The notes beneath the pieces are model-generated. The model searched no databases, was not told the DNA's origin, and saw only the letters and a program-made list of their open reading frames with translations. A program made the translations under genes and the position numbers. Of a DNA stretch of 64,000 bases, positions 1 to 64,000 are shown piece after piece (within the stretch, counting starts at the first letter, position 1; the number at the start of each line of letters is the position of its first letter). The DNA lies in the NCBI GenBank assembly GCA_902492505.1, contig CABULU010000001.1:71601-135600 (forward strand). Direction: 5' to 3'. This DNA is from an uncultured Eubacteriales bacterium. Lineage in GTDB: Bacteria > Bacillota > Clostridia > Oscillospirales > QAKW01.

Positions 1-463
1 TTTGCGCTATCGTCACCATGCCTGCAGCATCAACTCGCGGGTAGGCCTCGGTATAAATCGGAAGCAGATAGATAAGCTCATCGCCGTAAATCCACGGCTG
101 GGCGTCGATTATGTATGTCTCGCCCTTTTTCATGTTCATTCTTGATACAAACTCGTCCGTCGTTCCCAAACAGTACAGCTTTGCCTGCCCTGTCGGAGTG
201 TAGCCGTCGATGCTGCGGGTAATGTTGACCGTATACACAGTGTATTTTGTGAGGTCAATATTATATTTTGTAATAATTGCGTCCTCGGTTGCGACCGACA
301 GAATTTCGCCAACGAAAATATTTTTCTGAAGCTCGACCATGTTTTCCAGGCGGCTTGTAATTGCCGTATCATTGCCGACTATTTTCTGCCCCTGTCCGCC
401 GGCGCAGCCGCTGCAAAAGAACACCGCAGCCGTGAGAAAAAGACTTATCAGTCGTTTTGTCAT
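1..463 (-). CDS. putative secreted lipoprotein, first 154 codons (3' end beyond window)
   Basis: Not in the supplied track. Reverse-strand ATG at 463-461 opens MTKRLISLFLTAAVFFCSGCAGGQGQKIVGND... with no stop down to nt 1. Hydrophobic signal plus lipobox-like FCSGC. The ATG shares its A with the TAA of the upstream gene (TAATG). Confidence 0.6.
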   Translation of the reverse strand, partial: MTKRLISLFLTAAVFFCSGCAGGQGQKIVGNDTAITSRLENMVELQKNIFVGEILSVATEDAIITKYNIDLTKYTVYTVNITRSIDGYTPTGQAKLYCLGTTDEFVSRMNMKKGETYIIDAQPWIYGDELIYLLPIYTEAYPRVDAAGMVTIAQ

Positions 464-2475
464 TACTGTTTTATATCCTCCTGTACATCCCAAATCTGAT
501 GCGACGGCGTGTTCTGCCCGCGCCCGCCTGATGGGTTCCACACATCGGACGAATTTTCATTATCCGGTAAACCCTCGGAGCTTTCGGTGCTATCTTCTGT
601 AGCTTGTGAGGAATCGGGCGTGTCGCCGCCGGCTGAGCCGCTGTCGCCGCCGGTTTCGCCGTCTGAATTTGTGCCCGTTTCATCCGTCGGAGTCTGTACC
701 TTGTCGGTGTCCGACGGATTATCCGTATTTTCGGGTGTTTGTGACGGATTATCAGTCTGCGTGCTGCCGTCTGCTTCGGTTTCGGTTTCGGTGTCGGTGG
801 GCTTGCCTGCGGTCGGAGTATCGCCGCTGTTTGTCTCAGGTGCCGTTTCCGTATCAGCCTCATTTTCGTCGTCAGGATTTATTTCCTCGGGCGTTACACC
901 GTCATCGGTATCCGGCATGGCCGGTTCCTCCGGAGCATCGGGCGTTTCCTGCGGCACGTCCTCGTATACGCTTTCGGCGTACAGCGCAACTGCCTGCTCG
1001 AAAAATACATTTTGGCGTTCGTAAAAGCTTTGCAGCTTAAAATACATATCGGAAATCTTTTCACCAAACTTAAACTCGTTTTCGCTCTCTATCTTTTTCT
1101 TCACCGCCTCCGCGATGCTGAATTTCGCGGAAAGATCCAGCTCAACGCCGGTGTCAATCAGGTTTTTGTAAAATACAGGTGTTGAATATCCGTTTATAAG
1201 CATTGTGTCATTAAGACGAGCTATTTCCAGCTTGTCGCTGTAATCCGGCTTGATATACGCGCGGATATAATGCGGCGCCCAGGAATCATAAGGGTTTTCG
1301 ACGCGAATTGACATGCTGCTGATGTCAAAAACGCACATTCCCTCCGGCATTTCAAGCTTAAATGAGGAGGTTGTGCCGAGTTCAAAATCGTCGGTGCCCA
1401 GCGTGTCCAAAAGAAAGCTCTCGGTATACCCGCCGTCCGGCTTTTCGGAAAAGAAGGTGACGTCCAAAAACAGCCGCCCGTCATAGTCCAGCGAGTCGAT
1501 TTCGGGTATATCCACGCCCTTTGTATAATAGGTAAGAATATTATTTTGAATTTGAATGTTGGCCGTTTCAATGTCCAGATACAAAAATTTTCCGCCGTTT
1601 AGCCCCAGTGAATCAAGCGCGTCCGATTTCAGAGTGTCGCTCATCAGCTCGGTCGCGCCTTTTTGCGCGAGACTGAGATAATACGAATATATCTGCTTTG
1701 TGCGGTTGTATTTGTTGTTTTCGCCGTGAACGATTTTCAGCGTTGACTGCTTGACAGCGTGCTCCCCGCCGCCGAAAACCGCAACATCCTCCCAGTCCTC
1801 CCCGGCAAGCATCATCGGTTCGTTGCCGAGCAGGAAATAAACGCGCGCCCAGCGGCAGTGCCACTCGTCGTAATTATTGTTGATGTCGGGCAAAACGGCA
1901 ATCGTGTATTCGGTGATGTCAAACGGCGTGTAGCCGAACGGCAGAATGAGCGTGAACGTATCCGTCATGCCGCTTTCAAAATTGTCGTAATTTGCGTTGC
2001 TAAGCGCAAACTCGGTAGTGTTCCCGTCGGAAAAAGTGAGGCGGAGGTTAACGCCGCCGCGATCCAGTCCCACACCGCGCGGATTGATGTAGTTTTCGTC
2101 GTCTGTTTTAAGCGTGACCTGTATGCGGTTTGAAGAGCCGAGCGCATAAAGCGAGCGCAGATACGGCACGGTGTCGTCAAACTCGGTCATTGTCAGGCGC
2201 GAAATGATGCGGCGGTTGCTGTCAAAAAAAGGACATACAAATTTTGTAAATACCGCGGACATAACGCACAGCGCCGCGATACATGCCGCTGCGGCGCAGC
2301 CGGTGATAAACGGCACGCTTTTAATGAAATTTTTGAAGCGGGCGCTCTTAAAAAAGCGTTTAGTTTTGCGCAAAGCAAATTTTATGTTAACCGTTGCCCA
2401 TTTTTTCAGGCGTTTTCTGTAACGGTAATCGTTGAATTTTTCAATTAATTTTTTCAAGGCGGGATTTCCTTTCAA
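463..2475 (-). CDS. single-pass membrane protein with two PLAT/LH2-like repeats and an acidic low-complexity tail
   Basis: 670-aa ORF with a basic N-terminus and a TM helix around aa 55-78. Internal duplication at aa ~117-216 and ~298-409. The C-terminal ~165 aa are D/E/T/P/S-rich. The listed start is TTG without a clear SD, so the 5' end is uncertain. Confidence 0.6.
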   Translation of the reverse strand: MKGNPALKKLIEKFNDYRYRKRLKKWATVNIKFALRKTKRFFKSARFKNFIKSVPFITGCAAAACIAALCVMSAVFTKFVCPFFDSNRRIISRLTMTEFDDTVPYLRSLYALGSSNRIQVTLKTDDENYINPRGVGLDRGGVNLRLTFSDGNTTEFALSNANYDNFESGMTDTFTLILPFGYTPFDITEYTIAVLPDINNNYDEWHCRWARVYFLLGNEPMMLAGEDWEDVAVFGGGEHAVKQSTLKIVHGENNKYNRTKQIYSYYLSLAQKGATELMSDTLKSDALDSLGLNGGKFLYLDIETANIQIQNNILTYYTKGVDIPEIDSLDYDGRLFLDVTFFSEKPDGGYTESFLLDTLGTDDFELGTTSSFKLEMPEGMCVFDISSMSIRVENPYDSWAPHYIRAYIKPDYSDKLEIARLNDTMLINGYSTPVFYKNLIDTGVELDLSAKFSIAEAVKKKIESENEFKFGEKISDMYFKLQSFYERQNVFFEQAVALYAESVYEDVPQETPDAPEEPAMPDTDDGVTPEEINPDDENEADTETAPETNSGDTPTAGKPTDTETETEADGSTQTDNPSQTPENTDNPSDTDKVQTPTDETGTNSDGETGGDSGSAGGDTPDSSQATEDSTESSEGLPDNENSSDVWNPSGGRGQNTPSHQIWDVQEDIKQ

Positions 2476-2604
2476 AAAAACTGTACATAATAATTATATC
2501 ACAGAATATCCGATTTTTAAATGTTTTTTTAAATTTAATAAATTTGCGAATAGTACGAGTTTTTTCGTCAATAATATTTACGAGCCCAAAGGAGAGATGA
2601 AAAA

Positions 2605-2829
2605 ATGATGGATAAGCTGGCGCTTACACTCGTGACTATCGGCGCTATCAACTGGGGCAGCGTCGGACTGTTTAAGTTTGACATAGTGGGATTTATTTTC
2701 GGCGGTACCGATTCGCTTGTCAGCCGTATAATTTTCACGCTCGTTGGTCTTGCAGGTTTGTGGACAATCTCAGTTCTTTTCAAAAAGATTGTACCAGCAG
2801 ACTCTGTTGTAACCGAGAATCACGAATAA
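2605..2829 (+). CDS. DUF378-family small membrane protein
   Basis: 74 aa with the motif GAINWGSVGLFKFDIVGFIFGG typical of DUF378 (YuzA-like). SD aaaggagag lies upstream. Confidence 0.75.
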   Translation: MMDKLALTLVTIGAINWGSVGLFKFDIVGFIFGGTDSLVSRIIFTLVGLAGLWTISVLFKKIVPADSVVTENHE

Positions 2830-2830
2830 A

Positions 2831-2866
2831 AATCACGGCGGTTTTAACCGCCGTGATTTTTATTTT
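2831..2866. terminator. bidirectional intrinsic terminator
   Basis: aatcacggcgg/ccgccgtgatt stem flanked by an A-run and a T-run. It sits between the convergent genes ending at 2829 (+) and 2881 (-). Confidence 0.8.
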
Positions 2867-2880
2867 GGATTGTCTGTGCT

Positions 2881-3732
2881 TTACGTCCTATGTTTTTTCT
2901 TAAATATAATTAAAACAGTTACTCCCGCAGCCAAAAGCAAAACCGCCGCTCCGATATAAACGGGCGCATAGTTATATATATACTTAACCGGTGCCGAACC
3001 GTTTAAAGCGGGCTTTTCCTCCCACGGCAAAAGAGTTACAACCTGTACCGGGAAGTCGGAGTTATAAATGTCCAGTGCTTCTGCGGCAGTGTAAATCTTT
3101 CCGTTTTCAAGCTCCGTAAAGTCCGGGCGAGAGCAATACGGAATGAGATACTCCGTGCCGTCCGTTAAAACATAAATGAAATTTACACGGTCGGACGATA
3201 CATATTTTATCTCATCGGCATTAGTAATGCCTTTTTCTTTTTTCAGCTTTTTTAAAATTCCTTTTAAGGAAAAATCCAAATCGAGCTTATTTCCGTTATC
3301 GTCGGTAAAGGAAAGACTGCTGCCCGCGCCGCCAAACTGCCAGCTTCCGGATTTTTTGCTGAAAGAAATATAGATGTTTTCATTGTAAAGCGGCACAATC
3401 CAGTTGTAATCGTCGCTAATCATTGAGCCGAAATTTCCGTTTTTTGTATAGTCGTCGTAGATGTATACCGAATTCAGTCTGTACTGCTTGTAGGCATTGT
3501 CCGTTTTCATGCTCTTTTTTATTTGGTTTTTGTCAACGGAAGCATTAAGACTCGGCATCATGGACGTTAAAAACTCGCTGTCGTAATCAATCAGCTCCTG
3601 AATTTGTTTAAGCTCGGCTTTGCTGTTTTTTTCTTCATCTTTGATAAGGTTCTCTGCGCTTTTTGCACCGCAAATAAATGTTGTGCTAATGAATAGTGCG
3701 ATTAACGTCAAAGCTACTGTAAATTTTTTCAT
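2881..3732 (-). CDS. secreted protein with C-terminal membrane anchor, unknown function
   Basis: 283 aa. N-terminal signal MKKFTVALTLIALFISTTFICGA, C-terminal TM IGAAVLLLAAGVTVLIIF followed by KKKHRT. Strong SD gggaggac. AT-rich codon usage. Confidence 0.7.
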   Translation of the reverse strand: MKKFTVALTLIALFISTTFICGAKSAENLIKDEEKNSKAELKQIQELIDYDSEFLTSMMPSLNASVDKNQIKKSMKTDNAYKQYRLNSVYIYDDYTKNGNFGSMISDDYNWIVPLYNENIYISFSKKSGSWQFGGAGSSLSFTDDNGNKLDLDFSLKGILKKLKKEKGITNADEIKYVSSDRVNFIYVLTDGTEYLIPYCSRPDFTELENGKIYTAAEALDIYNSDFPVQVVTLLPWEEKPALNGSAPVKYIYNYAPVYIGAAVLLLAAGVTVLIIFKKKHRT

Positions 3733-3759
3733 ATTGCGTCCTCCCGCTTTTATAACGAT

Positions 3760-4950
3760 TTAGGATAACAGCCAGTCTGCGATATCTACAATTTTTACGC
3801 CCTCATACTGATATTCGTCGTGTCGGGTGCGGGCGATTATTGTTTTCGGGTAAGCGTCGTTGATTTTTAACAGCGGCGTAACCTCTCTTTCAAAGGTTTT
3901 TTCGTTTGTAATATCGTCGGACACCTGCATATAGATTTTTTCGCTGCGCTTTATCGCCACAAAGTCAATTTCCGTTTTATAAAGAACGCCGGCATAAACT
4001 TCGTATCCCCTGCGTAAAAGCTCTATGGCGACGATGTTTTCAAGTATTCTGCCGTAGTCCATGTTCTTTGTGCCGAGTTTTGCATATCGGAAAGTATGGT
4101 CGCTCAGATAATACTTGTCGTTGGAGGTAAGGTATTTTTTTCCTTTTATGTCGTATCTGCGGACTTTATAAAAAGCGAAAGCGTTGCATAGATACTGCAT
4201 GTAAGAGCTGACTGTTTTGTGGTATATTTTTTCCTGTGATGTTTTTAACGTGTCTGCAATGGTGCGCGCGGAGGAAATATTGGAAATATTATCCATTAAA
4301 AAGTCTACGATTCTGTCCATAAGCGCGGGATTGCGGATTTTATATTTTCTGCGGATGTCCCGAACTATCAGCGTGTTAAACACTTCGGCAATATAATCGA
4401 ATTTTGATTCCTGGTCTTTATAAAGATAGGAGCCTGACATGCCGCCCTCCAGCATAAATTTGTCAAAGGCGGCGTATTTGTCGGTAAAATCGAAATATTG
4501 CATATACCCACTGAAGTAGAAAGGATAAACTTTGATTTCAAATGTGCGACCGGTGAATAAGGTTGCAAGGTCGGAGCTTAAAAGGAAGGCATTGGAGCCT
4601 GTGATGTAGATGTCATACTTTTCCGTGGCGTGCAGACCGTTGATTACTTTTTCAAAGTCCTTGCACATTTGCACTTCGTCTATAAAGACAAAATTTTCCA
4701 TTTCTTTCATATATTTGAAATTTATATAATCATATAAAGCATGGTATTCGAGCAAATTTTCGTATTCCGGGAGATTGAAATTAATGTGAATAATGTTACA
4801 TTTAGAAATATTTTCCTGTATATATTGCTTAAAGCTGTCAAGCAGCGTTGATTTACCCGAACGGCGGACGCCCGTTATAACTTTTATGTCGGGGGTGCCG
4901 ATGACGTTAATTAATTTATTTAGGTAGTGTTTTCTTTCAATCAGTTTCAC
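3760..4950 (-). CDS. AAA+ ATPase of the AAA_14/DUF4143 type (COG1373-like)
   Basis: 396 aa with Walker A GVRRSGKST and Walker B FVFIDEVQ. GTG start preceded by agaggtga. Confidence 0.75.
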   Translation of the reverse strand: MKLIERKHYLNKLINVIGTPDIKVITGVRRSGKSTLLDSFKQYIQENISKCNIIHINFNLPEYENLLEYHALYDYINFKYMKEMENFVFIDEVQMCKDFEKVINGLHATEKYDIYITGSNAFLLSSDLATLFTGRTFEIKVYPFYFSGYMQYFDFTDKYAAFDKFMLEGGMSGSYLYKDQESKFDYIAEVFNTLIVRDIRRKYKIRNPALMDRIVDFLMDNISNISSARTIADTLKTSQEKIYHKTVSSYMQYLCNAFAFYKVRRYDIKGKKYLTSNDKYYLSDHTFRYAKLGTKNMDYGRILENIVAIELLRRGYEVYAGVLYKTEIDFVAIKRSEKIYMQVSDDITNEKTFEREVTPLLKINDAYPKTIIARTRHDEYQYEGVKIVDIADWLLS

Positions 4951-4971
4951 ACTAAATCACCTCTTATAAAA

Positions 4972-5030
4972 ATTATAGCACATCTATTATCCAAAATCAA
5001 ATTTTTTTCAATTTTGGATAATAGATGTGC
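4972..5030 (-). promoter_or_regulatory. sigma-A-type promoter embedded in a perfect 20-bp-arm inverted repeat (candidate operator)
   Basis: Minus strand: -35 TTGATT (5000-4995), 17-nt spacer, -10 TATAAT (4977-4972). IR gcacatctattatccaaaat (4978-4997) / attttggataatagatgtgc (5011-5030) with a 13-nt loop. One arm fills the promoter spacer. Confidence 0.6.
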
Positions 5031-5241
5031 TTTGAATTTACAATAAATTCCAGTTATTAAAATAAATGGTAAATATTGTAAATTTAAATATTTACATATA
5101 GTTTACATAAATTACCAGTAAATTATTGGAAATGAAAAATAATGTATTTTTATATAAAAATTGATTGTTCACCAATAAATACTGAAATTTATTACCTTAT
5201 ATAATATAATTAATAACAGCATTAAAATTCATTTACTGATT

Positions 5242-5517
5242 TTATTCTTTTTTCTGTGTTAACTTCTTGGTAAAGTTTGCGCCGTTTATGAGGTCGGCAG
5301 GGTCAACTTCCAAAGCTCTTGCGATATCAAAAAATATATCTAAATTAAAAGATTTTGCAATTCCTGGGGCTTCGATAACGCTGATAAGTGAACGGCTGAC
5401 GTTTGCTTTCTCGGCAAATTCATATTGTGATAAACCTCTAATTTTTCTAAGAGTTGAAATAGTAGCTCCTAACTGTATAAGTTGGTCATAACTTTCCTTA
5501 GATATTTTTCTTCCCAT
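5242..5517 (-). CDS. XRE-family helix-turn-helix transcriptional regulator (paralog 1)
   Basis: HTH LRKIRGLSQYEFAEKANVSRSLISVIE. Start moved to the ATG at 5517, which has the SD agaggtga. The track's GTG start lies inside that SD. Confidence 0.8.
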   Translation of the reverse strand: MGRKISKESYDQLIQLGATISTLRKIRGLSQYEFAEKANVSRSLISVIEAPGIAKSFNLDIFFDIARALEVDPADLINGANFTKKLTQKKE

Positions 5518-5584
5518 GTAACTCACCTCTAATATAATTATATATCAATTTTAGATAAAAATCAGCATATTATTCATAAGCATA

Positions 5585-5613
5585 TTGACAATGTTTGTAA
5601 GCAAGTATATAAT
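5585..5613 (+). promoter_or_regulatory. consensus sigma-A-like promoter pointing antisense into the XRE paralog 2 gene
   Basis: TTGACA (5585-5590), 17-nt spacer, TATAAT (5608-5613) on the + strand. There is no + strand ORF downstream. Confidence 0.3.
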
Positions 5614-5628
5614 ATATAAAGCTAAATG

Positions 5629-5877
5629 TTATTTTTCGGATGCATCAATTAAAACTGATGCACGAGTGTTTAATGCATCTGCAATATCGTATACAACTTC
5701 CAAATTAAATCCATATGCACTTCCCGGAGCCTCAATAAGACTAAGATGAGAACGACTAATGCCTGCAAGGTCAGCTAATTTTTCTTGTGACAGCCCTTGT
5801 TCTTTTCTGAGTTTAGAAATTGTTATACCTAATTGTATAAAACGATCACGGTTTTTAAATTTAACTTCTTTTCCCAT
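5629..5877 (-). CDS. XRE-family helix-turn-helix transcriptional regulator (paralog 2)
   Basis: HTH LRKEQGLSQEKLADLAGISRSHLSLIE. It is clearly paralogous to the 5242-5517 product (shared IQLG.TIS.LRK...IEAPG...FNL motif). Start set at the ATG at 5877 behind aaaggag. Confidence 0.8.
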   Translation of the reverse strand: MGKEVKFKNRDRFIQLGITISKLRKEQGLSQEKLADLAGISRSHLSLIEAPGSAYGFNLEVVYDIADALNTRASVLIDASEK

Positions 5878-6058
5878 GGTAATATGCTCCTTTGCTATGT
5901 TAATACCATTATAAACCATTTATCTTTATATTTCAGTAGTCAAATGTAAGCAAAAAGGAAAAATTCATAAGTTTTAAATTATTATTTATTGTAAATATAA
6001 TATATAAATAAGCGAAAAACTTTATTTATAAGCTATTGGTGTAGTCGGAGGGTATTTT

Positions 6059-6436
6059 ATGTCCGAGAATTTAAAATTAGAAAATATGGAAATAACAGTT
6101 TTAAGTAACACAAAAGAAGTAATCGAAAAAATTTGTAAAAGTATCGGATTAACTTCGGGGGAATTAATTGATCGGTTAATTCTTAGATGGGAGCCACAGG
6201 AACCAATGTGTGCCGCACAACTCATTCTGGATAATATTTACATTAATACCAGAAAAATGAATAATAGTCAATTTGATAAAACTATTGCTATTGTTTTTAC
6301 TGTAATTAAAGAATGCCTGAATAAAGACGGGTTAAAATCTTTAGCACCGATAATCGAGGATTTCGATGCTTTACTTGCTAAGAAAGAAATATCAATTAGT
6401 GAGTATGATATATCGAATAAATTTATGCAAAAATGA
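6059..6436 (+). CDS. hypothetical protein (125 aa), divergent from the XRE pair
   Basis: ATG preceded by ggaggg. AT-rich. No motif recognised. Confidence 0.5.
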   Translation: MSENLKLENMEITVLSNTKEVIEKICKSIGLTSGELIDRLILRWEPQEPMCAAQLILDNIYINTRKMNNSQFDKTIAIVFTVIKECLNKDGLKSLAPIIEDFDALLAKKEISISEYDISNKFMQK

Positions 6437-6569
6437 GCGCTATGCGCTGCTGCCGTTTCCGCGGGGGTGTTCCTTTTTTGATAATTTTTTCTCGTTGTTA
6501 TTCCCGCGGGAATTTGTGCAGTGCATTTACATATATTTCCATTTAGCTTTATATGTGCTGCTACATAAG

Positions 6570-6606
6570 ACCAAAGCGCCAAGCGTTAACTGCTTGGCGC
6601 TTTGGT
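6570..6606. terminator. 15-bp perfect hairpin (terminator-like, weak U-tract)
   Basis: accaaagcgccaagc-gttaact-gcttggcgctttggt, lying just beyond the stop of the convergent GH18 gene at 6615. Confidence 0.55.
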
Positions 6607-6614
6607 ACATTACA

Positions 6615-7742
6615 TTATATTTTAATAATATCAAACATGCTGGCCATAACCGTCATCATCGGCTTATAGAACGACATCACCGTCCAAATTGAATAACCCG
6701 CAAGATTATAATTTCGCAAAAGCTGCATTTTTGCCGCGACCGAGCGCGCGTCCTCAAACCACACGACATGCTGCTTACCGTTTCTGTCGTAGTAGTTGTA
6801 ATACGGCGTCTGCGCGGTCTCGTCGTATTTTATTTCCGCGCCCACCTCGCGCGCCAGTTCTATCGCCCTGTTGTTGGAAATCGCCTGTGCGGCGTTGCCC
6901 TTGACAAACGGCAGCGTCCAGTCATAGGCATAATTGGGTATTCCCATCAGCAGCTTTTCGGGCGGAATCTGGCTGACAGCGTACCGCAAAACCTCCTCCA
7001 CCTTATTAAGCGGAGCCGTCGCCATGGGCGGACCGTAGGTATAGCCCCACTCATAGGTCATTATCAGCACGTAGTCCGCCGCTGCGCCTATTGCGGCGTA
7101 GTCGTGCGCCTCGTACAGCAGTCCGGGCTGGTCCGAGCTGACTTTCGGTGCAAGCGCAACTATAACCTTGTAGCCGAGCGGCTGAGCAAGCGAGTGTACA
7201 AGCTCGATGAACGCCACATACTGTTTTTTGAATCTCGGCGGTATGTACTCAAAGTCGATATCAACGCCGAAATAGTTGTGTGTTTGCAGCTTTGCTATAA
7301 TATTATTTGCCAGCGTCATCGTCGCCTCCTCGCTGCCCAGCACCGCCGCCGCATTTTCCGAGCTGAACCGCCCGTCCTCGGTGAGCGTTGTCACAAGCAG
7401 TATGGGAGCAACATTATTATTTTCCGCGATTGTGATAAGCTCGCTGTCGTCTAAATCGACAAGCGTTCCGTTGGGGCGAATTCCGTAGGAAAACGGAGTC
7501 AGTGTTGACAGAAACGGCAGCGTCGGAAACAGCGCCGCTTTGTCAATATGCGGATAAGCATAGCCGTTTGCCAAAACTCTGCCCATCTTTTCGGCGGGTG
7601 ACGGCACAATAACCGCCTGCCCGACTATCAGCGTCGGCTGCACCGTCGGTCCGTTTGCCTCCAAAAGCTGCTCTATCGTCACACCGTACATTTTGCCGAT
7701 GGAGTAGAGAGAATCGCCCTTTTGTGTTACGTGAATCATCAT
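6615..7742 (-). CDS. LysM + GH18 spore peptidoglycan hydrolase (YaaH/SleL-like)
   Basis: N-terminal LysM (HVTQKGDSLYSIGKMYGVTIEQLLEANG). GH18 catalytic motif GVDIDFEYI. Confidence 0.8.
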   Translation of the reverse strand: MMIHVTQKGDSLYSIGKMYGVTIEQLLEANGPTVQPTLIVGQAVIVPSPAEKMGRVLANGYAYPHIDKAALFPTLPFLSTLTPFSYGIRPNGTLVDLDDSELITIAENNNVAPILLVTTLTEDGRFSSENAAAVLGSEEATMTLANNIIAKLQTHNYFGVDIDFEYIPPRFKKQYVAFIELVHSLAQPLGYKVIVALAPKVSSDQPGLLYEAHDYAAIGAAADYVLIMTYEWGYTYGPPMATAPLNKVEEVLRYAVSQIPPEKLLMGIPNYAYDWTLPFVKGNAAQAISNNRAIELAREVGAEIKYDETAQTPYYNYYDRNGKQHVVWFEDARSVAAKMQLLRNYNLAGYSIWTVMSFYKPMMTVMASMFDIIKI

Positions 7743-7824
7743 TTAAAAGCACCTCGTAAAATTGATGTGTACGATATAACATATGTTGTTCAAAAAAATA
7801 AAATGCCACATATAATATACAGAG

Positions 7825-8394
7825 GTGATTAATATTACTAAAATTTTTATTGACCAGGGTCATAACCCGCAGGGCTTTAACGCAGGCGCCGAGGGTAATG
7901 GACTGAGAGAACAGGATGTTACTTATCAGGTCGGAATTTATCTTTCCGAGCTTTTACAGGAAAACGGTAATTTTGAGACGATGCTTTCCCGCCCGACTCC
8001 CGAAACGGTGCTCGGCACGTCCAACTCAACCAGTCTTCAGGCGCGCGTGAACATGGCAAACAATTGGGGCGCCGATTACTTTATCAGCATCCACTGCAAC
8101 GCGTCGGAAAATCCCCAGGCAAACGGCACCGAAGTGTATGTTTACAGCCGCAGCTCCCCCGCTTTCGGCATGGCGGAGGATATCCAGCAGCAGATTGTGT
8201 CGCGCCTTGGCACAAAGGACTTGGGCGTTAAGGAAAATACTTCGCTGTATGTGCTCCGCCGCACGTCCATGCCCGCGATGCTTGTTGAACTGGCATTTTT
8301 AACCAACGAAAGCGACGCCCAGCTTCTGCGCTACGACCAGTACCAGTTTGCATACGCGATTTATCAGGGAATTTTGCAGTATCTGGGGCTGTGA
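7825..8394 (+). CDS. N-acetylmuramoyl-L-alanine amidase (Amidase_3 catalytic domain only)
   Basis: IFIDQGHNP...GAEGNGLREQDV...ADYFISIHCNA...GTEVYV...LVELAFLTN matches MurNAc-LAA. The exact start is uncertain (GTG with a weak SD). Confidence 0.75.
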   Translation: MINITKIFIDQGHNPQGFNAGAEGNGLREQDVTYQVGIYLSELLQENGNFETMLSRPTPETVLGTSNSTSLQARVNMANNWGADYFISIHCNASENPQANGTEVYVYSRSSPAFGMAEDIQQQIVSRLGTKDLGVKENTSLYVLRRTSMPAMLVELAFLTNESDAQLLRYDQYQFAYAIYQGILQYLGL

Positions 8395-8507
8395 CATTCT
8401 GACAAAAGAGCAAATTTAACCCCATTCAAACGTATTAGGACAATTTTCTGCGCTGTTAATCAATTTCCTTTTTTTCACTGGAAAATTTAGGTAAATTTTG
8501 TCTTTCA

Positions 8508-8514
8508 TTCGACA
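8508..8514 (-). promoter_or_regulatory. perfect Spo0A box (TGTCGAA on the minus strand)
   Basis: + strand reads TTCGACA, 67 bp upstream of the spo0A-like ATG and about 30 bp upstream of the -10. Confidence 0.45.
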
Positions 8515-8542
8515 TTTATCGTCGTTTTTTCAGTTTCTATAT

Positions 8543-8551
8543 TGCTATAAT
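8543..8551 (+). promoter_or_regulatory. extended -10 element (TGcTATAAT) of the spo0A-like gene
   Basis: TGCTATAAT lies 30 nt upstream of the ATG. The -35 is poor. Confidence 0.5.
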
Positions 8552-8580
8552 TATCGCATAACAACGACAGGAGAAAAAAG

Positions 8581-9360
8581 ATGAACACTAAATTAAAAGC
8601 CATAGTAGTACAGCCAAATATGGAAAACATGAGAGCCGTGTGTGAATTTTTGAAATCGCACGGTTACGAGATAAGTGCGACAACCCCGTCGGGCAGCGAA
8701 GCGGCCGCGCTTATTGTTAAATACGAGCCCCAGGTTATAATTTCAGACGCATATCTGCTGGATGTGGATGTGTGCGGTATGCTGGATATTTTGGAGCAGC
8801 GCGGATTTACCGGCAAGTCGGTTTTCGTGGTTGCGACCGGTATCAACAGCGCGTGCATCATTGAAAATGTTCTTAACCGCGGCGTTGATCTGTTCACGCT
8901 GATTCCGTTTAACAGCGATTATGCCGACAGGAAAATCCGTGATATTTACGCCAGAAAACAACAGTCAGCATTTGCAGGGCGTGCCGGCAACGCGCAGCTG
9001 GATGAGTTCGAGCTTCTGAATTACGTTTCAAGGCTGATGCACGAGGTCGGCGTGCCCGCATCAATCCGCGGCTACGACTATATACGCGAGTCCATAATGA
9101 TGGCGCTGGACGACCGGAATATTCTGAAATCCATAACAAAGGAGCTGTATCCCTCCATTGCAAAAAGCAACGATACGACATCCTCGCGTGTGGAGCGCGC
9201 AATCAGACACGCGGTTGAGGTTGCGTGGCAGCGCGGTGACGTTGAGGTTTTGAACAATATTTTCGGGTATACGGTTAAAAGCACAAAGGGCAAACCGACT
9301 AACGGCGAGTTTATTTCCATGCTGACAGAACGTGTTCGTCTTGATTTGAAAATTTCCTGA
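8581..9360 (+). CDS. spo0A: Spo0A-family sporulation transcription factor with degenerate (pseudo-)receiver domain
   Basis: The C-terminal domain carries Spo0A signatures: HEVGVPASIRGYDYIRESI, SRVERAIRHAVEVAW, KGKPTNGEFI. The N-terminal REC-like domain keeps Asp56 and Thr86, but has QP where the DD pocket should be and Ile108 where the conserved Lys should be. Confidence 0.8.
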   Translation: MNTKLKAIVVQPNMENMRAVCEFLKSHGYEISATTPSGSEAAALIVKYEPQVIISDAYLLDVDVCGMLDILEQRGFTGKSVFVVATGINSACIIENVLNRGVDLFTLIPFNSDYADRKIRDIYARKQQSAFAGRAGNAQLDEFELLNYVSRLMHEVGVPASIRGYDYIRESIMMALDDRNILKSITKELYPSIAKSNDTTSSRVERAIRHAVEVAWQRGDVEVLNNIFGYTVKSTKGKPTNGEFISMLTERVRLDLKIS

Positions 9361-9401
9361 TATCGTTAGAAAACGCCGCCTTTGAGGCGTCAGGGGTCAA
9401 A

Positions 9402-9439
9402 ATATAAACAGGGACGGTTTAAACCGTCCCTGTTTATAT
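9402..9439. terminator. bidirectional intrinsic terminator
   Basis: Perfect palindrome atataaacagggacggttt/aaaccgtccctgtttatat between convergent genes. Confidence 0.8.
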
Positions 9440-9452
9440 TTTGTAAATCCTT

Positions 9453-10601
9453 TTACAGGCTGCCGAAAAAGCTTTCGATTTCACGTCTTTTTGCGCTGAT
9501 GCTGCCCTGTATCATTTTATCGCTTCCGCCGCACCTTGCATTCAGCTTTTTCCGCAGTATTTTTGCCGTATCTCTCATATCACAGCCGTCGGCGCCTGCC
9601 GCCGCAAAGCTGTAGCCTTCCTCGTCGCTGCCGGAAAGCACGGCGCACATTTTACCGTATTTTCCGTCAAGGGCGTTTACGGTCAGGCGCAGTGCGCCTG
9701 TATCCGCCTTGTCCTCGAACAGAATTATATTGCCGTCCGTTTTTTCGACGGCGGCGCATTTGAGAAGTATAAGCTGCTGTCTCAGCCCGCTCACGGTCTG
9801 CTTGAGCAGTTGTGCGTCCGTGGTGAATTTTTTAAAGAACTCCGCCGCGTTTGTCGGCTTGCAGGACAGATCTCTTGCGATAAGCTCAAGGTTTTCCTGC
9901 TTTAAAGAATAGTCGCGCAGTGCGCGCATGCCGCATACCATGTGTATGCGTATTCCGCCCTTGTACGCCATACTGTCGGTGAACTTGATAAGTCCGATTT
10001 CGCCCGTTTTTGCCACATGCGGCGCACAGCACGCGCAGCGGTCGATTCCCTCTATTTCCACGATGCGGATATCACCGTCTATTTCCTTTTTGGAGCGGTA
10101 GTCAAGCTTTGCAAGCTCGCCGTACGACGGGTAATATCCGCGTACCGAAAGATTTTGCGTAACGGTTCTGTTGGCAAGCACTTCAATTTCCGACAACTGT
10201 TTTTTTGTCAGCGGACCGTCAAAGTCAAAGGTGGTTTCGTCATCACCTAAATGAAAGCCGACATTTTCGTAGCCGTACAGCCTGTGTACGATTCCGCACA
10301 CGATATGCTCGCCCGTGTGCTGCTGCATTCTGTCAAAGCGCGTATCACCGTCAAGCGTACATCGTACATGACCCGATACCTCGGCGTCGGTCAAATGCAC
10401 AATCTTATTGCCAAGCAGAGACACATGATTCACGCGGGCGCCGCCTATCATGCCGCTGTCGCAGTCCTGCCCGCCCTCCTCCGGGAAAAACGCGGTTCTG
10501 TCCAGTATGGTTTCAAACCCGCGCTTTGTCTCGGTACAACTCAGCACCTGAGCATCAAACTCAAATAGATATGCGTTTTTATCATAAAGCTTTTCCGTCA
10601 T
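9453..10601 (-). CDS. AlaX-L-type alanyl-tRNA editing protein (tRNA_SAD + DHHA1)
   Basis: Zn-binding motifs HTGEHIVCGIVH and CCAPHV. 382 aa with a DHHA1-like C-terminus. Confidence 0.75.
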   Translation of the reverse strand: MTEKLYDKNAYLFEFDAQVLSCTETKRGFETILDRTAFFPEEGGQDCDSGMIGGARVNHVSLLGNKIVHLTDAEVSGHVRCTLDGDTRFDRMQQHTGEHIVCGIVHRLYGYENVGFHLGDDETTFDFDGPLTKKQLSEIEVLANRTVTQNLSVRGYYPSYGELAKLDYRSKKEIDGDIRIVEIEGIDRCACCAPHVAKTGEIGLIKFTDSMAYKGGIRIHMVCGMRALRDYSLKQENLELIARDLSCKPTNAAEFFKKFTTDAQLLKQTVSGLRQQLILLKCAAVEKTDGNIILFEDKADTGALRLTVNALDGKYGKMCAVLSGSDEEGYSFAAAGADGCDMRDTAKILRKKLNARCGGSDKMIQGSISAKRREIESFFGSL

Positions 10602-11524
10602 TTTGTAATCTTGTCTCTGAAATGCTCGCCTATTGCGTGAATTGTGTTTAGAAACGGCATGATAAGCGGTTCTTCGATATTTTTCAGGCTTACCTGCATG
10701 AACGTCTCGAAGTTGAGATCGCCGTCATAGCCTATAGAGCGAAGCCCGTCGCAGAATTCGTTCCAGTCGGTATTTCCCGTGTATGGCATGAGATGAGCGT
10801 CTTTGTCCATTGAATTATCGTGAATGTGCAGAGCTTTTATGCGGCTGCCGAGTATGTCTATATATGGGCGCTGGCGCATTTTCAGCAGATTGAGATGCCC
10901 CGTATCAAGACAGAGCCCGAAGCACTCTTCTCCCGCAAGCGCATTTAAGCTGTCGATGTATTTTACAGCCTCGTGCGGGTCGGAGCAGGTGCCGGCATAT
11001 ACATATCTGCCGCCAAAGGATGTAAACAGGTTTTCCAGCAAAACCATGACCTTGGTCTCTTTTATGGTTGGAATGAGCGCGCTGTACATATGCATGTTAA
11101 GCTCAAAAAACTGCTTCTCTGTCATGGAATTGTCGCCGGCGGGACGGCTGATACCGTGAATGACAAGCCGTGGGCATCCGGCGTACTGACAGAGCTTTAG
11201 GGTGTTTTTGTAAATTTCCGTACAGAAATCGGCAAATTCAGGCCTGCCTTTTGAATAGGCAGGAAACGCAGCATGTGCCTGGGTCGGGCGCAGACCGAAT
11301 TTTTTCATGGCGTTGAGCTGAGGCTCAAACTCAGCTATGATTTTTTCCGGCGATTCATTAAAAACAGTCTTTTCGGGAAATATGCCCGCTTTGATTTGTG
11401 TGCGGTCCCATATCTGGTCAAGGCACCAGTCTATCGCGGTAAAGCCGGCTTTTGATATCATTTCAAAGCCGCGCTCCAAACCAACGTCGTTTGTCAGGTT
11501 TGCATTTTGTATTGATAGTTCCAT
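10598..11524 (-). CDS. sugar phosphate isomerase/epimerase (xylose-isomerase-like TIM barrel)
   Basis: 308 aa with AP_endonuc_2-like motifs (LVIHG, LLENL, GLCLDTGH). Its stop overlaps the start of the downstream gene (ATGA). Confidence 0.65.
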   Translation of the reverse strand: MELSIQNANLTNDVGLERGFEMISKAGFTAIDWCLDQIWDRTQIKAGIFPEKTVFNESPEKIIAEFEPQLNAMKKFGLRPTQAHAAFPAYSKGRPEFADFCTEIYKNTLKLCQYAGCPRLVIHGISRPAGDNSMTEKQFFELNMHMYSALIPTIKETKVMVLLENLFTSFGGRYVYAGTCSDPHEAVKYIDSLNALAGEECFGLCLDTGHLNLLKMRQRPYIDILGSRIKALHIHDNSMDKDAHLMPYTGNTDWNEFCDGLRSIGYDGDLNFETFMQVSLKNIEEPLIMPFLNTIHAIGEHFRDKITK

Positions 11525-11588
11525 GTTATATCTCCTTTTCCTGTTAATTATAAATCAACTGAAGAAACTTATCAAGCAAAAATTTATA

Positions 11589-11617
11589 TTGACAAATTGT
11601 GTAAATGGGTTTAATAT
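11589..11617 (+). promoter_or_regulatory. sigma-A promoter of the lysine riboswitch/nhaC-family unit
   Basis: TTGACA (11589-11594), 17-nt spacer, TAATAT (11612-11617). Confidence 0.7.
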
Positions 11618-11627
11618 GTATGCAACT

Positions 11628-11836
11628 GATAGAGGTGCGAAAATTAAGAGTACGCCGGGATTTTATGGGCAAGACATACGGCGGAAAAAAATAATGCCGA
11701 AGCCGCGGGTTTAACCTTTTCCGAAAATGTGCGGTTGGCGTAGGTCAGATATGTCCTGTGCTGTCAAGCATGTGGAGAGCTATCGCGTCTGTGGTATCAA
11801 GTCCGCGTCAGCTTTCTTCTGACTGCGGTTTTTTTG
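11628..11836 (+). promoter_or_regulatory. lysine riboswitch (L-box) with terminator expression platform
   Basis: L-box core strings appear in order: GATAGAGGTGCGAA, AGAGTA, GCCGAAG, CTGTCAAG, TGGAGAGCTATC. P1 is GATAG/CTATC. A hairpin ccgcgtcag...ctgac(t)gcgg plus T7 follows at 11803-11836. Confidence 0.85.
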
Positions 11837-11869
11837 TGCTCTGTCAAAAACAAAATAGGAGAAGGGGAA

Positions 11870-13612
11870 ATGAAAAACAAAAAGATATTTTTGTTTGTTG
11901 CCGTCATACTTTGCGTGACGATGCTGTTTTCCACCGCTTTTGCAGACGGGGAAGCAACCTCCGGCTCGACTGACTCTTCGGTATCGTCGGCAAACGACGG
12001 TGAAGCCGCACCGTCAGATGGGACAGATGCCGATCTGGTCGAGTCTGATACGGGTGAGACCGAAGAGGAGTATGAAAGTCCGTTTTATTCAACAATCTGG
12101 GCACTGCTTCCTCCGCTTATCGCGATAGCACTTGCGCTTATTACAAAAGAGGTATATTCCTCACTTTTTATCGGTATCCTTGTGGGCGGTCTTTTGTGGT
12201 CGGGCTTTGAATTTGAGGGTACCATGACCCATGTTCTGTCCGACGGTTTTGTCGGCTCGCTGTCCGATGAATATAATGTGGGTATTCTGCTGTTTCTTGT
12301 AATTTTGGGAGCGCTTGTTGTTATGATGAACAAGGCAGGAGGCTCTGCCGCGTTCGGCCGATGGGCGGCGGCGCATATAAAATCAAGAATCGGCGCACAG
12401 ATTGCAACTATCATTCTCGGTATTTTTATATTTATCGACGATTACTTTAACTGTCTGACTGTCGGGTCGGTTATGCGCCCTGTTACGGACAAGCAGAACG
12501 TGTCGCGCGCAAAGCTGGCGTATCTTATAGATTCGACTGCGGCACCAGTATGTATCATCGCTCCCGTATCGTCATGGGCGGCGGCAGTCGCCGCGTTTGC
12601 GGACGGATCGGGCATGAACGGCTTTGAGCTGTTTGTCCGCGCTATTCCCTATAACCTTTACGCGCTTTTGACAATAGGCATGATGTTCGCCATCACTGTA
12701 ATGAAGCTGGATTTCGGACCTATGAAGCGTCATGAGGAAAACGCTAAAAACGGCGATATATTCTCCAATGAACGTCTCAGTGAAATTGCCGATAATATGG
12801 AGGGCAACCCGCGCGGCAAAGTGTACGACCTCATTCTTCCCATCGCCGTGCTTATTGTTGCATGCGTATTCGGCATGATTTATTCGGGTGACTTTTTTAC
12901 AGCCGGAAAAGATGGCTATCATAACTTTGTAACTGCGTTTTCCAACAGTGATGCGTCGGTAGGTTTGGTTTACGGTTCGTTCGGCGCGTTGATATTTACA
13001 ATAATCTATCTTATGTGCAGGCGTGTGCTTTCGTTTAAAGAGTGTATGGAAGCCGTTCCCGAGGGCTTTAAGTCAATGGTTCCCGCCATCATGATTTTGA
13101 CCTGTGCATGGACGCTTAAGGCAATGACGGACAGCCTGGGCGCCGCTCCGTTCATTCACGATGTGGTTGAGAGCTCCGCCGAAGCGCTTCAGAGCTTTTT
13201 GCCCGCTATCATCTTTTTGATTGCGGTAGGTCTTTCCTTTGCTACAGGTACGTCGTGGGGTACTTTCGGCATCCTTATCCCGATAGTTATAAACGTTTTT
13301 GGCTTCGACAGCGGTGAGATTACCATTATCGCCATTTCCGCCTGTATGGCGGGCGCCGTCTGCGGCGACCACTGTTCGCCCATTTCCGACACTACAATTA
13401 TGGCATCGGCGGGCGCGCAGTGCAACCATTTGGTGCATGTGTCAACACAGCTACCCTATGCGCTTTTTGTTGCGGGGATTTCGTTTGTCGGCTATATTGT
13501 CGCCGGCTTTGTGAGAAATGTATACATATCCCTTATTGTATCCTTTGCGCTGTTGGTGCTGGCGCTTTTGGCTATACATGTTGTTACAAATCGCAAAAGA
13601 ACCGTAAATTGA
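11870..13612 (+). CDS. NhaC-family Na+/H+ antiporter-type transporter with acidic N-terminal extension
   Basis: Start moved to the ATG at 11870 (SD aggagaagggg), because the track's TTG start lies inside the riboswitch terminator. Multi-TM NhaC-like core follows a signal-like helix and a D/E/S/T-rich ~50-aa segment. Confidence 0.8.
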   Translation: MKNKKIFLFVAVILCVTMLFSTAFADGEATSGSTDSSVSSANDGEAAPSDGTDADLVESDTGETEEEYESPFYSTIWALLPPLIAIALALITKEVYSSLFIGILVGGLLWSGFEFEGTMTHVLSDGFVGSLSDEYNVGILLFLVILGALVVMMNKAGGSAAFGRWAAAHIKSRIGAQIATIILGIFIFIDDYFNCLTVGSVMRPVTDKQNVSRAKLAYLIDSTAAPVCIIAPVSSWAAAVAAFADGSGMNGFELFVRAIPYNLYALLTIGMMFAITVMKLDFGPMKRHEENAKNGDIFSNERLSEIADNMEGNPRGKVYDLILPIAVLIVACVFGMIYSGDFFTAGKDGYHNFVTAFSNSDASVGLVYGSFGALIFTIIYLMCRRVLSFKECMEAVPEGFKSMVPAIMILTCAWTLKAMTDSLGAAPFIHDVVESSAEALQSFLPAIIFLIAVGLSFATGTSWGTFGILIPIVINVFGFDSGEITIIAISACMAGAVCGDHCSPISDTTIMASAGAQCNHLVHVSTQLPYALFVAGISFVGYIVAGFVRNVYISLIVSFALLVLALLAIHVVTNRKRTVN

Positions 13613-13622
13613 AAATAAACGA

Positions 13623-13655
13623 AACAGGGCGGTACTTGACCGCTCTGTTTTTTTG
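13623..13655 (+). terminator. intrinsic terminator
   Basis: aacagggcgg-tacttga-ccgctctgtt followed by T7. Confidence 0.75.
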
Positions 13656-13702
13656 TGTTAAAGTACTTAATTGTAAAAAAAATTTTTCGGAGGACAGATT
13701 TT

Positions 13703-14425
13703 ATGTCGGGACATTCCAAATGGCATAATATACAGGCAAAAAAGGGCAAGACGGATGCGCAGCGTGCAAAGATTTTTACAAAAATGGCGCGTGAAATTAT
13801 GGTTGTGGTAAAAGAAGGCGGTGCAAACCCCGCCTCCAACTCCCGCCTTGCCGACGTTATTGCGAAGGCGAAGGCGGCAAACGTACCCAACGACAATATT
13901 GAACGCGCAATCAAAAAGGCTGACGGAAGCGGCGACGGCAAAAACTATGAGCATAATATTTATGAGGGTTACGGTCCCGGCGGCGTTGCTGTCGTTGTCG
14001 AGTGTCTGACAGACAATAAAAACCGCACCGCCGGAGATCTGCGTCATTATTTTGATAAATTCGGCGGCAATCTGGGCACGTCGGGCAGCGTTTTGTGGCA
14101 GTTCAAGCAGTGCGGCGTTATCGTTATTGCTAAAAGCGGAGTTGACGAGGACACCCTGATGATGGCTGCGCTGGACGCGGGCGCGGACGATTTCAATGCG
14201 GAGGATGAGATGTACGAAATCATCACATCGCCAGAAAACTTTTCGGCAGTGCGCTCGGCGCTTGAAGCGGCGGGATATGTATTTGAAACGGCGGAGATCA
14301 CCCGCGTGGCGGAAAATTACGTTTCGCTGACGGATGAAAACGATATAAAGTTTATGAACCTTTTGCTTGACGCATTAGAAGATAATGACGACGTGCAGAA
14401 TGTCGCGCATAATTGGGACGAATAA
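13703..14425 (+). CDS. yebC: YebC/PmpR-family DNA-binding transcriptional regulator
   Basis: [27 protein letters not shown]... is the canonical N-terminus. SD ggagga. Confidence 0.9.
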
Positions 14426-14988
14426 TGAACGTCTACGATTTTGACGAGACGATATATGACGGCGACAGCACGGTGGATTTTTATAAATACTGCCTGCGCC
14501 GCCGTCCGTACATCATTTTTCGCTTTCCCTTATGGACTGCGCTTCGCTTTGTCCTTGACAGCGGCAAAAAATTAGTGTTCAAGGAACGGTTTTACAGATT
14601 TCTTTACGCATTTGACGATATTGACAGTGAGGTTTCGCGGTTCTGGGACGGGCATGAAAAGAAAATAAAGCGGTGGTATCTTGAAAACCGCCGCCCGGAC
14701 GACGTTGTAATTTCCGCGTCTCCCGAATTTTTGCTAAATCCCGTTTGTAAAAGGCTTGGGATATCTGTGTTGATGGCGTCGGTAGTTGATAAAAAAACGG
14801 GGCTTTATACCGGCGATAACTGCTGGGGGAAGGAAAAGGTGCGCCGTTTTTATGAGCGGTTTAAGGACGGCAAAATCGACGACTTTTATTCCGACTCCTA
14901 TTCGGACTCACCGCTTGCAAGGATATCTGAGAGAGCTTTTATTGTAAAAGGCGAGAAAATCATTCCATGGGATAAAACCAAATTATAA
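14425..14988 (+). CDS. HAD-superfamily hydrolase (subfamily IB-like)
   Basis: Motif I VYDFDETIYDGDS at the N-terminus. The ATG overlaps the yebC stop (TAATG). Confidence 0.7.
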   Translation: MNVYDFDETIYDGDSTVDFYKYCLRRRPYIIFRFPLWTALRFVLDSGKKLVFKERFYRFLYAFDDIDSEVSRFWDGHEKKIKRWYLENRRPDDVVISASPEFLLNPVCKRLGISVLMASVVDKKTGLYTGDNCWGKEKVRRFYERFKDGKIDDFYSDSYSDSPLARISERAFIVKGEKIIPWDKTKL

Positions 14989-14996
14989 AAAACCGA

Positions 14997-15018
14997 CCCC
15001 CGCAATGCGGGGGCTTTT
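14997..15018 (+). terminator. intrinsic terminator
   Basis: cccccgc-aat-gcggggg followed by cttttag. Confidence 0.65.
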
Positions 15019-15034
15019 AGTATCACAAATAAGT

Positions 15035-15748
15035 ATGAAATCAAAAACAGGCTTTAAAAAGGGAATATATGACGGACTTCCGATTTGCTTTGGCTATTTT
15101 TCCGTTTCCTTTGCGTTTGGGGTGTTTGCCGTGGCGCAGGGACTCAGTGTTTTGGAGGCGGCGCTTATTTCGCTTACAAATCTTACGTCGGCGGGGCAGC
15201 TTGCCGGTGTGCCGATTATATGCAGCGGCGGGGGGCTTTATGAGCTTGCACTGTCGCAGCTTGTCATTAATTCGCGATATGTTTTTATGTCTGCGTCGTT
15301 GTCGCAGCGGTTGGATGAAAGCGTCACCCTGCCGCAGAGATTTATTATTGCTTTCGGAAATACCGATGAAATCTTTGCAGTTGCTATGTCAAACGGAACA
15401 AGTCTTAAAAGCGGTTATATGTATGGTCTTATTCTGACCCCCGTTATGGGCTGGACGCTTGGAACCCTGACGGGCGCTGTTGCCGGTAACATTCTGCCTC
15501 AGATTTTAGTGTCGGCGTTGGGCGTTGCAATTTACGGTATGCTGACGGCAGTTGTGGTTCCTCAGATTAAAAAGAGCCGCGGCGCGGCTCTTTGTGCGGC
15601 CTTTGCCGTTACACTCGGTTGCTGTTTTGAGTATATCCCTGCACTAAAGCGGGTGCCGGGCGGCTTTTCCGTAATTATAAGCGCCGTTATCGCCGCTGCT
15701 TTGCTTGCAGTTTTAATGCCTGTTTCCCCGGAGGACGCCGATGCTTAA
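15035..15748 (+). CDS. azlC: AzlC-family branched-chain amino acid permease subunit
   Basis: AzlC-like N-terminus GIYDGLPICFGYFSVSFAFG. The track's start at 15005 lies inside the preceding terminator hairpin. Confidence 0.8.
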   Translation: MKSKTGFKKGIYDGLPICFGYFSVSFAFGVFAVAQGLSVLEAALISLTNLTSAGQLAGVPIICSGGGLYELALSQLVINSRYVFMSASLSQRLDESVTLPQRFIIAFGNTDEIFAVAMSNGTSLKSGYMYGLILTPVMGWTLGTLTGAVAGNILPQILVSALGVAIYGMLTAVVVPQIKKSRGAALCAAFAVTLGCCFEYIPALKRVPGGFSVIISAVIAAALLAVLMPVSPEDADA

Positions 15749-16055
15749 ATCTGATTTCTTACCGTATCTTTTGGTCATGGCAGGCGTGACATATCTTTTG
15801 CGCATGGTGCCGCTTGTTTTTCTTCGCAGTAGGATAAAAAACTCCTTTGTAATTTCCTTTCTGCACTATATTCCTGTCGCCGTGCTCAGCGTCATGATTG
15901 TACCCGCCGTCTTTTACGCGTCGGAGAGCCTTGTATCGGCAGTTATCGGCTTTGCAGTCGCAGTCGTTTTTTCTTATTTGGAAAAAAGCCTTGTTCAGGT
16001 TGCCTGTCTGTCCTGCGCCGCAGTATTTTTGACTGAGCTTTTGTTAAAATTATAG
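15741..16055 (+). CDS. azlD: AzlD-family branched-chain amino acid transport protein
   Basis: 104-aa protein with four TM helices that overlaps the azlC stop. This is the typical azlCD arrangement. Confidence 0.8.
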   Translation: MLKSDFLPYLLVMAGVTYLLRMVPLVFLRSRIKNSFVISFLHYIPVAVLSVMIVPAVFYASESLVSAVIGFAVAVVFSYLEKSLVQVACLSCAAVFLTELLLKL

Positions 16056-17795
16056 TCTGTATTTTTCATTAAACTGCGCGTAAATACTTTTAAACTGGGC
16101 ATTTTCATGCTTTACGTCATGCAGATATCTGTGTGTCTCAAAGCTGCCGTGCGATAACTCTATTACTGCCGCAGAGATGTTTGAACAGTGATCGGATATT
16201 CGTTCAAGGTCGCCCAGCAGATTTGCAAAGGTCAGCCCCTGCTCTACGGTGCATGCGCCGCTTTGCAGACGTTTTACATGGTTCTTGTGCATTTTTGCCG
16301 TAAGCTTGTCAATGACCTGCTCGAGCGGCTCGGTATTTACGGCAAGCAGCGGGTCGTTATTTAAAAAAGCGGCCGATGTTATCTCGGTTATCTCTTTTAC
16401 CGCCGCGCTCAGCACGGATAGCTCTTTCATCGCCTCCTTTGAATATCCTTTTGTTTTTTCCAAAAGCTCGCCGGTATCAAGGCTTATATGCAGCGCGTGG
16501 TCGCACATGCGCTCAAGGTCGCTCACCGTGTACAGCATTCGCGAAACACTTGCGCTGTCATAATCTGACAGTGATTTTTCCGCAATGCGTACAAGGCTTG
16601 TCAGCAGCATATCCTCGTACATGTCGGAACGTTTTTCATTATCCGATACCATATCGGATACCTTTTTGTCATACTTTGATATCTGCTCCAGGGATAAAAG
16701 TACCGTATCTCGCGAAAGCTGCGCCATCTCTCTCGTTTTCGACATACACTCACTTACGGCAATGGACGGAGACATAAACAGCCGTTCGTCCAGCGCAGGT
16801 ATTCCGTCCTTTTTAGGTGCGCCGTCCTTTACAATCCTGCATATGAGCTTTTCGAGCTTTTTGGAAAACGGCAGAATGAGCAGCGTAGATAAAATATTAA
16901 ACGCTGTATGCGCCGCTGCAATTCCGACAGGATTTATTGCCTCTGAGAAAAATGAACCCCTGGCGGTTAACCGGAGTATTTCAAACAGCGTGAAAAACAC
17001 CGCTGTTCCTATTACGTTTACGGATGTGTGTGCAGCTGCTACGCGCTTTGCGTTTTTGCTGCCGCCAAGACAGGATATCAGCGCTGTGATGCAGGTGCCT
17101 ATGTTTTGCCCCATGATTATCGGCAAAGCGGTAGACCATGTTACGGCGCCGGTCAGCGAAAACGCCTGCAAAATGCCTACCGATGCGGATGACGACTGAA
17201 TAAGCGCGGTAATAACGATACCTGCGATGAGGCTTAAAAACGGATTTTCAAACTTTACCATGAGCGAGGCAAATTCCGGCGTGTCTGCGAGCGGGCTTAC
17301 AGCGCTTGTCATAAACTTCATGCCATATATGAGTACCGCAAACCCGATGAGCACCCGTCCTGCGTCCCGCCGCCTGCTCTTTTTGGCGGACATTATTAAA
17401 ATCACGCCTAAAAGCGCCAAAAACGGCGTGAAATTTTCCGGCTTGAGCATAGACACCAACATGTTGCTGCTTTCAATTCCCGCAAGGCTCAAAATCCATG
17501 CGGTAAAGGTGGTGCCTATGTTTGCACCGAAAATAATGTACAGAGTTCCCGTAAATTCCATTATTCCGGAATTTACAAGCCCCACAAGCATAACGGACGT
17601 TGCCGACGACGACTGTATGACCATTGTTATGACCAAGCCAAGAATCAGGCTGAGCGCCGGCTTTTTCTGCGCGCGCTTGAGCACCCTCTCCAGTCTGCCG
17701 CCGGCGGTCTTTTCAAGGTTTTCAGACAGTGTCAGCATACCGAACAGGAAAAACGAGATGCCGCATATAAATTGTATAATGCTGTAAACGTTCAT
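16050..17795 (-). CDS. Na/Pi-cotransporter family protein with C-terminal PhoU-like domains
   Basis: Two QSSSA(T/S) Na_Pi_cotrans repeats followed by a helical PhoU-type C-terminal half. SD aggaggtg. Confidence 0.85.
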   Translation of the reverse strand: MNVYSIIQFICGISFFLFGMLTLSENLEKTAGGRLERVLKRAQKKPALSLILGLVITMVIQSSSATSVMLVGLVNSGIMEFTGTLYIIFGANIGTTFTAWILSLAGIESSNMLVSMLKPENFTPFLALLGVILIMSAKKSRRRDAGRVLIGFAVLIYGMKFMTSAVSPLADTPEFASLMVKFENPFLSLIAGIVITALIQSSSASVGILQAFSLTGAVTWSTALPIIMGQNIGTCITALISCLGGSKNAKRVAAAHTSVNVIGTAVFFTLFEILRLTARGSFFSEAINPVGIAAAHTAFNILSTLLILPFSKKLEKLICRIVKDGAPKKDGIPALDERLFMSPSIAVSECMSKTREMAQLSRDTVLLSLEQISKYDKKVSDMVSDNEKRSDMYEDMLLTSLVRIAEKSLSDYDSASVSRMLYTVSDLERMCDHALHISLDTGELLEKTKGYSKEAMKELSVLSAAVKEITEITSAAFLNNDPLLAVNTEPLEQVIDKLTAKMHKNHVKRLQSGACTVEQGLTFANLLGDLERISDHCSNISAAVIELSHGSFETHRYLHDVKHENAQFKSIYAQFNEKYRL

Positions 17796-17861
17796 TTTTC
17801 ACCTCCTAAAACAGTATGTTTTACTTCATAAGTTAGTATCGACTGTTGTTAAAAAAATATT

Positions 17862-18126
17862 TGTAAAAATTAAGAAAGCCGCACGAAAAATATCCGCGCG
17901 GCTTTTGTGTGGAAAGTTATATTAGAAAAAATATTGCTGTATTGCTCTGCCTGCAATTTTGTCCGAAGGTCTCCCCACGGGTTTGTATGCAGACTTACGA
18001 CGGCAATGCCTGCCGCCGGGAGGGCTCCCGCCGAAAAACTCGATAATCCCTCCGCCTCGTTAACCAAGCTTTAAATTTTGGTCTGGCGCTTTTGAAATTC
18101 CCTTGAAAATATCTGCCCACCTTTCT
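17862..18126 (-). ncRNA. unclassified structured 5' leader (candidate riboswitch/attenuator) of the Na/Pi-PhoU transporter
   Basis: Bounded by a consensus promoter (18133-18161) and an 11-bp-stem terminator (17876-17904 plus U-tract). The GC-rich core has four local helices at 18062-18083, 18019-18053, 18001-18015 and 17949-17994. There is no SD-led ORF, and no good promoter between the terminator and the transporter ATG. Confidence 0.5.
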
Positions 18127-18132
18127 GCTTTC

Positions 18133-18161
18133 AGTATAGCATAAAGACGGGCAGTTGTCAA
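18133..18161 (-). promoter_or_regulatory. sigma-A promoter of the structured leader
   Basis: Minus strand: TTGACA (18161-18156), 17-nt spacer, TATACT (18138-18133). Confidence 0.65.
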
Positions 18162-18171
18162 TTTACACCAA

Positions 18172-20295
18172 TTATTTTCGTGCACTGAATATAATTATTT
18201 GACGGTTTTTTGCAGCTTTTTCGGTAAATCTGCGTGCATTTTCAAGACGTTTGTCATCAAACGACCAAAACGGATCGTCCATAATAAGCGGGAGATTTTG
18301 CCTGCCGGAAATCAGATCGCTTACCGCTGTGCGCATTGCAAAATAAACTGCGTCCGCCGTGCCGCGCGAGAAATAACCCAGCTCGTGCATGGTGCCGCCT
18401 GACTTGACCCGCAGGTTAAATCCGCGGTCGAGCATCACGCTGTCATACCTGCCGTCTGTTATTTGTTTTAGCGGCTGACGGGCACATTCCGTAAGAATAG
18501 GTGAATACATATCGCTTATGTATCTGTACGCTTCGTCAAGGGCTTCTCTTGCCGTGCTCAGCACCCGATCGTTATACAGCGCATTTTCAAGCTCTGAGTT
18601 CAGTTCTTTTTCTCTTTGCTTTGTTTCAATTAATCCGAGACTGAGCTCGGCGTATTTTTTGCCTTTTGCCGAAAGCTCCTTTATCTTTTCAATAGTGCGG
18701 CTTTTTTCCTCCGTGATTTTAAGCAGTGCCTGATTGACCTGCGCTTCGCTTATGCTGTCAATCGTACCCGACAATGCCAACTTTTCAAGCTCGTCCTTGC
18801 TTTTGTCTGTCAGCAGCTCGCACCTTTGAGCTTTCAGTGCCTCGATGCTTTGAAGCCTTGCCCTGCTTTCAGCCTGTATTTTTGTACGCTTATGAAGACT
18901 TTCGGCGTCGGATATCTTGTATTTTTCTTTTATATCCTGACATTTTTCAACACAGTCTCCAAGCTGATTTTGTATGCTTTCAAGCTCGTTTCGGGCATTA
19001 TTGATTTCGGCGCGGCACTGAGCAGCTTTGTCTTTTGCCGATTCGTATTTTTCAAGTGCCGCACACAGCTCTTTTTGCGTCATGCCAAGCTGTGCGGGTA
19101 TCCGTACCTTTGCTTTGAATACGACCGCGCAGATAACTGCCGCCGCGCCGGCAGCAGCCAGCAGCGCGCCGGGCAGAATAAGACCGTAGAGCATAACGGA
19201 AATTCCCATGACAACGGTTAGTACACCCGCAGCGCACAGGGGTGCTCTGACGCGCGGTCTGCGGTCTGCGAGCTGTCTTAGCCCTGTTTCGTTTTGTGAA
19301 ATTGTGTCGTATTCCGGAAATCCTTCGCTTAGCTTTCGTGCGTCGGTCTCTGCTTTATCAAGTCTTTGCTTTGCATCTTTCAGCTGCTGCGTCAACAGCT
19401 CGCGCATAGCGAATGTTTTGGAGATTTCCTGCGCGGTCTGACTGTCGATTTGCACTGTATTCTCATAGTCGCCGAGCTTCTGAGCATAATTCCGTATCTG
19501 GATTTCAAGCTCTTTGAGCCTTTGCAGTTTTCGGCGGGCGTCCGCACCTTTTGCCGCAGGGAGCATTTCCCGGTATTTTTTTTCCTCGGTATCAAGAGAG
19601 GCGACTGCTTTTTCAAGTTCAAACAGCTCATTTTGCGCATCGGACAGTGAGGTGAGTTCGCTTTCAAGCTGTGATATTGTGACAGATAGCTCACCCAACT
19701 CTTTTTGTATATCAAATATCCGCCCCGACTGGCGTCCCGTATGACGGTATTTTGAATGCTTTCTGCGCAGTGCTTCCGCCGCGCTTTCGTAGGATGTGCC
19801 CTCGTCGCCGGTGGTTACAAGATTTTTAAGCGCCGACTCCAGCCCGCCCGTGCCCGAAAATTTTATATCGGTCTGGCGTATTAAAAATGTGCGCTCAAAC
19901 GTTTCCCTGTCCACGCCAAAAAGCATTTTTCCGGGTGAATCCGAAATCGGAAGCTCTTCTCCGCCGCTGTCCCGCATGACGACAAGTTTTTTACGGCCGT
20001 CGTTTTGCATACGTTCGATACGTATAAGCTTTCCGTTTTGCGTAAGCTCCATGGCGCCGGACAGTATGGCCTCACCCTGCCACGGCAGATACTTTTTAAG
20101 AAGATTTTCCTCAAGCGGCAGTTTTTTAGAGGTGGTTTTTGTAAAGCCGTACAGCATAAACAGGATAAAGTCGGTGATAGTGCTTTTTCCGTACTCGTTT
20201 TCATGCACAAGCTCGTTAAGTCCGGGCTTCAGATTCAAGGTAAAATTTCGGAATTTTCCAAACGAGATTATTTCCAAACTCTTTATTACCGTCAT
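18172..20295 (-). CDS. SbcC/Rad50-like AAA ATPase (YhaN-like) with central membrane hairpin
   Basis: N-terminal Walker A ENEYGKST, C-terminal Walker B LPLIMDDPF, and a long coiled-coil middle. Two hydrophobic helices occupy aa ~351-393. Confidence 0.75.
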   Translation of the reverse strand: MTVIKSLEIISFGKFRNFTLNLKPGLNELVHENEYGKSTITDFILFMLYGFTKTTSKKLPLEENLLKKYLPWQGEAILSGAMELTQNGKLIRIERMQNDGRKKLVVMRDSGGEELPISDSPGKMLFGVDRETFERTFLIRQTDIKFSGTGGLESALKNLVTTGDEGTSYESAAEALRRKHSKYRHTGRQSGRIFDIQKELGELSVTISQLESELTSLSDAQNELFELEKAVASLDTEEKKYREMLPAAKGADARRKLQRLKELEIQIRNYAQKLGDYENTVQIDSQTAQEISKTFAMRELLTQQLKDAKQRLDKAETDARKLSEGFPEYDTISQNETGLRQLADRRPRVRAPLCAAGVLTVVMGISVMLYGLILPGALLAAAGAAAVICAVVFKAKVRIPAQLGMTQKELCAALEKYESAKDKAAQCRAEINNARNELESIQNQLGDCVEKCQDIKEKYKISDAESLHKRTKIQAESRARLQSIEALKAQRCELLTDKSKDELEKLALSGTIDSISEAQVNQALLKITEEKSRTIEKIKELSAKGKKYAELSLGLIETKQREKELNSELENALYNDRVLSTAREALDEAYRYISDMYSPILTECARQPLKQITDGRYDSVMLDRGFNLRVKSGGTMHELGYFSRGTADAVYFAMRTAVSDLISGRQNLPLIMDDPFWSFDDKRLENARRFTEKAAKNRQIIIFSARK

Positions 20296-21356
20296 TTTTC
20301 TTCTCCGCCTCTGATAGCAATAACACCTTCTTTTATAGCGTCCTCGATTATCTGCCTGCCGAGCTCGTCCGCGTCTTTCAGCCTGTCGGCAAGTATTTTG
20401 ACAAACCTGCCCTCCAAGGTGTTGTCTCCCATGCTGCTCAGATAGTCAATGTCGGCGCTTGTCCGATCCTTTATCTGCACAAATCCGTCGGTATGTGCGC
20501 ACAGTGCGTCGCAGTCAATGTTAAACGGAGTGCCCAGCCTGCCGGTAAGCACGGCGCGGGCAATTTCGTTTTCAGCGGGTGTTTTTTTTGAAAGTATATT
20601 TAAAATATTACTTACGGAATGCGCGCCGCTGATGTCAAAATTATACTCTGTGTATATTTTCGCCTCGGTATTAACATATGTATAGGAAAAATCTTGCGTA
20701 TCTATTACATAAAAACCCTTTTGACCACATTCGTCAAAACCGCGGCCGAACGGAACGCCTGCATAAAGCGCGTGTTTTCCGTTGGGAAGAACAGCATCGT
20801 TTGTTTTGTGTATGTGACCCAAAAGCGACAGTTTGGCGCCCGTTGCCGCCAGCGATTGGAGATTTAAGCTGAATCCGCCCTGCCCGCCGAGGGTACCGTG
20901 AGTGAGCGTTATAAAACCGTCTTTGTTTTCCTCATCACAAGCTCCCCGGAAATCCTTCCACGGGTCGGGCATATTAAACGCGCTTGAAAGCGATATTCCG
21001 AAAACGGTAATACCGCCCAAATCCACTCCTTTTATTTTGTCGGGAAAAATGTAAAGATTTTCGGGCGGGCTGCTGTAAAATTCAGTAATTCCAAACGGGT
21101 CATGGTTGCCGCAGACCGCAAGAAATCTGAGTGAGCAGTGCCGTTCAAAAACGCGCCGAACCGCCGCTGACGTTTCTTGACCGGGATTTGGGGTATCAAA
21201 AAGATCGCCGCCGAGAAGAACTGCCGCGGCATTTATACTTTCGGCATAGCAGGCGATTGAATCAAACGCAGATACAAGCTCGGCATCGCGCAGGGCTGCA
21301 TTTTCGTTATTGAATTTGCTGCCGAAATGGGTGTCGGCGGTAAATATCAGCTTCAT
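20292..21356 (-). CDS. SbcD/Mre11-family metallophosphoesterase (YhaO-like)
   Basis: Calcineurin-like motifs ADTHFG, GGDLFD, GNHD, GHIH. The stop overlaps the downstream ATPase start (ATGA). Confidence 0.8.
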   Translation of the reverse strand: MKLIFTADTHFGSKFNNENAALRDAELVSAFDSIACYAESINAAAVLLGGDLFDTPNPGQETSAAVRRVFERHCSLRFLAVCGNHDPFGITEFYSSPPENLYIFPDKIKGVDLGGITVFGISLSSAFNMPDPWKDFRGACDEENKDGFITLTHGTLGGQGGFSLNLQSLAATGAKLSLLGHIHKTNDAVLPNGKHALYAGVPFGRGFDECGQKGFYVIDTQDFSYTYVNTEAKIYTEYNFDISGAHSVSNILNILSKKTPAENEIARAVLTGRLGTPFNIDCDALCAHTDGFVQIKDRTSADIDYLSSMGDNTLEGRFVKILADRLKDADELGRQIIEDAIKEGVIAIRGGEEK

Positions 21357-21365
21357 GTTTTTCTC

Positions 21366-22043
21366 CTACATAAACCTGCAAAGAATCAACGGGATAAACA
21401 CCGCCGGCAGCAGATTTACAACCTTGATTTCGGTGATTTTCAGCATATTTAACCCTATCGCTATAATAAGCAGCGATCCGACGCAGGTAAGCTCGTTAAC
21501 CACGCTTTGCGTCAGCAGCGGTTCTATAACGGAGGAGAGCAGAGTTAGGGAGCCCTGGTATAATATCAGAGCTATGCCTGAGAGCGCGGTGCCGATTCCG
21601 AGCGTTGTCGCCATAATAAATATTGACGCGCCGTCTACTATCGCTTTTGCAAAAAAAGCCGAGTTATCTGCGCGCAGTCCCGCGTCCATAGCGCCCGTGA
21701 CTGCCCATGCGCCCACACATATTAAAAGCGTTGCCGCAATAAATCCCTCTGCTATTTTACTCTGCTTTCCGCCTATTTTCGACTGTAAAAAGCAACCGAA
21801 GCGATTCAGGTATTTGTCGATATCTATACTCTCGCCTATTACTGCGCCGACAGCGACCGAGACAATCGCAACAAGCGTATTTTCACCCTTCAGCGCGCCG
21901 CTTATGCCGATATATATAATACACAGCCCCAGTCCCTTTATTACGGTGTCGCATATCCGCCGCGGTATTTTGCTGCCTGCCAGTGTGCCAAGCAGAGCAC
22001 AGACAATTACCGCAGCGCCGTTCACAAGTGTTCCAGTCAGCAT
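21366..22043 (-). CDS. DUF554-family membrane protein (YqgA/YdfK-like)
   Basis: 225-aa polytopic protein with N-terminus MLTGTLVNGAAVIVCALLGTLAG, typical of DUF554. Confidence 0.65.
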   Translation of the reverse strand: MLTGTLVNGAAVIVCALLGTLAGSKIPRRICDTVIKGLGLCIIYIGISGALKGENTLVAIVSVAVGAVIGESIDIDKYLNRFGCFLQSKIGGKQSKIAEGFIAATLLICVGAWAVTGAMDAGLRADNSAFFAKAIVDGASIFIMATTLGIGTALSGIALILYQGSLTLLSSVIEPLLTQSVVNELTCVGSLLIIAIGLNMLKITEIKVVNLLPAVFIPLILCRFM

Positions 22044-22184
22044 TTTAGGTTCCTTTTCAATTTAATTGCAGAATAATTATAACATTACGGTAAAGACCTT
22101 TCAAGCAAATTTGTTGAATTTATATTGATTTTTAGAGCGTATGATATTATAATTAAATATTATTATAAGGCATGGAGAAGGTTA

Positions 22185-23621
22185 ATGGACAACAGAAAAA
22201 TGGTCGACGATATTACGTCGATGGACGAAGATTTTGCAAAGTGGTATACCGATATTGTTAAAAAGGCGGAGCTTGTGGGTTACACAAGCATTAAGGGCTG
22301 TCTTGTAATCCGTCCTTATGGTTATGCTATTTGGGAGAATATGCAGAGGATACTGGACGGGATGTTTAAGGCAACAGGACATGAGAATGTGTGCATGCCT
22401 ATGTTTATTCCCGAAAGCCTTTTAAATAAGGAAAAGGATCATGTTGAGGGCTTTGCGCCTGAGGTTGCATGGGTCACTCACGGCGGCAGTGAAAAGTTAG
22501 AGGAGCGCCTTTGCGTTCGCCCGACGTCCGAGACGTTGTTTTGCGAGCATTATTCAAATATAATACATTCTTATCGCGATTTGCCAAAGCTGTATAATCA
22601 GTGGGTGTCGGTTGTTCGCTGGGAGAAGACTACGCGTCCGTTTTTGCGTTCACGCGAGTTTTTGTGGCAGGAGGGGCACACTATTCACGAAACGGCGGCT
22701 CAGGCAATAGAAGAGACGGAAAAGATGCTTGGGGTTTATGCTGAATTTTGTGAGACGGCGCTTGCCATGCCTGTTGTCAAGGGCAAAAAGACCGAATCGG
22801 ATAAGTTTGCGGGCGCGGAGTCAACTTATGCTATCGAGGCGCTTATGCATGACGGGAAGGCGCTTCAGGCGGGAACGTCGCACTATTTCGGAGACGGATT
22901 TGCCCGTGCGTTTGATATTACGTTCAGCGACAGAGAAAATAAAAAATCCTATCCGCATCAAACTTCGTGGGGTGTTTCCACGCGCCTTATCGGCGGAATT
23001 ATCATGACGCACGGCGACGATAACGGGTTGGCTCTGCCGCCAGCTGTTGCGCCGATACAGGCGGTTATTATACCCATTGCCGCGCATAAGGGCGGCGTTA
23101 TGGAAACGGCACTGAAGCTGAAAGCGCAGCTTGAATCGACCGTGCGGGTTGCGCTGGACGACAGCGACAATTCTCCGGGCTGGAAGTTTGCGCAGTACGA
23201 GATGAAGGGCGTACCCGTGAGAATCGAGCTTGGTCCGCGGGATATAGAAAACGGAGAATGCGTTATTGTCACCCGTCACAACCGTGAAAAGACGGTAGTG
23301 AAGCTAAGCGGTATAGTGCAGGCTGTTGAGCAGAAGCTGCGCGAGGTACACGACGGGCTTTACAAAAAGGCGCTTGATAACCGCAACAGACGTACATATG
23401 ACTGTAAAACGACTGACGAGATGATTGACGCCATGCGTGAAAACGGCGACGGATTTATCCGTGCGATGTGGTGTGGAAGCGAGGAGTGTGAAAATGCAGT
23501 CAAGGAAAAGACCGGCGCAGGCTCGCGTTGTATTCCGTTTGAGCAGGTAAATATATCGGACAGGTGTGTTTGCTGTCAAAAACCGGCTAAGACAATGGTG
23601 CTTTGGGGCAAGGCATATTAA
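22185..23621 (+). CDS. proS: proline--tRNA ligase, archaeal/eukaryotic-like type
   Basis: [16 protein letters not shown]...[17 protein letters not shown]-terminus. No INS editing domain. C-terminal Zn-binding tail ends ...WGKAY. Start set at the ATG at 22185 behind ggagaagg. Confidence 0.9.
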
Positions 23622-23623
23622 TA

Positions 23624-23663
23624 TAAAAAAATACCGACCGCAATTTGAGGTCGGTATTTTTTA
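23624..23663. terminator. bidirectional intrinsic terminator
   Basis: A-run, then ataccgacc-gcaatttga-ggtcggtat, then T-run. Confidence 0.85.
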
Positions 23664-23674
23664 TTAATGTCGGC

Positions 23675-25354
23675 TTAGCCGATATATCTCATGGCGTTTA
23701 CAGCGTTGCCGTTTATTCTTAGTTCAAAGTGAAGATGCGGACCGCTTGAATTTCCCGACGAACCGATTCTTCCGATTTGCTGACCCTGATAAACCGTGTC
23801 GCCGACCGAAACGTTAATTGCACTTTGATGAGCATACCACGTTTCATAGCCGTTTGAGTGCTTGATTTTAACAAGTCTGCCCAGTCCGCCAGACCAGCCT
23901 GCAAAAATAACGGTTCCGGCAGCGGAGGCGTAAACCGGTTTTCCGTATGCGCCGCTCATGGTGAGGTCGGTGCCGGTATGTCCGCGGTATCCTCCGAAGC
24001 CGCATGATACGTAACCTCCGTTAATCGGGCGGATAAAAGTGCCTGTTCCGGCAAGCGGCGATGTGGAAACGGGAAGCGACTTTGTTCCGACATATATTTC
24101 TTTTGTAACAGGCTCGCGTGTTACAGTCTCGGAAATGATTTTCTTTGAAACCTGTGCGCCGTCAACATATGTTACCTCGGCAACAATTTCCTTTTCGCCC
24201 GTTCTGCCTGAGGTTTTTACTTTTGTTTGAGTTTTATACATCGAGCTGTCTTCGATTTTAACCGTATCAAAATCAATTTCCTCAGTGTAGTTGAGCGTTT
24301 TGACTATCTTTATGCCAAGGTATATTTCAGGCTGCGATATATTAAGCTTTTTGCCCGGGACAAGTCTGCGCTCGTCCAGCTCCGGATTTAACGCATAAAG
24401 CTGAGATCTTGTAAGACCTGTCGCCTTAGATATATCCGACAGATAATCGTCCTCCTGTATTGTATAGTACATCGGGTTTGTGGATGCGCTGAATTTTGCA
24501 CGTATCTCGTCTTCTGTATAAAAATAGGACGGAGCGTAAATCCCCTTTTTGATTTCAACGTTTGCTACAAATTCAACAGTTTCGTTTTCTTCGCCCGTAA
24601 CATACGGAGCTTTAAGCTCATTTAAAATGGCACTAAGACTGTCCTCGTTTTCAGAGGCTGCGACAAGCGTTCCGTCTACATACAGACCGTAGTGCTCGCC
24701 TATTTCCTCGCAGACGATGGAGTAAACACCGTCGTACATATCGTTTTTGCTGTCTTCGTTTTTAAGCTTTTCCTTGCTTACTACTGTAAAGGAATATTCC
24801 GGATTGGATGTCATAACATAATTTTCGCCGATTGACTCGCCGAGATTATTCTCTACCTCGGACACCACCTGTGAAAACTCGCTTTCATTTGAAACATAGC
24901 CGACCGTTTCGCCGTTAACTGTTACTTTAAGCGCCAAAGCGTAAAAGTTTGTTGAAAGCAGTATTGCGACAACGCCGGCGCCGCCGAGAGCCGGTGCCCA
25001 ATAAGAAAAGTTACGGACAAAGCTTTTGGGTATCGCCATGATGACCCTGACCGCACCTTTTGCGCCGAGGCTTGTCCATTTAATAACGCACTCGCCGGTC
25101 GCATAAATAAACTTTACGGCAGAAACAAGCACATTTTTGTATATCGCTTTAGATATTTTTACAACAAGACTTTCAACCGCAAAACCGACCGAATATATGC
25201 CCCTGACAATCATTTCACCAAGGCGGCTTATTCCTCGCAGTATGCCCCTGAAGGTTATTTTCTTAACAGCGCCCGCCGCGCAAAATCCTCCGCGGACAAC
25301 TGCTTTTGCAGGTTTGAGTAATGTATTTATAAGTTTTTTTGAAAACTTATTCAT
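23675..25354 (-). CDS. LysM-G5-M23 peptidoglycan DD-metalloendopeptidase, membrane anchored
   Basis: LysM (YYTIQEDDYLSDISKATGLTRSQLYALNP), a G5-like segment (VKTSGRTGEKEIVAEVTYVDG), and M23 motifs HTGTDL and GPHLHFELRING. The start is either the ATG at 25354 or the GTG at 25366. Confidence 0.85.
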   Translation of the reverse strand: MNKFSKKLINTLLKPAKAVVRGGFCAAGAVKKITFRGILRGISRLGEMIVRGIYSVGFAVESLVVKISKAIYKNVLVSAVKFIYATGECVIKWTSLGAKGAVRVIMAIPKSFVRNFSYWAPALGGAGVVAILLSTNFYALALKVTVNGETVGYVSNESEFSQVVSEVENNLGESIGENYVMTSNPEYSFTVVSKEKLKNEDSKNDMYDGVYSIVCEEIGEHYGLYVDGTLVAASENEDSLSAILNELKAPYVTGEENETVEFVANVEIKKGIYAPSYFYTEDEIRAKFSASTNPMYYTIQEDDYLSDISKATGLTRSQLYALNPELDERRLVPGKKLNISQPEIYLGIKIVKTLNYTEEIDFDTVKIEDSSMYKTQTKVKTSGRTGEKEIVAEVTYVDGAQVSKKIISETVTREPVTKEIYVGTKSLPVSTSPLAGTGTFIRPINGGYVSCGFGGYRGHTGTDLTMSGAYGKPVYASAAGTVIFAGWSGGLGRLVKIKHSNGYETWYAHQSAINVSVGDTVYQGQQIGRIGSSGNSSGPHLHFELRINGNAVNAMRYIG

Positions 25355-25393
25355 TTGTGAAAACACTCCGTTACGTGAATTTAGTCGATAAAA

Positions 25394-25410
25394 ATTACAA
25401 TTCAGTTACA
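25394..25410 (-). promoter_or_regulatory. WalR-type direct repeat TGTAAC-N5-TGTAAT
   Basis: The minus strand reads TGTAACtgaatTGTAAT, an exact fit to TGTWAH-N5-TGTWAH, about 40 bp upstream of the M23 start. Confidence 0.45.
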
Positions 25411-25533
25411 AACTGATACAATGATACACCATGTCTGTAATAAAATCAAGTGGTTTTTGTAATTTTTAATAATTTTTTTTACGGCATTCACCATATATAT
25501 CCTATATATAATATGAACAGCAAGCTGCAAAAA

Positions 25534-25550
25534 ATTACAAAATGATTACA
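25534..25550 (-). promoter_or_regulatory. WalR-type direct repeat TGTAAT-N5-TGTAAT
   Basis: The minus strand reads TGTAATcatttTGTAAT, an exact fit to TGTWAH-N5-TGTWAH, followed by a TATTAT -10-like element about 20 nt downstream. Confidence 0.45.
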
Positions 25551-25554
25551 AAAT

Positions 25555-25585
25555 AAAAAACGCGGCTTTTTAAGCCGCGTTTTTA
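25555..25585. terminator. bidirectional intrinsic terminator
   Basis: aaaaaacgcggctt-ttt-aagccgcgttttt. Confidence 0.8.
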
Positions 25586-25603
25586 AATTTGACAGCCGTT
25601 TTT

Positions 25604-26728
25604 TTAGGACGGATTTTCTGCTGTTTCGTCATTTAGACCGAGCTGCTGCTTTATCTCGTCGGTAAGCAGCTCGTTTTGCTCGCTGTCGTCGGAAATTTGC
25701 AGATTAACAACCGACAGTTCCTGTAAAACGGGGTTGTTGTATTCAACACCTATACGTTCTTTCAGGTCTTCAAGAATTTTGTTTGATTCCTCACTCATCA
25801 TGTTTTCAATGAGCGTGACCTCTGTGTCACGCGAGTGAAGCTCATCGTCCGTAAAGGAATACTTTTTCATTATATGATAGCCGAGATTTGACTGTATAAG
25901 GCGTATTTCACCCGGCTTCATTTCAAAGGCCGCGTTGTGAAATACCTTGGTGTAAGAATTGTCCTCTGAAGAAAATACATATCCGTCGGGATTTGACACC
26001 ATGCCCGGATCTTCGTTGTACTCGTCAATCAGCTTTTCAAAATCTTCTCCGGCCATTGCCTTGTCATATATTTCCTGAGCTTTTTTGCCTATTTCCTCTT
26101 TTTTGGCATTTGAAAAATCATTGCCCTCATCGTCTTTTGTCGAGAGGAAAACATGCTTTACTTTCGTATAGTACTCCTCGTAATATTCTCTCAGCGCCTC
26201 GCGGCTGACCGGATTTTCCGTGCTTTCAGGTCCGAAATAGTACATGATGACAGCCTGCTTTTTAGCTTCGTCATAATACTGGGATTCAAATTCCTCGTAT
26301 GTAAAGCCCTGGCTTTGAAGATGCTCATCCAGCGCTTCACGGCTGCCGTACTGAGTGATAAAGCCCTGCATCGTCTCCTCGATTTCGGAGGTAACGTCCT
26401 CATCAAGTTTCAGTCCTAACTCGTCAAAATGAATTGAATACAAATTGTATGTTATGAGATAGGTCTGTATCATAGCATCAAGATATTCCTGAACTGTGGA
26501 TGAATAGCTCTCGTCAATATATCTGTCCCATAGTTCATCGTTTTCTTCAAGGTCGTTGCTTGTAAGAAACTGAGATTTTATGCTGACTGCCACTGCTTTG
26601 TACTGATCGGCCGAGATGACTCGGTCACCTATTTTAAGTGCATAGCCGCCGGAAGAACAGGAGGCAAGCGCTGTCAGTATAACGGCGGCTGCCGCAAGCG
26701 CACTCAGCGCTCTTTTAAATATTTTCAT
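25604..26728 (-). CDS. prsA: PrsA-like peptidylprolyl isomerase lipoprotein (SurA_N + PPIC rotamase)
   Basis: Lipobox LASC after the signal peptide. Parvulin domain ends ...GEIRLIQSNLGYHIMKKY. Start at the ATG at 26728 behind ggagga. Confidence 0.8.
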   Translation of the reverse strand: MKIFKRALSALAAAAVILTALASCSSGGYALKIGDRVISADQYKAVAVSIKSQFLTSNDLEENDELWDRYIDESYSSTVQEYLDAMIQTYLITYNLYSIHFDELGLKLDEDVTSEIEETMQGFITQYGSREALDEHLQSQGFTYEEFESQYYDEAKKQAVIMYYFGPESTENPVSREALREYYEEYYTKVKHVFLSTKDDEGNDFSNAKKEEIGKKAQEIYDKAMAGEDFEKLIDEYNEDPGMVSNPDGYVFSSEDNSYTKVFHNAAFEMKPGEIRLIQSNLGYHIMKKYSFTDDELHSRDTEVTLIENMMSEESNKILEDLKERIGVEYNNPVLQELSVVNLQISDDSEQNELLTDEIKQQLGLNDETAENPS

Positions 26729-26836
26729 GAATAGATATCCTCCGTTAAATATTAAATGCAAATGTTCCTAATATATTATAGCTTCCGCAAGATGTCTTTG
26801 TCTATATCCAAAATGTAAATAATATATAAAATCTGT

Positions 26837-26865
26837 TTTACAGCGGGATAAATTTATGTTATAAT
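26837..26865 (+). promoter_or_regulatory. sigma-A promoter of rlmD
   Basis: TTTACA, 17-nt spacer, TATAAT. Confidence 0.55.
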
Positions 26866-26896
26866 TCAGATAAGTAAAATTTCAGAGGAAATGCAG

Positions 26897-28414
26897 ATGA
26901 AAAAAAACGACAGGACGGAAGTTTTGATAGAGGGTTACTCGTCCGAGGGCTACGGAGTGGCAAAACCGGACGGATATGTTCTGTTTATCCCGGAAACCGT
27001 CCGCGGCGAGCGGGTGCTGGCGCACGTTTTAAAGGCGGGTAAAAATTATGGATATGCAAAGGCGGAAAGGCTGATTGAACCGTCTGCCTGTCGTGTCGAG
27101 CCTGACTGTTCGGTATGCAAAATCTGCGGCGGCTGTTCGTTGTGGCATATGAGCTATGAAGAGGAGCTGCGATTTAAGCGCCAAAAGGTTCGCCGCGATT
27201 TGAAAAAAGCCGGCGTTGATATTGAGTTTGAAAAGGTAGTGCGCGGTGAAATTAAGGGATACCGGAATAAGGCACAGTATCCCGTGCGCGAGCAGCGGGG
27301 GAAAATTGCAGTAGGGTTCTATCGGCGTGCAAGTCATGACGTAGCTGAGGGCAGATGCAGAATTCAGCCTGATATATTCGGCAGTATTGCCGACGCGGTG
27401 CGGGATTATATGGTAAAAAACGGCGTTACGGCTTATAACGAACAGACGCTGAGCGGTACCGTTCGTCATATTTTTTTGCGCGCGTCGCATGATTTTTCAC
27501 AGATTATGCTCTGTCTTGTGGTAAACGGCGGCTTTGAATGTAAATCGGACTTTGCATTATATATAACGAAAAGGTTTCCGTCGGTCTGCACGGTTCTTAT
27601 AAATTATAATAATCAAAATACAAACGTTATTCTCGGAGAGAGATATGAGACGGTTTTGGGCAGCGGCACACTGACAGATACGCTGTGCGGCAGGGTTTTT
27701 GAAATATCGCCTCAGGCGTTTTATCAGGTAAATCATAACGTATGCCAGCAGCTTTATAGGATAGCGGCGGATTTTGCGGCGGCAGATAAGAGTACGCGGG
27801 TTTTGGACCTTTACTGCGGAATAGGCACGGTGGGGCTGTGCGCCTGCCCTGACGCAGGCGAGCTTGTCGGTGTTGAGATTGTACCGCAGGCTGTGGTGAA
27901 TGCGAGAAAAAATGCTGTCGTTAACAAGGCGGCAAACGCAAGGTTTTATGCGTGCGACGCCGCCGGAATCGCAAAGCTTAAGCTCGGCAGCTTCGACGTA
28001 ATTATAGTTGACCCTCCGCGTCGCGGCTGTGACGCTTCAACGCTTGATTTTATTATACGGGCAAAGCCGCAGCGGCTTGTGTATATATCATGCGACAGCG
28101 CAACGCTTTCCCGGGATATTGCCGTGCTCGCAAAAAGCGGATTTACAGTTGCCCGTGCGGCTTTGGCGGACATGTTTCCGCGCACAAAGCATGTCGAGAC
28201 GGTTGTCTTGCTTTCCAAGGGTGAGGTCGACTCGAAAAAGATTCGGGTTGAGTTCTCTTTGGAAGATATGGATATGTCGGAGTTCCAAGATGGAGCTACC
28301 TATCCGCAGATCAAGGAGTATGTTTTGGAGCATACCGGGTTAAAGGTGTCCAACCTCTATATCTCACAGATTAAACGGAAATGTGGGATTGAGGTATCGG
28401 AAAGCGTGTTTTGA
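26897..28414 (+). CDS. rlmD: 23S rRNA (uracil-C5)-methyltransferase RlmD/RumA type with extra C-terminal tail
   Basis: TRAM N-terminus, Fe-S cysteines (CSVCKICGGC), SAM motifs LDLYCGIG and DPPRRG, and the family's usual end HVETVVLL. About 60 extra residues follow (KIRVEFSLEDMDMSEFQDGATYPQIKEYVLEHTGLKVSNLYISQIKRKCGIEV...). Confidence 0.85.
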   Translation: MKKNDRTEVLIEGYSSEGYGVAKPDGYVLFIPETVRGERVLAHVLKAGKNYGYAKAERLIEPSACRVEPDCSVCKICGGCSLWHMSYEEELRFKRQKVRRDLKKAGVDIEFEKVVRGEIKGYRNKAQYPVREQRGKIAVGFYRRASHDVAEGRCRIQPDIFGSIADAVRDYMVKNGVTAYNEQTLSGTVRHIFLRASHDFSQIMLCLVVNGGFECKSDFALYITKRFPSVCTVLINYNNQNTNVILGERYETVLGSGTLTDTLCGRVFEISPQAFYQVNHNVCQQLYRIAADFAAADKSTRVLDLYCGIGTVGLCACPDAGELVGVEIVPQAVVNARKNAVVNKAANARFYACDAAGIAKLKLGSFDVIIVDPPRRGCDASTLDFIIRAKPQRLVYISCDSATLSRDIAVLAKSGFTVARAALADMFPRTKHVETVVLLSKGEVDSKKIRVEFSLEDMDMSEFQDGATYPQIKEYVLEHTGLKVSNLYISQIKRKCGIEVSESVF

Positions 28415-28863
28415 AAAAGCAAATTAAAGATACTGGAATACCTATTTACAGTGCCAATGTAAATGAGCCTTTTGGATATATTAAGGATGCTATATTTGAT
28501 AATTATTCTGTCGGTACCGTTATTTGGGGAATTGACGGCGATTGGGATGTAAGCTATATCCCGAAGGAAACTCCGTTTTATCCGACGGATCACTGCAAAA
28601 CTTTGCGTGTTTTATCTGACAGGATAAACGCACATTATGTTGCTTTTGCTCTCAAGGCAGAAGGCAAGCGTCAGAGGTTTACACGTTCAAACCGTGCGTC
28701 TGTTGACCGCGTAAGGGCTTTGAGGTTAACGCTGCCTGATAAAAAGACACAGGATGAGTTTATAGCGGAAGCAGAAAAAATAAATATTGAAATCGCAAAG
28801 CTCGATGCAAAGCTTGCAACTGTCAATGCTGCAAAACAAGATGTGCTGAAAAAATATTTATGA
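28411..28863 (+). pseudogene. hsdS: 5'-truncated type I restriction-modification specificity subunit (HsdS) remnant
   Basis: The 150-aa reading frame starts at a TTG overlapping the rlmD stop, with no SD. The content is a partial target-recognition domain plus the conserved HsdS C-terminal helix (LPDKKTQDEFIAEAEKINIEIAKLDAKLA...). No hsdM or hsdR is nearby. Confidence 0.6.
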
Positions 28864-28926
28864 TGAAAAAATTCGAAAGTTTTATTGCCGGTATTACAGC
28901 CGGTTTTGAAAACGGGGATTGTAAAA

Positions 28927-30465
28927 ATGCGCTCTGAACAAAAAGGAAATGTAAAAAACAGCGTCGGCCGCGTAGCGCTGGCTGCGCTTGCAATTATCGC
29001 GCAGGTTGTTTGGCTTGTTTATCTTATTGTAAAGCTGAACAAATATTCGACTGTTATTTCTCTGTGCAGTAGTCTTATTGCGCTGTTGCTGGTGCTTAAG
29101 ATTTACAGTAAACGCACAAATTCTGCCTTTAAAACGCTTTGGATAATTCTTATTCTGGTATTTCCCGTTATGGGAATAAGCTTTTATTTTCTTTTCGGCA
29201 ACAAACATGCAACGGCATATATCCGCCGCAAGTTTTCAGCGCTTCACTGTGCGCTGTTTTCGGGACTCTGTGACGACGGCGGGGTGCTTGAGGAGCTGTC
29301 GCGGCGCGATTATTATACCGCAAATCAGTTTCGGTATCTGTCGGACAGGGAGAGCTTTCCCGTCTATAACGGAACCGCCGTTAGGTTTTTCTCTCAGGCT
29401 GCCGATGGCTTTGAGGCACAGCTTTGCGATATTGCACGTGCAAAAGAGTATATTTTCATGGAATATCACGCCGTTGAGGATATGGAGTCATTTTCAAGGC
29501 TTTTTGAGCTTTTGGCTCAAAAGGCGGCAGACGGAGTTGAGGTCAGGCTGCTGTATGACGATGTCGGCAGTATCGGTTTTGTAAATTTCGGATTTGTCAA
29601 AAAAATGCGACAGAGCGGAATCAGCTGTAAGGTGTTCAATCCCGTGCTGCCGGTGCTTCAGATATTCATGAACAACCGGGACCACAGGAAAATAACGGTT
29701 ATAGACGGTAAGGTCGCATTTACCGGCGGCTATAATCTTGCGGATGAATATTTTAATATCACTCATCCGTACGGCAGATGGAAGGATACGGGACTTCGGC
29801 TGGAGGGAAACGCGGTTGACAGCCTGCTTGCGATGTTTCTTGAAATGTGGAACTGTACTGAAAAGCATGTCGAGCATTTTAAAAAGTATTTTCGGTCGCA
29901 TACGTGTCATGTACAGGACGGATTTGTGCAGCCGTATGCCGACAGTCCGCTTGATAACAGCTGTGTGGGAGAGAATGTATACTTAAATCTTATAAAGAGC
30001 GCCGCTCATTATATTTATATAACGACGCCGTATCTTATAATCAGCGACGAGATGAACAGGGAGCTCACGCTTGCGGCGCAGCGCGGTGTTGATGTGCGTA
30101 TAATCACGCCCGGCATTCCCGACAAAAAGCTGATTTACAGGGTGACGCGCTCCTACTATCCCGCGCTTGCCGGGGCGGGGGTGCGCATTTTTGAATATAC
30201 GCCGGGATTCATGCATGCAAAGCAGATGCTGACGGACGGGAAAACTGCGGCAGTAGGGACGATAAATCTTGATTACAGAAGTCTGTATCATCATTTTGAA
30301 AACGGCGTTCTGATACACGGCTGTCAGGCTGTGAATGACATTCTTCGGGATTTTGAAGACACCTTTGCACAGTGCCGCGAGGTTACGGAGAAATACAGTC
30401 AGGAGAGGTTTGCCGTGACGCGCGGAATAGACTGTATACTGCGTCTTGCAGCGCCTCTTTTGTAA
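28927..30465 (+). CDS. cls: cardiolipin synthase
   Basis: Two N-terminal TM helices and two HKD motifs (HRKITVIDG, HAKQMLTDG). Confidence 0.9.
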   Translation: MRSEQKGNVKNSVGRVALAALAIIAQVVWLVYLIVKLNKYSTVISLCSSLIALLLVLKIYSKRTNSAFKTLWIILILVFPVMGISFYFLFGNKHATAYIRRKFSALHCALFSGLCDDGGVLEELSRRDYYTANQFRYLSDRESFPVYNGTAVRFFSQAADGFEAQLCDIARAKEYIFMEYHAVEDMESFSRLFELLAQKAADGVEVRLLYDDVGSIGFVNFGFVKKMRQSGISCKVFNPVLPVLQIFMNNRDHRKITVIDGKVAFTGGYNLADEYFNITHPYGRWKDTGLRLEGNAVDSLLAMFLEMWNCTEKHVEHFKKYFRSHTCHVQDGFVQPYADSPLDNSCVGENVYLNLIKSAAHYIYITTPYLIISDEMNRELTLAAQRGVDVRIITPGIPDKKLIYRVTRSYYPALAGAGVRIFEYTPGFMHAKQMLTDGKTAAVGTINLDYRSLYHHFENGVLIHGCQAVNDILRDFEDTFAQCREVTEKYSQERFAVTRGIDCILRLAAPLL

Positions 30466-30503
30466 GGTGCAGTATTTATAGAAAACGGAGGATTGGTAAA
30501 TTT

Positions 30504-31460
30504 ATGTCAGTCAGATCGACGGTGCTTGAGATACTGGAGCAAAACCGTGAAAGTGATATTTCCGGCGAGCTTATGGCGGAAAAGACGGGCGTATCCCGCA
30601 ATTCTGTCTGGAAGGCGATAAATGCGCTGCGTGCAGAAGGGTACGATATTCTTTCCGCTACGAATAAGGGATATCGCATAGCGTCGGACTGTGATATAAT
30701 ATCAGCCGAGGGCGTCGGCGTCAATATGCAGTCAAAAATTCCTGTTTTTATTTACAAAACGACCGATTCCACAAATGTTCGCGCAAAGCAGTACCTTGCC
30801 GAAAATGAGTGCGAACGCGCTGTTTTTGCGGCTGAGGAGCAGACGGCAGGGCGCGGCAGGCTGGGACGCTCGTTTTATTCTCCCTACGGGAAGGGAGTGT
30901 ATATGAGTTATGTATTTTCTCCCAATACCGAGGTCGCAAATGCGGTATCGGTGACTGCGGCTGCTTCTGTTGCGGTAGTGCGCGCGATTGAAAAGCTGCT
31001 GGGCGTGCATGCAATGATTAAGTGGGTAAATGATATTTATCTTGACAATAAAAAGTTGTGCGGAATACTTACGGAGGCCGTGTCCAATTATGAAACAGGA
31101 ATTGTATCGCACGTTGTCATCGGAATCGGCATTAACTTTTCAACGGACTTTTTTCCGAATGACATAGCCAAAACCGCCTGTTCGCTGAATGTCGGGGGCG
31201 GTGTTACCCGGAATATGCTTATCGCTCAGATTTCCGATAACCTGACGCAGATGACGCAGGACTTGGAGGACAGATCATATTTTGAAACTTATCGTGAGCG
31301 TATGCTTGTGCTGGGGCGGGATATAACGTATTACGCCGACGGCAAGGCCCATGTAGCTCACGCAGTGGATGTTGACGCCGGCGGCGGGCTTGTCGTCTGT
31401 GATGACAACGGTAATGAGAAAATACTGCGCTCTGGAGAAATCACCGTGCGGCTGTGCTGA
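30504..31460 (+). CDS. birA: bifunctional biotin--[acetyl-CoA-carboxylase] ligase / biotin operon repressor
   Basis: N-terminal wHTH (ISGELMAEKTGVSRNSVWKAINALRAEGY) and the GRGRLGRSF biotin-binding loop. The track's start at 30372 is an upstream extension that overlaps cls. Confidence 0.9.
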   Translation: MSVRSTVLEILEQNRESDISGELMAEKTGVSRNSVWKAINALRAEGYDILSATNKGYRIASDCDIISAEGVGVNMQSKIPVFIYKTTDSTNVRAKQYLAENECERAVFAAEEQTAGRGRLGRSFYSPYGKGVYMSYVFSPNTEVANAVSVTAAASVAVVRAIEKLLGVHAMIKWVNDIYLDNKKLCGILTEAVSNYETGIVSHVVIGIGINFSTDFFPNDIAKTACSLNVGGGVTRNMLIAQISDNLTQMTQDLEDRSYFETYRERMLVLGRDITYYADGKAHVAHAVDVDAGGGLVVCDDNGNEKILRSGEITVRLC

Positions 31461-31586
31461 AAAACTGCACAAAATCCCGAAAAGTTTTATGTCGGATTTG
31501 CTGAATTTAAAATTTCTTTGTGAAAAATGCAGCGTTTTGCTCTTCTCATGTGTAATATATGTAAAATTATAAAGGGAGGAAAATAA

Positions 31587-32105
31587 ATGGAACGCACTGT
31601 GAGACAACTGATTCTATTTCTTCTGGCAGCCTTTGCGGTGCTTGCGCTTTATTCATGTAAGAGCGGCGGGGTTACGGCAGCTGATGAGGGCAGGGGTTTG
31701 CCGACGGCCGCAAAAAGTACCGAAAATACGCATGAGCATACGCCGTTTGACGGAAATAATGTTATTGAACACGTGCAGGAGGGCTACTGCGGCAATACCT
31801 ATACGACGGTTGAATATAAGCCGGACGTTGAAATGCTATGGAAAAGGTCGTTTATGAGCACAAATTCGATAGCGATTACCGACATGCTGCGGTATCTTGA
31901 TTATAAAGATGAAATCTGCGAATGTGAGCCGGAGTACCGTGTTTATACGGAGGGCGGCTGTATTTACGGTGTGAGCTTAAAGCACGGCTTTGTCCGTTCG
32001 GATACCGCACAGGTTAATCTGACAGAAGAGCAGCTTGCAAAGCTTTCAAAGATTATGGACGCTATCGGCAATATGACTGACGATACCGTTTTTGATGTAA
32101 ACTGA
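31587..32105 (+). CDS. lipoprotein, unknown function
   Basis: Signal peptide ending LALYSC. 172 aa, Cys-containing, no recognised domain. SD agggagga. Confidence 0.6.
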   Translation: MERTVRQLILFLLAAFAVLALYSCKSGGVTAADEGRGLPTAAKSTENTHEHTPFDGNNVIEHVQEGYCGNTYTTVEYKPDVEMLWKRSFMSTNSIAITDMLRYLDYKDEICECEPEYRVYTEGGCIYGVSLKHGFVRSDTAQVNLTEEQLAKLSKIMDAIGNMTDDTVFDVN

Positions 32106-32107
32106 TA

Positions 32108-32148
32108 AAAAGCAATACCGCACAATTTGTGCGGTATTGCTTTCATTT
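32108..32148. terminator. bidirectional intrinsic terminator
   Basis: aagcaataccgcaca-att-tgtgcggtattgctt with flanking A and T runs. Confidence 0.85.
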
Positions 32149-32200
32149 ATACGCGGCGATAAAATATACCGCTTTATGCGTCGTTTTTAAAGAGTATGGC

Positions 32201-32383
32201 TTAGAGTGACTGCTCGCCTCTCTCGATAAGCTTCTTAACCATGTTACCACCTACGGAACCGGCCTGAGCTGCAGTGATATTGCCATTGTAACCCTCTTTC
32301 AAATCGACACCGATTTCACGAGCTACTTCAAACTTCATTTTATCAAGAGCACTTTTGGCATTCTTTTTGATTTCGTTGTTCAT
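32201..32383 (-). CDS. alpha/beta-type small acid-soluble spore protein
   Basis: 60 aa. KFEVAREIGVDL...GNITAAQAGSVGGNMVKKLIE is the SASP signature. SD gaggaggtg. Confidence 0.9.
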   Translation of the reverse strand: MNNEIKKNAKSALDKMKFEVAREIGVDLKEGYNGNITAAQAGSVGGNMVKKLIERGEQSL

Positions 32384-32482
32384 TCGTTTTCACCTCCTCT
32401 TTCAGGTTTCAATAGTAGTTTGGGCGGTTAAACGAATTTAATACGATGTAAAATATAGCGAAAAAAGAAAATTTCACCTGAG

Positions 32483-34504
32483 TCAGTCAAGGCTGTAAGC
32501 CTCAAACAGTTTTGTCACGTTAGAGAGTATTTCAGGATGGTTTTTCAGTCCGGGATCTTCAGTTAAAATTCTCTTTGCGCACTCGGATGCATGGCGCACG
32601 GTTTCGGTGTCTTCGGCAAGATCGGCGATGCGCATGCGCGGCAAACCGTGCTGTTGAGAGCCGAAAAAATTACCTGGACCGCGCAGTGACAAATCTTTTT
32701 TTGCAATTTCAAAGCCGTCGGTCGTTTTTGCAAAAAAGATCAGGCGCTGCGCGGCGGTCTCGCTTTCACTGTCGTTTATCAGTACGCAGTATGACGCGCG
32801 GCTGCCGCGCCCTACCCTTCCTCTCAGCTGATGCAACTGAGAAAGACCGAATCTGTCCGCTCCGTCAATGATCATAAGCGTTGCGTTGGGTACGTTTACG
32901 CCCACCTCTATTACGGTTGTTGATACCAGCACCTTTATTTTCCCGTCGTAAAACAGCTGCATGGCACGGTCCTTGTCCGCACTTTTCATCTTGCCGTAAA
33001 CAAGCCCTACACTGTCTTTTCCGAATACGGCGGAAAGCTCATCCTTTTTTGTTTTGGCTGCGGTAAGATAAGTCTCGTTTTCCGCATCCTCCTCAACCGC
33101 CGGGCAGACATAGTATACCTGACCTCCGTCGTCAATATTCTTTTTAATAAATTTCATCAGCCGTGCGCTGTATGACGAGTTTACAAGATAGGTTTTTATT
33201 TGCTGTCGGCCGGCAGGCAGCGCGTCAATGACAGACAGATCAAGGTCACCCCACAGCATAAGCGCAAGTGTACGCGGTATGGGCGTGGCGCTCATAACGA
33301 GTATGTGCGCTCCCCTGCCCTTTTGCGCAAGCTCTGTTCGCTGCATAACGCCGAAACGGTGTTGTTCGTCAGTGATTACAAGACCTAAATTTGCAAACGC
33401 CACGTCCTTTTGTAAAACGGCGTGTGTTCCGATTACAAGCTGAATATCTCCCCTTTTCAGCCTGATTTTGATTTCCCGTTTTTGTGATGCGCCGACTGAG
33501 GACGTGAGCAGCGCGCAGGTTATGCCCAGCGGCGCCATCATTTTTTCAAAATACCTGAAATGCTGGTTTGCAAGGACCTCGGTCGGCGCCATTACGGCAG
33601 CCTGAGCTCCCGCTCTGATTACGGCAAAGGCGCACTGACCGGCAACAAGCGTTTTGCCCGAGCCGACGTCACCCTGTAAAAGTCGGTGCATAGAGTACCC
33701 GCTTTGTAAATCGCGGTAAATATCCTTCAGCGCACGGTTTTGTGCGTCTGTCGGCAAAAAGCCGTGAGCATTCAGAAATTCCTGTGGTATATTCTGCGGT
33801 ATAACTGCGGCGGCGGGCGACCTGTCTCTGTTTTTCATTGTTTGCAGACCGAGACTGAAATATAACAGTTCCTCGAAAATCAGTCTGTATTTTGCGTCAA
33901 AAATATCGCTTGAATTTCGCGGCGCATGTATTTTTTTTATTGAATTGTCAAGAGATATAAGCCCGTATTCCGAGATGATTTCAGGCGGAAGGGTTTCGGT
34001 AAAATATGTTCTGCTCAGAGCCTTGGCTACTGTTTTGCGCATAAAGCTCTGCGAAATGCCCGATGTCAGCGGATACACGGGCAGCAGTCTTCCGTTTTCG
34101 GGCAGATGTCGGTAATGCTCCGGGTTGTAAATAATCGGAGGTCCGTTCTGCGCAATTTTGCCGTAAAAAAGATACCGCCCACCGGGTTTTAGACTGTTTT
34201 TTATAAATTTATTATTAAAATAGGAAAGGTTTGTCGCGCCGCTTTCATCAGAAACGGGCACAATTGTTAAAAGCCTGCCGCCGCTCAGCCTCTTTTCGGT
34301 AATGACGCCGCATACTTTAGCGTACATCGTTACTTTTTCGCCGCGGTGTGAGCCGGCGTCTGCAATATCAATTATATTGCCAAGGTCGTCATACCTGCGC
34401 GGATACAGTCTTAAAAGCTCGGAAACGGTATGTATTTTCAGCTTTTCAAAATATTTTGCGCGCGCGTCGCCTACGCCCGGCAGTGACTTTATGCTTTCAT
34501 CCAT
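32483..34504 (-). CDS. recG: ATP-dependent DNA helicase RecG
   Basis: Wedge/OB N-terminus, then helicase motifs GDVGSGKT, DEQHRFG, MSATPIPRT and QLRGRVGRG. Confidence 0.95.
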   Translation of the reverse strand: MDESIKSLPGVGDARAKYFEKLKIHTVSELLRLYPRRYDDLGNIIDIADAGSHRGEKVTMYAKVCGVITEKRLSGGRLLTIVPVSDESGATNLSYFNNKFIKNSLKPGGRYLFYGKIAQNGPPIIYNPEHYRHLPENGRLLPVYPLTSGISQSFMRKTVAKALSRTYFTETLPPEIISEYGLISLDNSIKKIHAPRNSSDIFDAKYRLIFEELLYFSLGLQTMKNRDRSPAAAVIPQNIPQEFLNAHGFLPTDAQNRALKDIYRDLQSGYSMHRLLQGDVGSGKTLVAGQCAFAVIRAGAQAAVMAPTEVLANQHFRYFEKMMAPLGITCALLTSSVGASQKREIKIRLKRGDIQLVIGTHAVLQKDVAFANLGLVITDEQHRFGVMQRTELAQKGRGAHILVMSATPIPRTLALMLWGDLDLSVIDALPAGRQQIKTYLVNSSYSARLMKFIKKNIDDGGQVYYVCPAVEEDAENETYLTAAKTKKDELSAVFGKDSVGLVYGKMKSADKDRAMQLFYDGKIKVLVSTTVIEVGVNVPNATLMIIDGADRFGLSQLHQLRGRVGRGSRASYCVLINDSESETAAQRLIFFAKTTDGFEIAKKDLSLRGPGNFFGSQQHGLPRMRIADLAEDTETVRHASECAKRILTEDPGLKNHPEILSNVTKLFEAYSLD

Positions 34505-34622
34505 AGTTTTTACCTCTTGCTACATATTATATATAAACAAAGATAAAATTTCAATAAAGCATTGAATTTCAGTTTGAATTAAAATAAAATAGATGTGTAA
34601 AAATAAAAAGGACGGATTAAAT

Positions 34623-35333
34623 ATGCTGACTTTGATAACGGGCGGTTCGGGTGCAATCGGTTCAATGTGTGCCTATGAGGCGGCGCGGTTAAATTATGAT
34701 ATTGTTTTAGGGTATAATTCCGATGAAGAGTCAGCCCTCGGCGTTAAGAGCATGCTGTCTGATTTTCCGGTGAAGATTGTGCCGGTACATGCGGATATAC
34801 AAACGCGTGAGGGCAGACAGGCTCTTGCAGACGCGGCGGAGGATATGGGCGGAACCGATGTTCTTGTCAATAATGCGGGTGCCGCTAAAATCAGTGCTTT
34901 TCTTGACACGAAGGAAGCCGATACACATAGACTTATATCCTTAAATCTTTCCGCTCATATCGATTTAACAAGACTGATTATTCCCCAGATGCTGCGGCGG
35001 CGCACCGGTGCAGTTGTCAATGTGTCGTCCGTCTGGGGCGTTACCGGTGCGTCGTGCGAGGTGCTGTACAGCAGTGCCAAGGCAGGAATGATAGGTTTTA
35101 CCAAATCCCTTGCAAAGGAGCTTGCGCCGGACAAAATAACGGTCAACTGCGTTGCTCCGGGGTGCATACGGTCAAAAATGCTGAACGGACTTTGCGAGGC
35201 GGATTTGTGCGAGAAAATTCCGCTCGGCAGACTGGGCGACGGGCTGGAGGTGGCACGTGCGGTGTTTTTCCTTGCACGGCACGGATATATTACGGGTCAG
35301 ACGCTGTCGGTGGACGGCGGTATGGCTATATAG
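34623..35333 (+). CDS. SDR-family oxidoreductase (FabG-like)
   Basis: TGGSGAIG cofactor motif, NNAG, and the catalytic YSSAK. Confidence 0.8.
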   Translation: MLTLITGGSGAIGSMCAYEAARLNYDIVLGYNSDEESALGVKSMLSDFPVKIVPVHADIQTREGRQALADAAEDMGGTDVLVNNAGAAKISAFLDTKEADTHRLISLNLSAHIDLTRLIIPQMLRRRTGAVVNVSSVWGVTGASCEVLYSSAKAGMIGFTKSLAKELAPDKITVNCVAPGCIRSKMLNGLCEADLCEKIPLGRLGDGLEVARAVFFLARHGYITGQTLSVDGGMAI

Positions 35334-35342
35334 CGTGGGTAT

Positions 35343-35371
35343 TTGTCCGCACAAAGGTGCGGACAATTTTT
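35343..35371 (+). terminator. intrinsic terminator
   Basis: ttgtccgcac-aaag-gtgcggacaa followed by T5. Confidence 0.85.
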
Positions 35372-35471
35372 ATGTCAAATTTACTAATAGTAAAAGCGAT
35401 ATCAGGTATTTCAGACTTATATTTTGGCTAATTTCTATAAAAAATATCAAAAATATATAACTGTATTGCAT

Positions 35472-35499
35472 TTGAAATGATTTCGGAATATAATATAAT
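35472..35499 (+). promoter_or_regulatory. sigma-A promoter upstream of mini-ORF/peptidase
   Basis: TTGAAA, 16-nt spacer, TATAAT. Confidence 0.5.
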
Positions 35500-35534
35500 T
35501 AATAAATGGTTATTATTGGGAGGAGGTTACTGTG

Positions 35535-35549
35535 ATGAAATATGTTTAA
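35535..35549 (+). other. 4-codon mini-ORF (MKYV*) behind a perfect SD
   Basis: GGGAGGAGG (35518-35526) lies 8 nt upstream of ATG AAA TAT GTT TAA. A hairpin AGTCAAAT...ATTTGACT follows at 35553-35585. Confidence 0.3.
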
Positions 35550-35637
35550 AGAAGTCAAATTTTTCGCGTATCTTAGAATTTGACTGATGGTAATTTTGAT
35601 TAATTTAAATGGCTATGTTAGGAGAAAGGATACCGAA

Positions 35638-36894
35638 ATGAAAAAAATGAATAGATTGAAAAAACTGATATCAATAATATGTATTATTTCGCTCGCTTTA
35701 TCATTATTTACGGCATATGCAGCTGATATTTCATCTGATAGTCTGACAGAGATACGGATTAGCAGCGGCAAAGTGTTTAGATTTACACCGCAGGAAATGT
35801 GTAATATTGTGAGTGTTTCAGCAGAAGAGGCTAAAGAAATTGCCGAGTTATTTGTTTGCGACGCTGCGAAGACGCCGGAAATTGATTGGGATGAGAATAC
35901 AAAGGTTGTCAATGTAATTCCTATGTATGATCAAACAGATACAGATACGGTTACTGCATATACGGTAAAACTAAATAAAGGGTATGTTGTAGTATCCGCA
36001 TTTTTGGATGCAAAGTCACTAATACCCGAATGGTCCGATAAAGCTGAGCCTTTGTATACAGAGCTTGATTTAAGCGACAATGACAAGATTGTTTATTTGG
36101 GTAATTATGAGTATTATCTCGATGAGGGTGATGGTAAAGTAACGGGACTGTCCGGAGAACAGATCGAAAAAAACAACCTTGTTAATTATGTGGATGACAA
36201 TCGTAATATAAGTAATATACCGGAATCGGCTTATTTGGAGTATGATTATAATAATGTATCTGTATGCTCTGAAATTGTTGATCCCATAGGTCACGCAAAT
36301 GCAAATTACGGCGGACCGTTTAGCTATACACGCCGCATAGATTACTGGACAAATTATATGGATTATTATACAACGGAATTCGGTAATAGAAATCAATATA
36401 CAAATCATTGCGGACCGACTGCCATTACGAATTTGATTGCAGCGTTTCGCAATCGTTATCCTGCAGGTGCTGCGGGTATTCCAAATGATAATGATACACT
36501 GTTTCTTACCATAGCAGATAAGGGCATATTAAACAATTTTTTCAGTAATACTGACGGTACGCCTAATAACAGAGCATATTATTATATAGATTATATTTTT
36601 GATATGTACGGAATAACTCCATATCAGATGTATGAGATTCCAAGTAACGCCGATGATATTGATGAATATGAATTCCCCATGGGTTATAACGCTATATTTT
36701 ATATGTCTTTAAAAAAAGAAAGTACATACGGAGCGCATGCTGTTATCGCATACGGGCTCTCAGAAATGGAAAATCAGGCAACAGGGGCGCAAAAAGCATA
36801 TTTTCACATAGCTGACGGCTGGAGTGAGTCCCCGCGTTATATAGAACTAAATTCTGATATTGCCTGTGCTGTGGGTATACAATTTTATTATTGA
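35638..36894 (+). CDS. secreted papain-fold cysteine peptidase, C10 (streptopain)-like with propeptide
   Basis: Signal peptide. Propeptide-like segment (VSAEEAKEIAELFV...YTVKLNKGYVVVSAF). Candidate catalytic Cys258 in YTNHCGPTAITNLIAAF and His367 in YGAHAVIAYG. Low GC. Confidence 0.6.
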   Translation: MKKMNRLKKLISIICIISLALSLFTAYAADISSDSLTEIRISSGKVFRFTPQEMCNIVSVSAEEAKEIAELFVCDAAKTPEIDWDENTKVVNVIPMYDQTDTDTVTAYTVKLNKGYVVVSAFLDAKSLIPEWSDKAEPLYTELDLSDNDKIVYLGNYEYYLDEGDGKVTGLSGEQIEKNNLVNYVDDNRNISNIPESAYLEYDYNNVSVCSEIVDPIGHANANYGGPFSYTRRIDYWTNYMDYYTTEFGNRNQYTNHCGPTAITNLIAAFRNRYPAGAAGIPNDNDTLFLTIADKGILNNFFSNTDGTPNNRAYYYIDYIFDMYGITPYQMYEIPSNADDIDEYEFPMGYNAIFYMSLKKESTYGAHAVIAYGLSEMENQATGAQKAYFHIADGWSESPRYIELNSDIACAVGIQFYY

Positions 36895-36909
36895 CGGCAG
36901 GTGATTTAA

Positions 36910-37890
36910 TTGAAATATTTAAAATGTGTGTTCTGTTGCATTCTGGCGGTTATTATGATGCAGTCTTCGCTTGTATATGCAAATGAGCCGTCCGAAAATC
37001 CGTACATGGATATAAGCAGTGACAAGTGGTACTATGAGGAGGTAATAAAAGCGTATGAGCTTGGCATCATGAACGGCGTGCCATACAAGCGCTTTGAGCC
37101 TGAGCTTCCCATGACGAGGGAAATGTTTGTCACCGCGCTTGAAAGAATGACAGAGGTATCCTGCAAATATTCTAACAGCTTGCCTTTTGACGATATTAAA
37201 AGCGAAAAAAGATGGTATTCATATGCCTTACTTTGGGCGTATGACATGGATATAGTTCGCGGAGTTGATAAAAATACCTTTGGTCTCGGTCAGTATGTTA
37301 CCCGTCAGCAAATAGCGGCGTTTATTTACAGGTATCTCAATAACAAATTTATTTTGATTTCCGTGCCGCAGGCAGAAAATCCCGTGCCGGAGTTTACGGA
37401 TACTCCGTCAAAGTATGCAATCGAGGCTGTCAATGCCCTTCGTCTTTGCGGTATTTTGAAGGGCGTGGGAAATGACAAATTTGCACCGCATGCCGCCGTG
37501 ACGCGCGCAGAGGCCGCAGCGATTTTGTGCAGATTGTACGAAGCGGTTCAAAACGCCTCGTATAGGTTTAATCTTGACCCCGACAGATATGTTAAGATAG
37601 AGGTAGTAGCACAGGTTGCGGATGAAAACGGGAAAATACCGAAGATAAGAGCGATTACCGATAAGGCGGACGTTGTGCGTGCGGTAGAATACATAAATAA
37701 AATCGAGTTTACGTCTTCCTTCGCTGTTGAGCCGGCTGCCGGATGGACCTGTTTAATAAGGTTTTATGACAGCAGTCATAGCTCAAGTATTTTCGGTATT
37801 TCAAAGACAAATGATTCCGGGATTAAGCACAATAACCGGTTTTACGTGACGGATAAATTTAAACCTTTCTGGGACTTCATAGACGGTTAG
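36910..37890 (+). CDS. SLH-domain (x3) cell-surface protein with unknown C-terminal domain
   Basis: Signal peptide and three SLH repeats (for example FTDTPSKYAIEAVNALRLCGILKGVGNDKFAPHAAVTRAEAA). TTG start behind aggtga. Confidence 0.75.
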   Translation: MKYLKCVFCCILAVIMMQSSLVYANEPSENPYMDISSDKWYYEEVIKAYELGIMNGVPYKRFEPELPMTREMFVTALERMTEVSCKYSNSLPFDDIKSEKRWYSYALLWAYDMDIVRGVDKNTFGLGQYVTRQQIAAFIYRYLNNKFILISVPQAENPVPEFTDTPSKYAIEAVNALRLCGILKGVGNDKFAPHAAVTRAEAAAILCRLYEAVQNASYRFNLDPDRYVKIEVVAQVADENGKIPKIRAITDKADVVRAVEYINKIEFTSSFAVEPAAGWTCLIRFYDSSHSSSIFGISKTNDSGIKHNNRFYVTDKFKPFWDFIDG

Positions 37891-37921
37891 CAGTAAAATC
37901 TCTGATGATATTTTAGCGGTA

Positions 37922-37955
37922 AATTGTCCATACTTTAAGTATGGACAATTTTTTT
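37922..37955 (+). terminator. intrinsic terminator (12-bp perfect stem)
   Basis: aattgtccatac-tttaa-gtatggacaatt followed by T7. The 3' arm contains the ATG of the next ORF. Confidence 0.85.
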
Positions 37956-39074
37956 GTAAAAAAATATCCCGCGGTTGAGAATAAAAGCTTTGTACGGCTG
38001 TTGTCATCCCAGCTTTTGTCACAGTCCGGCGGGTATATACAAAACGTGGCGCTCAGCGCGCTTATAACCGAGATGACGGGCAGCCGCATGTCGCTCGGTG
38101 TTTTTTTGTGCGTGTCTTACGCTCCTGTGTTTTTGTTTTCGTATTTTGCGGGAAGGCTTACCAACAGAATTCCCGCAAAGAGTATGCTAATCACTACCGA
38201 AATAATGCTGCTTGCAATGTCGTCGGCGCTTATTTTTTTAAGAGACATGCCGTTTTGGGGCTTTTTAGTCTTCGGCGCGCTGTGGGGTACCGTCCGTGCG
38301 TTTCAGACCCCGGCGGCAAGCTCTATGCCAAAGCTTATGTGTGAAGAAAATGCACTGCCGTCCGGCGTCGCGGCGCTGAGCCTTGCCATGTCGCTGTCGC
38401 GCGCCGCAGGACCTATTATTTCGGGTGTGCTGTATACCGCGCTTTCCTACCGAGCGGCATTTATTGCAAATGCGTTTAGCTATATTCCGTCTCTGTTTTT
38501 ACTGTGGGGAATAAAGATAAATACACAAAAAGCCTGCAGAAAAGTCAAAAAGGGAAAAATGAACCTAAGCATTCCTCTGCTTGCGGTAGTGTTTACGGTA
38601 TCGCTTGTCGGAACGGCATATAACCTGATATTCACCGGGATTTCGGAAAAGCTCGAACTTTCACGCATATGGTTTTCGGTGTTTATGGCACTAATCGGCG
38701 TGGGTGCCGTTATCGGTGCTTATATTATGTCCGGAAAGAAAAGATTTATCTGGGCGGCGCTCGGCATTGCGGTTTCGGCGGGAATACTCTCATTTTCGGG
38801 AAGCGTTTATATTATCTGCCCCGTAGTTCTTATCTACGGGCTGTCCGATTATCTGTTTTTCACCTCCGCGCTCACAAAGATTCAGGAGGAAAACGATGAG
38901 AATTCCATTGCGGGCGCAATGGGAATTTATACTATCGTGACAACAGGTGCGCTGCCGCTCGGGTTTTTAGCTTTGGGCTATTTAACGCAGGCTTTGCCCA
39001 TATCTTCGGTGCTGTGTATTATTGCCGCCTGTGTTGCGGGTATGTATCTGGTTTTTTCTCGAAAAATCCGTTGA
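37941..39074 (+). CDS. MFS transporter
   Basis: 377-aa polytopic protein with an MFS-like N-terminus (FVRLLSSQLLSQSGGYIQNVALSALI). The only in-frame start before that motif is the ATG at 37941, which has no SD. Confidence 0.7.
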   Translation: MDNFFVKKYPAVENKSFVRLLSSQLLSQSGGYIQNVALSALITEMTGSRMSLGVFLCVSYAPVFLFSYFAGRLTNRIPAKSMLITTEIMLLAMSSALIFLRDMPFWGFLVFGALWGTVRAFQTPAASSMPKLMCEENALPSGVAALSLAMSLSRAAGPIISGVLYTALSYRAAFIANAFSYIPSLFLLWGIKINTQKACRKVKKGKMNLSIPLLAVVFTVSLVGTAYNLIFTGISEKLELSRIWFSVFMALIGVGAVIGAYIMSGKKRFIWAALGIAVSAGILSFSGSVYIICPVVLIYGLSDYLFFTSALTKIQEENDENSIAGAMGIYTIVTTGALPLGFLALGYLTQALPISSVLCIIAACVAGMYLVFSRKIR

Positions 39075-39077
39075 CAT

Positions 39078-39105
39078 TTGACTTTTTTGTGATAAACTAT
39101 ATAAT
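39078..39105 (+). promoter_or_regulatory. sigma-A promoter of the decarboxylase operon
   Basis: TTGACT, 16-nt spacer, TATAAT. Confidence 0.6.
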
Positions 39106-39143
39106 GACGAAAAATTTGGAATTAAATTAAGGAGATGACAATA

Positions 39144-40523
39144 ATGAAGGTGAATTTTACCGAAACGGTGCTGCGTGACGCAAATCAGTCATTGATTGCA
39201 ACGCGTCTGCCGTTTGAAAAATTTGCGCCTGTTTTGTCCGACATGAATAAGGCAGGGTACTACTCTGTCGAGTGTTGGGGCGGTGCTACCTTTGACAGCT
39301 GTCTGCGTTTTCTTAACGAAGATCCGTGGGAGAGGCTGAGAAAAATCAGAGAGGCAATGCCCGACACTAAGCTTCAGATGCTGCTTCGCGGACAAAATCT
39401 ATTGGGTTATAAGCATTATCCCGACGATGTTGTAAGAAAATTCGTTGAGCTGTCCGTTAAGAACGGAATTGATATTATTCGTATTTTTGATGCGCTTAAC
39501 GATGTACGGAATATACGTGTTGCCGTTGAGGAAACGATAAAGCACGGCGCTCATGCTTCCGGCGCCATCTCCTACACCACAAGCCCCGTTCATAATCTTG
39601 AAAGCTATGTAAAGCTTGCAAAAGAAATGGAAAACATGGGCGTTGCATCTGTCTGTATCAAGGATATGGCGGGCGTTATGTCGCCTAAGGAGGCGTATGA
39701 CCTTGTAAAGGCGCTCAAGGAGAATATAAAAGTGCCTGTTGTCGTTCATACCCACTGCACGGCGGGTCTTGCGTTTATGACCTACCTCAAGGCGGTTGAG
39801 GCCGGCGCCGATGTGATTGATACCGCTACTTCCTGCTTTTCCGGCGGTACTTCGCAGCCTGCAACTGAGACTTTGGCGTATGCCCTGCGCGATTTGGGCT
39901 ACGAGGTATCTCTTGACGATAAAATTCTCTCAAAGGTTAACTCCTATTTCGCACCTATCAGAAACGAGTATCTGCAAAACGGAACGCTTGATCCGCTGAT
40001 GATGGCGACGGATACCGCATGCCTTGATTATAAGGTTCCTGGCGGTATGCTTTCCAATCTGGTTTCACAGCTTAAGATGCAGAATGCAATGGATAAGTTT
40101 GAAGATGTTTTGGCAGAGGTGCCCAAGGTTCGTGCGGAGCTTGGATATCCTCCGCTTGTAACGCCGATGAGCCAGATGGTTGGTGTTCAGGCTGCGCAGA
40201 ATGTTCTGCTGGGTGAGCGCTATAAGAGTATAGGCAAAGAGGTTAAGGCGTATGTCCGCGGTGAGTACGGTCGTGCTCCCGGTGAAATCAATGCCGAAAT
40301 CGCTAAAAAGGTTTTGGGCGACGAAAAGCCTATAACACATCGTCCCGCAGATGACCTTGCTGACGAGTTTGAGGCAACCAAGGCAAAGCTCGGCGATATC
40401 GCAAAAAGCGATGAGGATGTGCTTTCCTACATCGCGTTCCCGCAGGTCGCGGAAAAATTCTTTGAACAACGCCGCAAGTTAGAGGAAAACACGGTAGTTT
40501 ACTCTATAAAGCGTATTGATTAG
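39144..40523 (+). CDS. oxaloacetate decarboxylase alpha-type carboxyltransferase subunit (no fused biotin domain)
   Basis: The VLRDANQSLIATRL N-terminus (HMGL-like plus PYC_OADA) matches OadA/PycB. The protein ends without a biotinyl domain. Confidence 0.8.
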   Translation: MKVNFTETVLRDANQSLIATRLPFEKFAPVLSDMNKAGYYSVECWGGATFDSCLRFLNEDPWERLRKIREAMPDTKLQMLLRGQNLLGYKHYPDDVVRKFVELSVKNGIDIIRIFDALNDVRNIRVAVEETIKHGAHASGAISYTTSPVHNLESYVKLAKEMENMGVASVCIKDMAGVMSPKEAYDLVKALKENIKVPVVVHTHCTAGLAFMTYLKAVEAGADVIDTATSCFSGGTSQPATETLAYALRDLGYEVSLDDKILSKVNSYFAPIRNEYLQNGTLDPLMMATDTACLDYKVPGGMLSNLVSQLKMQNAMDKFEDVLAEVPKVRAELGYPPLVTPMSQMVGVQAAQNVLLGERYKSIGKEVKAYVRGEYGRAPGEINAEIAKKVLGDEKPITHRPADDLADEFEATKAKLGDIAKSDEDVLSYIAFPQVAEKFFEQRRKLEENTVVYSIKRID

Positions 40524-40534
40524 GGGGCTGTTTT

Positions 40535-40879
40535 ATGAGTTCTTACGAAAATCCTTCTATCACCGACGCACTGATTATCGCACTTGTAGGATTTGCTACG
40601 GTCTTTGTGGTTCTTATTGTTCTGATGGGTATTATAGCACTCATTTCTAAGTTATTCGGCGGGAAAACAGCTCCTGCCGACGAGCCTGAAGCTGTTTCGG
40701 CGGCACCCGAGACTGTTGTGGCAGCATCCGAGGCTGAGCGGACAGAGGATAATTATACCGGCGTTAAGCTGCACGGCATTGACGACAAGACTGCGGCGGT
40801 GCTTATGGCAATTGTTGCACACAAGCTTAATAAGCCGCTTGATAATCTGAGATTTATTTCTGTCAGAGAGGTAAAATAA
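40535..40879 (+). CDS. OadG-family decarboxylase gamma subunit
   Basis: 114 aa with a single N-terminal TM helix ([26 protein letters not shown]), positioned inside the decarboxylase operon. Confidence 0.7.
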
Positions 40880-40880
40880 C

Positions 40881-41318
40881 ATGAAATACGAAGTTACATT
40901 AAACGGCAAGACATATGAAATTGAGGTAGAAGAGGGCAAAGCAATTGTTTTGGATGAGCGAGCGGCTGCACCCGTCGCTCCTGCCGCCCCTGCACCGGCT
41001 CCGGCTGCACCCGTCGCGCCTGCCGCCTCTGCACCGGCTCCGGCTGCACCTGTGGCGTCTGCGGAGTCTGCACCCGCGCCTGCTGCTTCTGCTCCGGCAG
41101 GAAGCGGCACGCCTGTAAACGCTCCGCTTCCCGGTACGATACTTAGCGTAAATGTGTCAAACGGACAGACTGTGAAAGCAGGTCAGGTGCTTGTTGTCAT
41201 TGAGGCCATGAAAATGGAAAATGAGATAATGGCGCCCTCTGACGGTACAGTCACCTCTGTTGCCGTCTCCAAAGGACAGTCTGTCGAGAGCGGCGCTGCA
41301 CTTGTGTATCTCGCATAG
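40881..41318 (+). CDS. biotin carboxyl carrier protein (free-standing biotinyl domain with Ala/Pro linker)
   Basis: EAMKMENEI biotinylation motif and an ([12 protein letters not shown])n linker. Confidence 0.85.
40964..41062 (+). repeat. 39-bp tandem repeat (about 2.5 copies) encoding the Ala/Pro linker
   Basis: Units at 40964-41002 and 41003-41041 differ at 2 of 39 positions. A partial third copy follows. Confidence 0.8.
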
Positions 41319-41332
41319 GGGGGTAAAGACAA

Positions 41333-42535
41333 GTGAATATTATAGTTGAAACCTTACAGGGCATCTGGGAAAGCTCCGGTTTCTCAAATATGACCTGGCA
41401 GTCGGCAGTTATGATTGTGCTTGCCTGCGTGCTCCTGTATTTGGGTATTGTAAAAAAGTTTGAGCCACTGCTGCTTGTCGGAATTGCTTTCGGAATGCTG
41501 CTTACCAATCTGCCGACGCCTGACGGTGCTACGGCAATATACAATCCTGCTCTGTGGGAGCAGTTTATGGATGAGGGTTCAGAATTCTATCACAGCTACG
41601 GTCATATTCTGGCAAACGGCGGATTTCTTGATATATTGTATATCGGCGTCAAGGCGGGTATTTATCCGTCGCTGATATTCCTGGGCGTAGGTGCTATGAC
41701 CGATTTCGGTCCGATGCTTTCAAATCCAAAATCGTTTCTTTTGGGCGCTGCGGCACAGTTTGGCGTTTACTGCGCGATGCTTCTTGCAATTTTTCTCGGC
41801 TTTTCGGGACCGGAGGCGGCGTCTATCGGTATTATCGGAGGTGCGGACGGACCTACCGCGATATTCCTAACGTCAATGCTTGCACCTGCGCTTTTGGGCG
41901 CGATAGCGATTGCGGCGTACAGCTACATGGCGCTTATCCCGCTTATTCAGCCTCCGCTGATGCGGCTTATAACAACTAAGGAAGAACGTGAAATCAAGAT
42001 GGAGCAGCTCCGTCCTGTTTCAAAGCGTGAAAAAATAGTTTTTCCGATAGTTGTTACTATATTTACTGTTCTGCTCTTACCGTCGGTCGCTCCGCTGCTT
42101 GGTTGTCTTATGCTCGGAAATCTGTTCCGTGAATGCGGAGTTACCGAACGTCTTTCGGACACTGCGCAGAATGCACTTATGAATATTGTTACGATTTTCC
42201 TCGGGATTTCTGTCGGGGCTACAACTGTCGGCGCGAATTTCCTTTCCTGGAATACACTCAAAATTATCGGTCTGGGTCTGATTGCGTTTGCATTTTCTAC
42301 TGTCGGCGGTCTTTTGCTCGGCAAAATTATGTGCAAGCTCTCCGGCGGAAAAATCAATCCGCTTATCGGTTCCGCAGGCGTTTCCGCTGTTCCGATGGCG
42401 GCGCGTGTTTCGCAGGTTGAGGGTCAAAAGGCAAATCCCTCCAACTTCCTGCTAATGCACGCTATGGGTCCAAATGTTGCCGGTGTTATCGGCTCTGCTG
42501 TTGCAGCGGGATTTTTGCTGACGATATTCGGATAA
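41333..42535 (+). CDS. sodium ion-translocating decarboxylase beta subunit
   Basis: OadB/GcdB/MmdB-like polytopic protein with the IGIIGGADGPT motif. GTG start behind ggggggt. Confidence 0.85.
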   Translation: MNIIVETLQGIWESSGFSNMTWQSAVMIVLACVLLYLGIVKKFEPLLLVGIAFGMLLTNLPTPDGATAIYNPALWEQFMDEGSEFYHSYGHILANGGFLDILYIGVKAGIYPSLIFLGVGAMTDFGPMLSNPKSFLLGAAAQFGVYCAMLLAIFLGFSGPEAASIGIIGGADGPTAIFLTSMLAPALLGAIAIAAYSYMALIPLIQPPLMRLITTKEEREIKMEQLRPVSKREKIVFPIVVTIFTVLLLPSVAPLLGCLMLGNLFRECGVTERLSDTAQNALMNIVTIFLGISVGATTVGANFLSWNTLKIIGLGLIAFAFSTVGGLLLGKIMCKLSGGKINPLIGSAGVSAVPMAARVSQVEGQKANPSNFLLMHAMGPNVAGVIGSAVAAGFLLTIFG

Positions 42536-42565
42536 TTCTTATCGGTAAACCGAAAAAATTTTATA

Positions 42566-42600
42566 AAAACAGACCTTAATTTAAGGTCTGTTTTTTGTTT
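42566..42600 (+). terminator. intrinsic terminator
   Basis: aaaaacagacctta-att-taaggtctg followed by T6. Confidence 0.85.
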
Positions 42601-42774
42601 TGCCAAATTATATGTACCTTAACGTAATGTAATACTGGAAAATTTAGGATATTATACAAGAACGGTTTTGCTGATTTGCATAAATTTTACAAAAAATAAA
42701 TATATTTGATAATATTGTGGCATTTATGGGAAAATTATGATATTATGAAGAAAATATATAAAGGAGGAAGCTAT

Positions 42775-43473
42775 ATGAAAAAAATAATATCTTTAATACT
42801 GATGTGTGTTATGTTACTCTGCGTAGCATCCTGCAAACGCCGTCCGCCGGAAGATGTAAGAGCAGATATTCCGGCGCAGAGCAGCGGCGACGCGGCGGAC
42901 GAGCCGGAAGACAAAACAGATAAAGAAAAGACTGAAGATAAGCCTGCAGAAAATGCAGATGATAATAAGAATGATATAAATACAGAAAATAAAAAAGATA
43001 CAGAAAATAAAAAAGATACAGAAACAACAGAGCAAAAAGATAAGGATAATGTTGAGGACGCAAACGATAATTCAGAAAATACAGAGAAAGAAGAAGCAGA
43101 AACGGATGCGCCCGCCGACGATTCAAAGCCGACGACCGGTCCCGAGTCTTGGGTGACTATAACTGAGGAAAAGGCGCCGCCGTGTAATGTAACAATTGAC
43201 GACGATTTTGATGAAGGAAAGGTGTTGGTATATCTTACACGTGCGCAGAGTGCAGCTCGGCAAGAGTATACTGCGGCGGATTTTCCGGGTGTGGATATAG
43301 AAGAAATTAGAGTCGGTTCGTATTATCCCGAAATCAATAACCGCATTTCAGTAAGATTAATATTAACCCAAAAGGATAAAGGCTCTGTAATTGAGGCTAT
43401 AAGGATATTGGAGCAAAGTCCCATAGTATACTATGCCAAACCCATTATAACTAGGGAGGTAATTGATGTATGA
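42775..43473 (+). CDS. lipoprotein with acidic repeat region and subtilase-propeptide-like C-terminal domain
   Basis: Lipobox VASC. K/D/E/T/N-rich spacer. The C-terminal end ...KGSVIEAIRILEQSPIVYYAKPI resembles I9/fervidolysin-type prodomain endings. SD aaaggagga. Confidence 0.6.
   Translation: MKKIISLILMCVMLLCVASCKRRPPEDVRADIPAQSSGDAADEPEDKTDKEKTEDKPAENADDNKNDINTENKKDTENKKDTETTEQKDKDNVEDANDNSENTEKEEAETDAPADDSKPTTGPESWVTITEEKAPPCNVTIDDDFDEGKVLVYLTRAQSAARQEYTAADFPGVDIEEIRVGSYYPEINNRISVRLILTQKDKGSVIEAIRILEQSPIVYYAKPIITREVIDV
42981..43024 (+). repeat. 18-bp tandem repeat (tacagaaaataaaaaaga, about 2.4 copies)
   Basis: Encodes NKKDTE NKKDTE within the lipoprotein spacer. Confidence 0.8.
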
Positions 43474-43531
43474 TATACTTAATTTCAGTAAACTTAATAT
43501 TAACTCAAAAGGATAAAGCCTCTGTAATTGA
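43347..43531 (+). repeat. 48-bp direct repeat: gene-internal segment echoed downstream of the stop
   Basis: 43347-43394 versus 43484-43531 match at 44 of 48 positions (ttcagtaa..ttaatattaac.caaaaggataaag.ctctgtaattga). Confidence 0.75.
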
Positions 43532-43558
43532 TTGTTGATAATTGTTAACAATAAAATA

Positions 43559-43583
43559 ATCCCCGGGCAGTTTGCCCGGGGAT
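43559..43583. terminator. bidirectional intrinsic terminator
   Basis: atccccgggca-gtt-tgcccggggat with A/T-rich flanks, 7 bp beyond the stop of the giant gene. Confidence 0.85.
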
Positions 43584-43589
43584 ATTTTA

Positions 43590-46500
43590 TTATTTTACAA
43601 AACTCTGATGAAATCTTGTAATTATAGTTGCAACCTGTGCGCGCGTAGCATAATCCCGCGGTGCAAAGTTGTGTTCGTCCATGCCGTCTATTATTCCGGC
43701 TCTCTGGCAGATTTCAACCGCCTCTTTGGCGTAGTTTTGAATTCTGCTTTCGTCATTGAAGGTTTTCTTTTCAACCCGTTCATCAAGCACAATACCCGCA
43801 AATTTTGCATACCTTACAATCATCGTGCAAATCTGCTGTCTCTGTACATTATCATTGGGTGAAAATTTATCGCTGTCCGTGCCGTCAACAATTCCGTTTT
43901 CAAAAGCCCATTTAACAGCCGGTGTATACCACTTACCGGACGGTACATCGCTAAATGCCGTTTCAACTTCGCGGTTTTCCGTGTCTACGCCGCTCATGTT
44001 CGCAAGAATTTGGACAAACATGGCTCTTGTGAGCGTCATTGCCGGTGCAAATACCGTTTCATCAGTTCCGTTCATCAGCTCATATGTTGCTACATAATCA
44101 ATGTAGCTCTTGTACCATCTGCCGCTTTCTACGTCGCTGAACTGCTTTGAACTGTCTGTAAGCTCCTTGTCGGGTTCGGGAGTAGGTTCGGGCTCGGGTT
44201 CGGGTTCGGGCTCAGGTTCGGGTTCAGGTGTTGGGTCGAGCTTTGTGCCCTGCGCGGTTCTGACTTCTTCCTCACCGCAGTATTCACATTTCCTTGTCTC
44301 TGTGCCGTCCGCTTCCACAGTGGCGTCGTTGTTATAAACAAATTCGCCCCATTTATGTGCGTCCGGGTTTACGGGAATAGCCTCGACTTTTGTATGGGAA
44401 CTGTCGTTTTTGCATGTAAAGAGCTTTTCGCCCTGTGCCGAGCATGTGGGTTCTTTTGTAATTACTCCGTTGTCCCATGCGTGTTCATCGGCGTCAATAG
44501 GAATTGTCTCAGTCCTTGTATGAGAACTGTCATTACGGCAGGTAAACAACAGCTCACCCTCTTGCGAACAGGTCGGCGTTTTTGTTACCGTTCCGTTATC
44601 CCAATTGTGACCGAGCGCAGAATCCTCCTTAATTCTTGTGTCCGTATACGTACAGCCGTATGTGGTACAGTGTGCAGTTTCGGTTCCGTTATTCTCGCAG
44701 TCCGCGTCATTGTTGGAAACATATTCACCGAAACTGTGTTTTTTCAGTGCATTTTCCGCATTTGTCAGCATATTTACGGCGGCTGATACATCGGCGGCGC
44801 TTTCAAACAATTCTGCCGCCGCTTCAGCGTTTGATATCGCTGTCAGCAGTGCGTCAAATGTGGGAGTGCAGTATAAGTTACTGTCGTTGCTTATCTGTTT
44901 TGTGCGTTTGAGTACGGTGTTGAATTCACTCTGGTCTATAAGTCCGTTTACTGCACTTTCAAGCTCTGTGCATGCCTGCATTATTTGTCTTGCATTCGGG
45001 GAAATTATTGCTTTGACCTCGTCGATTTTGTCCGTCAGCACTTTGTATGATGCTGCTGTGTACCTGTGGTCGCTGTTTTTTATCTTCTGTGCATCCGCTA
45101 TTGCACTGAGCATCCTTTCGGTGTCAGGCGTCAGATTATCCATTGCTTCAACCAACTCCTGCATCGCCTCGGTAATGTTTTCCGCGCGCAGAGTAACTGC
45201 TGATTTCAGGCTGTAGGTACTTAAATTGTTTTCGCCGTAAAACGTTTTTGCGGTTTCGTACTTTTCAAGGAAATTCTCCGCCGAAACCTCGGTGTAATAT
45301 TCAAACTCCTCGCTGTTTTTTATAATTTCGGCATTTTTTAGGATTTGACCGTAATTCTCCGCTTCCAGAGTGATTTTATCTATTGCATCCTGCAGCGCGT
45401 TGTATGCGGCATTGATTTCCGTCAGTGTGCTTTGCGTTCTTTCTGCGGTTTTTACGGCTGAATTAATTGCCGCGTTCAGTTCCGTTATCTGATGCTGAGA
45501 GCAGCTTGTTGTATCGATTTCACTCGCACTTTCAGTAAGACTGTCAAGCTCGAGCAGCTTTTGAGCGATATCCGCCGCAAGGTTTATTTTCTGAGCTGCG
45601 TTGTCTGCCTGTGTCTTGTCTGCTTTATCGCTGTGAATTATGTATTCACCGTCTTTTGCAGCGAGCCTGATACGTTCTAAAGCGTACTCGCGGTAACCGC
45701 TTGCGCTTTCAAAACCTGCCGCGCGCTCAAGCGCAGTATAAAGCGCACTCATATCGGCGGAGTTTATGTCAATTTCAAGAACCCACTGTTCTGAAGAGGT
45801 GTTGTTTGAAATGCTGACGGTGTATACGGCGTCGTTGACCGCCGGGATTTCGGTTATATCCGAGACTCCGCTGACAGTGATCGAGTTACCGCCGCTTTGA
45901 ATAATATAGTCATTGAGCGAGAAGGTGCTCTTTCCGGCGCCGAGCGTCAGCTTCAGTGTTTTGTCGGAGCTGTTTACCTTGATTTTATCTGAAAACTTAT
46001 AGCTTGTCAGTCCGTCGGAACGTATTGTAAGCGCATAATTTTGATATTGCCAGTTGTTGACGGTGTTGCTGCCGCCCAGTATTTTCCTACCGGCGCCTGT
46101 AATAAAGCTGTCTGAATATACATTGTAGTAGTTCCCGGACAAATCAAGCACGCTGTTGTTTGACGGGTTATTAATTACGCCTGCGACGCCTACAAATCTG
46201 TTGCCCGAAATATTCATTTTCAGCATTTCGTTTGGCTGGGCCGTGTCGTTGAAGGCAATAAATGACGCAGTTTTTTCGGTGCTGCTCAAAAACAGATTGT
46301 TTTGTATGCTTATATCGCTGTAAGCGTAGGGAGACACGGTAAATCCCGCGGCTTTGGTCTGGAAGTTGTAAAAGCAGTTGCCTGTAATGTTTAGCTGCGC
46401 TGTTTGGCTCTGACCGTTGTTTGCATGGTTTCTGCCTTCGAAATACAGATAATTTCCGGCTGATGTATCAATACCGTTTCTCAGATTACAGTTTTTAACC

Positions 46501-49500
46501 GACAGTCTGCCGTCTCTTTGTTTTGAACTCATTTTCCACCAGCCGAGCAGGCTTACCTGTGATTTTTCAAGGTCACAGTATAGACCGTCTATCGTAAAAT
46601 CACTCGGTAGATATTCGTTAAGCAGTCTGTTTCTGCCTTCGTAAATTTCGGTGCTGCACATTACCTTTTCAACACGAACGTTTTTCATAACACCTATATC
46701 AGTGTTGTTTCCACCCTGCTCGTTGTTTAAGTTGGAAAATGTAAGTGTGTAAACGGTAGAATAATATCCGTAAGGGCTGGCAGCGAGAGTTTCCTCATGC
46801 TCGATAACGATGTTTTCGAGCGTTATTTTTGTCTGTTTGCTGCTGGCGCCGCGCAGAGTATCGTAAAATCGTCCGCGCAGAGTAATGCCTTTTATCTCGA
46901 TATTTGTGCCGGATGCGTCGGGAGATATGGATATCGAATCTATTTCGCTCTGACCGTATGAGCCCCAGTCGTCGCTTAGCGTCCAGTCGGAGGAGATGTC
47001 ATCCGATACAGGAGTATTGGGATTTACATCATAATTTATGCCGTATACGGAGGTATCCGCGGGGATTATAAGCTCGCCGTCAATCTTTGTATCGGGAATT
47101 ATAATCTGAATATGTCCGTTTGAGCGCACTGCGTTTATTTCATCGATATCCGAGAATGCGTTTTCACCGACGGTGAATCTGTAATACCTGCCTTTCCAGC
47201 TGCGTATTATAATGTCCCTTTGGCTGTAAAGGGCGATATCCGGGCTGAGAAGATACGCGGTGCTTTGAATTTGTCCGAGCGGGTCTGAAAAGCTTTCTTT
47301 AAAGTAGCCGATTTCATTTGCCTCCAGCGTGACGCTGTAAGTACGCTGTGCACCGTTTTTGGAAAGCTTCAGAGTGTATTCGGTATTTCCCGCCATTACA
47401 TCTTTATAGCTGATGCTTGTTACGGGTACGCTGCTGTCAAAGGGATACAGTGCCTTGTCAACGCCGCTTCCCTTTGTAATAAATTCGAGTACACCCGTTA
47501 TATTTTCCGTCAGCATTACATTCAGCTTTTGTTCTTCAGGGAGAATCTGAAGCATTGTTTTTCCGCCGCCAAACAGAGCATTTGTGACGTCAAAGTCGGT
47601 GCTGAGAGTATTTAAAGAAAAGTCACAGTAATACGGCAGTGTGACCGCACCTATCGGGTCTGTATTTCCGTCGGGACCTGAAACGTATTCGGGGGCTTTT
47701 CCGGTTTTATCAGATACTGAAGTGAAAGTGTCTGACAGGTAATTGCCTGAAAAATCAAAGCTCAGCTTTGCAAGATTTTCGTCCGTAACTTGGTTCATAT
47801 TGGGCAGATAGGAGGTTATGCCTATAAAGCGGTTGCGGTGGACGTTCATTGTCATCGGATTGGTAAAAAACGCGCTGTTTCCTTCGATAGCAGTGTCCAC
47901 CTCGTATCCGCCCTGCTGACTGAACAGATTATCCTCTATTGTCACGTTAATATCGGGAAGCTGTGCCGATACTGAAATAATGCCCCACTGCGCACTTGCA
48001 CAGTTTAAGAACGCATTGTTGTAAATTGAAAGTTTACCGCTTTGATAATCACCCGATGTTAGCGGTGTTGTGCGTATACGCACGGCACGTGTAAGAGCGC
48101 CTCCGGTAAAGCAGCTGTTTTTAACTGTATAGTCCATGTCGTGGCGCATGTTCATGTTTGCGTCAACGTCGAATATGCTTACGCTCATGCTGGAATTTTC
48201 TATATATGCACCGTCAAACACAAGTGTATCAAGATATTTTCTTATGAGCGCAGAGCCGTTGAAGCCGGTCATGCGCAGATTTTTAACAGTCAGTGAATTG
48301 TAATTGAAGGTGGTGTCCTGCGCCGTGTAAAGATGTCCCGTCTGGTTTACGGATTTTATATTCTGCAGGTACATGTTGTCTGAACGCTTGCCGGTCACGT
48401 TCAGTGATATTGAGTTATCGCTGTCTGTTCTTGAGCCCACGTCAACATCGTCTACTCCGAGTTTTCCGCTGCCCGTAAGCTTTATACCGTCTATCAGAAT
48501 AAAGAACTCCATGCGCTCGTCAGCGGCATTTTCCGCGTCCTGAACATTTTTTTCAAGCGATAGGTCATCGTTGCCCGAAACTCTTGTCGAGCGATAAATT
48601 CTGTCGGTGAATACCGTTTCGTGCTCGCTGTCCCATGCCGTATTTTCGGCTATGCTGCCTCCCGGCAGAAGCTCTGAGACGTCAGCGGACGGGTCGTTTG
48701 GATTTATGCCGGCATTTGTTCCGAGTATCATTGCGCGGTAGTAAACCTTGATGGCGCCGTAGCTGCCCTCGGTAAATATAAATACCGGTGTATCATGCAG
48801 AATGTCGGGGTTGGTGCCAAGCCAGTGCGCATATGCCGAATCAAAGTTCGCAAAATGGCGGTTGCTGTCAAACGGCTGGGTATACTGCTCTCCCCGGAAG
48901 GTAAAGCTTATATTTCCGGATGATGTATTTGCCCAATCTGCGTCTATAATATATGCGGTGTTGGGGTAGCTGTCATAATCGGGAGTAAGACCGGCGGACG
49001 CAGGACGAACAACGCGCAGTGTGTAGTCGATACTCTGCGTGCCGTCCGTAACACGTATGATGTAATTCTTTTCGGTGCCGCTTTCAATCCCATCTGCCCT
49101 TGTTACGGATTGACCGTTGTACATGAGCTGTGAGGACGTACCATCAGCTGTTTTTACGAATATATCCGCGCCCGATGAAGTTTCCGGCAGGGTCAGTGTG
49201 TAGCCGCCCGTATATTCGTTAAAGGCAATGACTCCTCTGTCCGCAATTATATCGTGTATGGAAAGTAACGCCGGCACATTACGGTGGATTTTGAGAGTAA
49301 ACGTGGTATAGACGTAAGGATTGTCGGGAACGCTGATTGTAACTTTTACGGTTGTAATAAGATTGTTAACCGAAATATCCGACATATCAGCAGTTTCGCC
49401 GTCGAGCAGGTATACACCGGATATAATCAGGTCGGACAGATTATCTATATATCCGTCGGTAAAGTCGATTTTTTGTCTGTCGCTTTCAACAAACAGCTCC

Positions 49501-52500
49501 AGTACCGAGTTTATGCTGTCAAATATGAGCCCGTCTTTTTCGGAGAACAGCACCTCTACCGGATTTTTGATTTTTGTCAGCGCATAGTCTTCGTAATATG
49601 CGCTGCAAAGAGCAAAGCCCGTGGGGCAAATGCCGTCGTCAGCTATAATAAAATCTTCACTGTACGGAGCAAGGTAATTTTCGGAAACGTCAATAAAAGT
49701 ATTTGTACTGTCGTAGTTTGCAGCGGCAAAATAGCTTGAAAATCCTACTATACGATTGTTTTTAAAAGAGAAGCCGCTGCCGGTGTATTCGGTGTTTTTG
49801 TAATTAATTTCAAAAAGTACCGGCGACTCTGTTTTGTGTATAAAGGTATTGTCCTCGATAGTAAGACTTGTATATGCCTGAGGAGACAGAGAGATAAGCG
49901 CGCCGATCTGATTACCGATGCTTTCAAACACACTGTTTTTTACGGTGTAGGCTATGGCGTTAGCACCGACTGTTACGCCGTCGCGTGAATCTGTTAAAAA
50001 CGCGCCGCTTGCAGAGCTTACGTTAAACCGGCTGTCGGAAATTAAAATTTCGCAGTCACCAGAATACAGGCTGCTGTTCCAGTGTGCGTCAAAAAGCCGC
50101 GTCAGAGCGCCGTTACTGTAGCTGTTGGTAATTGAAAGCTTTGAGGGAAGCGCGCCACCGAACAGTATTTTATTTTGGCTTTCGTCCGACGGGATATTTT
50201 TAATGTAAACTCCGTCAAGAATATATTCATTGTGCAGGCTTTGTACGGACGGGCATCCGACATTAAACTGTCTGTATCCGTTTTGTGCATCACCTTGTGC
50301 GTTTATCAGCGAGTTTTTAAAAGTGATGCTGCCGTTTTGAGTTCTTGTAAGATCAGAAACTGCGCCGCAAAGCTCGACACCGGAAATTGTGACGTTTGCA
50401 CAGGACAGAGTAATTCCGGAAACCTTTGAGGTTTTCCCGCTGCTCCATGCAAGTCCGGCTCCCCACTCGTCCGTACCGCTGCCGGCAGCGGCGGCGCTTT
50501 TATAATTTTCACCGTAAATCTGACAAGGAGCGGTGATGTTAAGCTCACCGTAGCTGCCGTAAGGCAGAATTATCTGAGGTATACCGCTGCCGGCGGCAGC
50601 AAAGATTTCTTCAAGCGTTGCAAATGCGTTCTGTCCGACGGTAAACGAATACGTTCTACCGTCAAAGCTCTGTCTGAAAACTGCGCCGTTTGACATGTCC
50701 GCTGTCTCAGGAGATAAAAGATACGCCGTATTTTGTATAGTACCCTCTGGGTCAGACCAACCGCTTGCAAAGTCATCAACAGCATTTTCACCGTAAAGCT
50801 TTACAGTAATCACTTTTGAGGCGGAGCCCTTAACGGCTTTTGCATAGACCGTTGTGACAGCGTTTTGAGCCGGTGCTGAAATTGATGTTATGCGGGAAGC
50901 ACAGCTGCTGTCAGAAAAAAATTCTGCGGTTACTGCACTGTCTCGAAAATACAGCGCTGGGTTTTGGATATTTGTGCCACAGGTGTATGACGCCGTGATA
51001 AGCGAATTATCGTTGTCAATGCTTACATAGTCCGCATCCTCATAAAAGCTGACGCCGGATACGTCCAGCATGCCGTCATAGACGGTCATGGCAAAGTCTT
51101 CATAATATACAAGGTTGTCAATGTCAATAGGGTCGGAATAGGGCGTTGTACTAAAGTACTGGCTTGTAGTTCCCAATACGTCGGCATGACTGTTATATGA
51201 CGGCGCAAAATAGTTATAGTTAAAGTCCGCTGTTATGTATGTTACATTGTCGGGCATGTTGGGGAAAAGGCTTGTGTAGCCAATAACCCTGTTGCGGTTG
51301 ACATACATGGCGTATGCGCCCTGCTGATAGCTTGTGTTGCCGTTCAGAAAAGTGTTTTTCGCTGTGGTATTATAGCTTTGGTCGGCAATAAAGATATTGT
51401 TTTGTATGTTTATCTCGTAGCTTGAGTCCTTGTGAGATTTTGTGCTGTAAAATGTAAGCGCACCATAGCTTCCGCTGTTATGCTCGTAAAACAGGTTGCC
51501 GTTTAGCGTGACCTTGCTTTTATGCTCTGAATCTTTATATCTGAAATTAAGATTGTAGCCAGCCGAGCATTTGTACATATACGAATTCTGCATAAGAAAA
51601 GAAAATTCATACGGAGCGATAAGCTGGCTTTGTGAAATGGAGCCGGAGCTGTTGGCAAAATATACCCCGTCCAGTCGAACGTGCGAGGCGTTTGCACCGA
51701 AAAAGCTTTTTACCTTGGTGCCGTCACTGCGTATGTTTTTAAAATCGTAGCAGTTTACGTTGTTTGCCGACTGAGAGTCATCTATATAAAAAGAGGCGTT
51801 TGTAGTGACAATGTCGTTGTTTTGCACAGTCACTGACATTGTACGTTTTTTTGCACCTGTTGTGTCGGCAAGCGTTAGAAAATTAGACGCAGCCGAAAAT
51901 TTGACTCCGTCGATTATAAGCGAAAATTCGGTTTCGTTTGAGGCGGCCTGCTCGTATTTTTGATTTGTCAGAGAGCTGTTTACCTGTGTCGAACGGGAAA
52001 AACCGTTTGAAATCACGGTTTCGCTGCCACGTAGGGTATTTTTATTCCAGCCCGTTTTGGGATTAGCCGTTGACAGATCGATGTCGGCATTTGGCGAAAT
52101 GCCTGCGTTTGCGCCTAAAATCACCGCGTTATAGCGTACGGTGAGCCTTGTTTCGGTATAGGTTCCCGGAGCAAGTATAAAAACAGGAACCTCCTTTGCC
52201 ATCTGGCTGTTTATGCTGCCGTCAGACTCCGTGTAAAGTGATTCAAAATAGGAGTATGCCGCTGAAAAGCTTGAAAAATGGCGCTGAGGATTGTAGGTCT
52301 CATTATACGTATTACCGCGGAATTCAAAGGAAAGACTTGTGTTCGAGGTTAAGTTAGTCCATTGTGGATTAACAATATACGCTTCTTGCAGAAGAGACGA
52401 GTAGTCAAGAACAGCACCTATGCTTTCCTGATCTGTCTGTGCACTTTTAACGCCGGAACTTTCGGCGAATGCGAAAAGTGAAAGACCCTGTACGGGACAC

Positions 52501-52562
52501 AGCGCCGTAAAAATCGTGAGTGCCAAAGTGAAAGCTAAAGCTCTTACTCTCTTTTTAAACAT
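43590..52562 (-). CDS. giant (about 2990 aa) SLH-anchored cell-surface protein with four parallel beta-helix-type modules
   Basis: Signal peptide MFKKRVRALAFTLALTIFTALCPVQGLSLFAFA. Repeated beta-helix-like motifs (IQNNIFI, IEDNTFI, NRVIGYTS, DFNYNYFAP...). Then a helical FIVAR-like region, Cys-rich H.WDNG..TK.PTC repeats, a (PE)n linker and three C-terminal SLH domains. Start moved to the ATG at 52562 (SD aaggag), because the track's start is the -35 box. Confidence 0.85.
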   Translation of the reverse strand: MFKKRVRALAFTLALTIFTALCPVQGLSLFAFAESSGVKSAQTDQESIGAVLDYSSLLQEAYIVNPQWTNLTSNTSLSFEFRGNTYNETYNPQRHFSSFSAAYSYFESLYTESDGSINSQMAKEVPVFILAPGTYTETRLTVRYNAVILGANAGISPNADIDLSTANPKTGWNKNTLRGSETVISNGFSRSTQVNSSLTNQKYEQAASNETEFSLIIDGVKFSAASNFLTLADTTGAKKRTMSVTVQNNDIVTTNASFYIDDSQSANNVNCYDFKNIRSDGTKVKSFFGANASHVRLDGVYFANSSGSISQSQLIAPYEFSFLMQNSYMYKCSAGYNLNFRYKDSEHKSKVTLNGNLFYEHNSGSYGALTFYSTKSHKDSSYEINIQNNIFIADQSYNTTAKNTFLNGNTSYQQGAYAMYVNRNRVIGYTSLFPNMPDNVTYITADFNYNYFAPSYNSHADVLGTTSQYFSTTPYSDPIDIDNLVYYEDFAMTVYDGMLDVSGVSFYEDADYVSIDNDNSLITASYTCGTNIQNPALYFRDSAVTAEFFSDSSCASRITSISAPAQNAVTTVYAKAVKGSASKVITVKLYGENAVDDFASGWSDPEGTIQNTAYLLSPETADMSNGAVFRQSFDGRTYSFTVGQNAFATLEEIFAAAGSGIPQIILPYGSYGELNITAPCQIYGENYKSAAAAGSGTDEWGAGLAWSSGKTSKVSGITLSCANVTISGVELCGAVSDLTRTQNGSITFKNSLINAQGDAQNGYRQFNVGCPSVQSLHNEYILDGVYIKNIPSDESQNKILFGGALPSKLSITNSYSNGALTRLFDAHWNSSLYSGDCEILISDSRFNVSSASGAFLTDSRDGVTVGANAIAYTVKNSVFESIGNQIGALISLSPQAYTSLTIEDNTFIHKTESPVLFEINYKNTEYTGSGFSFKNNRIVGFSSYFAAANYDSTNTFIDVSENYLAPYSEDFIIADDGICPTGFALCSAYYEDYALTKIKNPVEVLFSEKDGLIFDSINSVLELFVESDRQKIDFTDGYIDNLSDLIISGVYLLDGETADMSDISVNNLITTVKVTISVPDNPYVYTTFTLKIHRNVPALLSIHDIIADRGVIAFNEYTGGYTLTLPETSSGADIFVKTADGTSSQLMYNGQSVTRADGIESGTEKNYIIRVTDGTQSIDYTLRVVRPASAGLTPDYDSYPNTAYIIDADWANTSSGNISFTFRGEQYTQPFDSNRHFANFDSAYAHWLGTNPDILHDTPVFIFTEGSYGAIKVYYRAMILGTNAGINPNDPSADVSELLPGGSIAENTAWDSEHETVFTDRIYRSTRVSGNDDLSLEKNVQDAENAADERMEFFILIDGIKLTGSGKLGVDDVDVGSRTDSDNSISLNVTGKRSDNMYLQNIKSVNQTGHLYTAQDTTFNYNSLTVKNLRMTGFNGSALIRKYLDTLVFDGAYIENSSMSVSIFDVDANMNMRHDMDYTVKNSCFTGGALTRAVRIRTTPLTSGDYQSGKLSIYNNAFLNCASAQWGIISVSAQLPDINVTIEDNLFSQQGGYEVDTAIEGNSAFFTNPMTMNVHRNRFIGITSYLPNMNQVTDENLAKLSFDFSGNYLSDTFTSVSDKTGKAPEYVSGPDGNTDPIGAVTLPYYCDFSLNTLSTDFDVTNALFGGGKTMLQILPEEQKLNVMLTENITGVLEFITKGSGVDKALYPFDSSVPVTSISYKDVMAGNTEYTLKLSKNGAQRTYSVTLEANEIGYFKESFSDPLGQIQSTAYLLSPDIALYSQRDIIIRSWKGRYYRFTVGENAFSDIDEINAVRSNGHIQIIIPDTKIDGELIIPADTSVYGINYDVNPNTPVSDDISSDWTLSDDWGSYGQSEIDSISISPDASGTNIEIKGITLRGRFYDTLRGASSKQTKITLENIVIEHEETLAASPYGYYSTVYTLTFSNLNNEQGGNNTDIGVMKNVRVEKVMCSTEIYEGRNRLLNEYLPSDFTIDGLYCDLEKSQVSLLGWWKMSSKQRDGRLSVKNCNLRNGIDTSAGNYLYFEGRNHANNGQSQTAQLNITGNCFYNFQTKAAGFTVSPYAYSDISIQNNLFLSSTEKTASFIAFNDTAQPNEMLKMNISGNRFVGVAGVINNPSNNSVLDLSGNYYNVYSDSFITGAGRKILGGSNTVNNWQYQNYALTIRSDGLTSYKFSDKIKVNSSDKTLKLTLGAGKSTFSLNDYIIQSGGNSITVSGVSDITEIPAVNDAVYTVSISNNTSSEQWVLEIDINSADMSALYTALERAAGFESASGYREYALERIRLAAKDGEYIIHSDKADKTQADNAAQKINLAADIAQKLLELDSLTESASEIDTTSCSQHQITELNAAINSAVKTAERTQSTLTEINAAYNALQDAIDKITLEAENYGQILKNAEIIKNSEEFEYYTEVSAENFLEKYETAKTFYGENNLSTYSLKSAVTLRAENITEAMQELVEAMDNLTPDTERMLSAIADAQKIKNSDHRYTAASYKVLTDKIDEVKAIISPNARQIMQACTELESAVNGLIDQSEFNTVLKRTKQISNDSNLYCTPTFDALLTAISNAEAAAELFESAADVSAAVNMLTNAENALKKHSFGEYVSNNDADCENNGTETAHCTTYGCTYTDTRIKEDSALGHNWDNGTVTKTPTCSQEGELLFTCRNDSSHTRTETIPIDADEHAWDNGVITKEPTCSAQGEKLFTCKNDSSHTKVEAIPVNPDAHKWGEFVYNNDATVEADGTETRKCEYCGEEEVRTAQGTKLDPTPEPEPEPEPEPEPEPTPEPDKELTDSSKQFSDVESGRWYKSYIDYVATYELMNGTDETVFAPAMTLTRAMFVQILANMSGVDTENREVETAFSDVPSGKWYTPAVKWAFENGIVDGTDSDKFSPNDNVQRQQICTMIVRYAKFAGIVLDERVEKKTFNDESRIQNYAKEAVEICQRAGIIDGMDEHNFAPRDYATRAQVATIITRFHQSFVK
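44172..44237 (-). repeat. hexanucleotide tandem repeat encoding the (Pro-Glu)n linker
   Basis: ggttcg/ggctcg units, about 10 copies, encoding TPEPEPEPEPEPEPEPTPEP. Confidence 0.85.
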
Positions 52563-52577
52563 AATCTGCCGCTCCTT

Positions 52578-52607
52578 AGGCTTATAATTATACATAATTA
52601 TAAGCCT
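52578..52607. promoter_or_regulatory. perfect 30-bp palindrome (14-bp arms) overlapping the -10 of the giant-gene promoter; candidate operator
   Basis: aggcttataattat-ac-ataattataagcct. The right arm contains the -10 and the left arm abuts the SD. Confidence 0.55.
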
Positions 52608-52625
52608 AAAATGAACGTTTGTCAA
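52597..52625 (-). promoter_or_regulatory. consensus sigma-A promoter of the giant surface-protein gene
   Basis: Minus strand: TTGACA (52625-52620), 17-nt spacer, TATAAT (52602-52597). Confidence 0.7.
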
Positions 52626-52643
52626 ATATTATAATAAATATAA

Positions 52644-52671
52644 ACAGAGACGCAATTTTATACGTCTCCGT
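52644..52671 (-). terminator. intrinsic terminator of the antiporter gene
   Basis: The minus-strand RNA acggagacg-uauaaaauu-gcgucucugu has one G-U pair and is followed by uuua. Confidence 0.6.
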
Positions 52672-52679
52672 TTATAATT

Positions 52680-53894
52680 TCAGTCTGTTATTTCCTTTGC
52701 CGTTATGTCAAGTGTCTGCTTTCCTTGACTGTCCCTAAAGCTGAGCTTCAAAAGCCCGGGCGTTAGCAGAGCGGCAATTATAACCACAAAAACAATTGCC
52801 GGAAAAATCCCCGGGGCTATGCAGCCCGCGTCGATTCCCTTCTGTGCCACCATCAGCGCAACCTCGCCGCGCGCAACCATACCCACGCCGACCGACAGCG
52901 ATTCGCGGCTGCTCATTCCGCTGATTTTTGCGGCAAGACCGCATCCTACAATTTTGGATATTATTGCGGCAATTAGCAATACGGCTGCAAAAATAATTAT
53001 TTCTCCTGTAATGTTACGCAGATCAGTTTTGATTCCGATACCGGCAAAAAATATAGGTGTAAAAACCATGTATGAAGCGACTGTCATTTTTTTTGCGACA
53101 AACTGGCGTGACTTTGAAAGATTGCAGAGTATAACTCCCGCAAAAAAAGCTCCGGTAATGTCCGCCACTCCGAAAAATTTCTCGGCACAGTAGGACATTA
53201 TAAAGCAGAAAGCGAGTGCCCATACGGCAATTCTGCGGCTTCTTCCGTGTTTTTTGGACACCAGCTTGAAAAGATAGTATGCCGCAAAGCCGATAATGAC
53301 GGTAAATATGAAAAACAGAAGAATCTGAATTATGACGCGCAACGGGCTTACAGTATTTGCACCGCCTAACCCGGATACAATGCTCAGCACGATAACACCA
53401 ATGATATCATCTATAATGGCGGCAGACAGCAGCGTTGTGCCTACCCGTGATTTCAGCTTACCCATTTCATTGAGTGTTTCAACCGTAATACTGACGGAGG
53501 TCGCAGCGAAAACAACGCCGACAAATACTGCACGTATAACGGTTGTAAAGTCCCACCTGTCCGCAAAAAACAACCAGTAAACGCCGCTGCACATAATTAT
53601 CGGCACAAAAACTCCCAGTACGGCGATAAGACAGGCGGCGGGTCCTGTTTTTTTGATTTCCTGAAGGTCTGTGTCAAGTCCTGCAATGAACATCAGCATT
53701 ATAACTCCGATTTCCGAGGCTTTTATAAGAAAATCGGATTGCTCCAGTATACCAAAGCAGGACGGACCGAGTATCACGCCCGCCAAAATTGCGCCTACTA
53801 CCTGAGGAAGATGAACCTTTTCGGTTATAAGTCCGAACACTTTTGTTGAAAGCAGTATTATCGCAAGTGACAGCAGAAATTCATATGACTCCAT
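52680..53894 (-). CDS. cation:proton antiporter (CPA2/Na_H_Exchanger family)
   Basis: About 404 aa with 11-12 TM helices and a KefB/NapA-like N-terminus (LLSLAIILLSTKVFGLITEKVHLPQVVGAILAGVILGP). Confidence 0.8.
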   Translation of the reverse strand: MESYEFLLSLAIILLSTKVFGLITEKVHLPQVVGAILAGVILGPSCFGILEQSDFLIKASEIGVIMLMFIAGLDTDLQEIKKTGPAACLIAVLGVFVPIIMCSGVYWLFFADRWDFTTVIRAVFVGVVFAATSVSITVETLNEMGKLKSRVGTTLLSAAIIDDIIGVIVLSIVSGLGGANTVSPLRVIIQILLFFIFTVIIGFAAYYLFKLVSKKHGRSRRIAVWALAFCFIMSYCAEKFFGVADITGAFFAGVILCNLSKSRQFVAKKMTVASYMVFTPIFFAGIGIKTDLRNITGEIIIFAAVLLIAAIISKIVGCGLAAKISGMSSRESLSVGVGMVARGEVALMVAQKGIDAGCIAPGIFPAIVFVVIIAALLTPGLLKLSFRDSQGKQTLDITAKEITD

Positions 53895-54003
53895 TATATT
53901 CTCTCCCATTATGTTTTAAAGCATATGAATTATACAACTGCGGGATGATAAAATCAATATCAATTCAGAACAAAAAAACCGCGCTCAATCGTTGCTTTTT
54001 AAG

Positions 54004-55032
54004 CTATATCAAACAATCGTATACGTCGTCGGGCGGAAAAATATCGAACATGACGGGCGTATAAAACAGTTTCCTCACCGTGGCTGTATCCCGCGAGCGG
54101 GAAAGCACCCACGCAAGCTTTGTGACCGCTGACTCCGCCGTCATATCATAGCATTCAAGAAGCATCGGATACTCTGTAAGCCGCCGTCCGACGGCATATG
54201 CTTCGAGGTCGCTTCCGTCATGCTCTACCTGAGTTGTAATCGCCACAAAAACTCCGCGTTCAAATGCTCGGTTCAGGATCTTTTCAAATTCTCCGTTACC
54301 GCAGCCGGGGAGTCCGCCCGAGCCGTAGCTTTCAATCACCACTCCGTCGCAGCGTGACAGGAGATGCTCAAGCTGACAAGGCTTTATTGTCGGATACATT
54401 CTTAAAAGTCCGATATCCTCCTTGAGACTGTCATAAAAATGCACTCTGCCGTGCGTTTTAGGTTCAATGTAGCGTATCAGCCGTCCTCCCGTGATGCTTG
54501 CCAAATAAGGAAAGTTTATGCTTTCAAATGCATTCAGACCTTTGGAGCGGGTTTTTTTTGCCCGTGTACCGGCGATTATCCTGCCGTCAAATACAACAAA
54601 AACTCCTGTCAGACAGCCGCAGGCGGCACAGATAAAGCTGTCGCGCAGGTTGGTTTTGGCATCGCTGCCGTCAAAGCCCGGCGGACGCTGCGAGCCGGTA
54701 ATCACAATCGGCTTTGTCGCGTCCTGTACGAGATAGCTCAGCGCTGCCGCGGTATACGCCATGGTGTCTGTCCCGTGTGTTATCACAAAGCCGTCGTAAG
54801 CTCCGTAATACTCCTTTATCGTTTCGGCTATGCCGCACCAGTGCTTTTGCGATATGTTCGTACTGTCAATATTGTAAAGCGCAAGACAATCCACCTTGCA
54901 TATTTTTTCAAGCTCCGGCACCAAGGCGGCAAGCTCGTATGCGTCAAAGTTGGGGCTCAGCCCCTGCGGCGTTATGTCGGAGGCTATAGTCCCGCCGGTA
55001 CCTATAAAAAGAATTTTCTTATTTGTGTTCAT
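54004..55032 (-). CDS. type I L-asparaginase
   Basis: The motifs ILFIGTGGTIAS and ITHGTDTMAYTAAAL are the asparaginase signatures. Confidence 0.85.
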   Translation of the reverse strand: MNTNKKILFIGTGGTIASDITPQGLSPNFDAYELAALVPELEKICKVDCLALYNIDSTNISQKHWCGIAETIKEYYGAYDGFVITHGTDTMAYTAAALSYLVQDATKPIVITGSQRPPGFDGSDAKTNLRDSFICAACGCLTGVFVVFDGRIIAGTRAKKTRSKGLNAFESINFPYLASITGGRLIRYIEPKTHGRVHFYDSLKEDIGLLRMYPTIKPCQLEHLLSRCDGVVIESYGSGGLPGCGNGEFEKILNRAFERGVFVAITTQVEHDGSDLEAYAVGRRLTEYPMLLECYDMTAESAVTKLAWVLSRSRDTATVRKLFYTPVMFDIFPPDDVYDCLI

Positions 55033-55118
55033 AATTTCACCCATGTTTATTATCGGTAAAAGCAAGCGGTTTCAATCTTCCGTGACAAAAGTTTACAGAA
55101 TTTAATTGCGTATGTTTA

Positions 55119-55147
55119 TTGACGGTATGCTCTGTGTGTGCTAAAAT
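55119..55147 (+). promoter_or_regulatory. sigma-A promoter of the SLH-amidase gene
   Basis: TTGACG, 17-nt spacer, TAAAAT. Confidence 0.55.
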
Positions 55148-55199
55148 TAAAAACAGCCGCCCAGAGGCGGACTTATTTGATAGCATCAGGAGTGATTAA

Positions 55200-56804
55200 A
55201 TGAAAAAGATTATTAAGTTTATATCTTTGATGTGCATTACGGCAATGCTGATGAGCACAGTTGTTTTTGCTCAGAGTGACACATCTGCAAACGATACGCA
55301 GGCTTCGGGCGAAACACAGACTCCGGGTGACATTGAGGTGTCCGAAGATACGGAAAACCCGGACGAGCCTGAAGTCCCGGAAAAAACCGTTGTTTCGGCT
55401 TCGGCATACTTCGGTGATATTTATAAATTTATAAATAAAGGCGAAAAGCCGGATTTGTCTGCGGGATATATCGACTTTAAATTCAGCGATGATACGCAGG
55501 AGCGCGTGTTGCTGAGCGACAGCAGGCTTGCCCCCTTCCCCGATACTTCAGAAATCGGATACCTTACCTATACTTTTGGGATATACGCAAGTACATATTC
55601 GATTAATTTTATTGTTGTCGATCCTTCGATTAATGTATCTGCGTTTAAGGACCTCAAAAAGGAGTTTTGGGGTTATGCAAGTATCCGCAATGTGCTGTTT
55701 GGGGGCTTTTTCACTGGTATGTCCGACAGCGAATTCGCACCAAAGGAAAGTATGACCCGCGCGCAGTTCTGTCAAATGATTTATAATATTTACAAGGATG
55801 ATCCGTCTGTCATGTCGGGGGATATCGATATTGCTTTTACCGACGTTGAGGATTTCAGATGGTATTACGATGCTGTTATGGCATGCGCCAAGGCCGGCAT
55901 TGTGGACGGCGTAGGCGACGGAATGTTCAATCCTCAGGCGCCGATCAAGCGACAGGAGGCGGCTGTCATTATGATGCGTATTCTTATGGGAGCCGATGCG
56001 CTTGATAAGGTGGACGTTGAAGCGGCACTTTCTGCCGCGCGTGCTGCGGGCATTGAAGCAAAGGATTTTGATACCACCTCGAATTATGCGAAAAAAGCAG
56101 TAGCCGCTGCGCTGGGCGTTATATTTTTCGGTGATTCCGAGGGCAACCTCACGCCCAAAAACGATATAAACCGTGCCGAGTGCGCGACGATGATGTCAAA
56201 CTATTTCTTTGAGGGATATAACGCACCACCCGTTAAGTACCTTGTTTACCTCAGTCCGTCAAATCAGATGACAAATCCGTATACGGGAGTTGATACTACC
56301 GAGGGCGCACAAATGCAGCTTGTTGCCGCTGCGGCTGAAAAGTATCTTAAGGAGATGGGCTACGAGGTATATATTGCAGATGTTAATACATCTATAAAAG
56401 AGGACGCTCAGCCTAACCGCGCGTCAGAAGCGGAACAGATGGGGGCGGATGCGTATGTAGCTATTCATTCTAATGCTATTAACAATACCAATAACGGAGA
56501 GAGTGCCGGTGGTGCCGGCGGCGCCACGGGATTTTATAACGGAAACAACAATGGTTCAAAGGAGCTTGCGCAGTTTGTATATGACAGGCTGGCGGCATTC
56601 ACGCCGACTGAGGATAACGGGATAAGCGATGATATGCTAACCTCAAAGCCGTTTGCCGAGGTACGTCTTCCTATTATGGCAAATCTGCTTTTAGAAGTTG
56701 AGTTTCATGATTATAAGCCGTATGCGGAGTGGATAACTCAGAATATCGACGGCATCGGCAAATGTATAGCACAGGGAATTGACGATTATTTTAAATCTCT
56801 GTGA
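55200..56804 (+). CDS. SLH-anchored N-acetylmuramoyl-L-alanine amidase
   Basis: Signal peptide, an unknown N-terminal domain, three SLH repeats, and a C-terminal Amidase_3 domain (YLSPSNQ...YVAIHSNA...LLEVEFHD). Confidence 0.85.
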   Translation: MKKIIKFISLMCITAMLMSTVVFAQSDTSANDTQASGETQTPGDIEVSEDTENPDEPEVPEKTVVSASAYFGDIYKFINKGEKPDLSAGYIDFKFSDDTQERVLLSDSRLAPFPDTSEIGYLTYTFGIYASTYSINFIVVDPSINVSAFKDLKKEFWGYASIRNVLFGGFFTGMSDSEFAPKESMTRAQFCQMIYNIYKDDPSVMSGDIDIAFTDVEDFRWYYDAVMACAKAGIVDGVGDGMFNPQAPIKRQEAAVIMMRILMGADALDKVDVEAALSAARAAGIEAKDFDTTSNYAKKAVAAALGVIFFGDSEGNLTPKNDINRAECATMMSNYFFEGYNAPPVKYLVYLSPSNQMTNPYTGVDTTEGAQMQLVAAAAEKYLKEMGYEVYIADVNTSIKEDAQPNRASEAEQMGADAYVAIHSNAINNTNNGESAGGAGGATGFYNGNNNGSKELAQFVYDRLAAFTPTEDNGISDDMLTSKPFAEVRLPIMANLLLEVEFHDYKPYAEWITQNIDGIGKCIAQGIDDYFKSL

Positions 56805-56820
56805 AAAAGTTAAATAAATG

Positions 56821-56852
56821 ACTGCCGCGAGCTGTTGCCCGCGGCAGTTTTT
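56821..56852. terminator. bidirectional intrinsic terminator
   Basis: actgccgcg-agctgttgcc-cgcggcagt followed by T5. Confidence 0.8.
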
Positions 56853-57777
56853 ATTTGTTTTGTCTTATCACTGATACGGTTTTTGGCATCATAAATATTA
56901 GCAGACCTGAAAAAAGCCAAAGAGCCGATGTCTCTGTCAATTTGAGGACAAAAATCATGAGCAGCAAGACAGCGCCCGTAATATACATCGTTTTAGTCAC
57001 AGCTCCCGCTCGTTTAAGAAGACAGCGGCGCCGCAGCCAGACAAAGCAGACAGTCAATATCAAAACAGACATTATGTATATTAATATAACAGATGCCGTT
57101 TCATATTGAGTGCCGTGTATTTCTGAAAACGGATTCATATAATAAAATGCGGTCTGAAAAGCGCTGTAAAACGGTTGTACCTTTTCGGAAATTCCGTAAA
57201 ACCGATAGCTTACGGCGCTGTATAAAAATGAGCCTGTTAAATAAATCAAGTAAATCAGCTCGGCAGTGACTACCGCACCTCCCGCAAGCCCGCGCGCTAT
57301 AAGAATGCCGACAAGAGAAAATGCTGTGACGGCAAGTGCAACGGCAGCAGTGCCGCATATTATATTTAATCGGCGCAGGACAGAAAACGGTTCGTTGAAA
57401 AAAACAAACAGGCGCAGAAACAGCGGAATTAAAGTACAAATAATCTCGCCTGTAAGCGCGGCGGCAAGCCGCACGGCGCAGTGCGAGACGGTACTGCGTG
57501 CGCCTGACAGGTAAAAGTCTGCTCTGCGCTGCTCCCATAAAAAGGAGAACAGTCTGTATATAAAGAAAAACGGCACGAAGAACGGAAAGTATGCCATATT
57601 GCCGGCAAGTTCGGATGCAGGCATGTAAGGTGCATACTGAGGATTGATTCCGGGAGACCATATGCCGAAAATAAGTGCCGCCGCCGTAAATAGCAGAATA
57701 AGCGGCAATATCTCACAAAGCGCCTCTGTATAGAGAAAGAATTTAGAGTATTTTGTATTCGAACGCCGGATTGCCAT
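56851..57777 (-). CDS. polytopic membrane protein (ABC-2-type permease-like), last gene of the YtrA-type operon
   Basis: 308 aa with about 8 TM helices. It overlaps the upstream gene by 35 nt. Confidence 0.6.
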   Translation of the reverse strand: MAIRRSNTKYSKFFLYTEALCEILPLILLFTAAALIFGIWSPGINPQYAPYMPASELAGNMAYFPFFVPFFFIYRLFSFLWEQRRADFYLSGARSTVSHCAVRLAAALTGEIICTLIPLFLRLFVFFNEPFSVLRRLNIICGTAAVALAVTAFSLVGILIARGLAGGAVVTAELIYLIYLTGSFLYSAVSYRFYGISEKVQPFYSAFQTAFYYMNPFSEIHGTQYETASVILIYIMSVLILTVCFVWLRRRCLLKRAGAVTKTMYITGAVLLLMIFVLKLTETSALWLFSGLLIFMMPKTVSVIRQNK

Positions 57778-59497
57778 ATTTGTTCAGCTCCTCTCTTACT
57801 AAATTATCAAGGAGACTTTTTGTCTCAGGAAAAGCGGCGCTGTTAATGCGGCATTTAAGCACCTTTCCGTTTTTAAGACGCAGCTCAAGAATTTGTGATG
57901 TGTCTTCGGTATTGCCGATTTCGTAGAGCGCCGCCAGCGTCTGTTGCTCGGTAAGCTGTGAAAACTCGCGGTAAAAGCTGTTTAAAACGGCACCACTGTT
58001 TTCTATAAATCCGATTTTTGTAACGGAACGTGCCGTGCTTTCGTCAAGCCAGTTTTTAGACTCAATCTGTGCGTCGTAAACTATCTCGCAGACGTTTTCC
58101 TGTGAAAAAAGCTGTGCATTGTTTCTATTTGCTGATTTTATAAGCTTTTCAATCAGCTCTTCGTTTGCAAAATCATAACATGGCTCGGATTTACCCTGTG
58201 AGCACATATTGTACTGTATATAATGTGTTGTGTTTTTGCCCATGGACGGGTCTCGCCGCAGCTGCGTAATCAGCTCTGAATCGTTTACTTTGACTTTTCC
58301 TGCAATGTCTTCGTGAGCGCTGATATAGTTCAAATCAAAGTAATCGTCCATTGAACAAATATTATTTATTTCGATGTATTCGGGAGGCTCAGGCACTGTC
58401 GGATAAAATTCGGTGTTGATTTTCACTGAAATGCTTGTCACGGCAGCGGCAATCAGTACTCCGGCAAATACCGGAAGTGAACGTATCAGTCTTTTGAACG
58501 AGTATGTGCATATAAATTCGGATATGAGGAAAATAAGCAGAGCCAGCATAAAGAGTGCAAAGACTTCCCTGTATCTTACCGATGAATAGTAGTTGCGTTT
58601 ATCTATATATGCGACAGCTGTTTTTATGCAAATAGGAGCTGTCAATACCGCAGCGGCGATATGACCTGTGACAGAACGCCGCACACCTGCCCCCGGCTGC
58701 GTTTTTGCGCGTCTGTATGCCAAAAATGCAAGAATTGAAAAAATCGGGATTGAAACCGCGCCCCAGATAAGTGCGCTGTTTGGGAAAACGGCACGCCAGT
58801 ACACTATTTCTCCTGTGAAAAACTGCAATCCGCTAAGGGCATCAAGCCCCAGTATTCCGCTGACTATTTTATAGAAAAACGGCGGGGAGAATTCGGGCGG
58901 AAAAATGGTTGGCGGTAAGTGATTATAGCTTGCGTACAGACCTCCTATGACTGAGTACAGCAAAGGCACTGCGAATGTAAGCGCGCAATACAGGACGGCG
59001 GATGCCGACATTCTGCCGCAGAGAGAAATTGCAACGACAGCAACGGCACACAGGCAGGCAGACATCAGCAGAAGCGCAGACGGTACGCGCAGTCCTGCGC
59101 CGAAAAGAATAAAGTTGTGTTTCCAAAGCAGATAATTAACCGTAAAGTAAACGACTGCCGCCGATAAAAGCTGCACTGTCAGAACCGCTGAAAATTTTGC
59201 GGTAAAAATTCCGGAGCGTGATTTGGGTATACTCCCGTAAAAATCCGACTGTGCTTTATTGTGGAGGTATCCGAACTGCTTATAGGTCAAGATAAACGGC
59301 AGTACAAAGCAATATATAAAAATCGGATAAATAATCATAGCCCCTATTTCAAAATCAAGACCTGTTTCACCCGTCGGGCTGTAAAATTTTATTATTCCGA
59401 CGCTCAGTATAATCATACCCGCCGTGCCCGCAATGCCGGCGGATAAAAGCTCTCTGACAGAAAGTAAAAAAAATCGGAGCGGATTATTTTGTTTCAT
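57743..59497 (-). CDS. polytopic membrane protein with C-terminal extracytoplasmic domain (ABC-2 permease-like)
   Basis: Start set at the ATG at 59497 (SD gaggtg), overlapping the ATPase stop by 14 nt. About 10 TM helices are followed by a ~200-aa soluble C-terminus. Confidence 0.6.
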   Translation of the reverse strand: MKQNNPLRFFLLSVRELLSAGIAGTAGMIILSVGIIKFYSPTGETGLDFEIGAMIIYPIFIYCFVLPFILTYKQFGYLHNKAQSDFYGSIPKSRSGIFTAKFSAVLTVQLLSAAVVYFTVNYLLWKHNFILFGAGLRVPSALLLMSACLCAVAVVAISLCGRMSASAVLYCALTFAVPLLYSVIGGLYASYNHLPPTIFPPEFSPPFFYKIVSGILGLDALSGLQFFTGEIVYWRAVFPNSALIWGAVSIPIFSILAFLAYRRAKTQPGAGVRRSVTGHIAAAVLTAPICIKTAVAYIDKRNYYSSVRYREVFALFMLALLIFLISEFICTYSFKRLIRSLPVFAGVLIAAAVTSISVKINTEFYPTVPEPPEYIEINNICSMDDYFDLNYISAHEDIAGKVKVNDSELITQLRRDPSMGKNTTHYIQYNMCSQGKSEPCYDFANEELIEKLIKSANRNNAQLFSQENVCEIVYDAQIESKNWLDESTARSVTKIGFIENSGAVLNSFYREFSQLTEQQTLAALYEIGNTEDTSQILELRLKNGKVLKCRINSAAFPETKSLLDNLVREELNKYGNPAFEYKIL

Positions 59498-60395
59498 CGG
59501 TTCGCACCTCATCAAAGCTGTATCCGAGCGCAGCCGTTTCATGAATAAATATCTCCTCCAGCGACAGCGGCATAAGCTCCAAAAACAGCGGATTTTTTAT
59601 GCGCACGGCTTCGGTTATTCTCTCCTTGTCCCCGCGGGCAATAAGCTCGTATACACGCCCGTACTTTTTGAGGCTGAGAATTTCAATCCCGTCAAAAATT
59701 TCTCTGCTGAAATCGCCGTCAAAAGCCGTCTGTATCTTTACCAGGGAGGTGCGGATATTCTGTATATCTCCGTCAAATGCGATTTTGCCGCCGTGCAGCA
59801 GCGCCAGTCTGTCGCAGGTGTCCTCCAGCTCACGCAGCGAATGCGATGTCATAATTACCGACATTTTGCGCAGCGCCGCGTCTTCAAAAAGTATGCGCCG
59901 GACCGCCGTGCGTACCGCGGGGTCAAGTCCGTCAAAGGTTTCGTCCATAATAAGGTATTTCGGGTACGCCGACATTGCCAATATTATAGCCGCCTGCCGT
60001 TTCAAGCCTTTTGAAAATGAATCGATTTTTTTTGAGCAGTCTATGTTAAGCGCCAGAGCCAGTTCAAAAAGCCGCGCTTTTGAGAAAGTGGGATATACTG
60101 CTTTGTACAGCCGCGCCATTCTGCTCAAATCGGCGTTTTTTATAAAATACGGTTCATCCGGCACAAAGGCAAGCTTTCCTTTTGCGGCCGGATTTTTGGA
60201 AATATCCTCGCCGTCAATTGTTATTATGCCGCTGTCAGCACGCAAAACTCCGCATATAAGCCGCATGAGCGTGCTTTTCCCCACACCGTTTACTCCGACA
60301 AGTCCGAATATTGAACCGTCGGGTATTTCAAGTGAAAGAGCGTTTAAAACTGCTGATTTGTTGTATTTTTTCGTTACCTTATCTGCCTGTATCAT
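59484..60395 (-). CDS. ABC transporter ATP-binding protein
   Basis: Walker A GVNGVGKST, signature FSKGLKRQ, Walker B LIMDETFDGLD. Confidence 0.9.
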   Translation of the reverse strand: MIQADKVTKKYNKSAVLNALSLEIPDGSIFGLVGVNGVGKSTLMRLICGVLRADSGIITIDGEDISKNPAAKGKLAFVPDEPYFIKNADLSRMARLYKAVYPTFSKARLFELALALNIDCSKKIDSFSKGLKRQAAIILAMSAYPKYLIMDETFDGLDPAVRTAVRRILFEDAALRKMSVIMTSHSLRELEDTCDRLALLHGGKIAFDGDIQNIRTSLVKIQTAFDGDFSREIFDGIEILSLKKYGRVYELIARGDKERITEAVRIKNPLFLELMPLSLEEIFIHETAALGYSFDEVRTDETK

Positions 60396-60769
60396 AGTTT
60401 TCCCCCTTTTGAAAACTCGTCATTAATAACTTCAATAAGCACATCTTTTGAAACTCCGTTCATGCGCAGGCGGCTTATAAGCTCTCTGAAATCCGTAAGC
60501 TTGGTCGAAGCGCGGCGGGCTATAATTTCACGGGCATTTTTGCTTACAAATCTGCCTACTCCCGCAACGCTGTATGTGACACCGGCGTCTTCAAGCGATG
60601 TATAGGCTTTTTGTACGGTATTTGGATTTACCGTGAGCTCAACCGCCAGCACCCGCACTGAAGGTATTTGTGCATCAGGCGGCAGTGCGCCGCTGACAAT
60701 AAGCTCTTCTATCCGGTTTATCAGTTGTTCGTAAACAGGCGTGCGTGACAGCTTGTCAATAATAATCAT
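60392..60769 (-). CDS. GntR-family transcriptional regulator, YtrA subfamily
   Basis: 125 aa with a wHTH (IPSVRVLAVELTVNPNTVQKAYTSLEDAG) and a short C-terminus. Its stop overlaps the ATPase start (ATGA). Confidence 0.85.
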   Translation of the reverse strand: MIIIDKLSRTPVYEQLINRIEELIVSGALPPDAQIPSVRVLAVELTVNPNTVQKAYTSLEDAGVTYSVAGVGRFVSKNAREIIARRASTKLTDFRELISRLRMNGVSKDVLIEVINDEFSKGGKL

Positions 60770-60802
60770 CGGCGTTCATCTCTTTTTTTGTATGATGTGT
60801 AT

Positions 60803-60818
60803 TAGTACATATAGTACA
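60803..60818. promoter_or_regulatory. direct repeat TAGTACA-ta-TAGTACA in the GntR/M23 divergent intergenic region (candidate YtrA operator)
   Basis: TAGTACA at 60803-60809 and again at 60812-60818, 35-50 bp upstream of the GntR start. Flanked by GTGTA...TACAC. Confidence 0.35.
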
Positions 60819-60897
60819 CTATAAGAATACAGTATACAGCGCTGTTTGTCAAGCCATATTTCGGAGCTTTTTTGCATAGGATTATGGGGGTGACGTT

Positions 60898-61812
60898 ATG
60901 ATTAAGGTAATAAGGCTAAAGCGTGCGGCGGCTGTATGTATAGCGTCGGTGCTGATGATAGCATGCGCTGTTGCGGTTGGCAGCGAGCGGGCGCGCACGG
61001 TTTCGGGAGAATATATCAAATGGGTGGATTTTACACCCACCACGTCGGCGCTGCGTCAGGCGCTTGAAATAGACATAAAATCTCACGACAGCGACACTCC
61101 AGTTGGATGGATAGAGCTGCTGGCGTACGCCGCATGCAAAAACGGCGGGAAATTTACCGGCGGCAGGGATAAGTATATAACTCAGCTTTACGAGCGTATT
61201 CAGAATGCTGAGGATATTGAGGCGATAACAGCCGACATGAAGCATTATAATTATTTTTATGAGGCATACAGCGCCGTGCTTTCCGGGTATGTCGGATACA
61301 ACGACGACGGAGAGTACGGAGTGCTTGTTCGTTCTCCGTTTGCAGCCGGATATTATTATTCGCATTATGATGATTTCGGAGTTTCACGGACTTACGGATA
61401 TAAGCGGCGGCATTTGGGTCATGATATGATGGGCTCTGTCGGCACACCGATAGTGGCGGTGGAGGGCGGCAGGATCGAAGCTCTGGGCTGGAATCAGTAC
61501 GGCGGCTGGCGTGTAGGCATTCGTTCAAACGACGGCAGGCGCTATTACTACTATGCTCATCTGCGCAAAGACAAACCGTTTGCAGAGGGTTTAAAGGAGG
61601 GGGATACCGTCAAGGCGGGGCAGCTTATCGGATATTTGGGGATGACAGGGTATTCCTCAAAGGAAAATGTCAATAACATCAACACGCCGCATCTGCATTT
61701 CGGAATTCAGCTGATTTTCGACGAGAGTCAGAAGGACGGAGTAAACCAGATTTGGATTGACTGCTATCAGATTATAAATTTTTTGGAAAAGTACAGGGCA
61801 AGCGTGGCGTAA
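60898..61812 (+). CDS. M23-family metallopeptidase
   Basis: HLGHDM, GWRVGIRS...YYYAHL and TPHLHFGIQL motifs. N-terminal signal/anchor. Confidence 0.85.
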   Translation: MIKVIRLKRAAAVCIASVLMIACAVAVGSERARTVSGEYIKWVDFTPTTSALRQALEIDIKSHDSDTPVGWIELLAYAACKNGGKFTGGRDKYITQLYERIQNAEDIEAITADMKHYNYFYEAYSAVLSGYVGYNDDGEYGVLVRSPFAAGYYYSHYDDFGVSRTYGYKRRHLGHDMMGSVGTPIVAVEGGRIEALGWNQYGGWRVGIRSNDGRRYYYYAHLRKDKPFAEGLKEGDTVKAGQLIGYLGMTGYSSKENVNNINTPHLHFGIQLIFDESQKDGVNQIWIDCYQIINFLEKYRASVA

Positions 61813-61836
61813 ATACTTAATAGTCTTAAAAATGGC

Positions 61837-61865
61837 TTGATTATCATCGAAAACTGTGGTAAAAT
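61837..61865 (+). promoter_or_regulatory. sigma-A promoter (extended -10) of the NifU-like/GGGtGRT pair
   Basis: TTGATT, 17-nt spacer ending in TGg, TAAAAT. Confidence 0.55.
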
Positions 61866-61910
61866 GTCACATGGTTAATTTTTATTATTCGTTTGAAGGG
61901 AGTTAGAAAT

Positions 61911-62603
61911 ATGACTTATTCGCATGAAGTTGAAATGATGTGCCCGATTGCGAAGGGACCCAAGCACGGTCCTGCTCCGATTCCCGAAGAGGGAAAATGG
62001 GTAAAAGCAACTCAAATCTCAGATATCAGCGGTCTTTCGCACGGTATCGGCTGGTGTGCTCCGCAGCAGGGCTGCTGCAAGCTTACACTTAATGTTAAGG
62101 ACGGTATTATCGAGGAGGCTCTTGTTGAGACTCTGGGCTGCTCCGGCATGACGCATTCCGCTGCTATGGCGGGAGAAATACTTCAGGGTAAAACTATCCT
62201 CGAAGCGCTTAATACCGACCTTGTATGTGATGCAATAAACGTTGCAATGAGAGAGATTTTCAAGCAGCTTGTTTACGGCAGAACACAGACGGCGTTCTCC
62301 GAGGGAGGTCTGCCTATCGGTGCGTCTCTGGAGGACTTGGGTAAAGGTCTTCGTTCTCAGGTAGGTACTATATTTGCTACAAACGCCAAAGGCGTTCGCT
62401 ATCTTGAGATGGCGGAAGGCTATATTCTGAGCGTTGCCCTTGACGCCGACAACGAGTGCATAGGATATAAATTCGTACATCTCGGCAAAATGATGGACAT
62501 GATTCGCAAGGGCGCTGATCCCAAGGACGCGTATGAAAAAAATATCGGTCAGTACGGCAGATATGACGAGGCTGTCAAGTACATAGACCCGAGAGCAGAG
62601 TAA
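61911..62603 (+). CDS. IscU/NifU-N-like scaffold-domain protein (partner of the GGGtGRT protein)
   Basis: WCAPQQGCCKLTLNVKDGIIEEALVETLGCSGMTHSAAMAGE resembles the IscU fold with its Cys ligands. SD agggag. Confidence 0.7.
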   Translation: MTYSHEVEMMCPIAKGPKHGPAPIPEEGKWVKATQISDISGLSHGIGWCAPQQGCCKLTLNVKDGIIEEALVETLGCSGMTHSAAMAGEILQGKTILEALNTDLVCDAINVAMREIFKQLVYGRTQTAFSEGGLPIGASLEDLGKGLRSQVGTIFATNAKGVRYLEMAEGYILSVALDADNECIGYKFVHLGKMMDMIRKGADPKDAYEKNIGQYGRYDEAVKYIDPRAE

Positions 62604-62621
62604 GGAAAGGAGGATACAATA

Positions 62622-63623
62622 ATGGCTAATTTTGAAGGTTACGAGAGAAGAATAGCTCAGATTGAGCCTGTTCTTGCAAAATACGGTTTTAAAACGCTGG
62701 ACGAGGCAAAACAGTTCTGCCTTGATAAAGGCGTCGATGCTGAGAGCATAGTACGCGGAGTTCAGCCTATCGCGTTTGAGAACGCTGTCTGGGCATATAC
62801 GCTCGGCTGTGCCATTGCACTGAAAGAGGGCGTAAAGACAGCCGCAGACGCTGCTGTTGAAATCGGAAAGGGACTTCAGGCTTTCTGTATCCCCGGCTCT
62901 GTTGCGGAAACAAGACAGGTGGGTCTGGGTCACGGCAACCTTGCGTCCATGCTTCTTAAAGAGGAGACAAAATGCTTCTGCTTCCTTGCAGGACATGAGT
63001 CTTTTGCCGCAGCCGAGGGCGCAATCGGTATTGCAAAAACAGCGAATAAGGTGAGAAAAACTCCGCTTCAGGTTATTCTTAACGGTCTTGGAAAAGACGC
63101 GGCGTTTATCATTTCGAGAATAAACGGCTTTACTTATGTTCAGACAGAGTATGATTTCTACACAAGTGAGCTTAAGGTAGTCAGAGAGCATGCGTATTCC
63201 GACGGCGACAAGGCAAAGGTTCGCTGCTACGGCGCAAATGACGTTTTAGAGGGTGTTGCTATAATGAAACACGAAAACGTTGATGTTTCCATCACCGGCA
63301 ACTCCACCAATCCCACCCGTTTCCAGCATCTTGTTGCAGGTACTTATAAAAAGTGGGCGGGTGAAAACGGCAAGAATTATTTCTCGGTAGCGTCAGGCGG
63401 CGGTACCGGGCGTACTCTCCATCCGGATAACATGGCGGCAGGTCCCGCTTCATACGGTCTTACCGACTCTATGGGTCGCATGCACGGCGACGCTCAGTTT
63501 GCAGGCTCATCCTCCGTTCCCGCTCATGTTGAGATGATGGGACTTATAGGTATGGGCAACAACCCCATGGTCGGCGCTTCGGTTGCGTGTGCCGTTGCAG
63601 TTGAAGAAGCAATGAAAAAATAA
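62622..63623 (+). CDS. GGGtGRT-family protein (conserved, function unknown)
   Basis: Contains the eponymous SGGGTGRTLHPDNMAAGPASYG motif. SD aaaggagga. Confidence 0.8.
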   Translation: MANFEGYERRIAQIEPVLAKYGFKTLDEAKQFCLDKGVDAESIVRGVQPIAFENAVWAYTLGCAIALKEGVKTAADAAVEIGKGLQAFCIPGSVAETRQVGLGHGNLASMLLKEETKCFCFLAGHESFAAAEGAIGIAKTANKVRKTPLQVILNGLGKDAAFIISRINGFTYVQTEYDFYTSELKVVREHAYSDGDKAKVRCYGANDVLEGVAIMKHENVDVSITGNSTNPTRFQHLVAGTYKKWAGENGKNYFSVASGGGTGRTLHPDNMAAGPASYGLTDSMGRMHGDAQFAGSSSVPAHVEMMGLIGMGNNPMVGASVACAVAVEEAMKK

Positions 63624-63660
63624 AAAAGTACGCATAATACAGTAACATTTTTAAATATAA

Positions 63661-63706
63661 AAACAGCAGGGGCTGAGGCTTTGATGACTCATTCCCTGCT
63701 GTTTTT
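63661..63706 (+). terminator. intrinsic terminator
   Basis: aaacagcaggg...ccctgctgttt (11-bp stem, 22-nt loop) followed by a T-run. Confidence 0.7.
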
Positions 63707-63710
63707 CATA

Positions 63711-63739
63711 TTGACAAAAATCTAATATATTTATATAAT
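63711..63739 (+). promoter_or_regulatory. consensus sigma-A promoter
   Basis: TTGACA, 17-nt spacer, TATAAT. Confidence 0.65.
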
Positions 63740-63776
63740 TTGTTCAATAAAGTTTTTATTTGCGTAAGGGGGAAAA

Positions 63777-64000
63777 ATGAAAAAGTATCGTTGTCCGTAT
63801 TGCGGCGAGGAGTGTATTACGTTGTTTTATGATATATCATGTTCGCGTCGATCATACAACCATAACTATGGCTCTATAAATGACGGAAAATATGCGACGG
63901 GGTCGTGCAACAACTGCTGTAAATTATTTATGACACGCCCTCATCATTCCAATAAGATTATTTATACTATCTGTAATGTAGGAATAATCATGCTTTCTGT
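63777..64000 (+). CDS. small Cys-rich (zinc-ribbon-like) protein, 5' part (3' end beyond window)
   Basis: Not in the supplied track. SD aaggggga then ATG. MKKYRCPYCGEECITLF...GSCNNCCKLF... stays open to the window end. Confidence 0.5.
   Translation, partial: MKKYRCPYCGEECITLFYDISCSRRSYNHNYGSINDGKYATGSCNNCCKLFMTRPHHSNKIIYTICNVGIIMLS

Follow-up and report, generated by a model that had tools for sequence, protein, structure and literature searches.

A Conserved glmS Ribozyme Outside glmS, with Its Own Predicted Promoter and Terminators, Upstream of a Na/Pi-PhoU Transporter Gene in Uncultured Clostridia

Introduction

The glmS ribozyme is the model metabolite-activated ribozyme, and its treatment as an antibacterial target builds on the view that it acts on glmS in cis and on nothing else. 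In the survey of McCown et al. from 2011, all but two of the 463 representatives are said to lie in glmS mRNAs. Reviews describe the class as a repressor of downstream glmS genes (PMC2258182; PMC5473149), and the folded RNA is described as pre-organized, not as a conformational switch (PMC2258182; PMC11602151). No literature report was found of a glmS ribozyme that is located upstream of a phosphate transporter gene or that acts in trans.

Listeria SreA and SreB are riboswitch-derived trans-acting sRNAs. Other sRNAs of this kind, derived from a riboswitch or an attenuator, are the SAM-II-derived RZ of S. meliloti (PMC9373788), rnTrpL (PMC7968998) and the SAM-I riboswitch/sRNA of D. vulgaris (bioRxiv 10.1101/803072). 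With these systems, the RNA presented here shares a ligand-sensing 5' domain that is joined to a terminator and thereby yields a discrete RNA, and a single-stranded stretch that could pair with an mRNA. In SreA/SreB, RZ, the SAM-I system and rnTrpL, the short RNA arises as a side product while the riboswitch goes on controlling the gene downstream of it, whereas the present RNA has a self-cleaving sensor, a seemingly constitutive terminator and a cognate glmS that lies elsewhere, and its target is a candidate only.

The GlmY/GlmZ-RapZ system of Enterobacteria (PMC4152352) would share its logic with this locus if the RNA acts in trans on glmS: an sRNA whose fate depends on glucosamine-6-phosphate (GlcN6P) pairs with glmS. 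In Enterobacteria, GlmZ activates glmS and GlcN6P is sensed via the protein RapZ, whereas here the RNA itself would sense the metabolite and repression is predicted. GlmY and GlmZ have no sequence relationship to the ribozyme RNA.

The locus described here is part of a 64,000-nt stretch of DNA from an uncultured Eubacteriales bacterium, which is referred to as the window. The RNA family found in it is a known one, but its free-standing arrangement here is rare, and it is conserved. The ribozyme is similar to those of B. subtilis, B. anthracis and T. tengcongensis in sequence and secondary structure over the whole model, including the cleavage motif A/GCGCC (the slash marks the cut), the P2-P2.1-P2.2 core, the catalytic G, the GNRA L4 loop with its receptor G in P1, and the A-rich IL4 (the P4 internal loop). 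It differs from them in that it lies outside a glmS mRNA, is followed by a terminator of its own after 34 nt, carries an invariant G-free tail and has an A at position 36.

Identity of the RNA as a glmS Ribozyme

A first-pass annotation made by eye had described a structured, ligand-responsive leader with its own promoter and terminator upstream of a Na/Pi-PhoU transporter gene, and had considered it unclassified. The structure, the position and the signals stood up to the analysis. The label, which the annotation itself had made dependent on there being no significant hit to a known RNA family, did not. A scan of the whole window against Rfam gave a full-length match to the glmS ribozyme RF00234 (model positions 1-167 of 167) at 18101-17939 on the minus strand, with 87.9 bits against a gathering score of 37 and E = 6e-21. 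The glmS ribozyme was the one major class missing from the list used in the by-eye comparison. By structural family, the segment 18101-17939 is a genuine glmS ribozyme.

17939 to 18101, minus strand: glmS ribozyme with P1, P2, P2a, P3, P4 and P4.1 (RF00234, 87.9 bits)
Ribozyme helices, minus strand: P1 ACCAA/UUGGU; P2 GGAGGG/CCCUCC; P3 CGGCGGCA/UGCCGUCG
Ribozyme helices, minus strand: P4 GUCUGCA/UGCAGGC; P4.1 CCGUGGG-GAGA-CCUUCGG

The local helices named in the first-pass annotation are real and correspond to P1, P2, P3 and P4 of the glmS ribozyme, to which P4.1 is to be added. The 65-aa open reading frame with a TTG start, which was thought to be spurious, lies inside the ribozyme; relatives carry 1- and 2-nt indels there, which shows that it is indeed spurious.

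The strands of the ribozyme pseudoknots are present: GCGCC can pair with the GGCG of UCGGCGG, and ACG with the CG of AUCGA, when the published pairing scheme is applied (PMC7125110; PMC11602151). Both the cleavage motif and the pseudoknot partners are invariant across all lineages in which the ribozyme was found. The core sequence AACGAGG matches positions A37 to G42 (B. subtilis numbering), including the catalytic G, and the active-site guanine is G42 in B. subtilis and G40 in T. tengcongensis. The core deviates only at the position that corresponds to B. subtilis G36, where an A gives AACGAGG instead of GACGAGG. In a k-seq study of the B. subtilis ribozyme, the product at 180 s amounted to 64.5% for G36A, ~86% for the wild type and ~5% for G42 mutants (PMC11602151). 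As G36A largely retains product in this assay, the A36 variant is compatible with activity.

The scissile bond is predicted between A18090 and G18089, where the Rfam alignment places the consensus aAaA/GCGCC. The predicted transcript, 18126-17862, folds at −85.3 kcal/mol, which is better than 200 out of 200 shuffled sequences (z = −3.7). Given the full-length match to RF00234, the ligand is expected to be GlcN6P, rather than phosphate, a phosphate-related compound or an ion, as had been proposed. GlcN6P-dependent self-cleavage, the efficiency of termination and the 5' end are predictions made from the sequence.

Conservation of the Ribozyme Unit

The ribozyme unit was found in seven lineages of a small clade of uncultured Clostridia from the gut, with transporters that are 74-100% identical and yhaN-like proteins that are 48-98% identical. 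It follows a yhaO/yhaN-like operon every time, and the homologues score 84-89 Rfam bits. In the five members first recovered, the gene order is DUF554, metallophosphatase, AAA/SMC-like gene, a gap of 357-400 nt, Na/Pi-PhoU and a convergent azlDC, except that DUF554 is absent in L094 and that L093 is not sequenced downstream. The gap holds a full-length glmS ribozyme in every one of these five. Two further lineages, L101 and L103, have the ribozyme after the same upstream gene; the gap of L101 is longer, and the assembly breaks inside it. Sequence and structure are thus kept across the seven lineages, as the first-pass annotation had proposed to check. In the six lineages for which the downstream gene is known (L101 being joined with L095), the RNA adjoins the transporter gene in the same orientation without exception. 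More distant orthologues of the transporter have no ribozyme.

This was found in 80 transporter orthologue loci (45-52% identity) taken from GTDB species representatives. No glmS ribozyme was detected in them by nhmmer, by a regular expression or by a covariance model built from the clade (scores of at most 12 bits), and none of them shares a neighbouring gene with the window. The clade-built model does find the diverged cis glmS ribozyme of Subdoligranulum (28 bits, E = 2e-9; 55.7 bits with Rfam), which makes the negative result in the 80 loci meaningful. The link between ribozyme and transporter is not a general property of the transporter. In a metagenome scan with a core pattern specific for the clade, only orphan copies of the ribozyme were found.

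At the fourfold-degenerate sites of the transporter gene, the window is only 29-40% identical to L090, L093 and L094, and deep lineage pairs are 30-42% identical, so these sites are saturated. Over the same lineages, the −35 box, part of the promoter spacer, a block in the leader, the ribozyme core, GCAAUACAG and a 21-nt tail are invariant or nearly so, and the changes cluster in loops and compensatory pairs. Among nine distinct sequences, 98.1% of the pair cells hold standard pairs, against only 31-48% when the registers are slid by 1-3 columns. Nine helix pairs are altered on both sides, a number that none of 500 shuffles reaches. The compensatory double changes are found in P1, P2, P4 and P4.1 and are concentrated in the peripheral P4 and P4.1; in L103 even P1 and P2 of the core carry them, and P2a and P3 show no covariation within the clade.

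These data bear on whether the ribozyme could be an evolutionary relic that was left behind after glmS had been deleted or moved, and that is now functionless. The ribozyme normally resides in glmS leaders, as it does in Subdoligranulum, Ruthenibacterium and Pygmaiobacter, and no glmS was found in the 64-kb window, where no protein starts with MCGI and two rounds of Pfam searches gave no GlmS. Both facts would fit such a history. However, the saturated synonymous sites, the invariant core and the compensatory changes indicate that the ribozyme is under purifying selection and exclude a decaying relic; the scores of 84-89 bits were kept, and the promoter, the tail and the terminator are likewise conserved. 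The outgroups L104 and L105, with yhaN proteins 39-40% identical, also speak against a relic. They keep the block ProRS-(DUF554)-yhaO-yhaN (L105 without DUF554), which is followed by an unrelated convergent gene, and no ribozyme, glmS or transporter gene was found after yhaN. Nothing in this layout suggests that glmS was ever at this position. The relic explanation is close to refuted, and we regard it as very improbable.

Promoter, Upstream Hairpin and Terminator

The ribozyme lies outside any glmS 5' UTR: the next gene encodes Na_Pi_cotrans and PhoU domains, and a terminator is found 34 nt after the ribozyme. The elements that surround it on the minus strand are as follows.

18133 to 18161, minus strand: sigma-A-type promoter of the ribozyme RNA (TTGACA, 17-nt spacer, extended −10 TGcTATACT)
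18113 to 18154, minus strand: promoter-spanning hairpin with left arm CUGCCCGUCUUU (18154-18143) and right arm AAAGGUGGGCAG (18124-18113)
18090 to 18126, minus strand: 5' leader of ~37 nt that would be freed by self-cleavage (from the Rfam alignment)
17903 to 17936, minus strand: G-free linker and tail, 34 nt, single-stranded, preceding the terminator (from the clade alignments)
17865 to 17905, minus strand: intrinsic terminator of the ribozyme RNA, 13-bp stem AAAGCCGCGCGG...CGUGCGGCUUU (17905-17875), then CUUAAUUUUU

The promoter is present as the first-pass annotation had given it (TTGACA, 17 nt, TATACT). It has 11 of the 12 consensus matches in addition to the TG extension, with a predicted start near 18126, and begins 10 nt past the TAA stop codon (18174-18172) of the 707-aa AAA/SMC-like (yhaN-like) gene. 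The corresponding promoters of L087, L090, L093 and L094 score 10-11 out of 12, and that of L103 reads TTGACA-17-TGgTATAAT.

The promoter is embedded in a hairpin, of which the left arm lies in the spacer between the −35 and −10 boxes, the loop holds the −10 box and the right arm lies in the 5' leader. A U-rich run (18112-18105) follows directly. This hairpin folds at −16 to −23 kcal/mol in all seven lineages. A G-C pair has changed to A-U by a double change in L090, and G.U intermediates are present in L093, L094 and the window, which points to structure at the RNA level; in L103 both arms are altered together (CCCGCAUAACC / GGUUGGUGGG). The hairpin is predicted to serve as a terminator or insulator of the yhaO/yhaN-like operon. 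The leader block GAAAGGUGGG(C/U)AG is invariant in six lineages, and its conservation may be ascribed to the fact that the leader forms the right arm of this hairpin.

The terminator that ends the ribozyme RNA had also been recognized correctly, together with its U-rich tract. Its hairpin has an energy of −21.2 kcal/mol in the window and of −17 to −21 kcal/mol in the six lineages sequenced there, where the stem differs in sequence but retains its structure. The U tract consists of 7-8 U in L090 and L093 and of 6 U in L094, whereas the window, L087 and L101 have an interrupted tract (UUUCUUAAUU...). The hairpin is part of the minimum-free-energy fold in all five lineages that were folded, and these folds revealed no antiterminator or competing helix; the linker is free of G and unpaired. 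Since the glmS ribozyme is pre-organized, the terminator cannot be controlled by the ligand.

The earlier proposal was a new class of riboswitch, with phosphate or an ion as its ligand, that would control the terminator. Apart from the terminator itself and the location ahead of a Na/Pi-PhoU gene, nothing speaks for this. The full-length glmS match, with the nucleotides of the ligand pocket and of catalysis intact, argues against it, as do the absence of any alternative antiterminator pairing in the folds and the lack of G in the linker. Such a class can hardly be given any credence here.

The conserved promoter and the two flanking hairpins that are kept by compensatory change suggest that the complete ribozyme, with its promoter and two flanking terminators, is an independent transcription unit, as judged from its sequence. 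The terminator appears to be constitutive and is strongly conserved, from which it can be argued that the short RNA itself is the product. The most probable explanation, to which we assign a probability of about 60%, is therefore that the glmS ribozyme is expressed as a free-standing RNA of ~265 nt and that this short RNA itself is functional.

Relation to the Na/Pi-PhoU Transporter Gene

The gene that follows the terminator was confirmed by Pfam to encode a Na/Pi-PhoU protein.

17835 to 17862, minus strand: bipartite promoter-like element, AAATATTT (17862-17855), 14 nt, GATACT (17840-17835)
16050 to 17795, minus strand: Na+/Pi cotransporter-PhoU fusion gene, 581 aa (Pfam Na_Pi_cotrans 3.8e-58, PhoU 1.2e-20)

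The gene has a Shine-Dalgarno sequence AGGAGG at 17807-17802 and an ATG at 17795. A consensus scan of the window gave no sigma-70-like site of at least 9 out of 12 between the terminator and this ATG, in agreement with the earlier remark that no convincing promoter lies there, and no such site was found upstream of the transporter gene in L087 and L090 either; the contig of L101 stops short of this part. The spacer after the terminator diverges fast: L090 carries an insert of 45 nt, and L101/L095 have a tandem repeat of ~44 nt. Within it, a bipartite element of the form [AT]AATA[AT][AT]T, 14 nt, [GA]ATA[CA]T is present in all six lineages. The spacing between its two halves is fixed, while the element as a whole lies at varying distances from the terminator and from the ATG among the six. 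The second half reads GATAAT in L093 and L095, and L095 additionally has TATAAT. The element occurs in only 1 of 78 distant transporter orthologues, a low background frequency that is merely illustrative as the motif was derived from the same clade sequences. The fixed spacing inside a variable spacer is the main argument that the transporter gene has its own promoter. The bipartite element is probably this promoter, and one might guess that it is read by an alternative sigma factor. As it is found in six out of six lineages, transcription of the transporter gene is probably independent of read-through.

The chief rival to a functional short RNA is that the ribozyme regulates the Na/Pi-PhoU gene in cis. 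Transcripts that read through the terminator would be cleaved in response to GlcN6P, which would leave a 5'-OH end and lead to decay by RNase J, so that phosphate transport would be repressed at high GlcN6P. This would agree with the location of the RNA directly upstream of the transporter gene in the same orientation in six out of six lineages, with the lack, in the window, L087 and L090, of a sigma-70-like site of at least 9/12 past the terminator, and with the interruption of the U tract that the window shares with L087 and L101. The ribozyme promoter is also very strong, so that even 10-20% of read-through could matter. However, compensatory change has preserved the terminator hairpin (−17 to −21 kcal/mol) together with its U tract, and the spacer has accommodated both an insertion of 45 nt and an array of repeats. 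In addition, the bipartite element follows the terminator in all six lineages, and the 80 distant orthologues have no ribozyme. Moreover, the whole region is syntenic, and adjacency to the transporter therefore carries little independent weight. No metabolic connection of GlcN6P with Na/Pi transport is known to us. Regulation in cis is a possibility that we consider rather unlikely.

The earlier view that the transporter depends on read-through, as in a riboswitch or attenuator, is likewise unlikely, given that the terminator is kept in all lineages and that the promoter-like element is present in six out of six. The transporter gene is a possible, probably not an obligatory, target of read-through.

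Complementarity of the Tail to glmS

If the short RNA is the functional product, its G-free tail is of interest. The last 21 nt, AAUAUAACUUUCCACACAAAA (17923-17903), are invariant save for one A-to-G change in L094, and their reverse complement is UUUUGUGUGGAAAGUUAUAUU. The glmS genes begin with AUG-UGU-GGA-A (Met-Cys-Gly-Ile), where the Cys is the N-terminal residue used in catalysis. That the tail could act as a seed for glmS was proposed before any glmS sequence was seen. This idea was tested on the glmS genes of four Oscillospirales, all of them heterologous to the clade, with 1,184 start regions as controls, and the following duplex energies were obtained.

L057, Ruminococcus MAG, glmS start: −15.5 kcal/mol with the tail; 3 of 1,184 controls as good
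L106, Subdoligranulum variabile, glmS start: −15.5 kcal/mol with the tail; 3 of 1,184 controls as good
L107, Ruthenibacterium, glmS start: −15.5 kcal/mol with the tail; 3 of 1,184 controls as good
L108, Pygmaiobacter, glmS start: −11.5 kcal/mol with the tail; 45 of 1,184 controls as good

The first three genes contain a perfect 9-bp complement to the tail, UGUGUGGAA, which covers the start codon; Pygmaiobacter has GGU where the others have GGA. For the control start regions, the mean was −6.9 kcal/mol with a standard deviation of 2.3, and 5 of the 1,184 had a perfect complement of at least 9 nt. The 5' half of the tail (AAUAUA) could additionally pair with the Tyr-Ile codons (UAUAUU in Ruthenibacterium). 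The match has a p value of ~0.003 if no correction is made for the three or four targets tried, and the four genes share the motif through coding constraint, so that they are not independent tests. No other copy or complement of the tail was found in the window or in the first 100 loci. No cis ribozyme was found at the glmS gene of L057, which shows that ribozyme-less glmS genes exist in this order.

The complementarity is suggestive of an action in trans on glmS. A trans-acting GlcN6P sensor, in which a glmS ribozyme is fused to an antisense seed that pairs with the glmS start, is a tentative proposal that may well turn out to be wrong. The tail would pair with U-GUG-UGG-AA at the glmS start, and a further block could perhaps bind the Gly-Tyr-Ile codons. 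In the clade, glmS itself would then have lost its cis ribozyme, or would never have had one, like that of L057. If this proposal is true, the first eight codons of the clade glmS are expected to read AUGUGUGGAA...GGUUAUAUU or similar and to be complementary to the tail.

Proposed Mechanism of the Free-Standing RNA

In the reading preferred here, in which the short RNA is the product, the promoter at 18161-18133 would start the RNA, and the hairpin that spans it would insulate the unit from the upstream yhaO/yhaN-like operon. The RNA would fold as a complete glmS ribozyme, and the terminator at 17905-17865 would end the transcript. By analogy with the family, binding of GlcN6P would lead to a cut between A18090 and G18089, which would free the leader of ~37 nt and leave a 3' fragment of ~228 nt with a 5'-OH end. 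In Bacillus, the 5'-OH ends left by glmS cleavage are substrates of RNase J1 (Collins et al. 2007, as cited in PMC5473149). The amount or state of the 3' fragment, including the G-free 21-nt tail, would report the GlcN6P level. The most likely output would be in trans, through the tail; any read-through transcripts would additionally render the Na/Pi-PhoU mRNA sensitive to GlcN6P.

Self-cleavage would set the activity of such an sRNA in one of two ways, either by decay through RNase J or by release of the leader, which would unmask the seed. The GUGGG of the leader overlaps the same tail residues, and its release would make them accessible. Pairing over the start codon would result in repression; decay after cleavage would hence amount to positive feedback, unless the RNA becomes active through the cut. 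Of the two versions, it is unmasking that would yield negative feedback.

Implications

An independent copy of the glmS ribozyme that is maintained by selection would show that this GlcN6P sensor can be used for other purposes, possibly for the GlcN6P-dependent control of another gene or for the control of glmS in trans by an RNA that senses the metabolite and also pairs with the mRNA. The latter, if true, would be a direct-sensing counterpart of the protein-dependent GlmY/GlmZ/RapZ system. It would also represent a natural ribozyme-gated sRNA, a design that has so far come mainly from synthetic biology. At the least, the gene that adjoins a match to the glmS ribozyme should not be assumed to be its target.

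Other Candidate Pairings

Several other pairings were considered and rejected. A helix between leader and tail, "P0" (GUGGGcAG/CUuUCCAC), appears in the minimum-free-energy folds of five out of five lineages, yet it is not supported: shuffled tails reach duplex energies as good as its own (fraction as good 0.03-0.27), and both strands are invariant. Pairing of the tail with the translation start of the transporter gene was rejected at −5.6 kcal/mol, which ranks 55th among 108. A general "anti-start" element after cis glmS ribozymes was also rejected, since the value for the whole UTR (0.065) was not significant. Nothing comparable to such an element was found in Ruthenibacterium or Pygmaiobacter; in Subdoligranulum, ACACAUAAA lies directly after the ribozyme and is complementary to its own UUUAUGUGU.

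Ribozyme Promoter and Transporter Upstream Region

The promoter of the free-standing glmS ribozyme lies within a conserved hairpin.

Window 18113-18154, minus strand: conserved RNA hairpin enclosing the ribozyme promoter, found at equivalent positions in the relatives L087, L090, L093, L094, L101 and L103

The −10 box is located in the hairpin loop, and transcription is predicted to start at about the base of the 3′ arm. Sequence comparison revealed that the two arms covary, with a complete swap of both in L103. The hairpin appears to be the terminator of the upstream yhaO/yhaN-like operon. The ribozyme promoter and this hairpin form a compact terminator-promoter overlap.

A second promoter-like element precedes the Na/Pi-PhoU transporter gene.

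Window 17835-17862, minus strand: conserved promoter-like element of the transporter, AAATATTT-N14-GATACT

This element does not fit sigma-A; it looks more like a sporulation sigma-E-type promoter (ATATT ... CATACA-like). Spo0A is encoded in the same organism (window 8581-9360).

Past the ribozyme terminator, the spacer that leads to the transporter carries a tandem repeat confined to one lineage (L101 together with L095, both from sample SRR30592937).

L101 6678-6737 and L095 1-30: tandem repeat, unit of about 44 nt (CGGGGTCCCYGCGGAACATGYGTTTTGTGGGGTGYGATT)

The assembly break falls within this repeat. Each unit could form a CCCCGC/GUGGGG hairpin, and the repeat is possibly a small element of the mobile or REP-like kind.

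glmS 5′ Ends and Cis Leaders

In Subdoligranulum variabile (L106, OY725846.1), ACACAUAAA at 354-372, directly 3′ of the cis glmS ribozyme, is a perfect complement of the start region of its own glmS, UUUAUGUGU (690-712), about 330 nt further 3′. The pairing, calculated with a 25-nt window, reached −17.7 kcal/mol, which 3 of 1,184 control start regions equaled. Taken over the whole UTR, the complementarity is not significant (0.065), and a counterpart is absent in two other cis leaders.

Codons 1-8 of glmS stand out as AT-rich and hardly differ in nucleotide sequence (ATGTGTGGAATTGTTGGATATAT) in three of four loci, from Subdoligranulum, Ruthenibacterium (L107), Pygmaiobacter (L108) and a Ruminococcus MAG (L057); the Pygmaiobacter start deviates at several third positions. 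This pattern persists even in GC-rich Subdoligranulum and suggests a nucleotide-level constraint on the glmS 5′ end.

Just 3′ of the ribozyme, the B. subtilis glmS leader reads GAUCUUCCAAAAAACAU (sequence from a k-seq data set), loosely like the CUUUCCACACAAAA of the clade. The likeness may be a coincidence. Mutations in the B. subtilis stretch left cleavage in vitro unaffected (PMC11602151).

Other Elements in the Window

Window 11622-11790, plus strand: lysine riboswitch (RF00168, 54.6 bits), upstream of a Na_H_antiporter-family gene

Window 11834-13612, plus strand: Na_H_antiporter-family (NhaC-like) gene, 3′ of the lysine riboswitch

The pair is kept in L087, L090 and L091 (riboswitch 75-80 bits) and seems to be an ordinary case of a transporter under lysine control. 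Elsewhere, a very large ORF of 3,011 aa occupies window 43590-52625 (minus strand). The syntenic counterpart in L090 has a weak SLH-domain match, so the product is possibly a giant surface protein associated with the S-layer.

Follow-up and report, generated by a model that had tools for sequence, protein, structure and literature searches.

Gene organization and domain architecture

The window analyzed here is a 64,000-nt stretch of DNA from an uncultured Clostridia bacterium, and the gene of interest lies on its reverse strand. As the preliminary description had proposed, the gene is intact: a single uninterrupted open reading frame spans 43590–52625 (−), and initiation at the ATG at 52562 gives a gene of about 9 kb (43590–52562) encoding a 2990-aa protein, in whose translation every peptide string and turn motif quoted earlier is present. 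The features of the locus are listed in the direction of transcription.

52597–52625 (−): σ70-type promoter (−35 TTGACA at 52625–52620, 17-nt spacer, −10 TATAAT at 52602–52597)
52572–52577 (−): ribosome-binding site AAGGAG, 9 nt 5′ of the ATG
52464–52562 (−): start codon and putative Sec-type signal peptide (aa 1–33, MFKKRVRALAFTLALTIFTALCPVQGLSLFAFA/E; from the translation)
51063–52406 (−): module A1 (aa 53–500), predicted A-type right-handed β-helix at the distal tip (family HMM domain E = 1.6e-125)
50751–51062 (−): linker domain 1 (aa 501–604), probably a β-sandwich; conserved in orthologues and 14 family proteins
49554–50750 (−): module B1 (aa 605–1003), predicted B-type β-helix (family HMM E = 3e-116)
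48981–49553 (−): linker domains 2 (aa 1004–1194), about two predicted β-sandwich units; conserved in orthologues
47589–48980 (−): module A2 (aa 1195–1658), predicted A-type β-helix, duplicate of A1 (HMM E = 1.4e-135)
47283–47588 (−): linker domain 3 (aa 1659–1760); conserved in P0007, P0008 and L004–L006
46005–47282 (−): module B2 (aa 1761–2186), predicted B-type β-helix, duplicate of B1 (HMM E = 5.4e-135)
45783–46004 (−): small β-rich domain after B2 (aa 2187–2260); β-strands in a low-confidence tail model; conserved in P0007, P0008 and P0137
44751–45782 (−): helical spacer (aa 2261–2604); long helices in the AF2 model
44253–44750 (−): four Cys/His-rich β repeats of ∼42 aa (aa ∼2605–2770; pLDDT 82–95)
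44148–44252 (−): flexible (PE)n/TPEP linker (aa 2771–2805; from the translation), with DNA repeat family D1 at 44170–44247
43593–44147 (−): three SLH repeats (aa 2806–2990), cell-wall anchor (Pfam SLH E = 1.3e-25, 3 stretches)
43559–43583 (both strands): bidirectional intrinsic terminator hairpin (11-bp stem, 8 GC pairs, T-runs on both strands)

The promoter, as read from the sequence, matches the consensus at 12 of 12 positions and is located downstream of a hairpin that closes a Na+/H+ exchanger gene; the terminator hairpin follows immediately after the stop codon (43590–43592). The surrounding genes are chromosomal housekeeping genes, and no polysaccharide-utilization genes were found around the gene. 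The first 33 residues read as a Sec-type signal peptide, in which a basic n-region is followed by a hydrophobic core and a cleavage-like AFA-E site. The product is probably a secreted surface protein, with expression that is probably strong and constitutive.

From N- to C-terminus, the protein consists of the signal peptide, four modules of ∼400–460 aa in the order A-B-A-B joined by linkers, the helical spacer, the Cys/His-rich repeats, (PE)n and the three SLH repeats. The module spans assigned previously also take in the β-rich linker domains of ∼100–190 aa that separate the β-helix cores. Linker domain 1 has no Pfam match, and linker domains 2 have a sub-threshold match to the Pfam Cadherin-like β-sandwich (E = 2.1e-4, 22.1 bits vs a cut-off of 24.2). 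The spacer was modeled with pLDDT below 50, except for its last bundle (above 85), which has a structural match at probability 1.0 to the helical domains of ZmpB INT (7jrm) and EndoE (7puk). The earlier label of “FIVAR-like” for this region corresponds to a sub-threshold match to Pfam FIVAR (E = 0.015, 16.3 bits vs a cut-off of 29.2), and its one support is that local match of the modeled last bundle. Instead of two Cys-rich repeats, four ∼42-aa units of two alternating subtypes are present, starting at aa 2609, 2652, 2694 and ∼2736; they match no Pfam family, and BLAST found homologues in 28 of 155 fetched proteins. SLH anchoring is supported by the Pfam match and by a match to the solved SLH structure of B. 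anthracis Sap (E = 6.5e-13; 6bt4/3pyw, E about 1e-12).

BLAST alignment of A1 (aa 58–611) with A2 (aa 1201–1768) gave 28% identity over 598 aa (E = 5e-44), and that of B1 with B2 gave 26% over 499 aa (E = 3e-27). No long DNA repeat was found other than the (PE)n tract, so the duplication is detectable at the protein level only, in agreement with the old (A-B)×2 duplication and diverged DNA copies described before. A and B are related weakly by BLAST (2.7e-6 to 0.015); comparison of the A- and B-profiles with hhalign gave 99.95% probability (E = 7.8e-38, 396 columns), and at the profile level the two types are themselves homologous, B along its full length.

Predicted fold and distribution of the module

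The AF2 model of A1 (pLDDT 85.5, pTM 0.90) shows a right-handed β-helix. Among the 50 Foldseek matches listed for each library (PDB and viral), all those with a description were right-handed β-helix or pectate-lyase-superfamily proteins, but none was a close match, with best E-values of 0.057 (PDB) and 0.0047 (BFVD viral library) and TM ≤ 0.41. The β-helix modules proposed in the preliminary description are thus borne out by modeling for A1 and, for B, by homology to A. The top PDB match was a Klebsiella phage tail fibre, and the best viral-library matches among those listed were tailspikes and proteins of the pectate-lyase superfamily (E = 4.7e-3 or weaker), as might be expected if the gene were tailspike- or depolymerase-like and either domesticated or carried by a prophage. 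However, these structural matches are weak, a PHROG search with the module gave no family hit, and the combination of a signal peptide with an SLH anchor is the design of a cellular surface protein. The neighbors are housekeeping genes with no phage genes among them, and this context is conserved in several metagenomes. The chromosomal context already largely refutes a phage origin, to which we give very little credence.

No match to the module was found in Pfam, NCBIfam, PHROG or PDB sequence families, CBM and adhesin families included. The module defines a widespread, hitherto undescribed and unannotated domain family, with 377 representative clusters and 1–9 copies per protein. In 147 of 156 sequences the first module begins no more than 100 aa from the N-terminus, and in 61 of the 62 sequences with SLH the repeats occupy the extreme C-terminus. 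Of 121 proteins, 78 have an A-type module in the N-terminal position; in subsequent positions the modules are B-type in 85 of 97. Four full modules occur in 12 of the 156 sequences scanned, with others having up to 8–9, so that four tandem β-helix modules are not the unusual design that had been suggested; since arrays of 1–9 are usual, the lineage-specific feature of the present protein is, within this sequence set, the ABAB order only, i.e., the internal second A module. Fusion partners in the family are diverse, phosphoesterases among them: CE2/GDSL esterase, Metallophos, EEP, CotH and Amidase_2.

The identical protein was found on five metagenome contigs, at least one of them labeled human gut, and orthologues occur in uncultured Clostridia MAGs, one from water-deer rectum. 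The proposed “gut or fibre-associated Clostridium” is accordingly supported as to the gut, and not as to the genus.

Selection and candidate functional residues

The ABAB order is kept in orthologues down to about 42–50% module identity, at dN/dS of 0.05–0.20 (A1 0.07, A2 0.09, B1 0.12, B2 0.12, SLH 0.07), with the helical spacer (0.18) the fastest-evolving region; these ratios show that every module is under purifying selection. Family-wide conservation falls on Gly, ladder Asn, aromatics and Pro, and no invariant acidic or basic residue was found across the family.

Conservation of this mainly structural kind would suit a surface-coat or S-layer-associated protein serving, without a specific ligand, as a rigid spacer or protective brush that sets cell-surface properties (for example, a shield against phage or host factors). 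A monocistronic gene with a perfect consensus promoter, a strong ribosome-binding site and a terminator in housekeeping surroundings would fit such a role, as would a family subgroup of ∼1240-aa single-module SLH proteins that resemble classical S-layer proteins, one of them encoded directly after gyrB-gyrA. Nevertheless, constraint on the A modules is comparable to that on the SLH anchor, and together with a conserved polar loop this argues for a specific interaction. Distinct A (tip) and B (stalk) types have also been kept over long divergence, and relatives are fused to enzymes. A mainly structural role is considered improbable.

The A-type modules share a polar set (N158 88%, W172 84%, E181 76%, R178 71%, R278 67%), complete in A1 and partial (N, E, D, R) in A2, that could constitute an active site. 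The main rival explanation builds on it: at least the A-type modules would be catalytic domains of an undescribed family of β-helix polysaccharide lyases or hydrolases, B would be accessory or of a second specificity, and the protein would be an S-layer-displayed multi-catalytic depolymerase of a complex dietary or host glycan. Carbohydrate-active enzymes and phage depolymerases make up most of this fold class, and the neighbors of the A1 model among the matches listed are mostly enzymes (PL6, PL9, GH28, GH55, GH87, GH91, CE8 and phage depolymerases). A CE2/GDSL acetyl-esterase, a frequent partner of backbone-cleaving enzymes, is fused to the module in about 10 of the 77 family members scanned; in two assemblies the two-module paralogue has an AraC regulator and a gene of the GH78 rhamnosidase type beside it; and the lack of any other candidate catalytic domain in many family proteins may also fit a surface enzyme. 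SLH-anchored multimodular glycanases are, moreover, well known in Gram-positive bacteria (PMC5132251). Set against this, GH, PL and CE families gave no sequence match in Pfam, NCBIfam or PDB even at E ≤ 10, no convincing catalytic signature was found in the modules, as had been remarked from the sequence, and no charged residue is invariant across the family. The near-invariant A-type D218 (98%) and D298 are, by strand register, at the Asn-ladder turn position and hence likely structural. B modules are equally constrained without the polar set: B1 is without the polar residues that A-type modules conserve and lacks all four partly conserved charged positions, yet has a dN/dS of 0.12. Arrays of up to nine copies, promiscuous fusion to non-glycanase enzymes and the lack of polysaccharide-utilization genes around the gene likewise speak against catalysis, and we regard a new depolymerase family as unlikely, albeit deserving of serious consideration.

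Proposed function

As to whether glycans are degraded or merely bound, the evidence leans towards binding or adhesion. Our preferred explanation, held tentatively and at a little under an even chance, is a surface fibre that is non-catalytic and acts in glycan binding or adhesion; we infer surface display, an extended geometry, glycan binding and no catalysis. The three SLH repeats would hold the protein non-covalently to the cell wall, followed outward by the (PE)n linker, the four Cys/His-rich units, the helical spacer and then B2, A2, B1 and A1. The β-helix modules would be rigid, non-catalytic glycan-recognition units separated by β-sandwich linkers, with an A-type module at the distal tip, forming a long multivalent adhesive fibre that may tether the bacterium to polysaccharides of dietary, host or microbial origin. 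In the A modules the main putative binding site would be a conserved, ordered loop bearing Asn, Trp, Arg and Glu, and the B modules may serve as stalk or secondary binding units. Duplication of A-B could have doubled reach and valency or added a second specificity.

The consensus promoter, the housekeeping neighbors and the lack of a polysaccharide-utilization cluster favor the fibre. The fold and architecture, the family topology, the A/B order, the absence of invariant charged residues and the constraint on B1 without charged positions also point to it. Tandem copy numbers of 1–9 are more typical of binding or stalk modules than of catalytic domains, and fusion to unrelated catalytic domains is what one would expect if the module serves in targeting or binding. 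The polar set and the enzymes among the structural neighbors count against the fibre, as does the absence of a match to any known CBM or adhesin family.

Comparison with known systems

The modules share with β-helix CAZymes and phage depolymerases the fold class, an N-terminal cap motif (P.I...G.Y....ILG) and the Asn ladder, but have neither an HMM match to, nor recognizable family-specific catalytic residues of, PL6, PL9, GH28, GH55, GH87, GH91, CE8 or Klebsiella phage tail fibres. By analogy, possible precedents for a binding fibre are CBM54, a serine-rich repeat adhesin and the Giant proteins. CBM54 is a non-catalytic β-helix polysaccharide binder in the SLH-anchored enzymes Paenibacillus ChiW and C. 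thermocellum Lic16A; it resembles a lyase, but no degradation activity was detected, and its ligands are several insoluble polysaccharides (PMC5132251). CBM54, however, is about 250 aa with 12 coils and occurs in single copy, with N-terminal SLH repeats on one side of it and GH catalytic domains on the other, whereas the present modules are 400–460 aa, tandem and placed ahead of a C-terminal SLH anchor in a protein that lacks a GH domain. Its self-cleavage motif G-G-G-X-[NQDH]-S is absent here, and a search of solved structures with the module-bearing protein or profile gave no sequence match to the modules.

The binding region of the Lactobacillus reuteri serine-rich repeat adhesin (SRRP) is a β-solenoid (PDB 5nxk, 5ny0) that binds polygalacturonic acid, rhamnogalacturonan I, chondroitin sulfate A and epithelial cells (PMC5866549). 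These chains had the highest target-normalized TM in the PDB search (0.45–0.47; probability 0.75–0.77), with a non-significant E of 0.29–0.42. Both are gut Gram-positive surface proteins with a β-solenoid at the distal N-terminal end; SRRPs differ in their glycosylated serine-rich repeats, export by aSec and lone binding region, while the present protein has no serine-rich repeats, an SLH anchor and four modules. Giant1–4 of Apilactobacillus kunkeei are extracellular surface proteins of 3,000–8,000 aa, predicted to be long and extended, whose N-terminal β-solenoid has been proposed to mediate glycan or cell binding (PMC12863079). Theirs is a single solenoid followed by other repeats, in a different lineage and with a different anchor, and the likeness is one of predicted architecture.

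Organization and expression signals of the giant gene

The gene for the 2990-aa SLH-anchored protein, and the gene convergent with it, were delimited as follows.

43590-52625, minus strand: single uninterrupted ORF of the giant gene; read from its first ATG (52562), it encodes 2990 aa
52625-52597, minus strand: promoter upstream of the gene, TTGACA-17 nt-TATAAT, a perfect match
9 nt 5′ of the ATG: ribosome-binding site, AAGGAG
43559-43583: terminator hairpin after the stop codon, 11 bp, GC-rich, with T-runs; bidirectional, common to the giant gene and the next
42706-43473, plus strand: gene for a 255-aa membrane protein with a weak PFF1_TM match, convergent with the giant gene

The Na+/H+ exchanger gene that precedes the giant gene ends in a hairpin of its own. 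Since the giant gene has its own promoter and ribosome-binding site and is bounded by hairpins on either side, it forms a transcription unit of its own, and the signals are strong ones. Its neighbours are housekeeping genes (Na+/H+ exchanger, asparaginase, oxaloacetate-decarboxylase subunits, RecG and ProRS). Five metagenome contigs, at least one of them labelled human gut metagenome, carry an identical 2990-aa protein, with the same neighbours at the three places shown. A prophage or phage tailspike origin was rejected on this housekeeping context and because no PHROG matches were found. A second SLH protein, in which SLH is combined with the cell-wall amidase domain Amidase_3, has its gene at 55200-56804 (plus strand), 2.6 kb from the giant one, which suggests that the SLH anchoring system is in use in this organism.

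Other features of the window were the following.

11622-11790, plus strand: lysine riboswitch (54.6 bits), ordinary
17939-18101, minus strand: glmS ribozyme (87.9 bits), ordinary
4001-6000: GC content down to 0.33 (the remainder of the window is at about 0.46-0.50), possibly an island, an AT-rich intergenic stretch or foreign DNA

The two RNA elements are found upstream of housekeeping genes, one of which belongs to the Na+/H+ antiporter family. Four ORFs of 308-670 aa, at 463-2475 (minus), 35587-36894 (plus), 56851-57777 (minus) and 57743-59542 (minus), matched nothing in Pfam at the cut-offs applied.

Architecture and duplication

A preliminary description, made by eye from the sequence, had proposed an SLH-anchored protein built as an (A-B)x2 duplication of beta-helix modules. 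This architecture was confirmed, with minor corrections. Pfam identified three C-terminal SLH repeats in the whole protein (PF00395, 3 stretches, E=1.3e-25), and a PDB sequence search aligned the SLH region (aa 2805-2988) with the Bacillus anthracis Sap SLH structure (E about 1e-12). The module cores span aa 53-500 (A1), 605-1003 (B1), 1195-1658 (A2) and 1761-2186 (B2). Pairwise BLAST bore out the duplication, aligning A1 with A2 at 28% identity across 598 aa (E=5e-44) and B1 with B2 at 26% identity across 499 aa (E=3e-27). Similarity between A and B was weak by this method; profiles built from A or B modules only aligned with a probability of 99.95% (E=7.8e-38, 396 columns), so that all four modules are homologous. 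A nine-module alignment shares a P.I...G.Y...ILG cap, NAGI.PN, W..N..R..ET, IDG, NY.A and YY.D..T motifs and an Asn ladder recurring once per coil. Since no DNA-level repeat was found in the gene besides the (PE)n tract, the A-B duplication is old.

Conserved linker domains of 100-190 aa separate the modules, one of them with a sub-threshold Pfam match to a Cadherin-like beta-sandwich. C-terminal of the modules follow a small beta domain, a helical region of ~340 aa, Cys/His units, the PE linker and the SLH repeats. The helical region had been called FIVAR-like; FIVAR (PF07554) scored below the Pfam gathering score (E=0.015, 16.3 bits versus a cut-off of 29.2). The AlphaFold2 model of the tail was poor overall (pLDDT 57), so the fold search was restricted to local matches, of which two to helical bundles were meaningful. 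Within the confident stretch (aa ~2536-2776, the last helical bundle and the Cys/His repeats), the bundle matched helical domains of ZmpB (7jrm) and EndoE (7puk) with probability 1.0 and 25% identity. The preliminary description counted two repeats in the Cys-rich region; there are four units of ~42 aa, in two alternating subtypes.

44253-44750, minus strand (aa ~2605-2770): Cys/His-rich region; subtype 1, H.[FW]GE[YF]V.NNDA...GTET..C..C; subtype 2, H.WDNG.[VI]TK.PTC...GE.LFTC.NDSSHT

These units were modelled as small beta folds (pLDDT 82-95) and match no Pfam family. A word-index homologue search gave nothing useful for them; BLAST detected homologues in 28 of 155 fetched proteins, with up to 10 units in one protein as counted by a crude regular expression. 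The spacing of His and Cys suggests metal binding.

Fold of the modules

The fold was investigated by modelling A1 with AlphaFold2 from a 48-sequence alignment, giving pTM 0.90 and pLDDT 85.5; paired short strands in the model stack into about 9 regular rungs. In Foldseek searches of the PDB and of the viral library BFVD, all the described proteins among the 50 matches listed for each were right-handed beta-helix proteins. The PDB matches listed include a Klebsiella phage tail fibre, PL6 and PL9 lyases, CE8, the Lactobacillus reuteri SRRP binding region, and GH28, GH55, GH87 and GH91 enzymes. None was close: the best PDB match had E=0.057 and TM at most 0.37, and BFVD gave a similar picture (best E=4.7e-3; TM at most 0.41 over both libraries). 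On the model and these matches, the beta-helix reading of the modules is upheld, A1 being assigned to the right-handed parallel beta-helix (pectin-lyase-like) fold class, and no near structural relative was found in either library. Pfam beta-helix families gave no match to the modules even at E<=10. The Asn-ladder positions N248, N276, (D298-G), N326/S327, N356, N389, N424 and N450 are 65-99% conserved family-wide.

A family of tandem modules

Word-index homologue searches returned very few relatives, and the family became visible when 1.84 billion representative proteins were searched exhaustively with a profile: 377 clusters passed E<=1e-3, and 100 passed E<=1e-30. Ten members looked up by cluster had no names attached; database names go no further than 'S-layer homology domain-containing protein', and literature searches found analogues but no papers on the module family. 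Proteins carry from 1 to 9 modules: among 156 sequences scanned, 71 had one full module, 38 two, 14 three, 12 four and 6 five to eight, and the largest array was 9 module stretches in one protein of 5410 aa. Typing with separate A and B HMMs placed an A-type module at the N-terminus in 78/121 proteins and B-type modules at later positions in 85/97. The layouts were A-B (26), A-B-B (8) and A-B-B-B (3), together with all-B arrays. These counts and layouts show that tandem arrays are the family norm, which softens the earlier view of the four-module design as unusual; what is restricted is the A-B-A-B layout, found only in the window protein and three related clusters, and the duplication of an ancestral A-B cassette is the lineage-specific event. 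The first module begins within 100 aa of the N-terminus in 147/156 sequences, and SLH lies at the extreme C-terminus in 61 of the 62 that have it. With the anchor C-terminal and A modules N-terminal, the A module would form the distal tip of an extended molecule.

A Pfam scan of 77 members found SLH in 33, CE2/GDSL esterase in about 10, CotH and Metallophos in 4 each, endonuclease/exonuclease/phosphatase and Laminin_G_3 in 2 each, Amidase_2 in 1 and Ig-like or Cadherin-like domains in several; no GH or PL domain was present. One protein (P0160/P0139, locus L008, 8001-10289) fuses a shortened beta-helix module to CE2_N and a GDSL esterase, near BNR_2 (sialidase-like) and DHDPS-family (NanA-like) genes, a neighbourhood that could serve sialate or acetylated-glycan processing. 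A sub-group of ~1240 aa (clusters P0101, P0113, P0114, P0119, P0121, P0122, P0125, P0135 and P0143) consists of a signal peptide, mostly starting MAKKS, one module, a Cadherin-like domain and SLH; P0119 (locus L009, 8001-11729) lies directly downstream of gyrB-gyrA. These look like candidate S-layer proteins based on the module.

Orthologues and selective constraint

A single-protein scan identified three orthologous, collinear loci in uncultured Clostridia MAGs, with 87% (isolate RGIG9041, water-deer rectum), 63% and 61% identity; clusters P0007 and P0008 share about 42-50% identity in the modules. Relative to the 87% orthologue, dN/dS was 0.05-0.20 across every region: 0.07 in A1, 0.09 in A2, 0.07 in the SLH anchor, 0.12 in B1 and B2 and 0.18 in the helical spacer. 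A1 and A2 are thus constrained as strongly as the anchor. Two relatives at 86-93% identity in other assemblies (P0001, 1326 aa; P0006, 316 aa) have out-of-frame ends, explained either by frameshifts in the assemblies or by pseudogenisation of the giant gene at strain level. The MAG of the 87% orthologue, GCA_017937065.1, also encodes an SLH paralogue with two modules (A-B), P0004 (locus L007, 8001-13112). Its context is kept in a second assembly (locus L010, 6001-11113); in both, an AraC regulator and a GH78 (Bac_rhamnosid6H) gene come after it. In L010 the paralogue gene and its neighbours are broken by frameshifts, indicating low assembly quality. P0024 (446 aa) was considered as an A module secreted on its own, which would have been a point for an enzyme; it was rejected as a fragment of a frameshifted P0004-type gene from such an assembly.

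Candidate sites and predicted function

The residues conserved family-wide are structural (Gly, ladder Asn, aromatics and Pro), and among charged residues none is invariant in the family as a whole. Over 86 non-redundant A-type modules, conservation was 98% for D218, 88% for N158, 84% for W172, 76% for E181, 71% for R178 and 67% for R278. This polar set is complete in A1; A2 keeps the N, E, D and R278, and B-type modules do not have it. Conserved in B-type modules are R740/R1904 and D1992. As a catalytic Asp, D218 was downgraded: D218-G and D298-G share by strand register the turn position of the ladder Asn in later coils, so both are probably structural. The other candidates, N158, W172, N175, R178 and E181, belong to a long loop that was modelled with confidence; its composition is typical of a sugar-binding site and is not diagnostic of catalysis.

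On the favoured reading, the four-module protein would be a non-catalytic fibre that binds glycans multivalently or serves adhesion. Several observations argue for it: the modules recur in tandem and are fused promiscuously to unrelated enzymes, no catalytic set is invariant, B modules that have no polar cluster are constrained, and the expression signals look constitutive. Its main rival, a new beta-helix depolymerase family, draws on structural neighbours that are mostly enzymes, on the polar cluster of A-type modules and on the CE2 fusions. In its fullest form, which we consider unlikely, the ~420-residue module would be the catalytic domain of an unclassified polysaccharide lyase or hydrolase family (at least 377 clusters, no Pfam or PDB relative), and the A-B-A-B protein a four-site S-layer depolymerase of an uncultured human-gut Clostridia lineage, its A and B modules differing in the linkage that they attack within a single complex glycan. 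Third, the protein could have a surface-coat role that is purely structural. A wide blind spot surrounds uncultured gut Clostridia, whose biggest surface proteins contact diet, mucus, phage and neighbouring microbes. Modules that bind glycans would represent a new beta-helix class among CBMs or adhesins, and modules that cleave them a new CAZy family; either way A1, B1, A2 and B2 are concrete recombinant targets, with a short list of residues for mutation. The finding is a well-formed lead more than a surprise, of moderate interest for the biochemistry of these bacteria.

Comparison with known systems

Pfam, NCBIfam and PHROGs, scanned with the full-length protein and with the individual modules, gave SLH and noise only, even at E<=10. 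PDB searches with the protein sequence and with a nine-module profile gave Sap SLH domains and noise, and no beta-helix-containing chain. The CAZy beta-helix families (PL1/3/6/9, GH28/55/87/91, CE8) had no match in the module region by Pfam, NCBIfam or PDB sequence and profile searches. Among known systems, CBM54 is a lyase-like beta-helix in SLH-anchored enzymes that binds polysaccharides with no detectable activity and self-cleaves at G-G-G-X-[NQDH]-S-[VI]-X (PMC5132251). This motif is not in the window protein, and its strict form occurs in 0/156 sequences checked; the PDB sequence and profile searches gave no similarity to CBM54 of ChiW or Lic16A, and ChiW is not among the 50 Foldseek matches listed. 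The SRRP adhesin, a beta-solenoid, binds pectic glycans and epithelium (PMC5866549); it has serine-rich repeats, aSec export and LPXTG, whereas the window protein has neither such repeats nor LPXTG and is anchored by SLH. Giant1-4 proteins carry N-terminal beta-solenoids (PMC12863079). Given the missing CBM54 motif and serine-rich repeats and the lack of a sequence or significant structural match, the protein is not assigned to CBM54, SRRP or Giant1-4. Beside these systems, the window protein is best described as a putative SLH-anchored beta-helix surface protein, giant ones being an expected kind of object; it belongs to a sizeable domain family that has no database model and follows a rule of A at the tip and B in the stalk.
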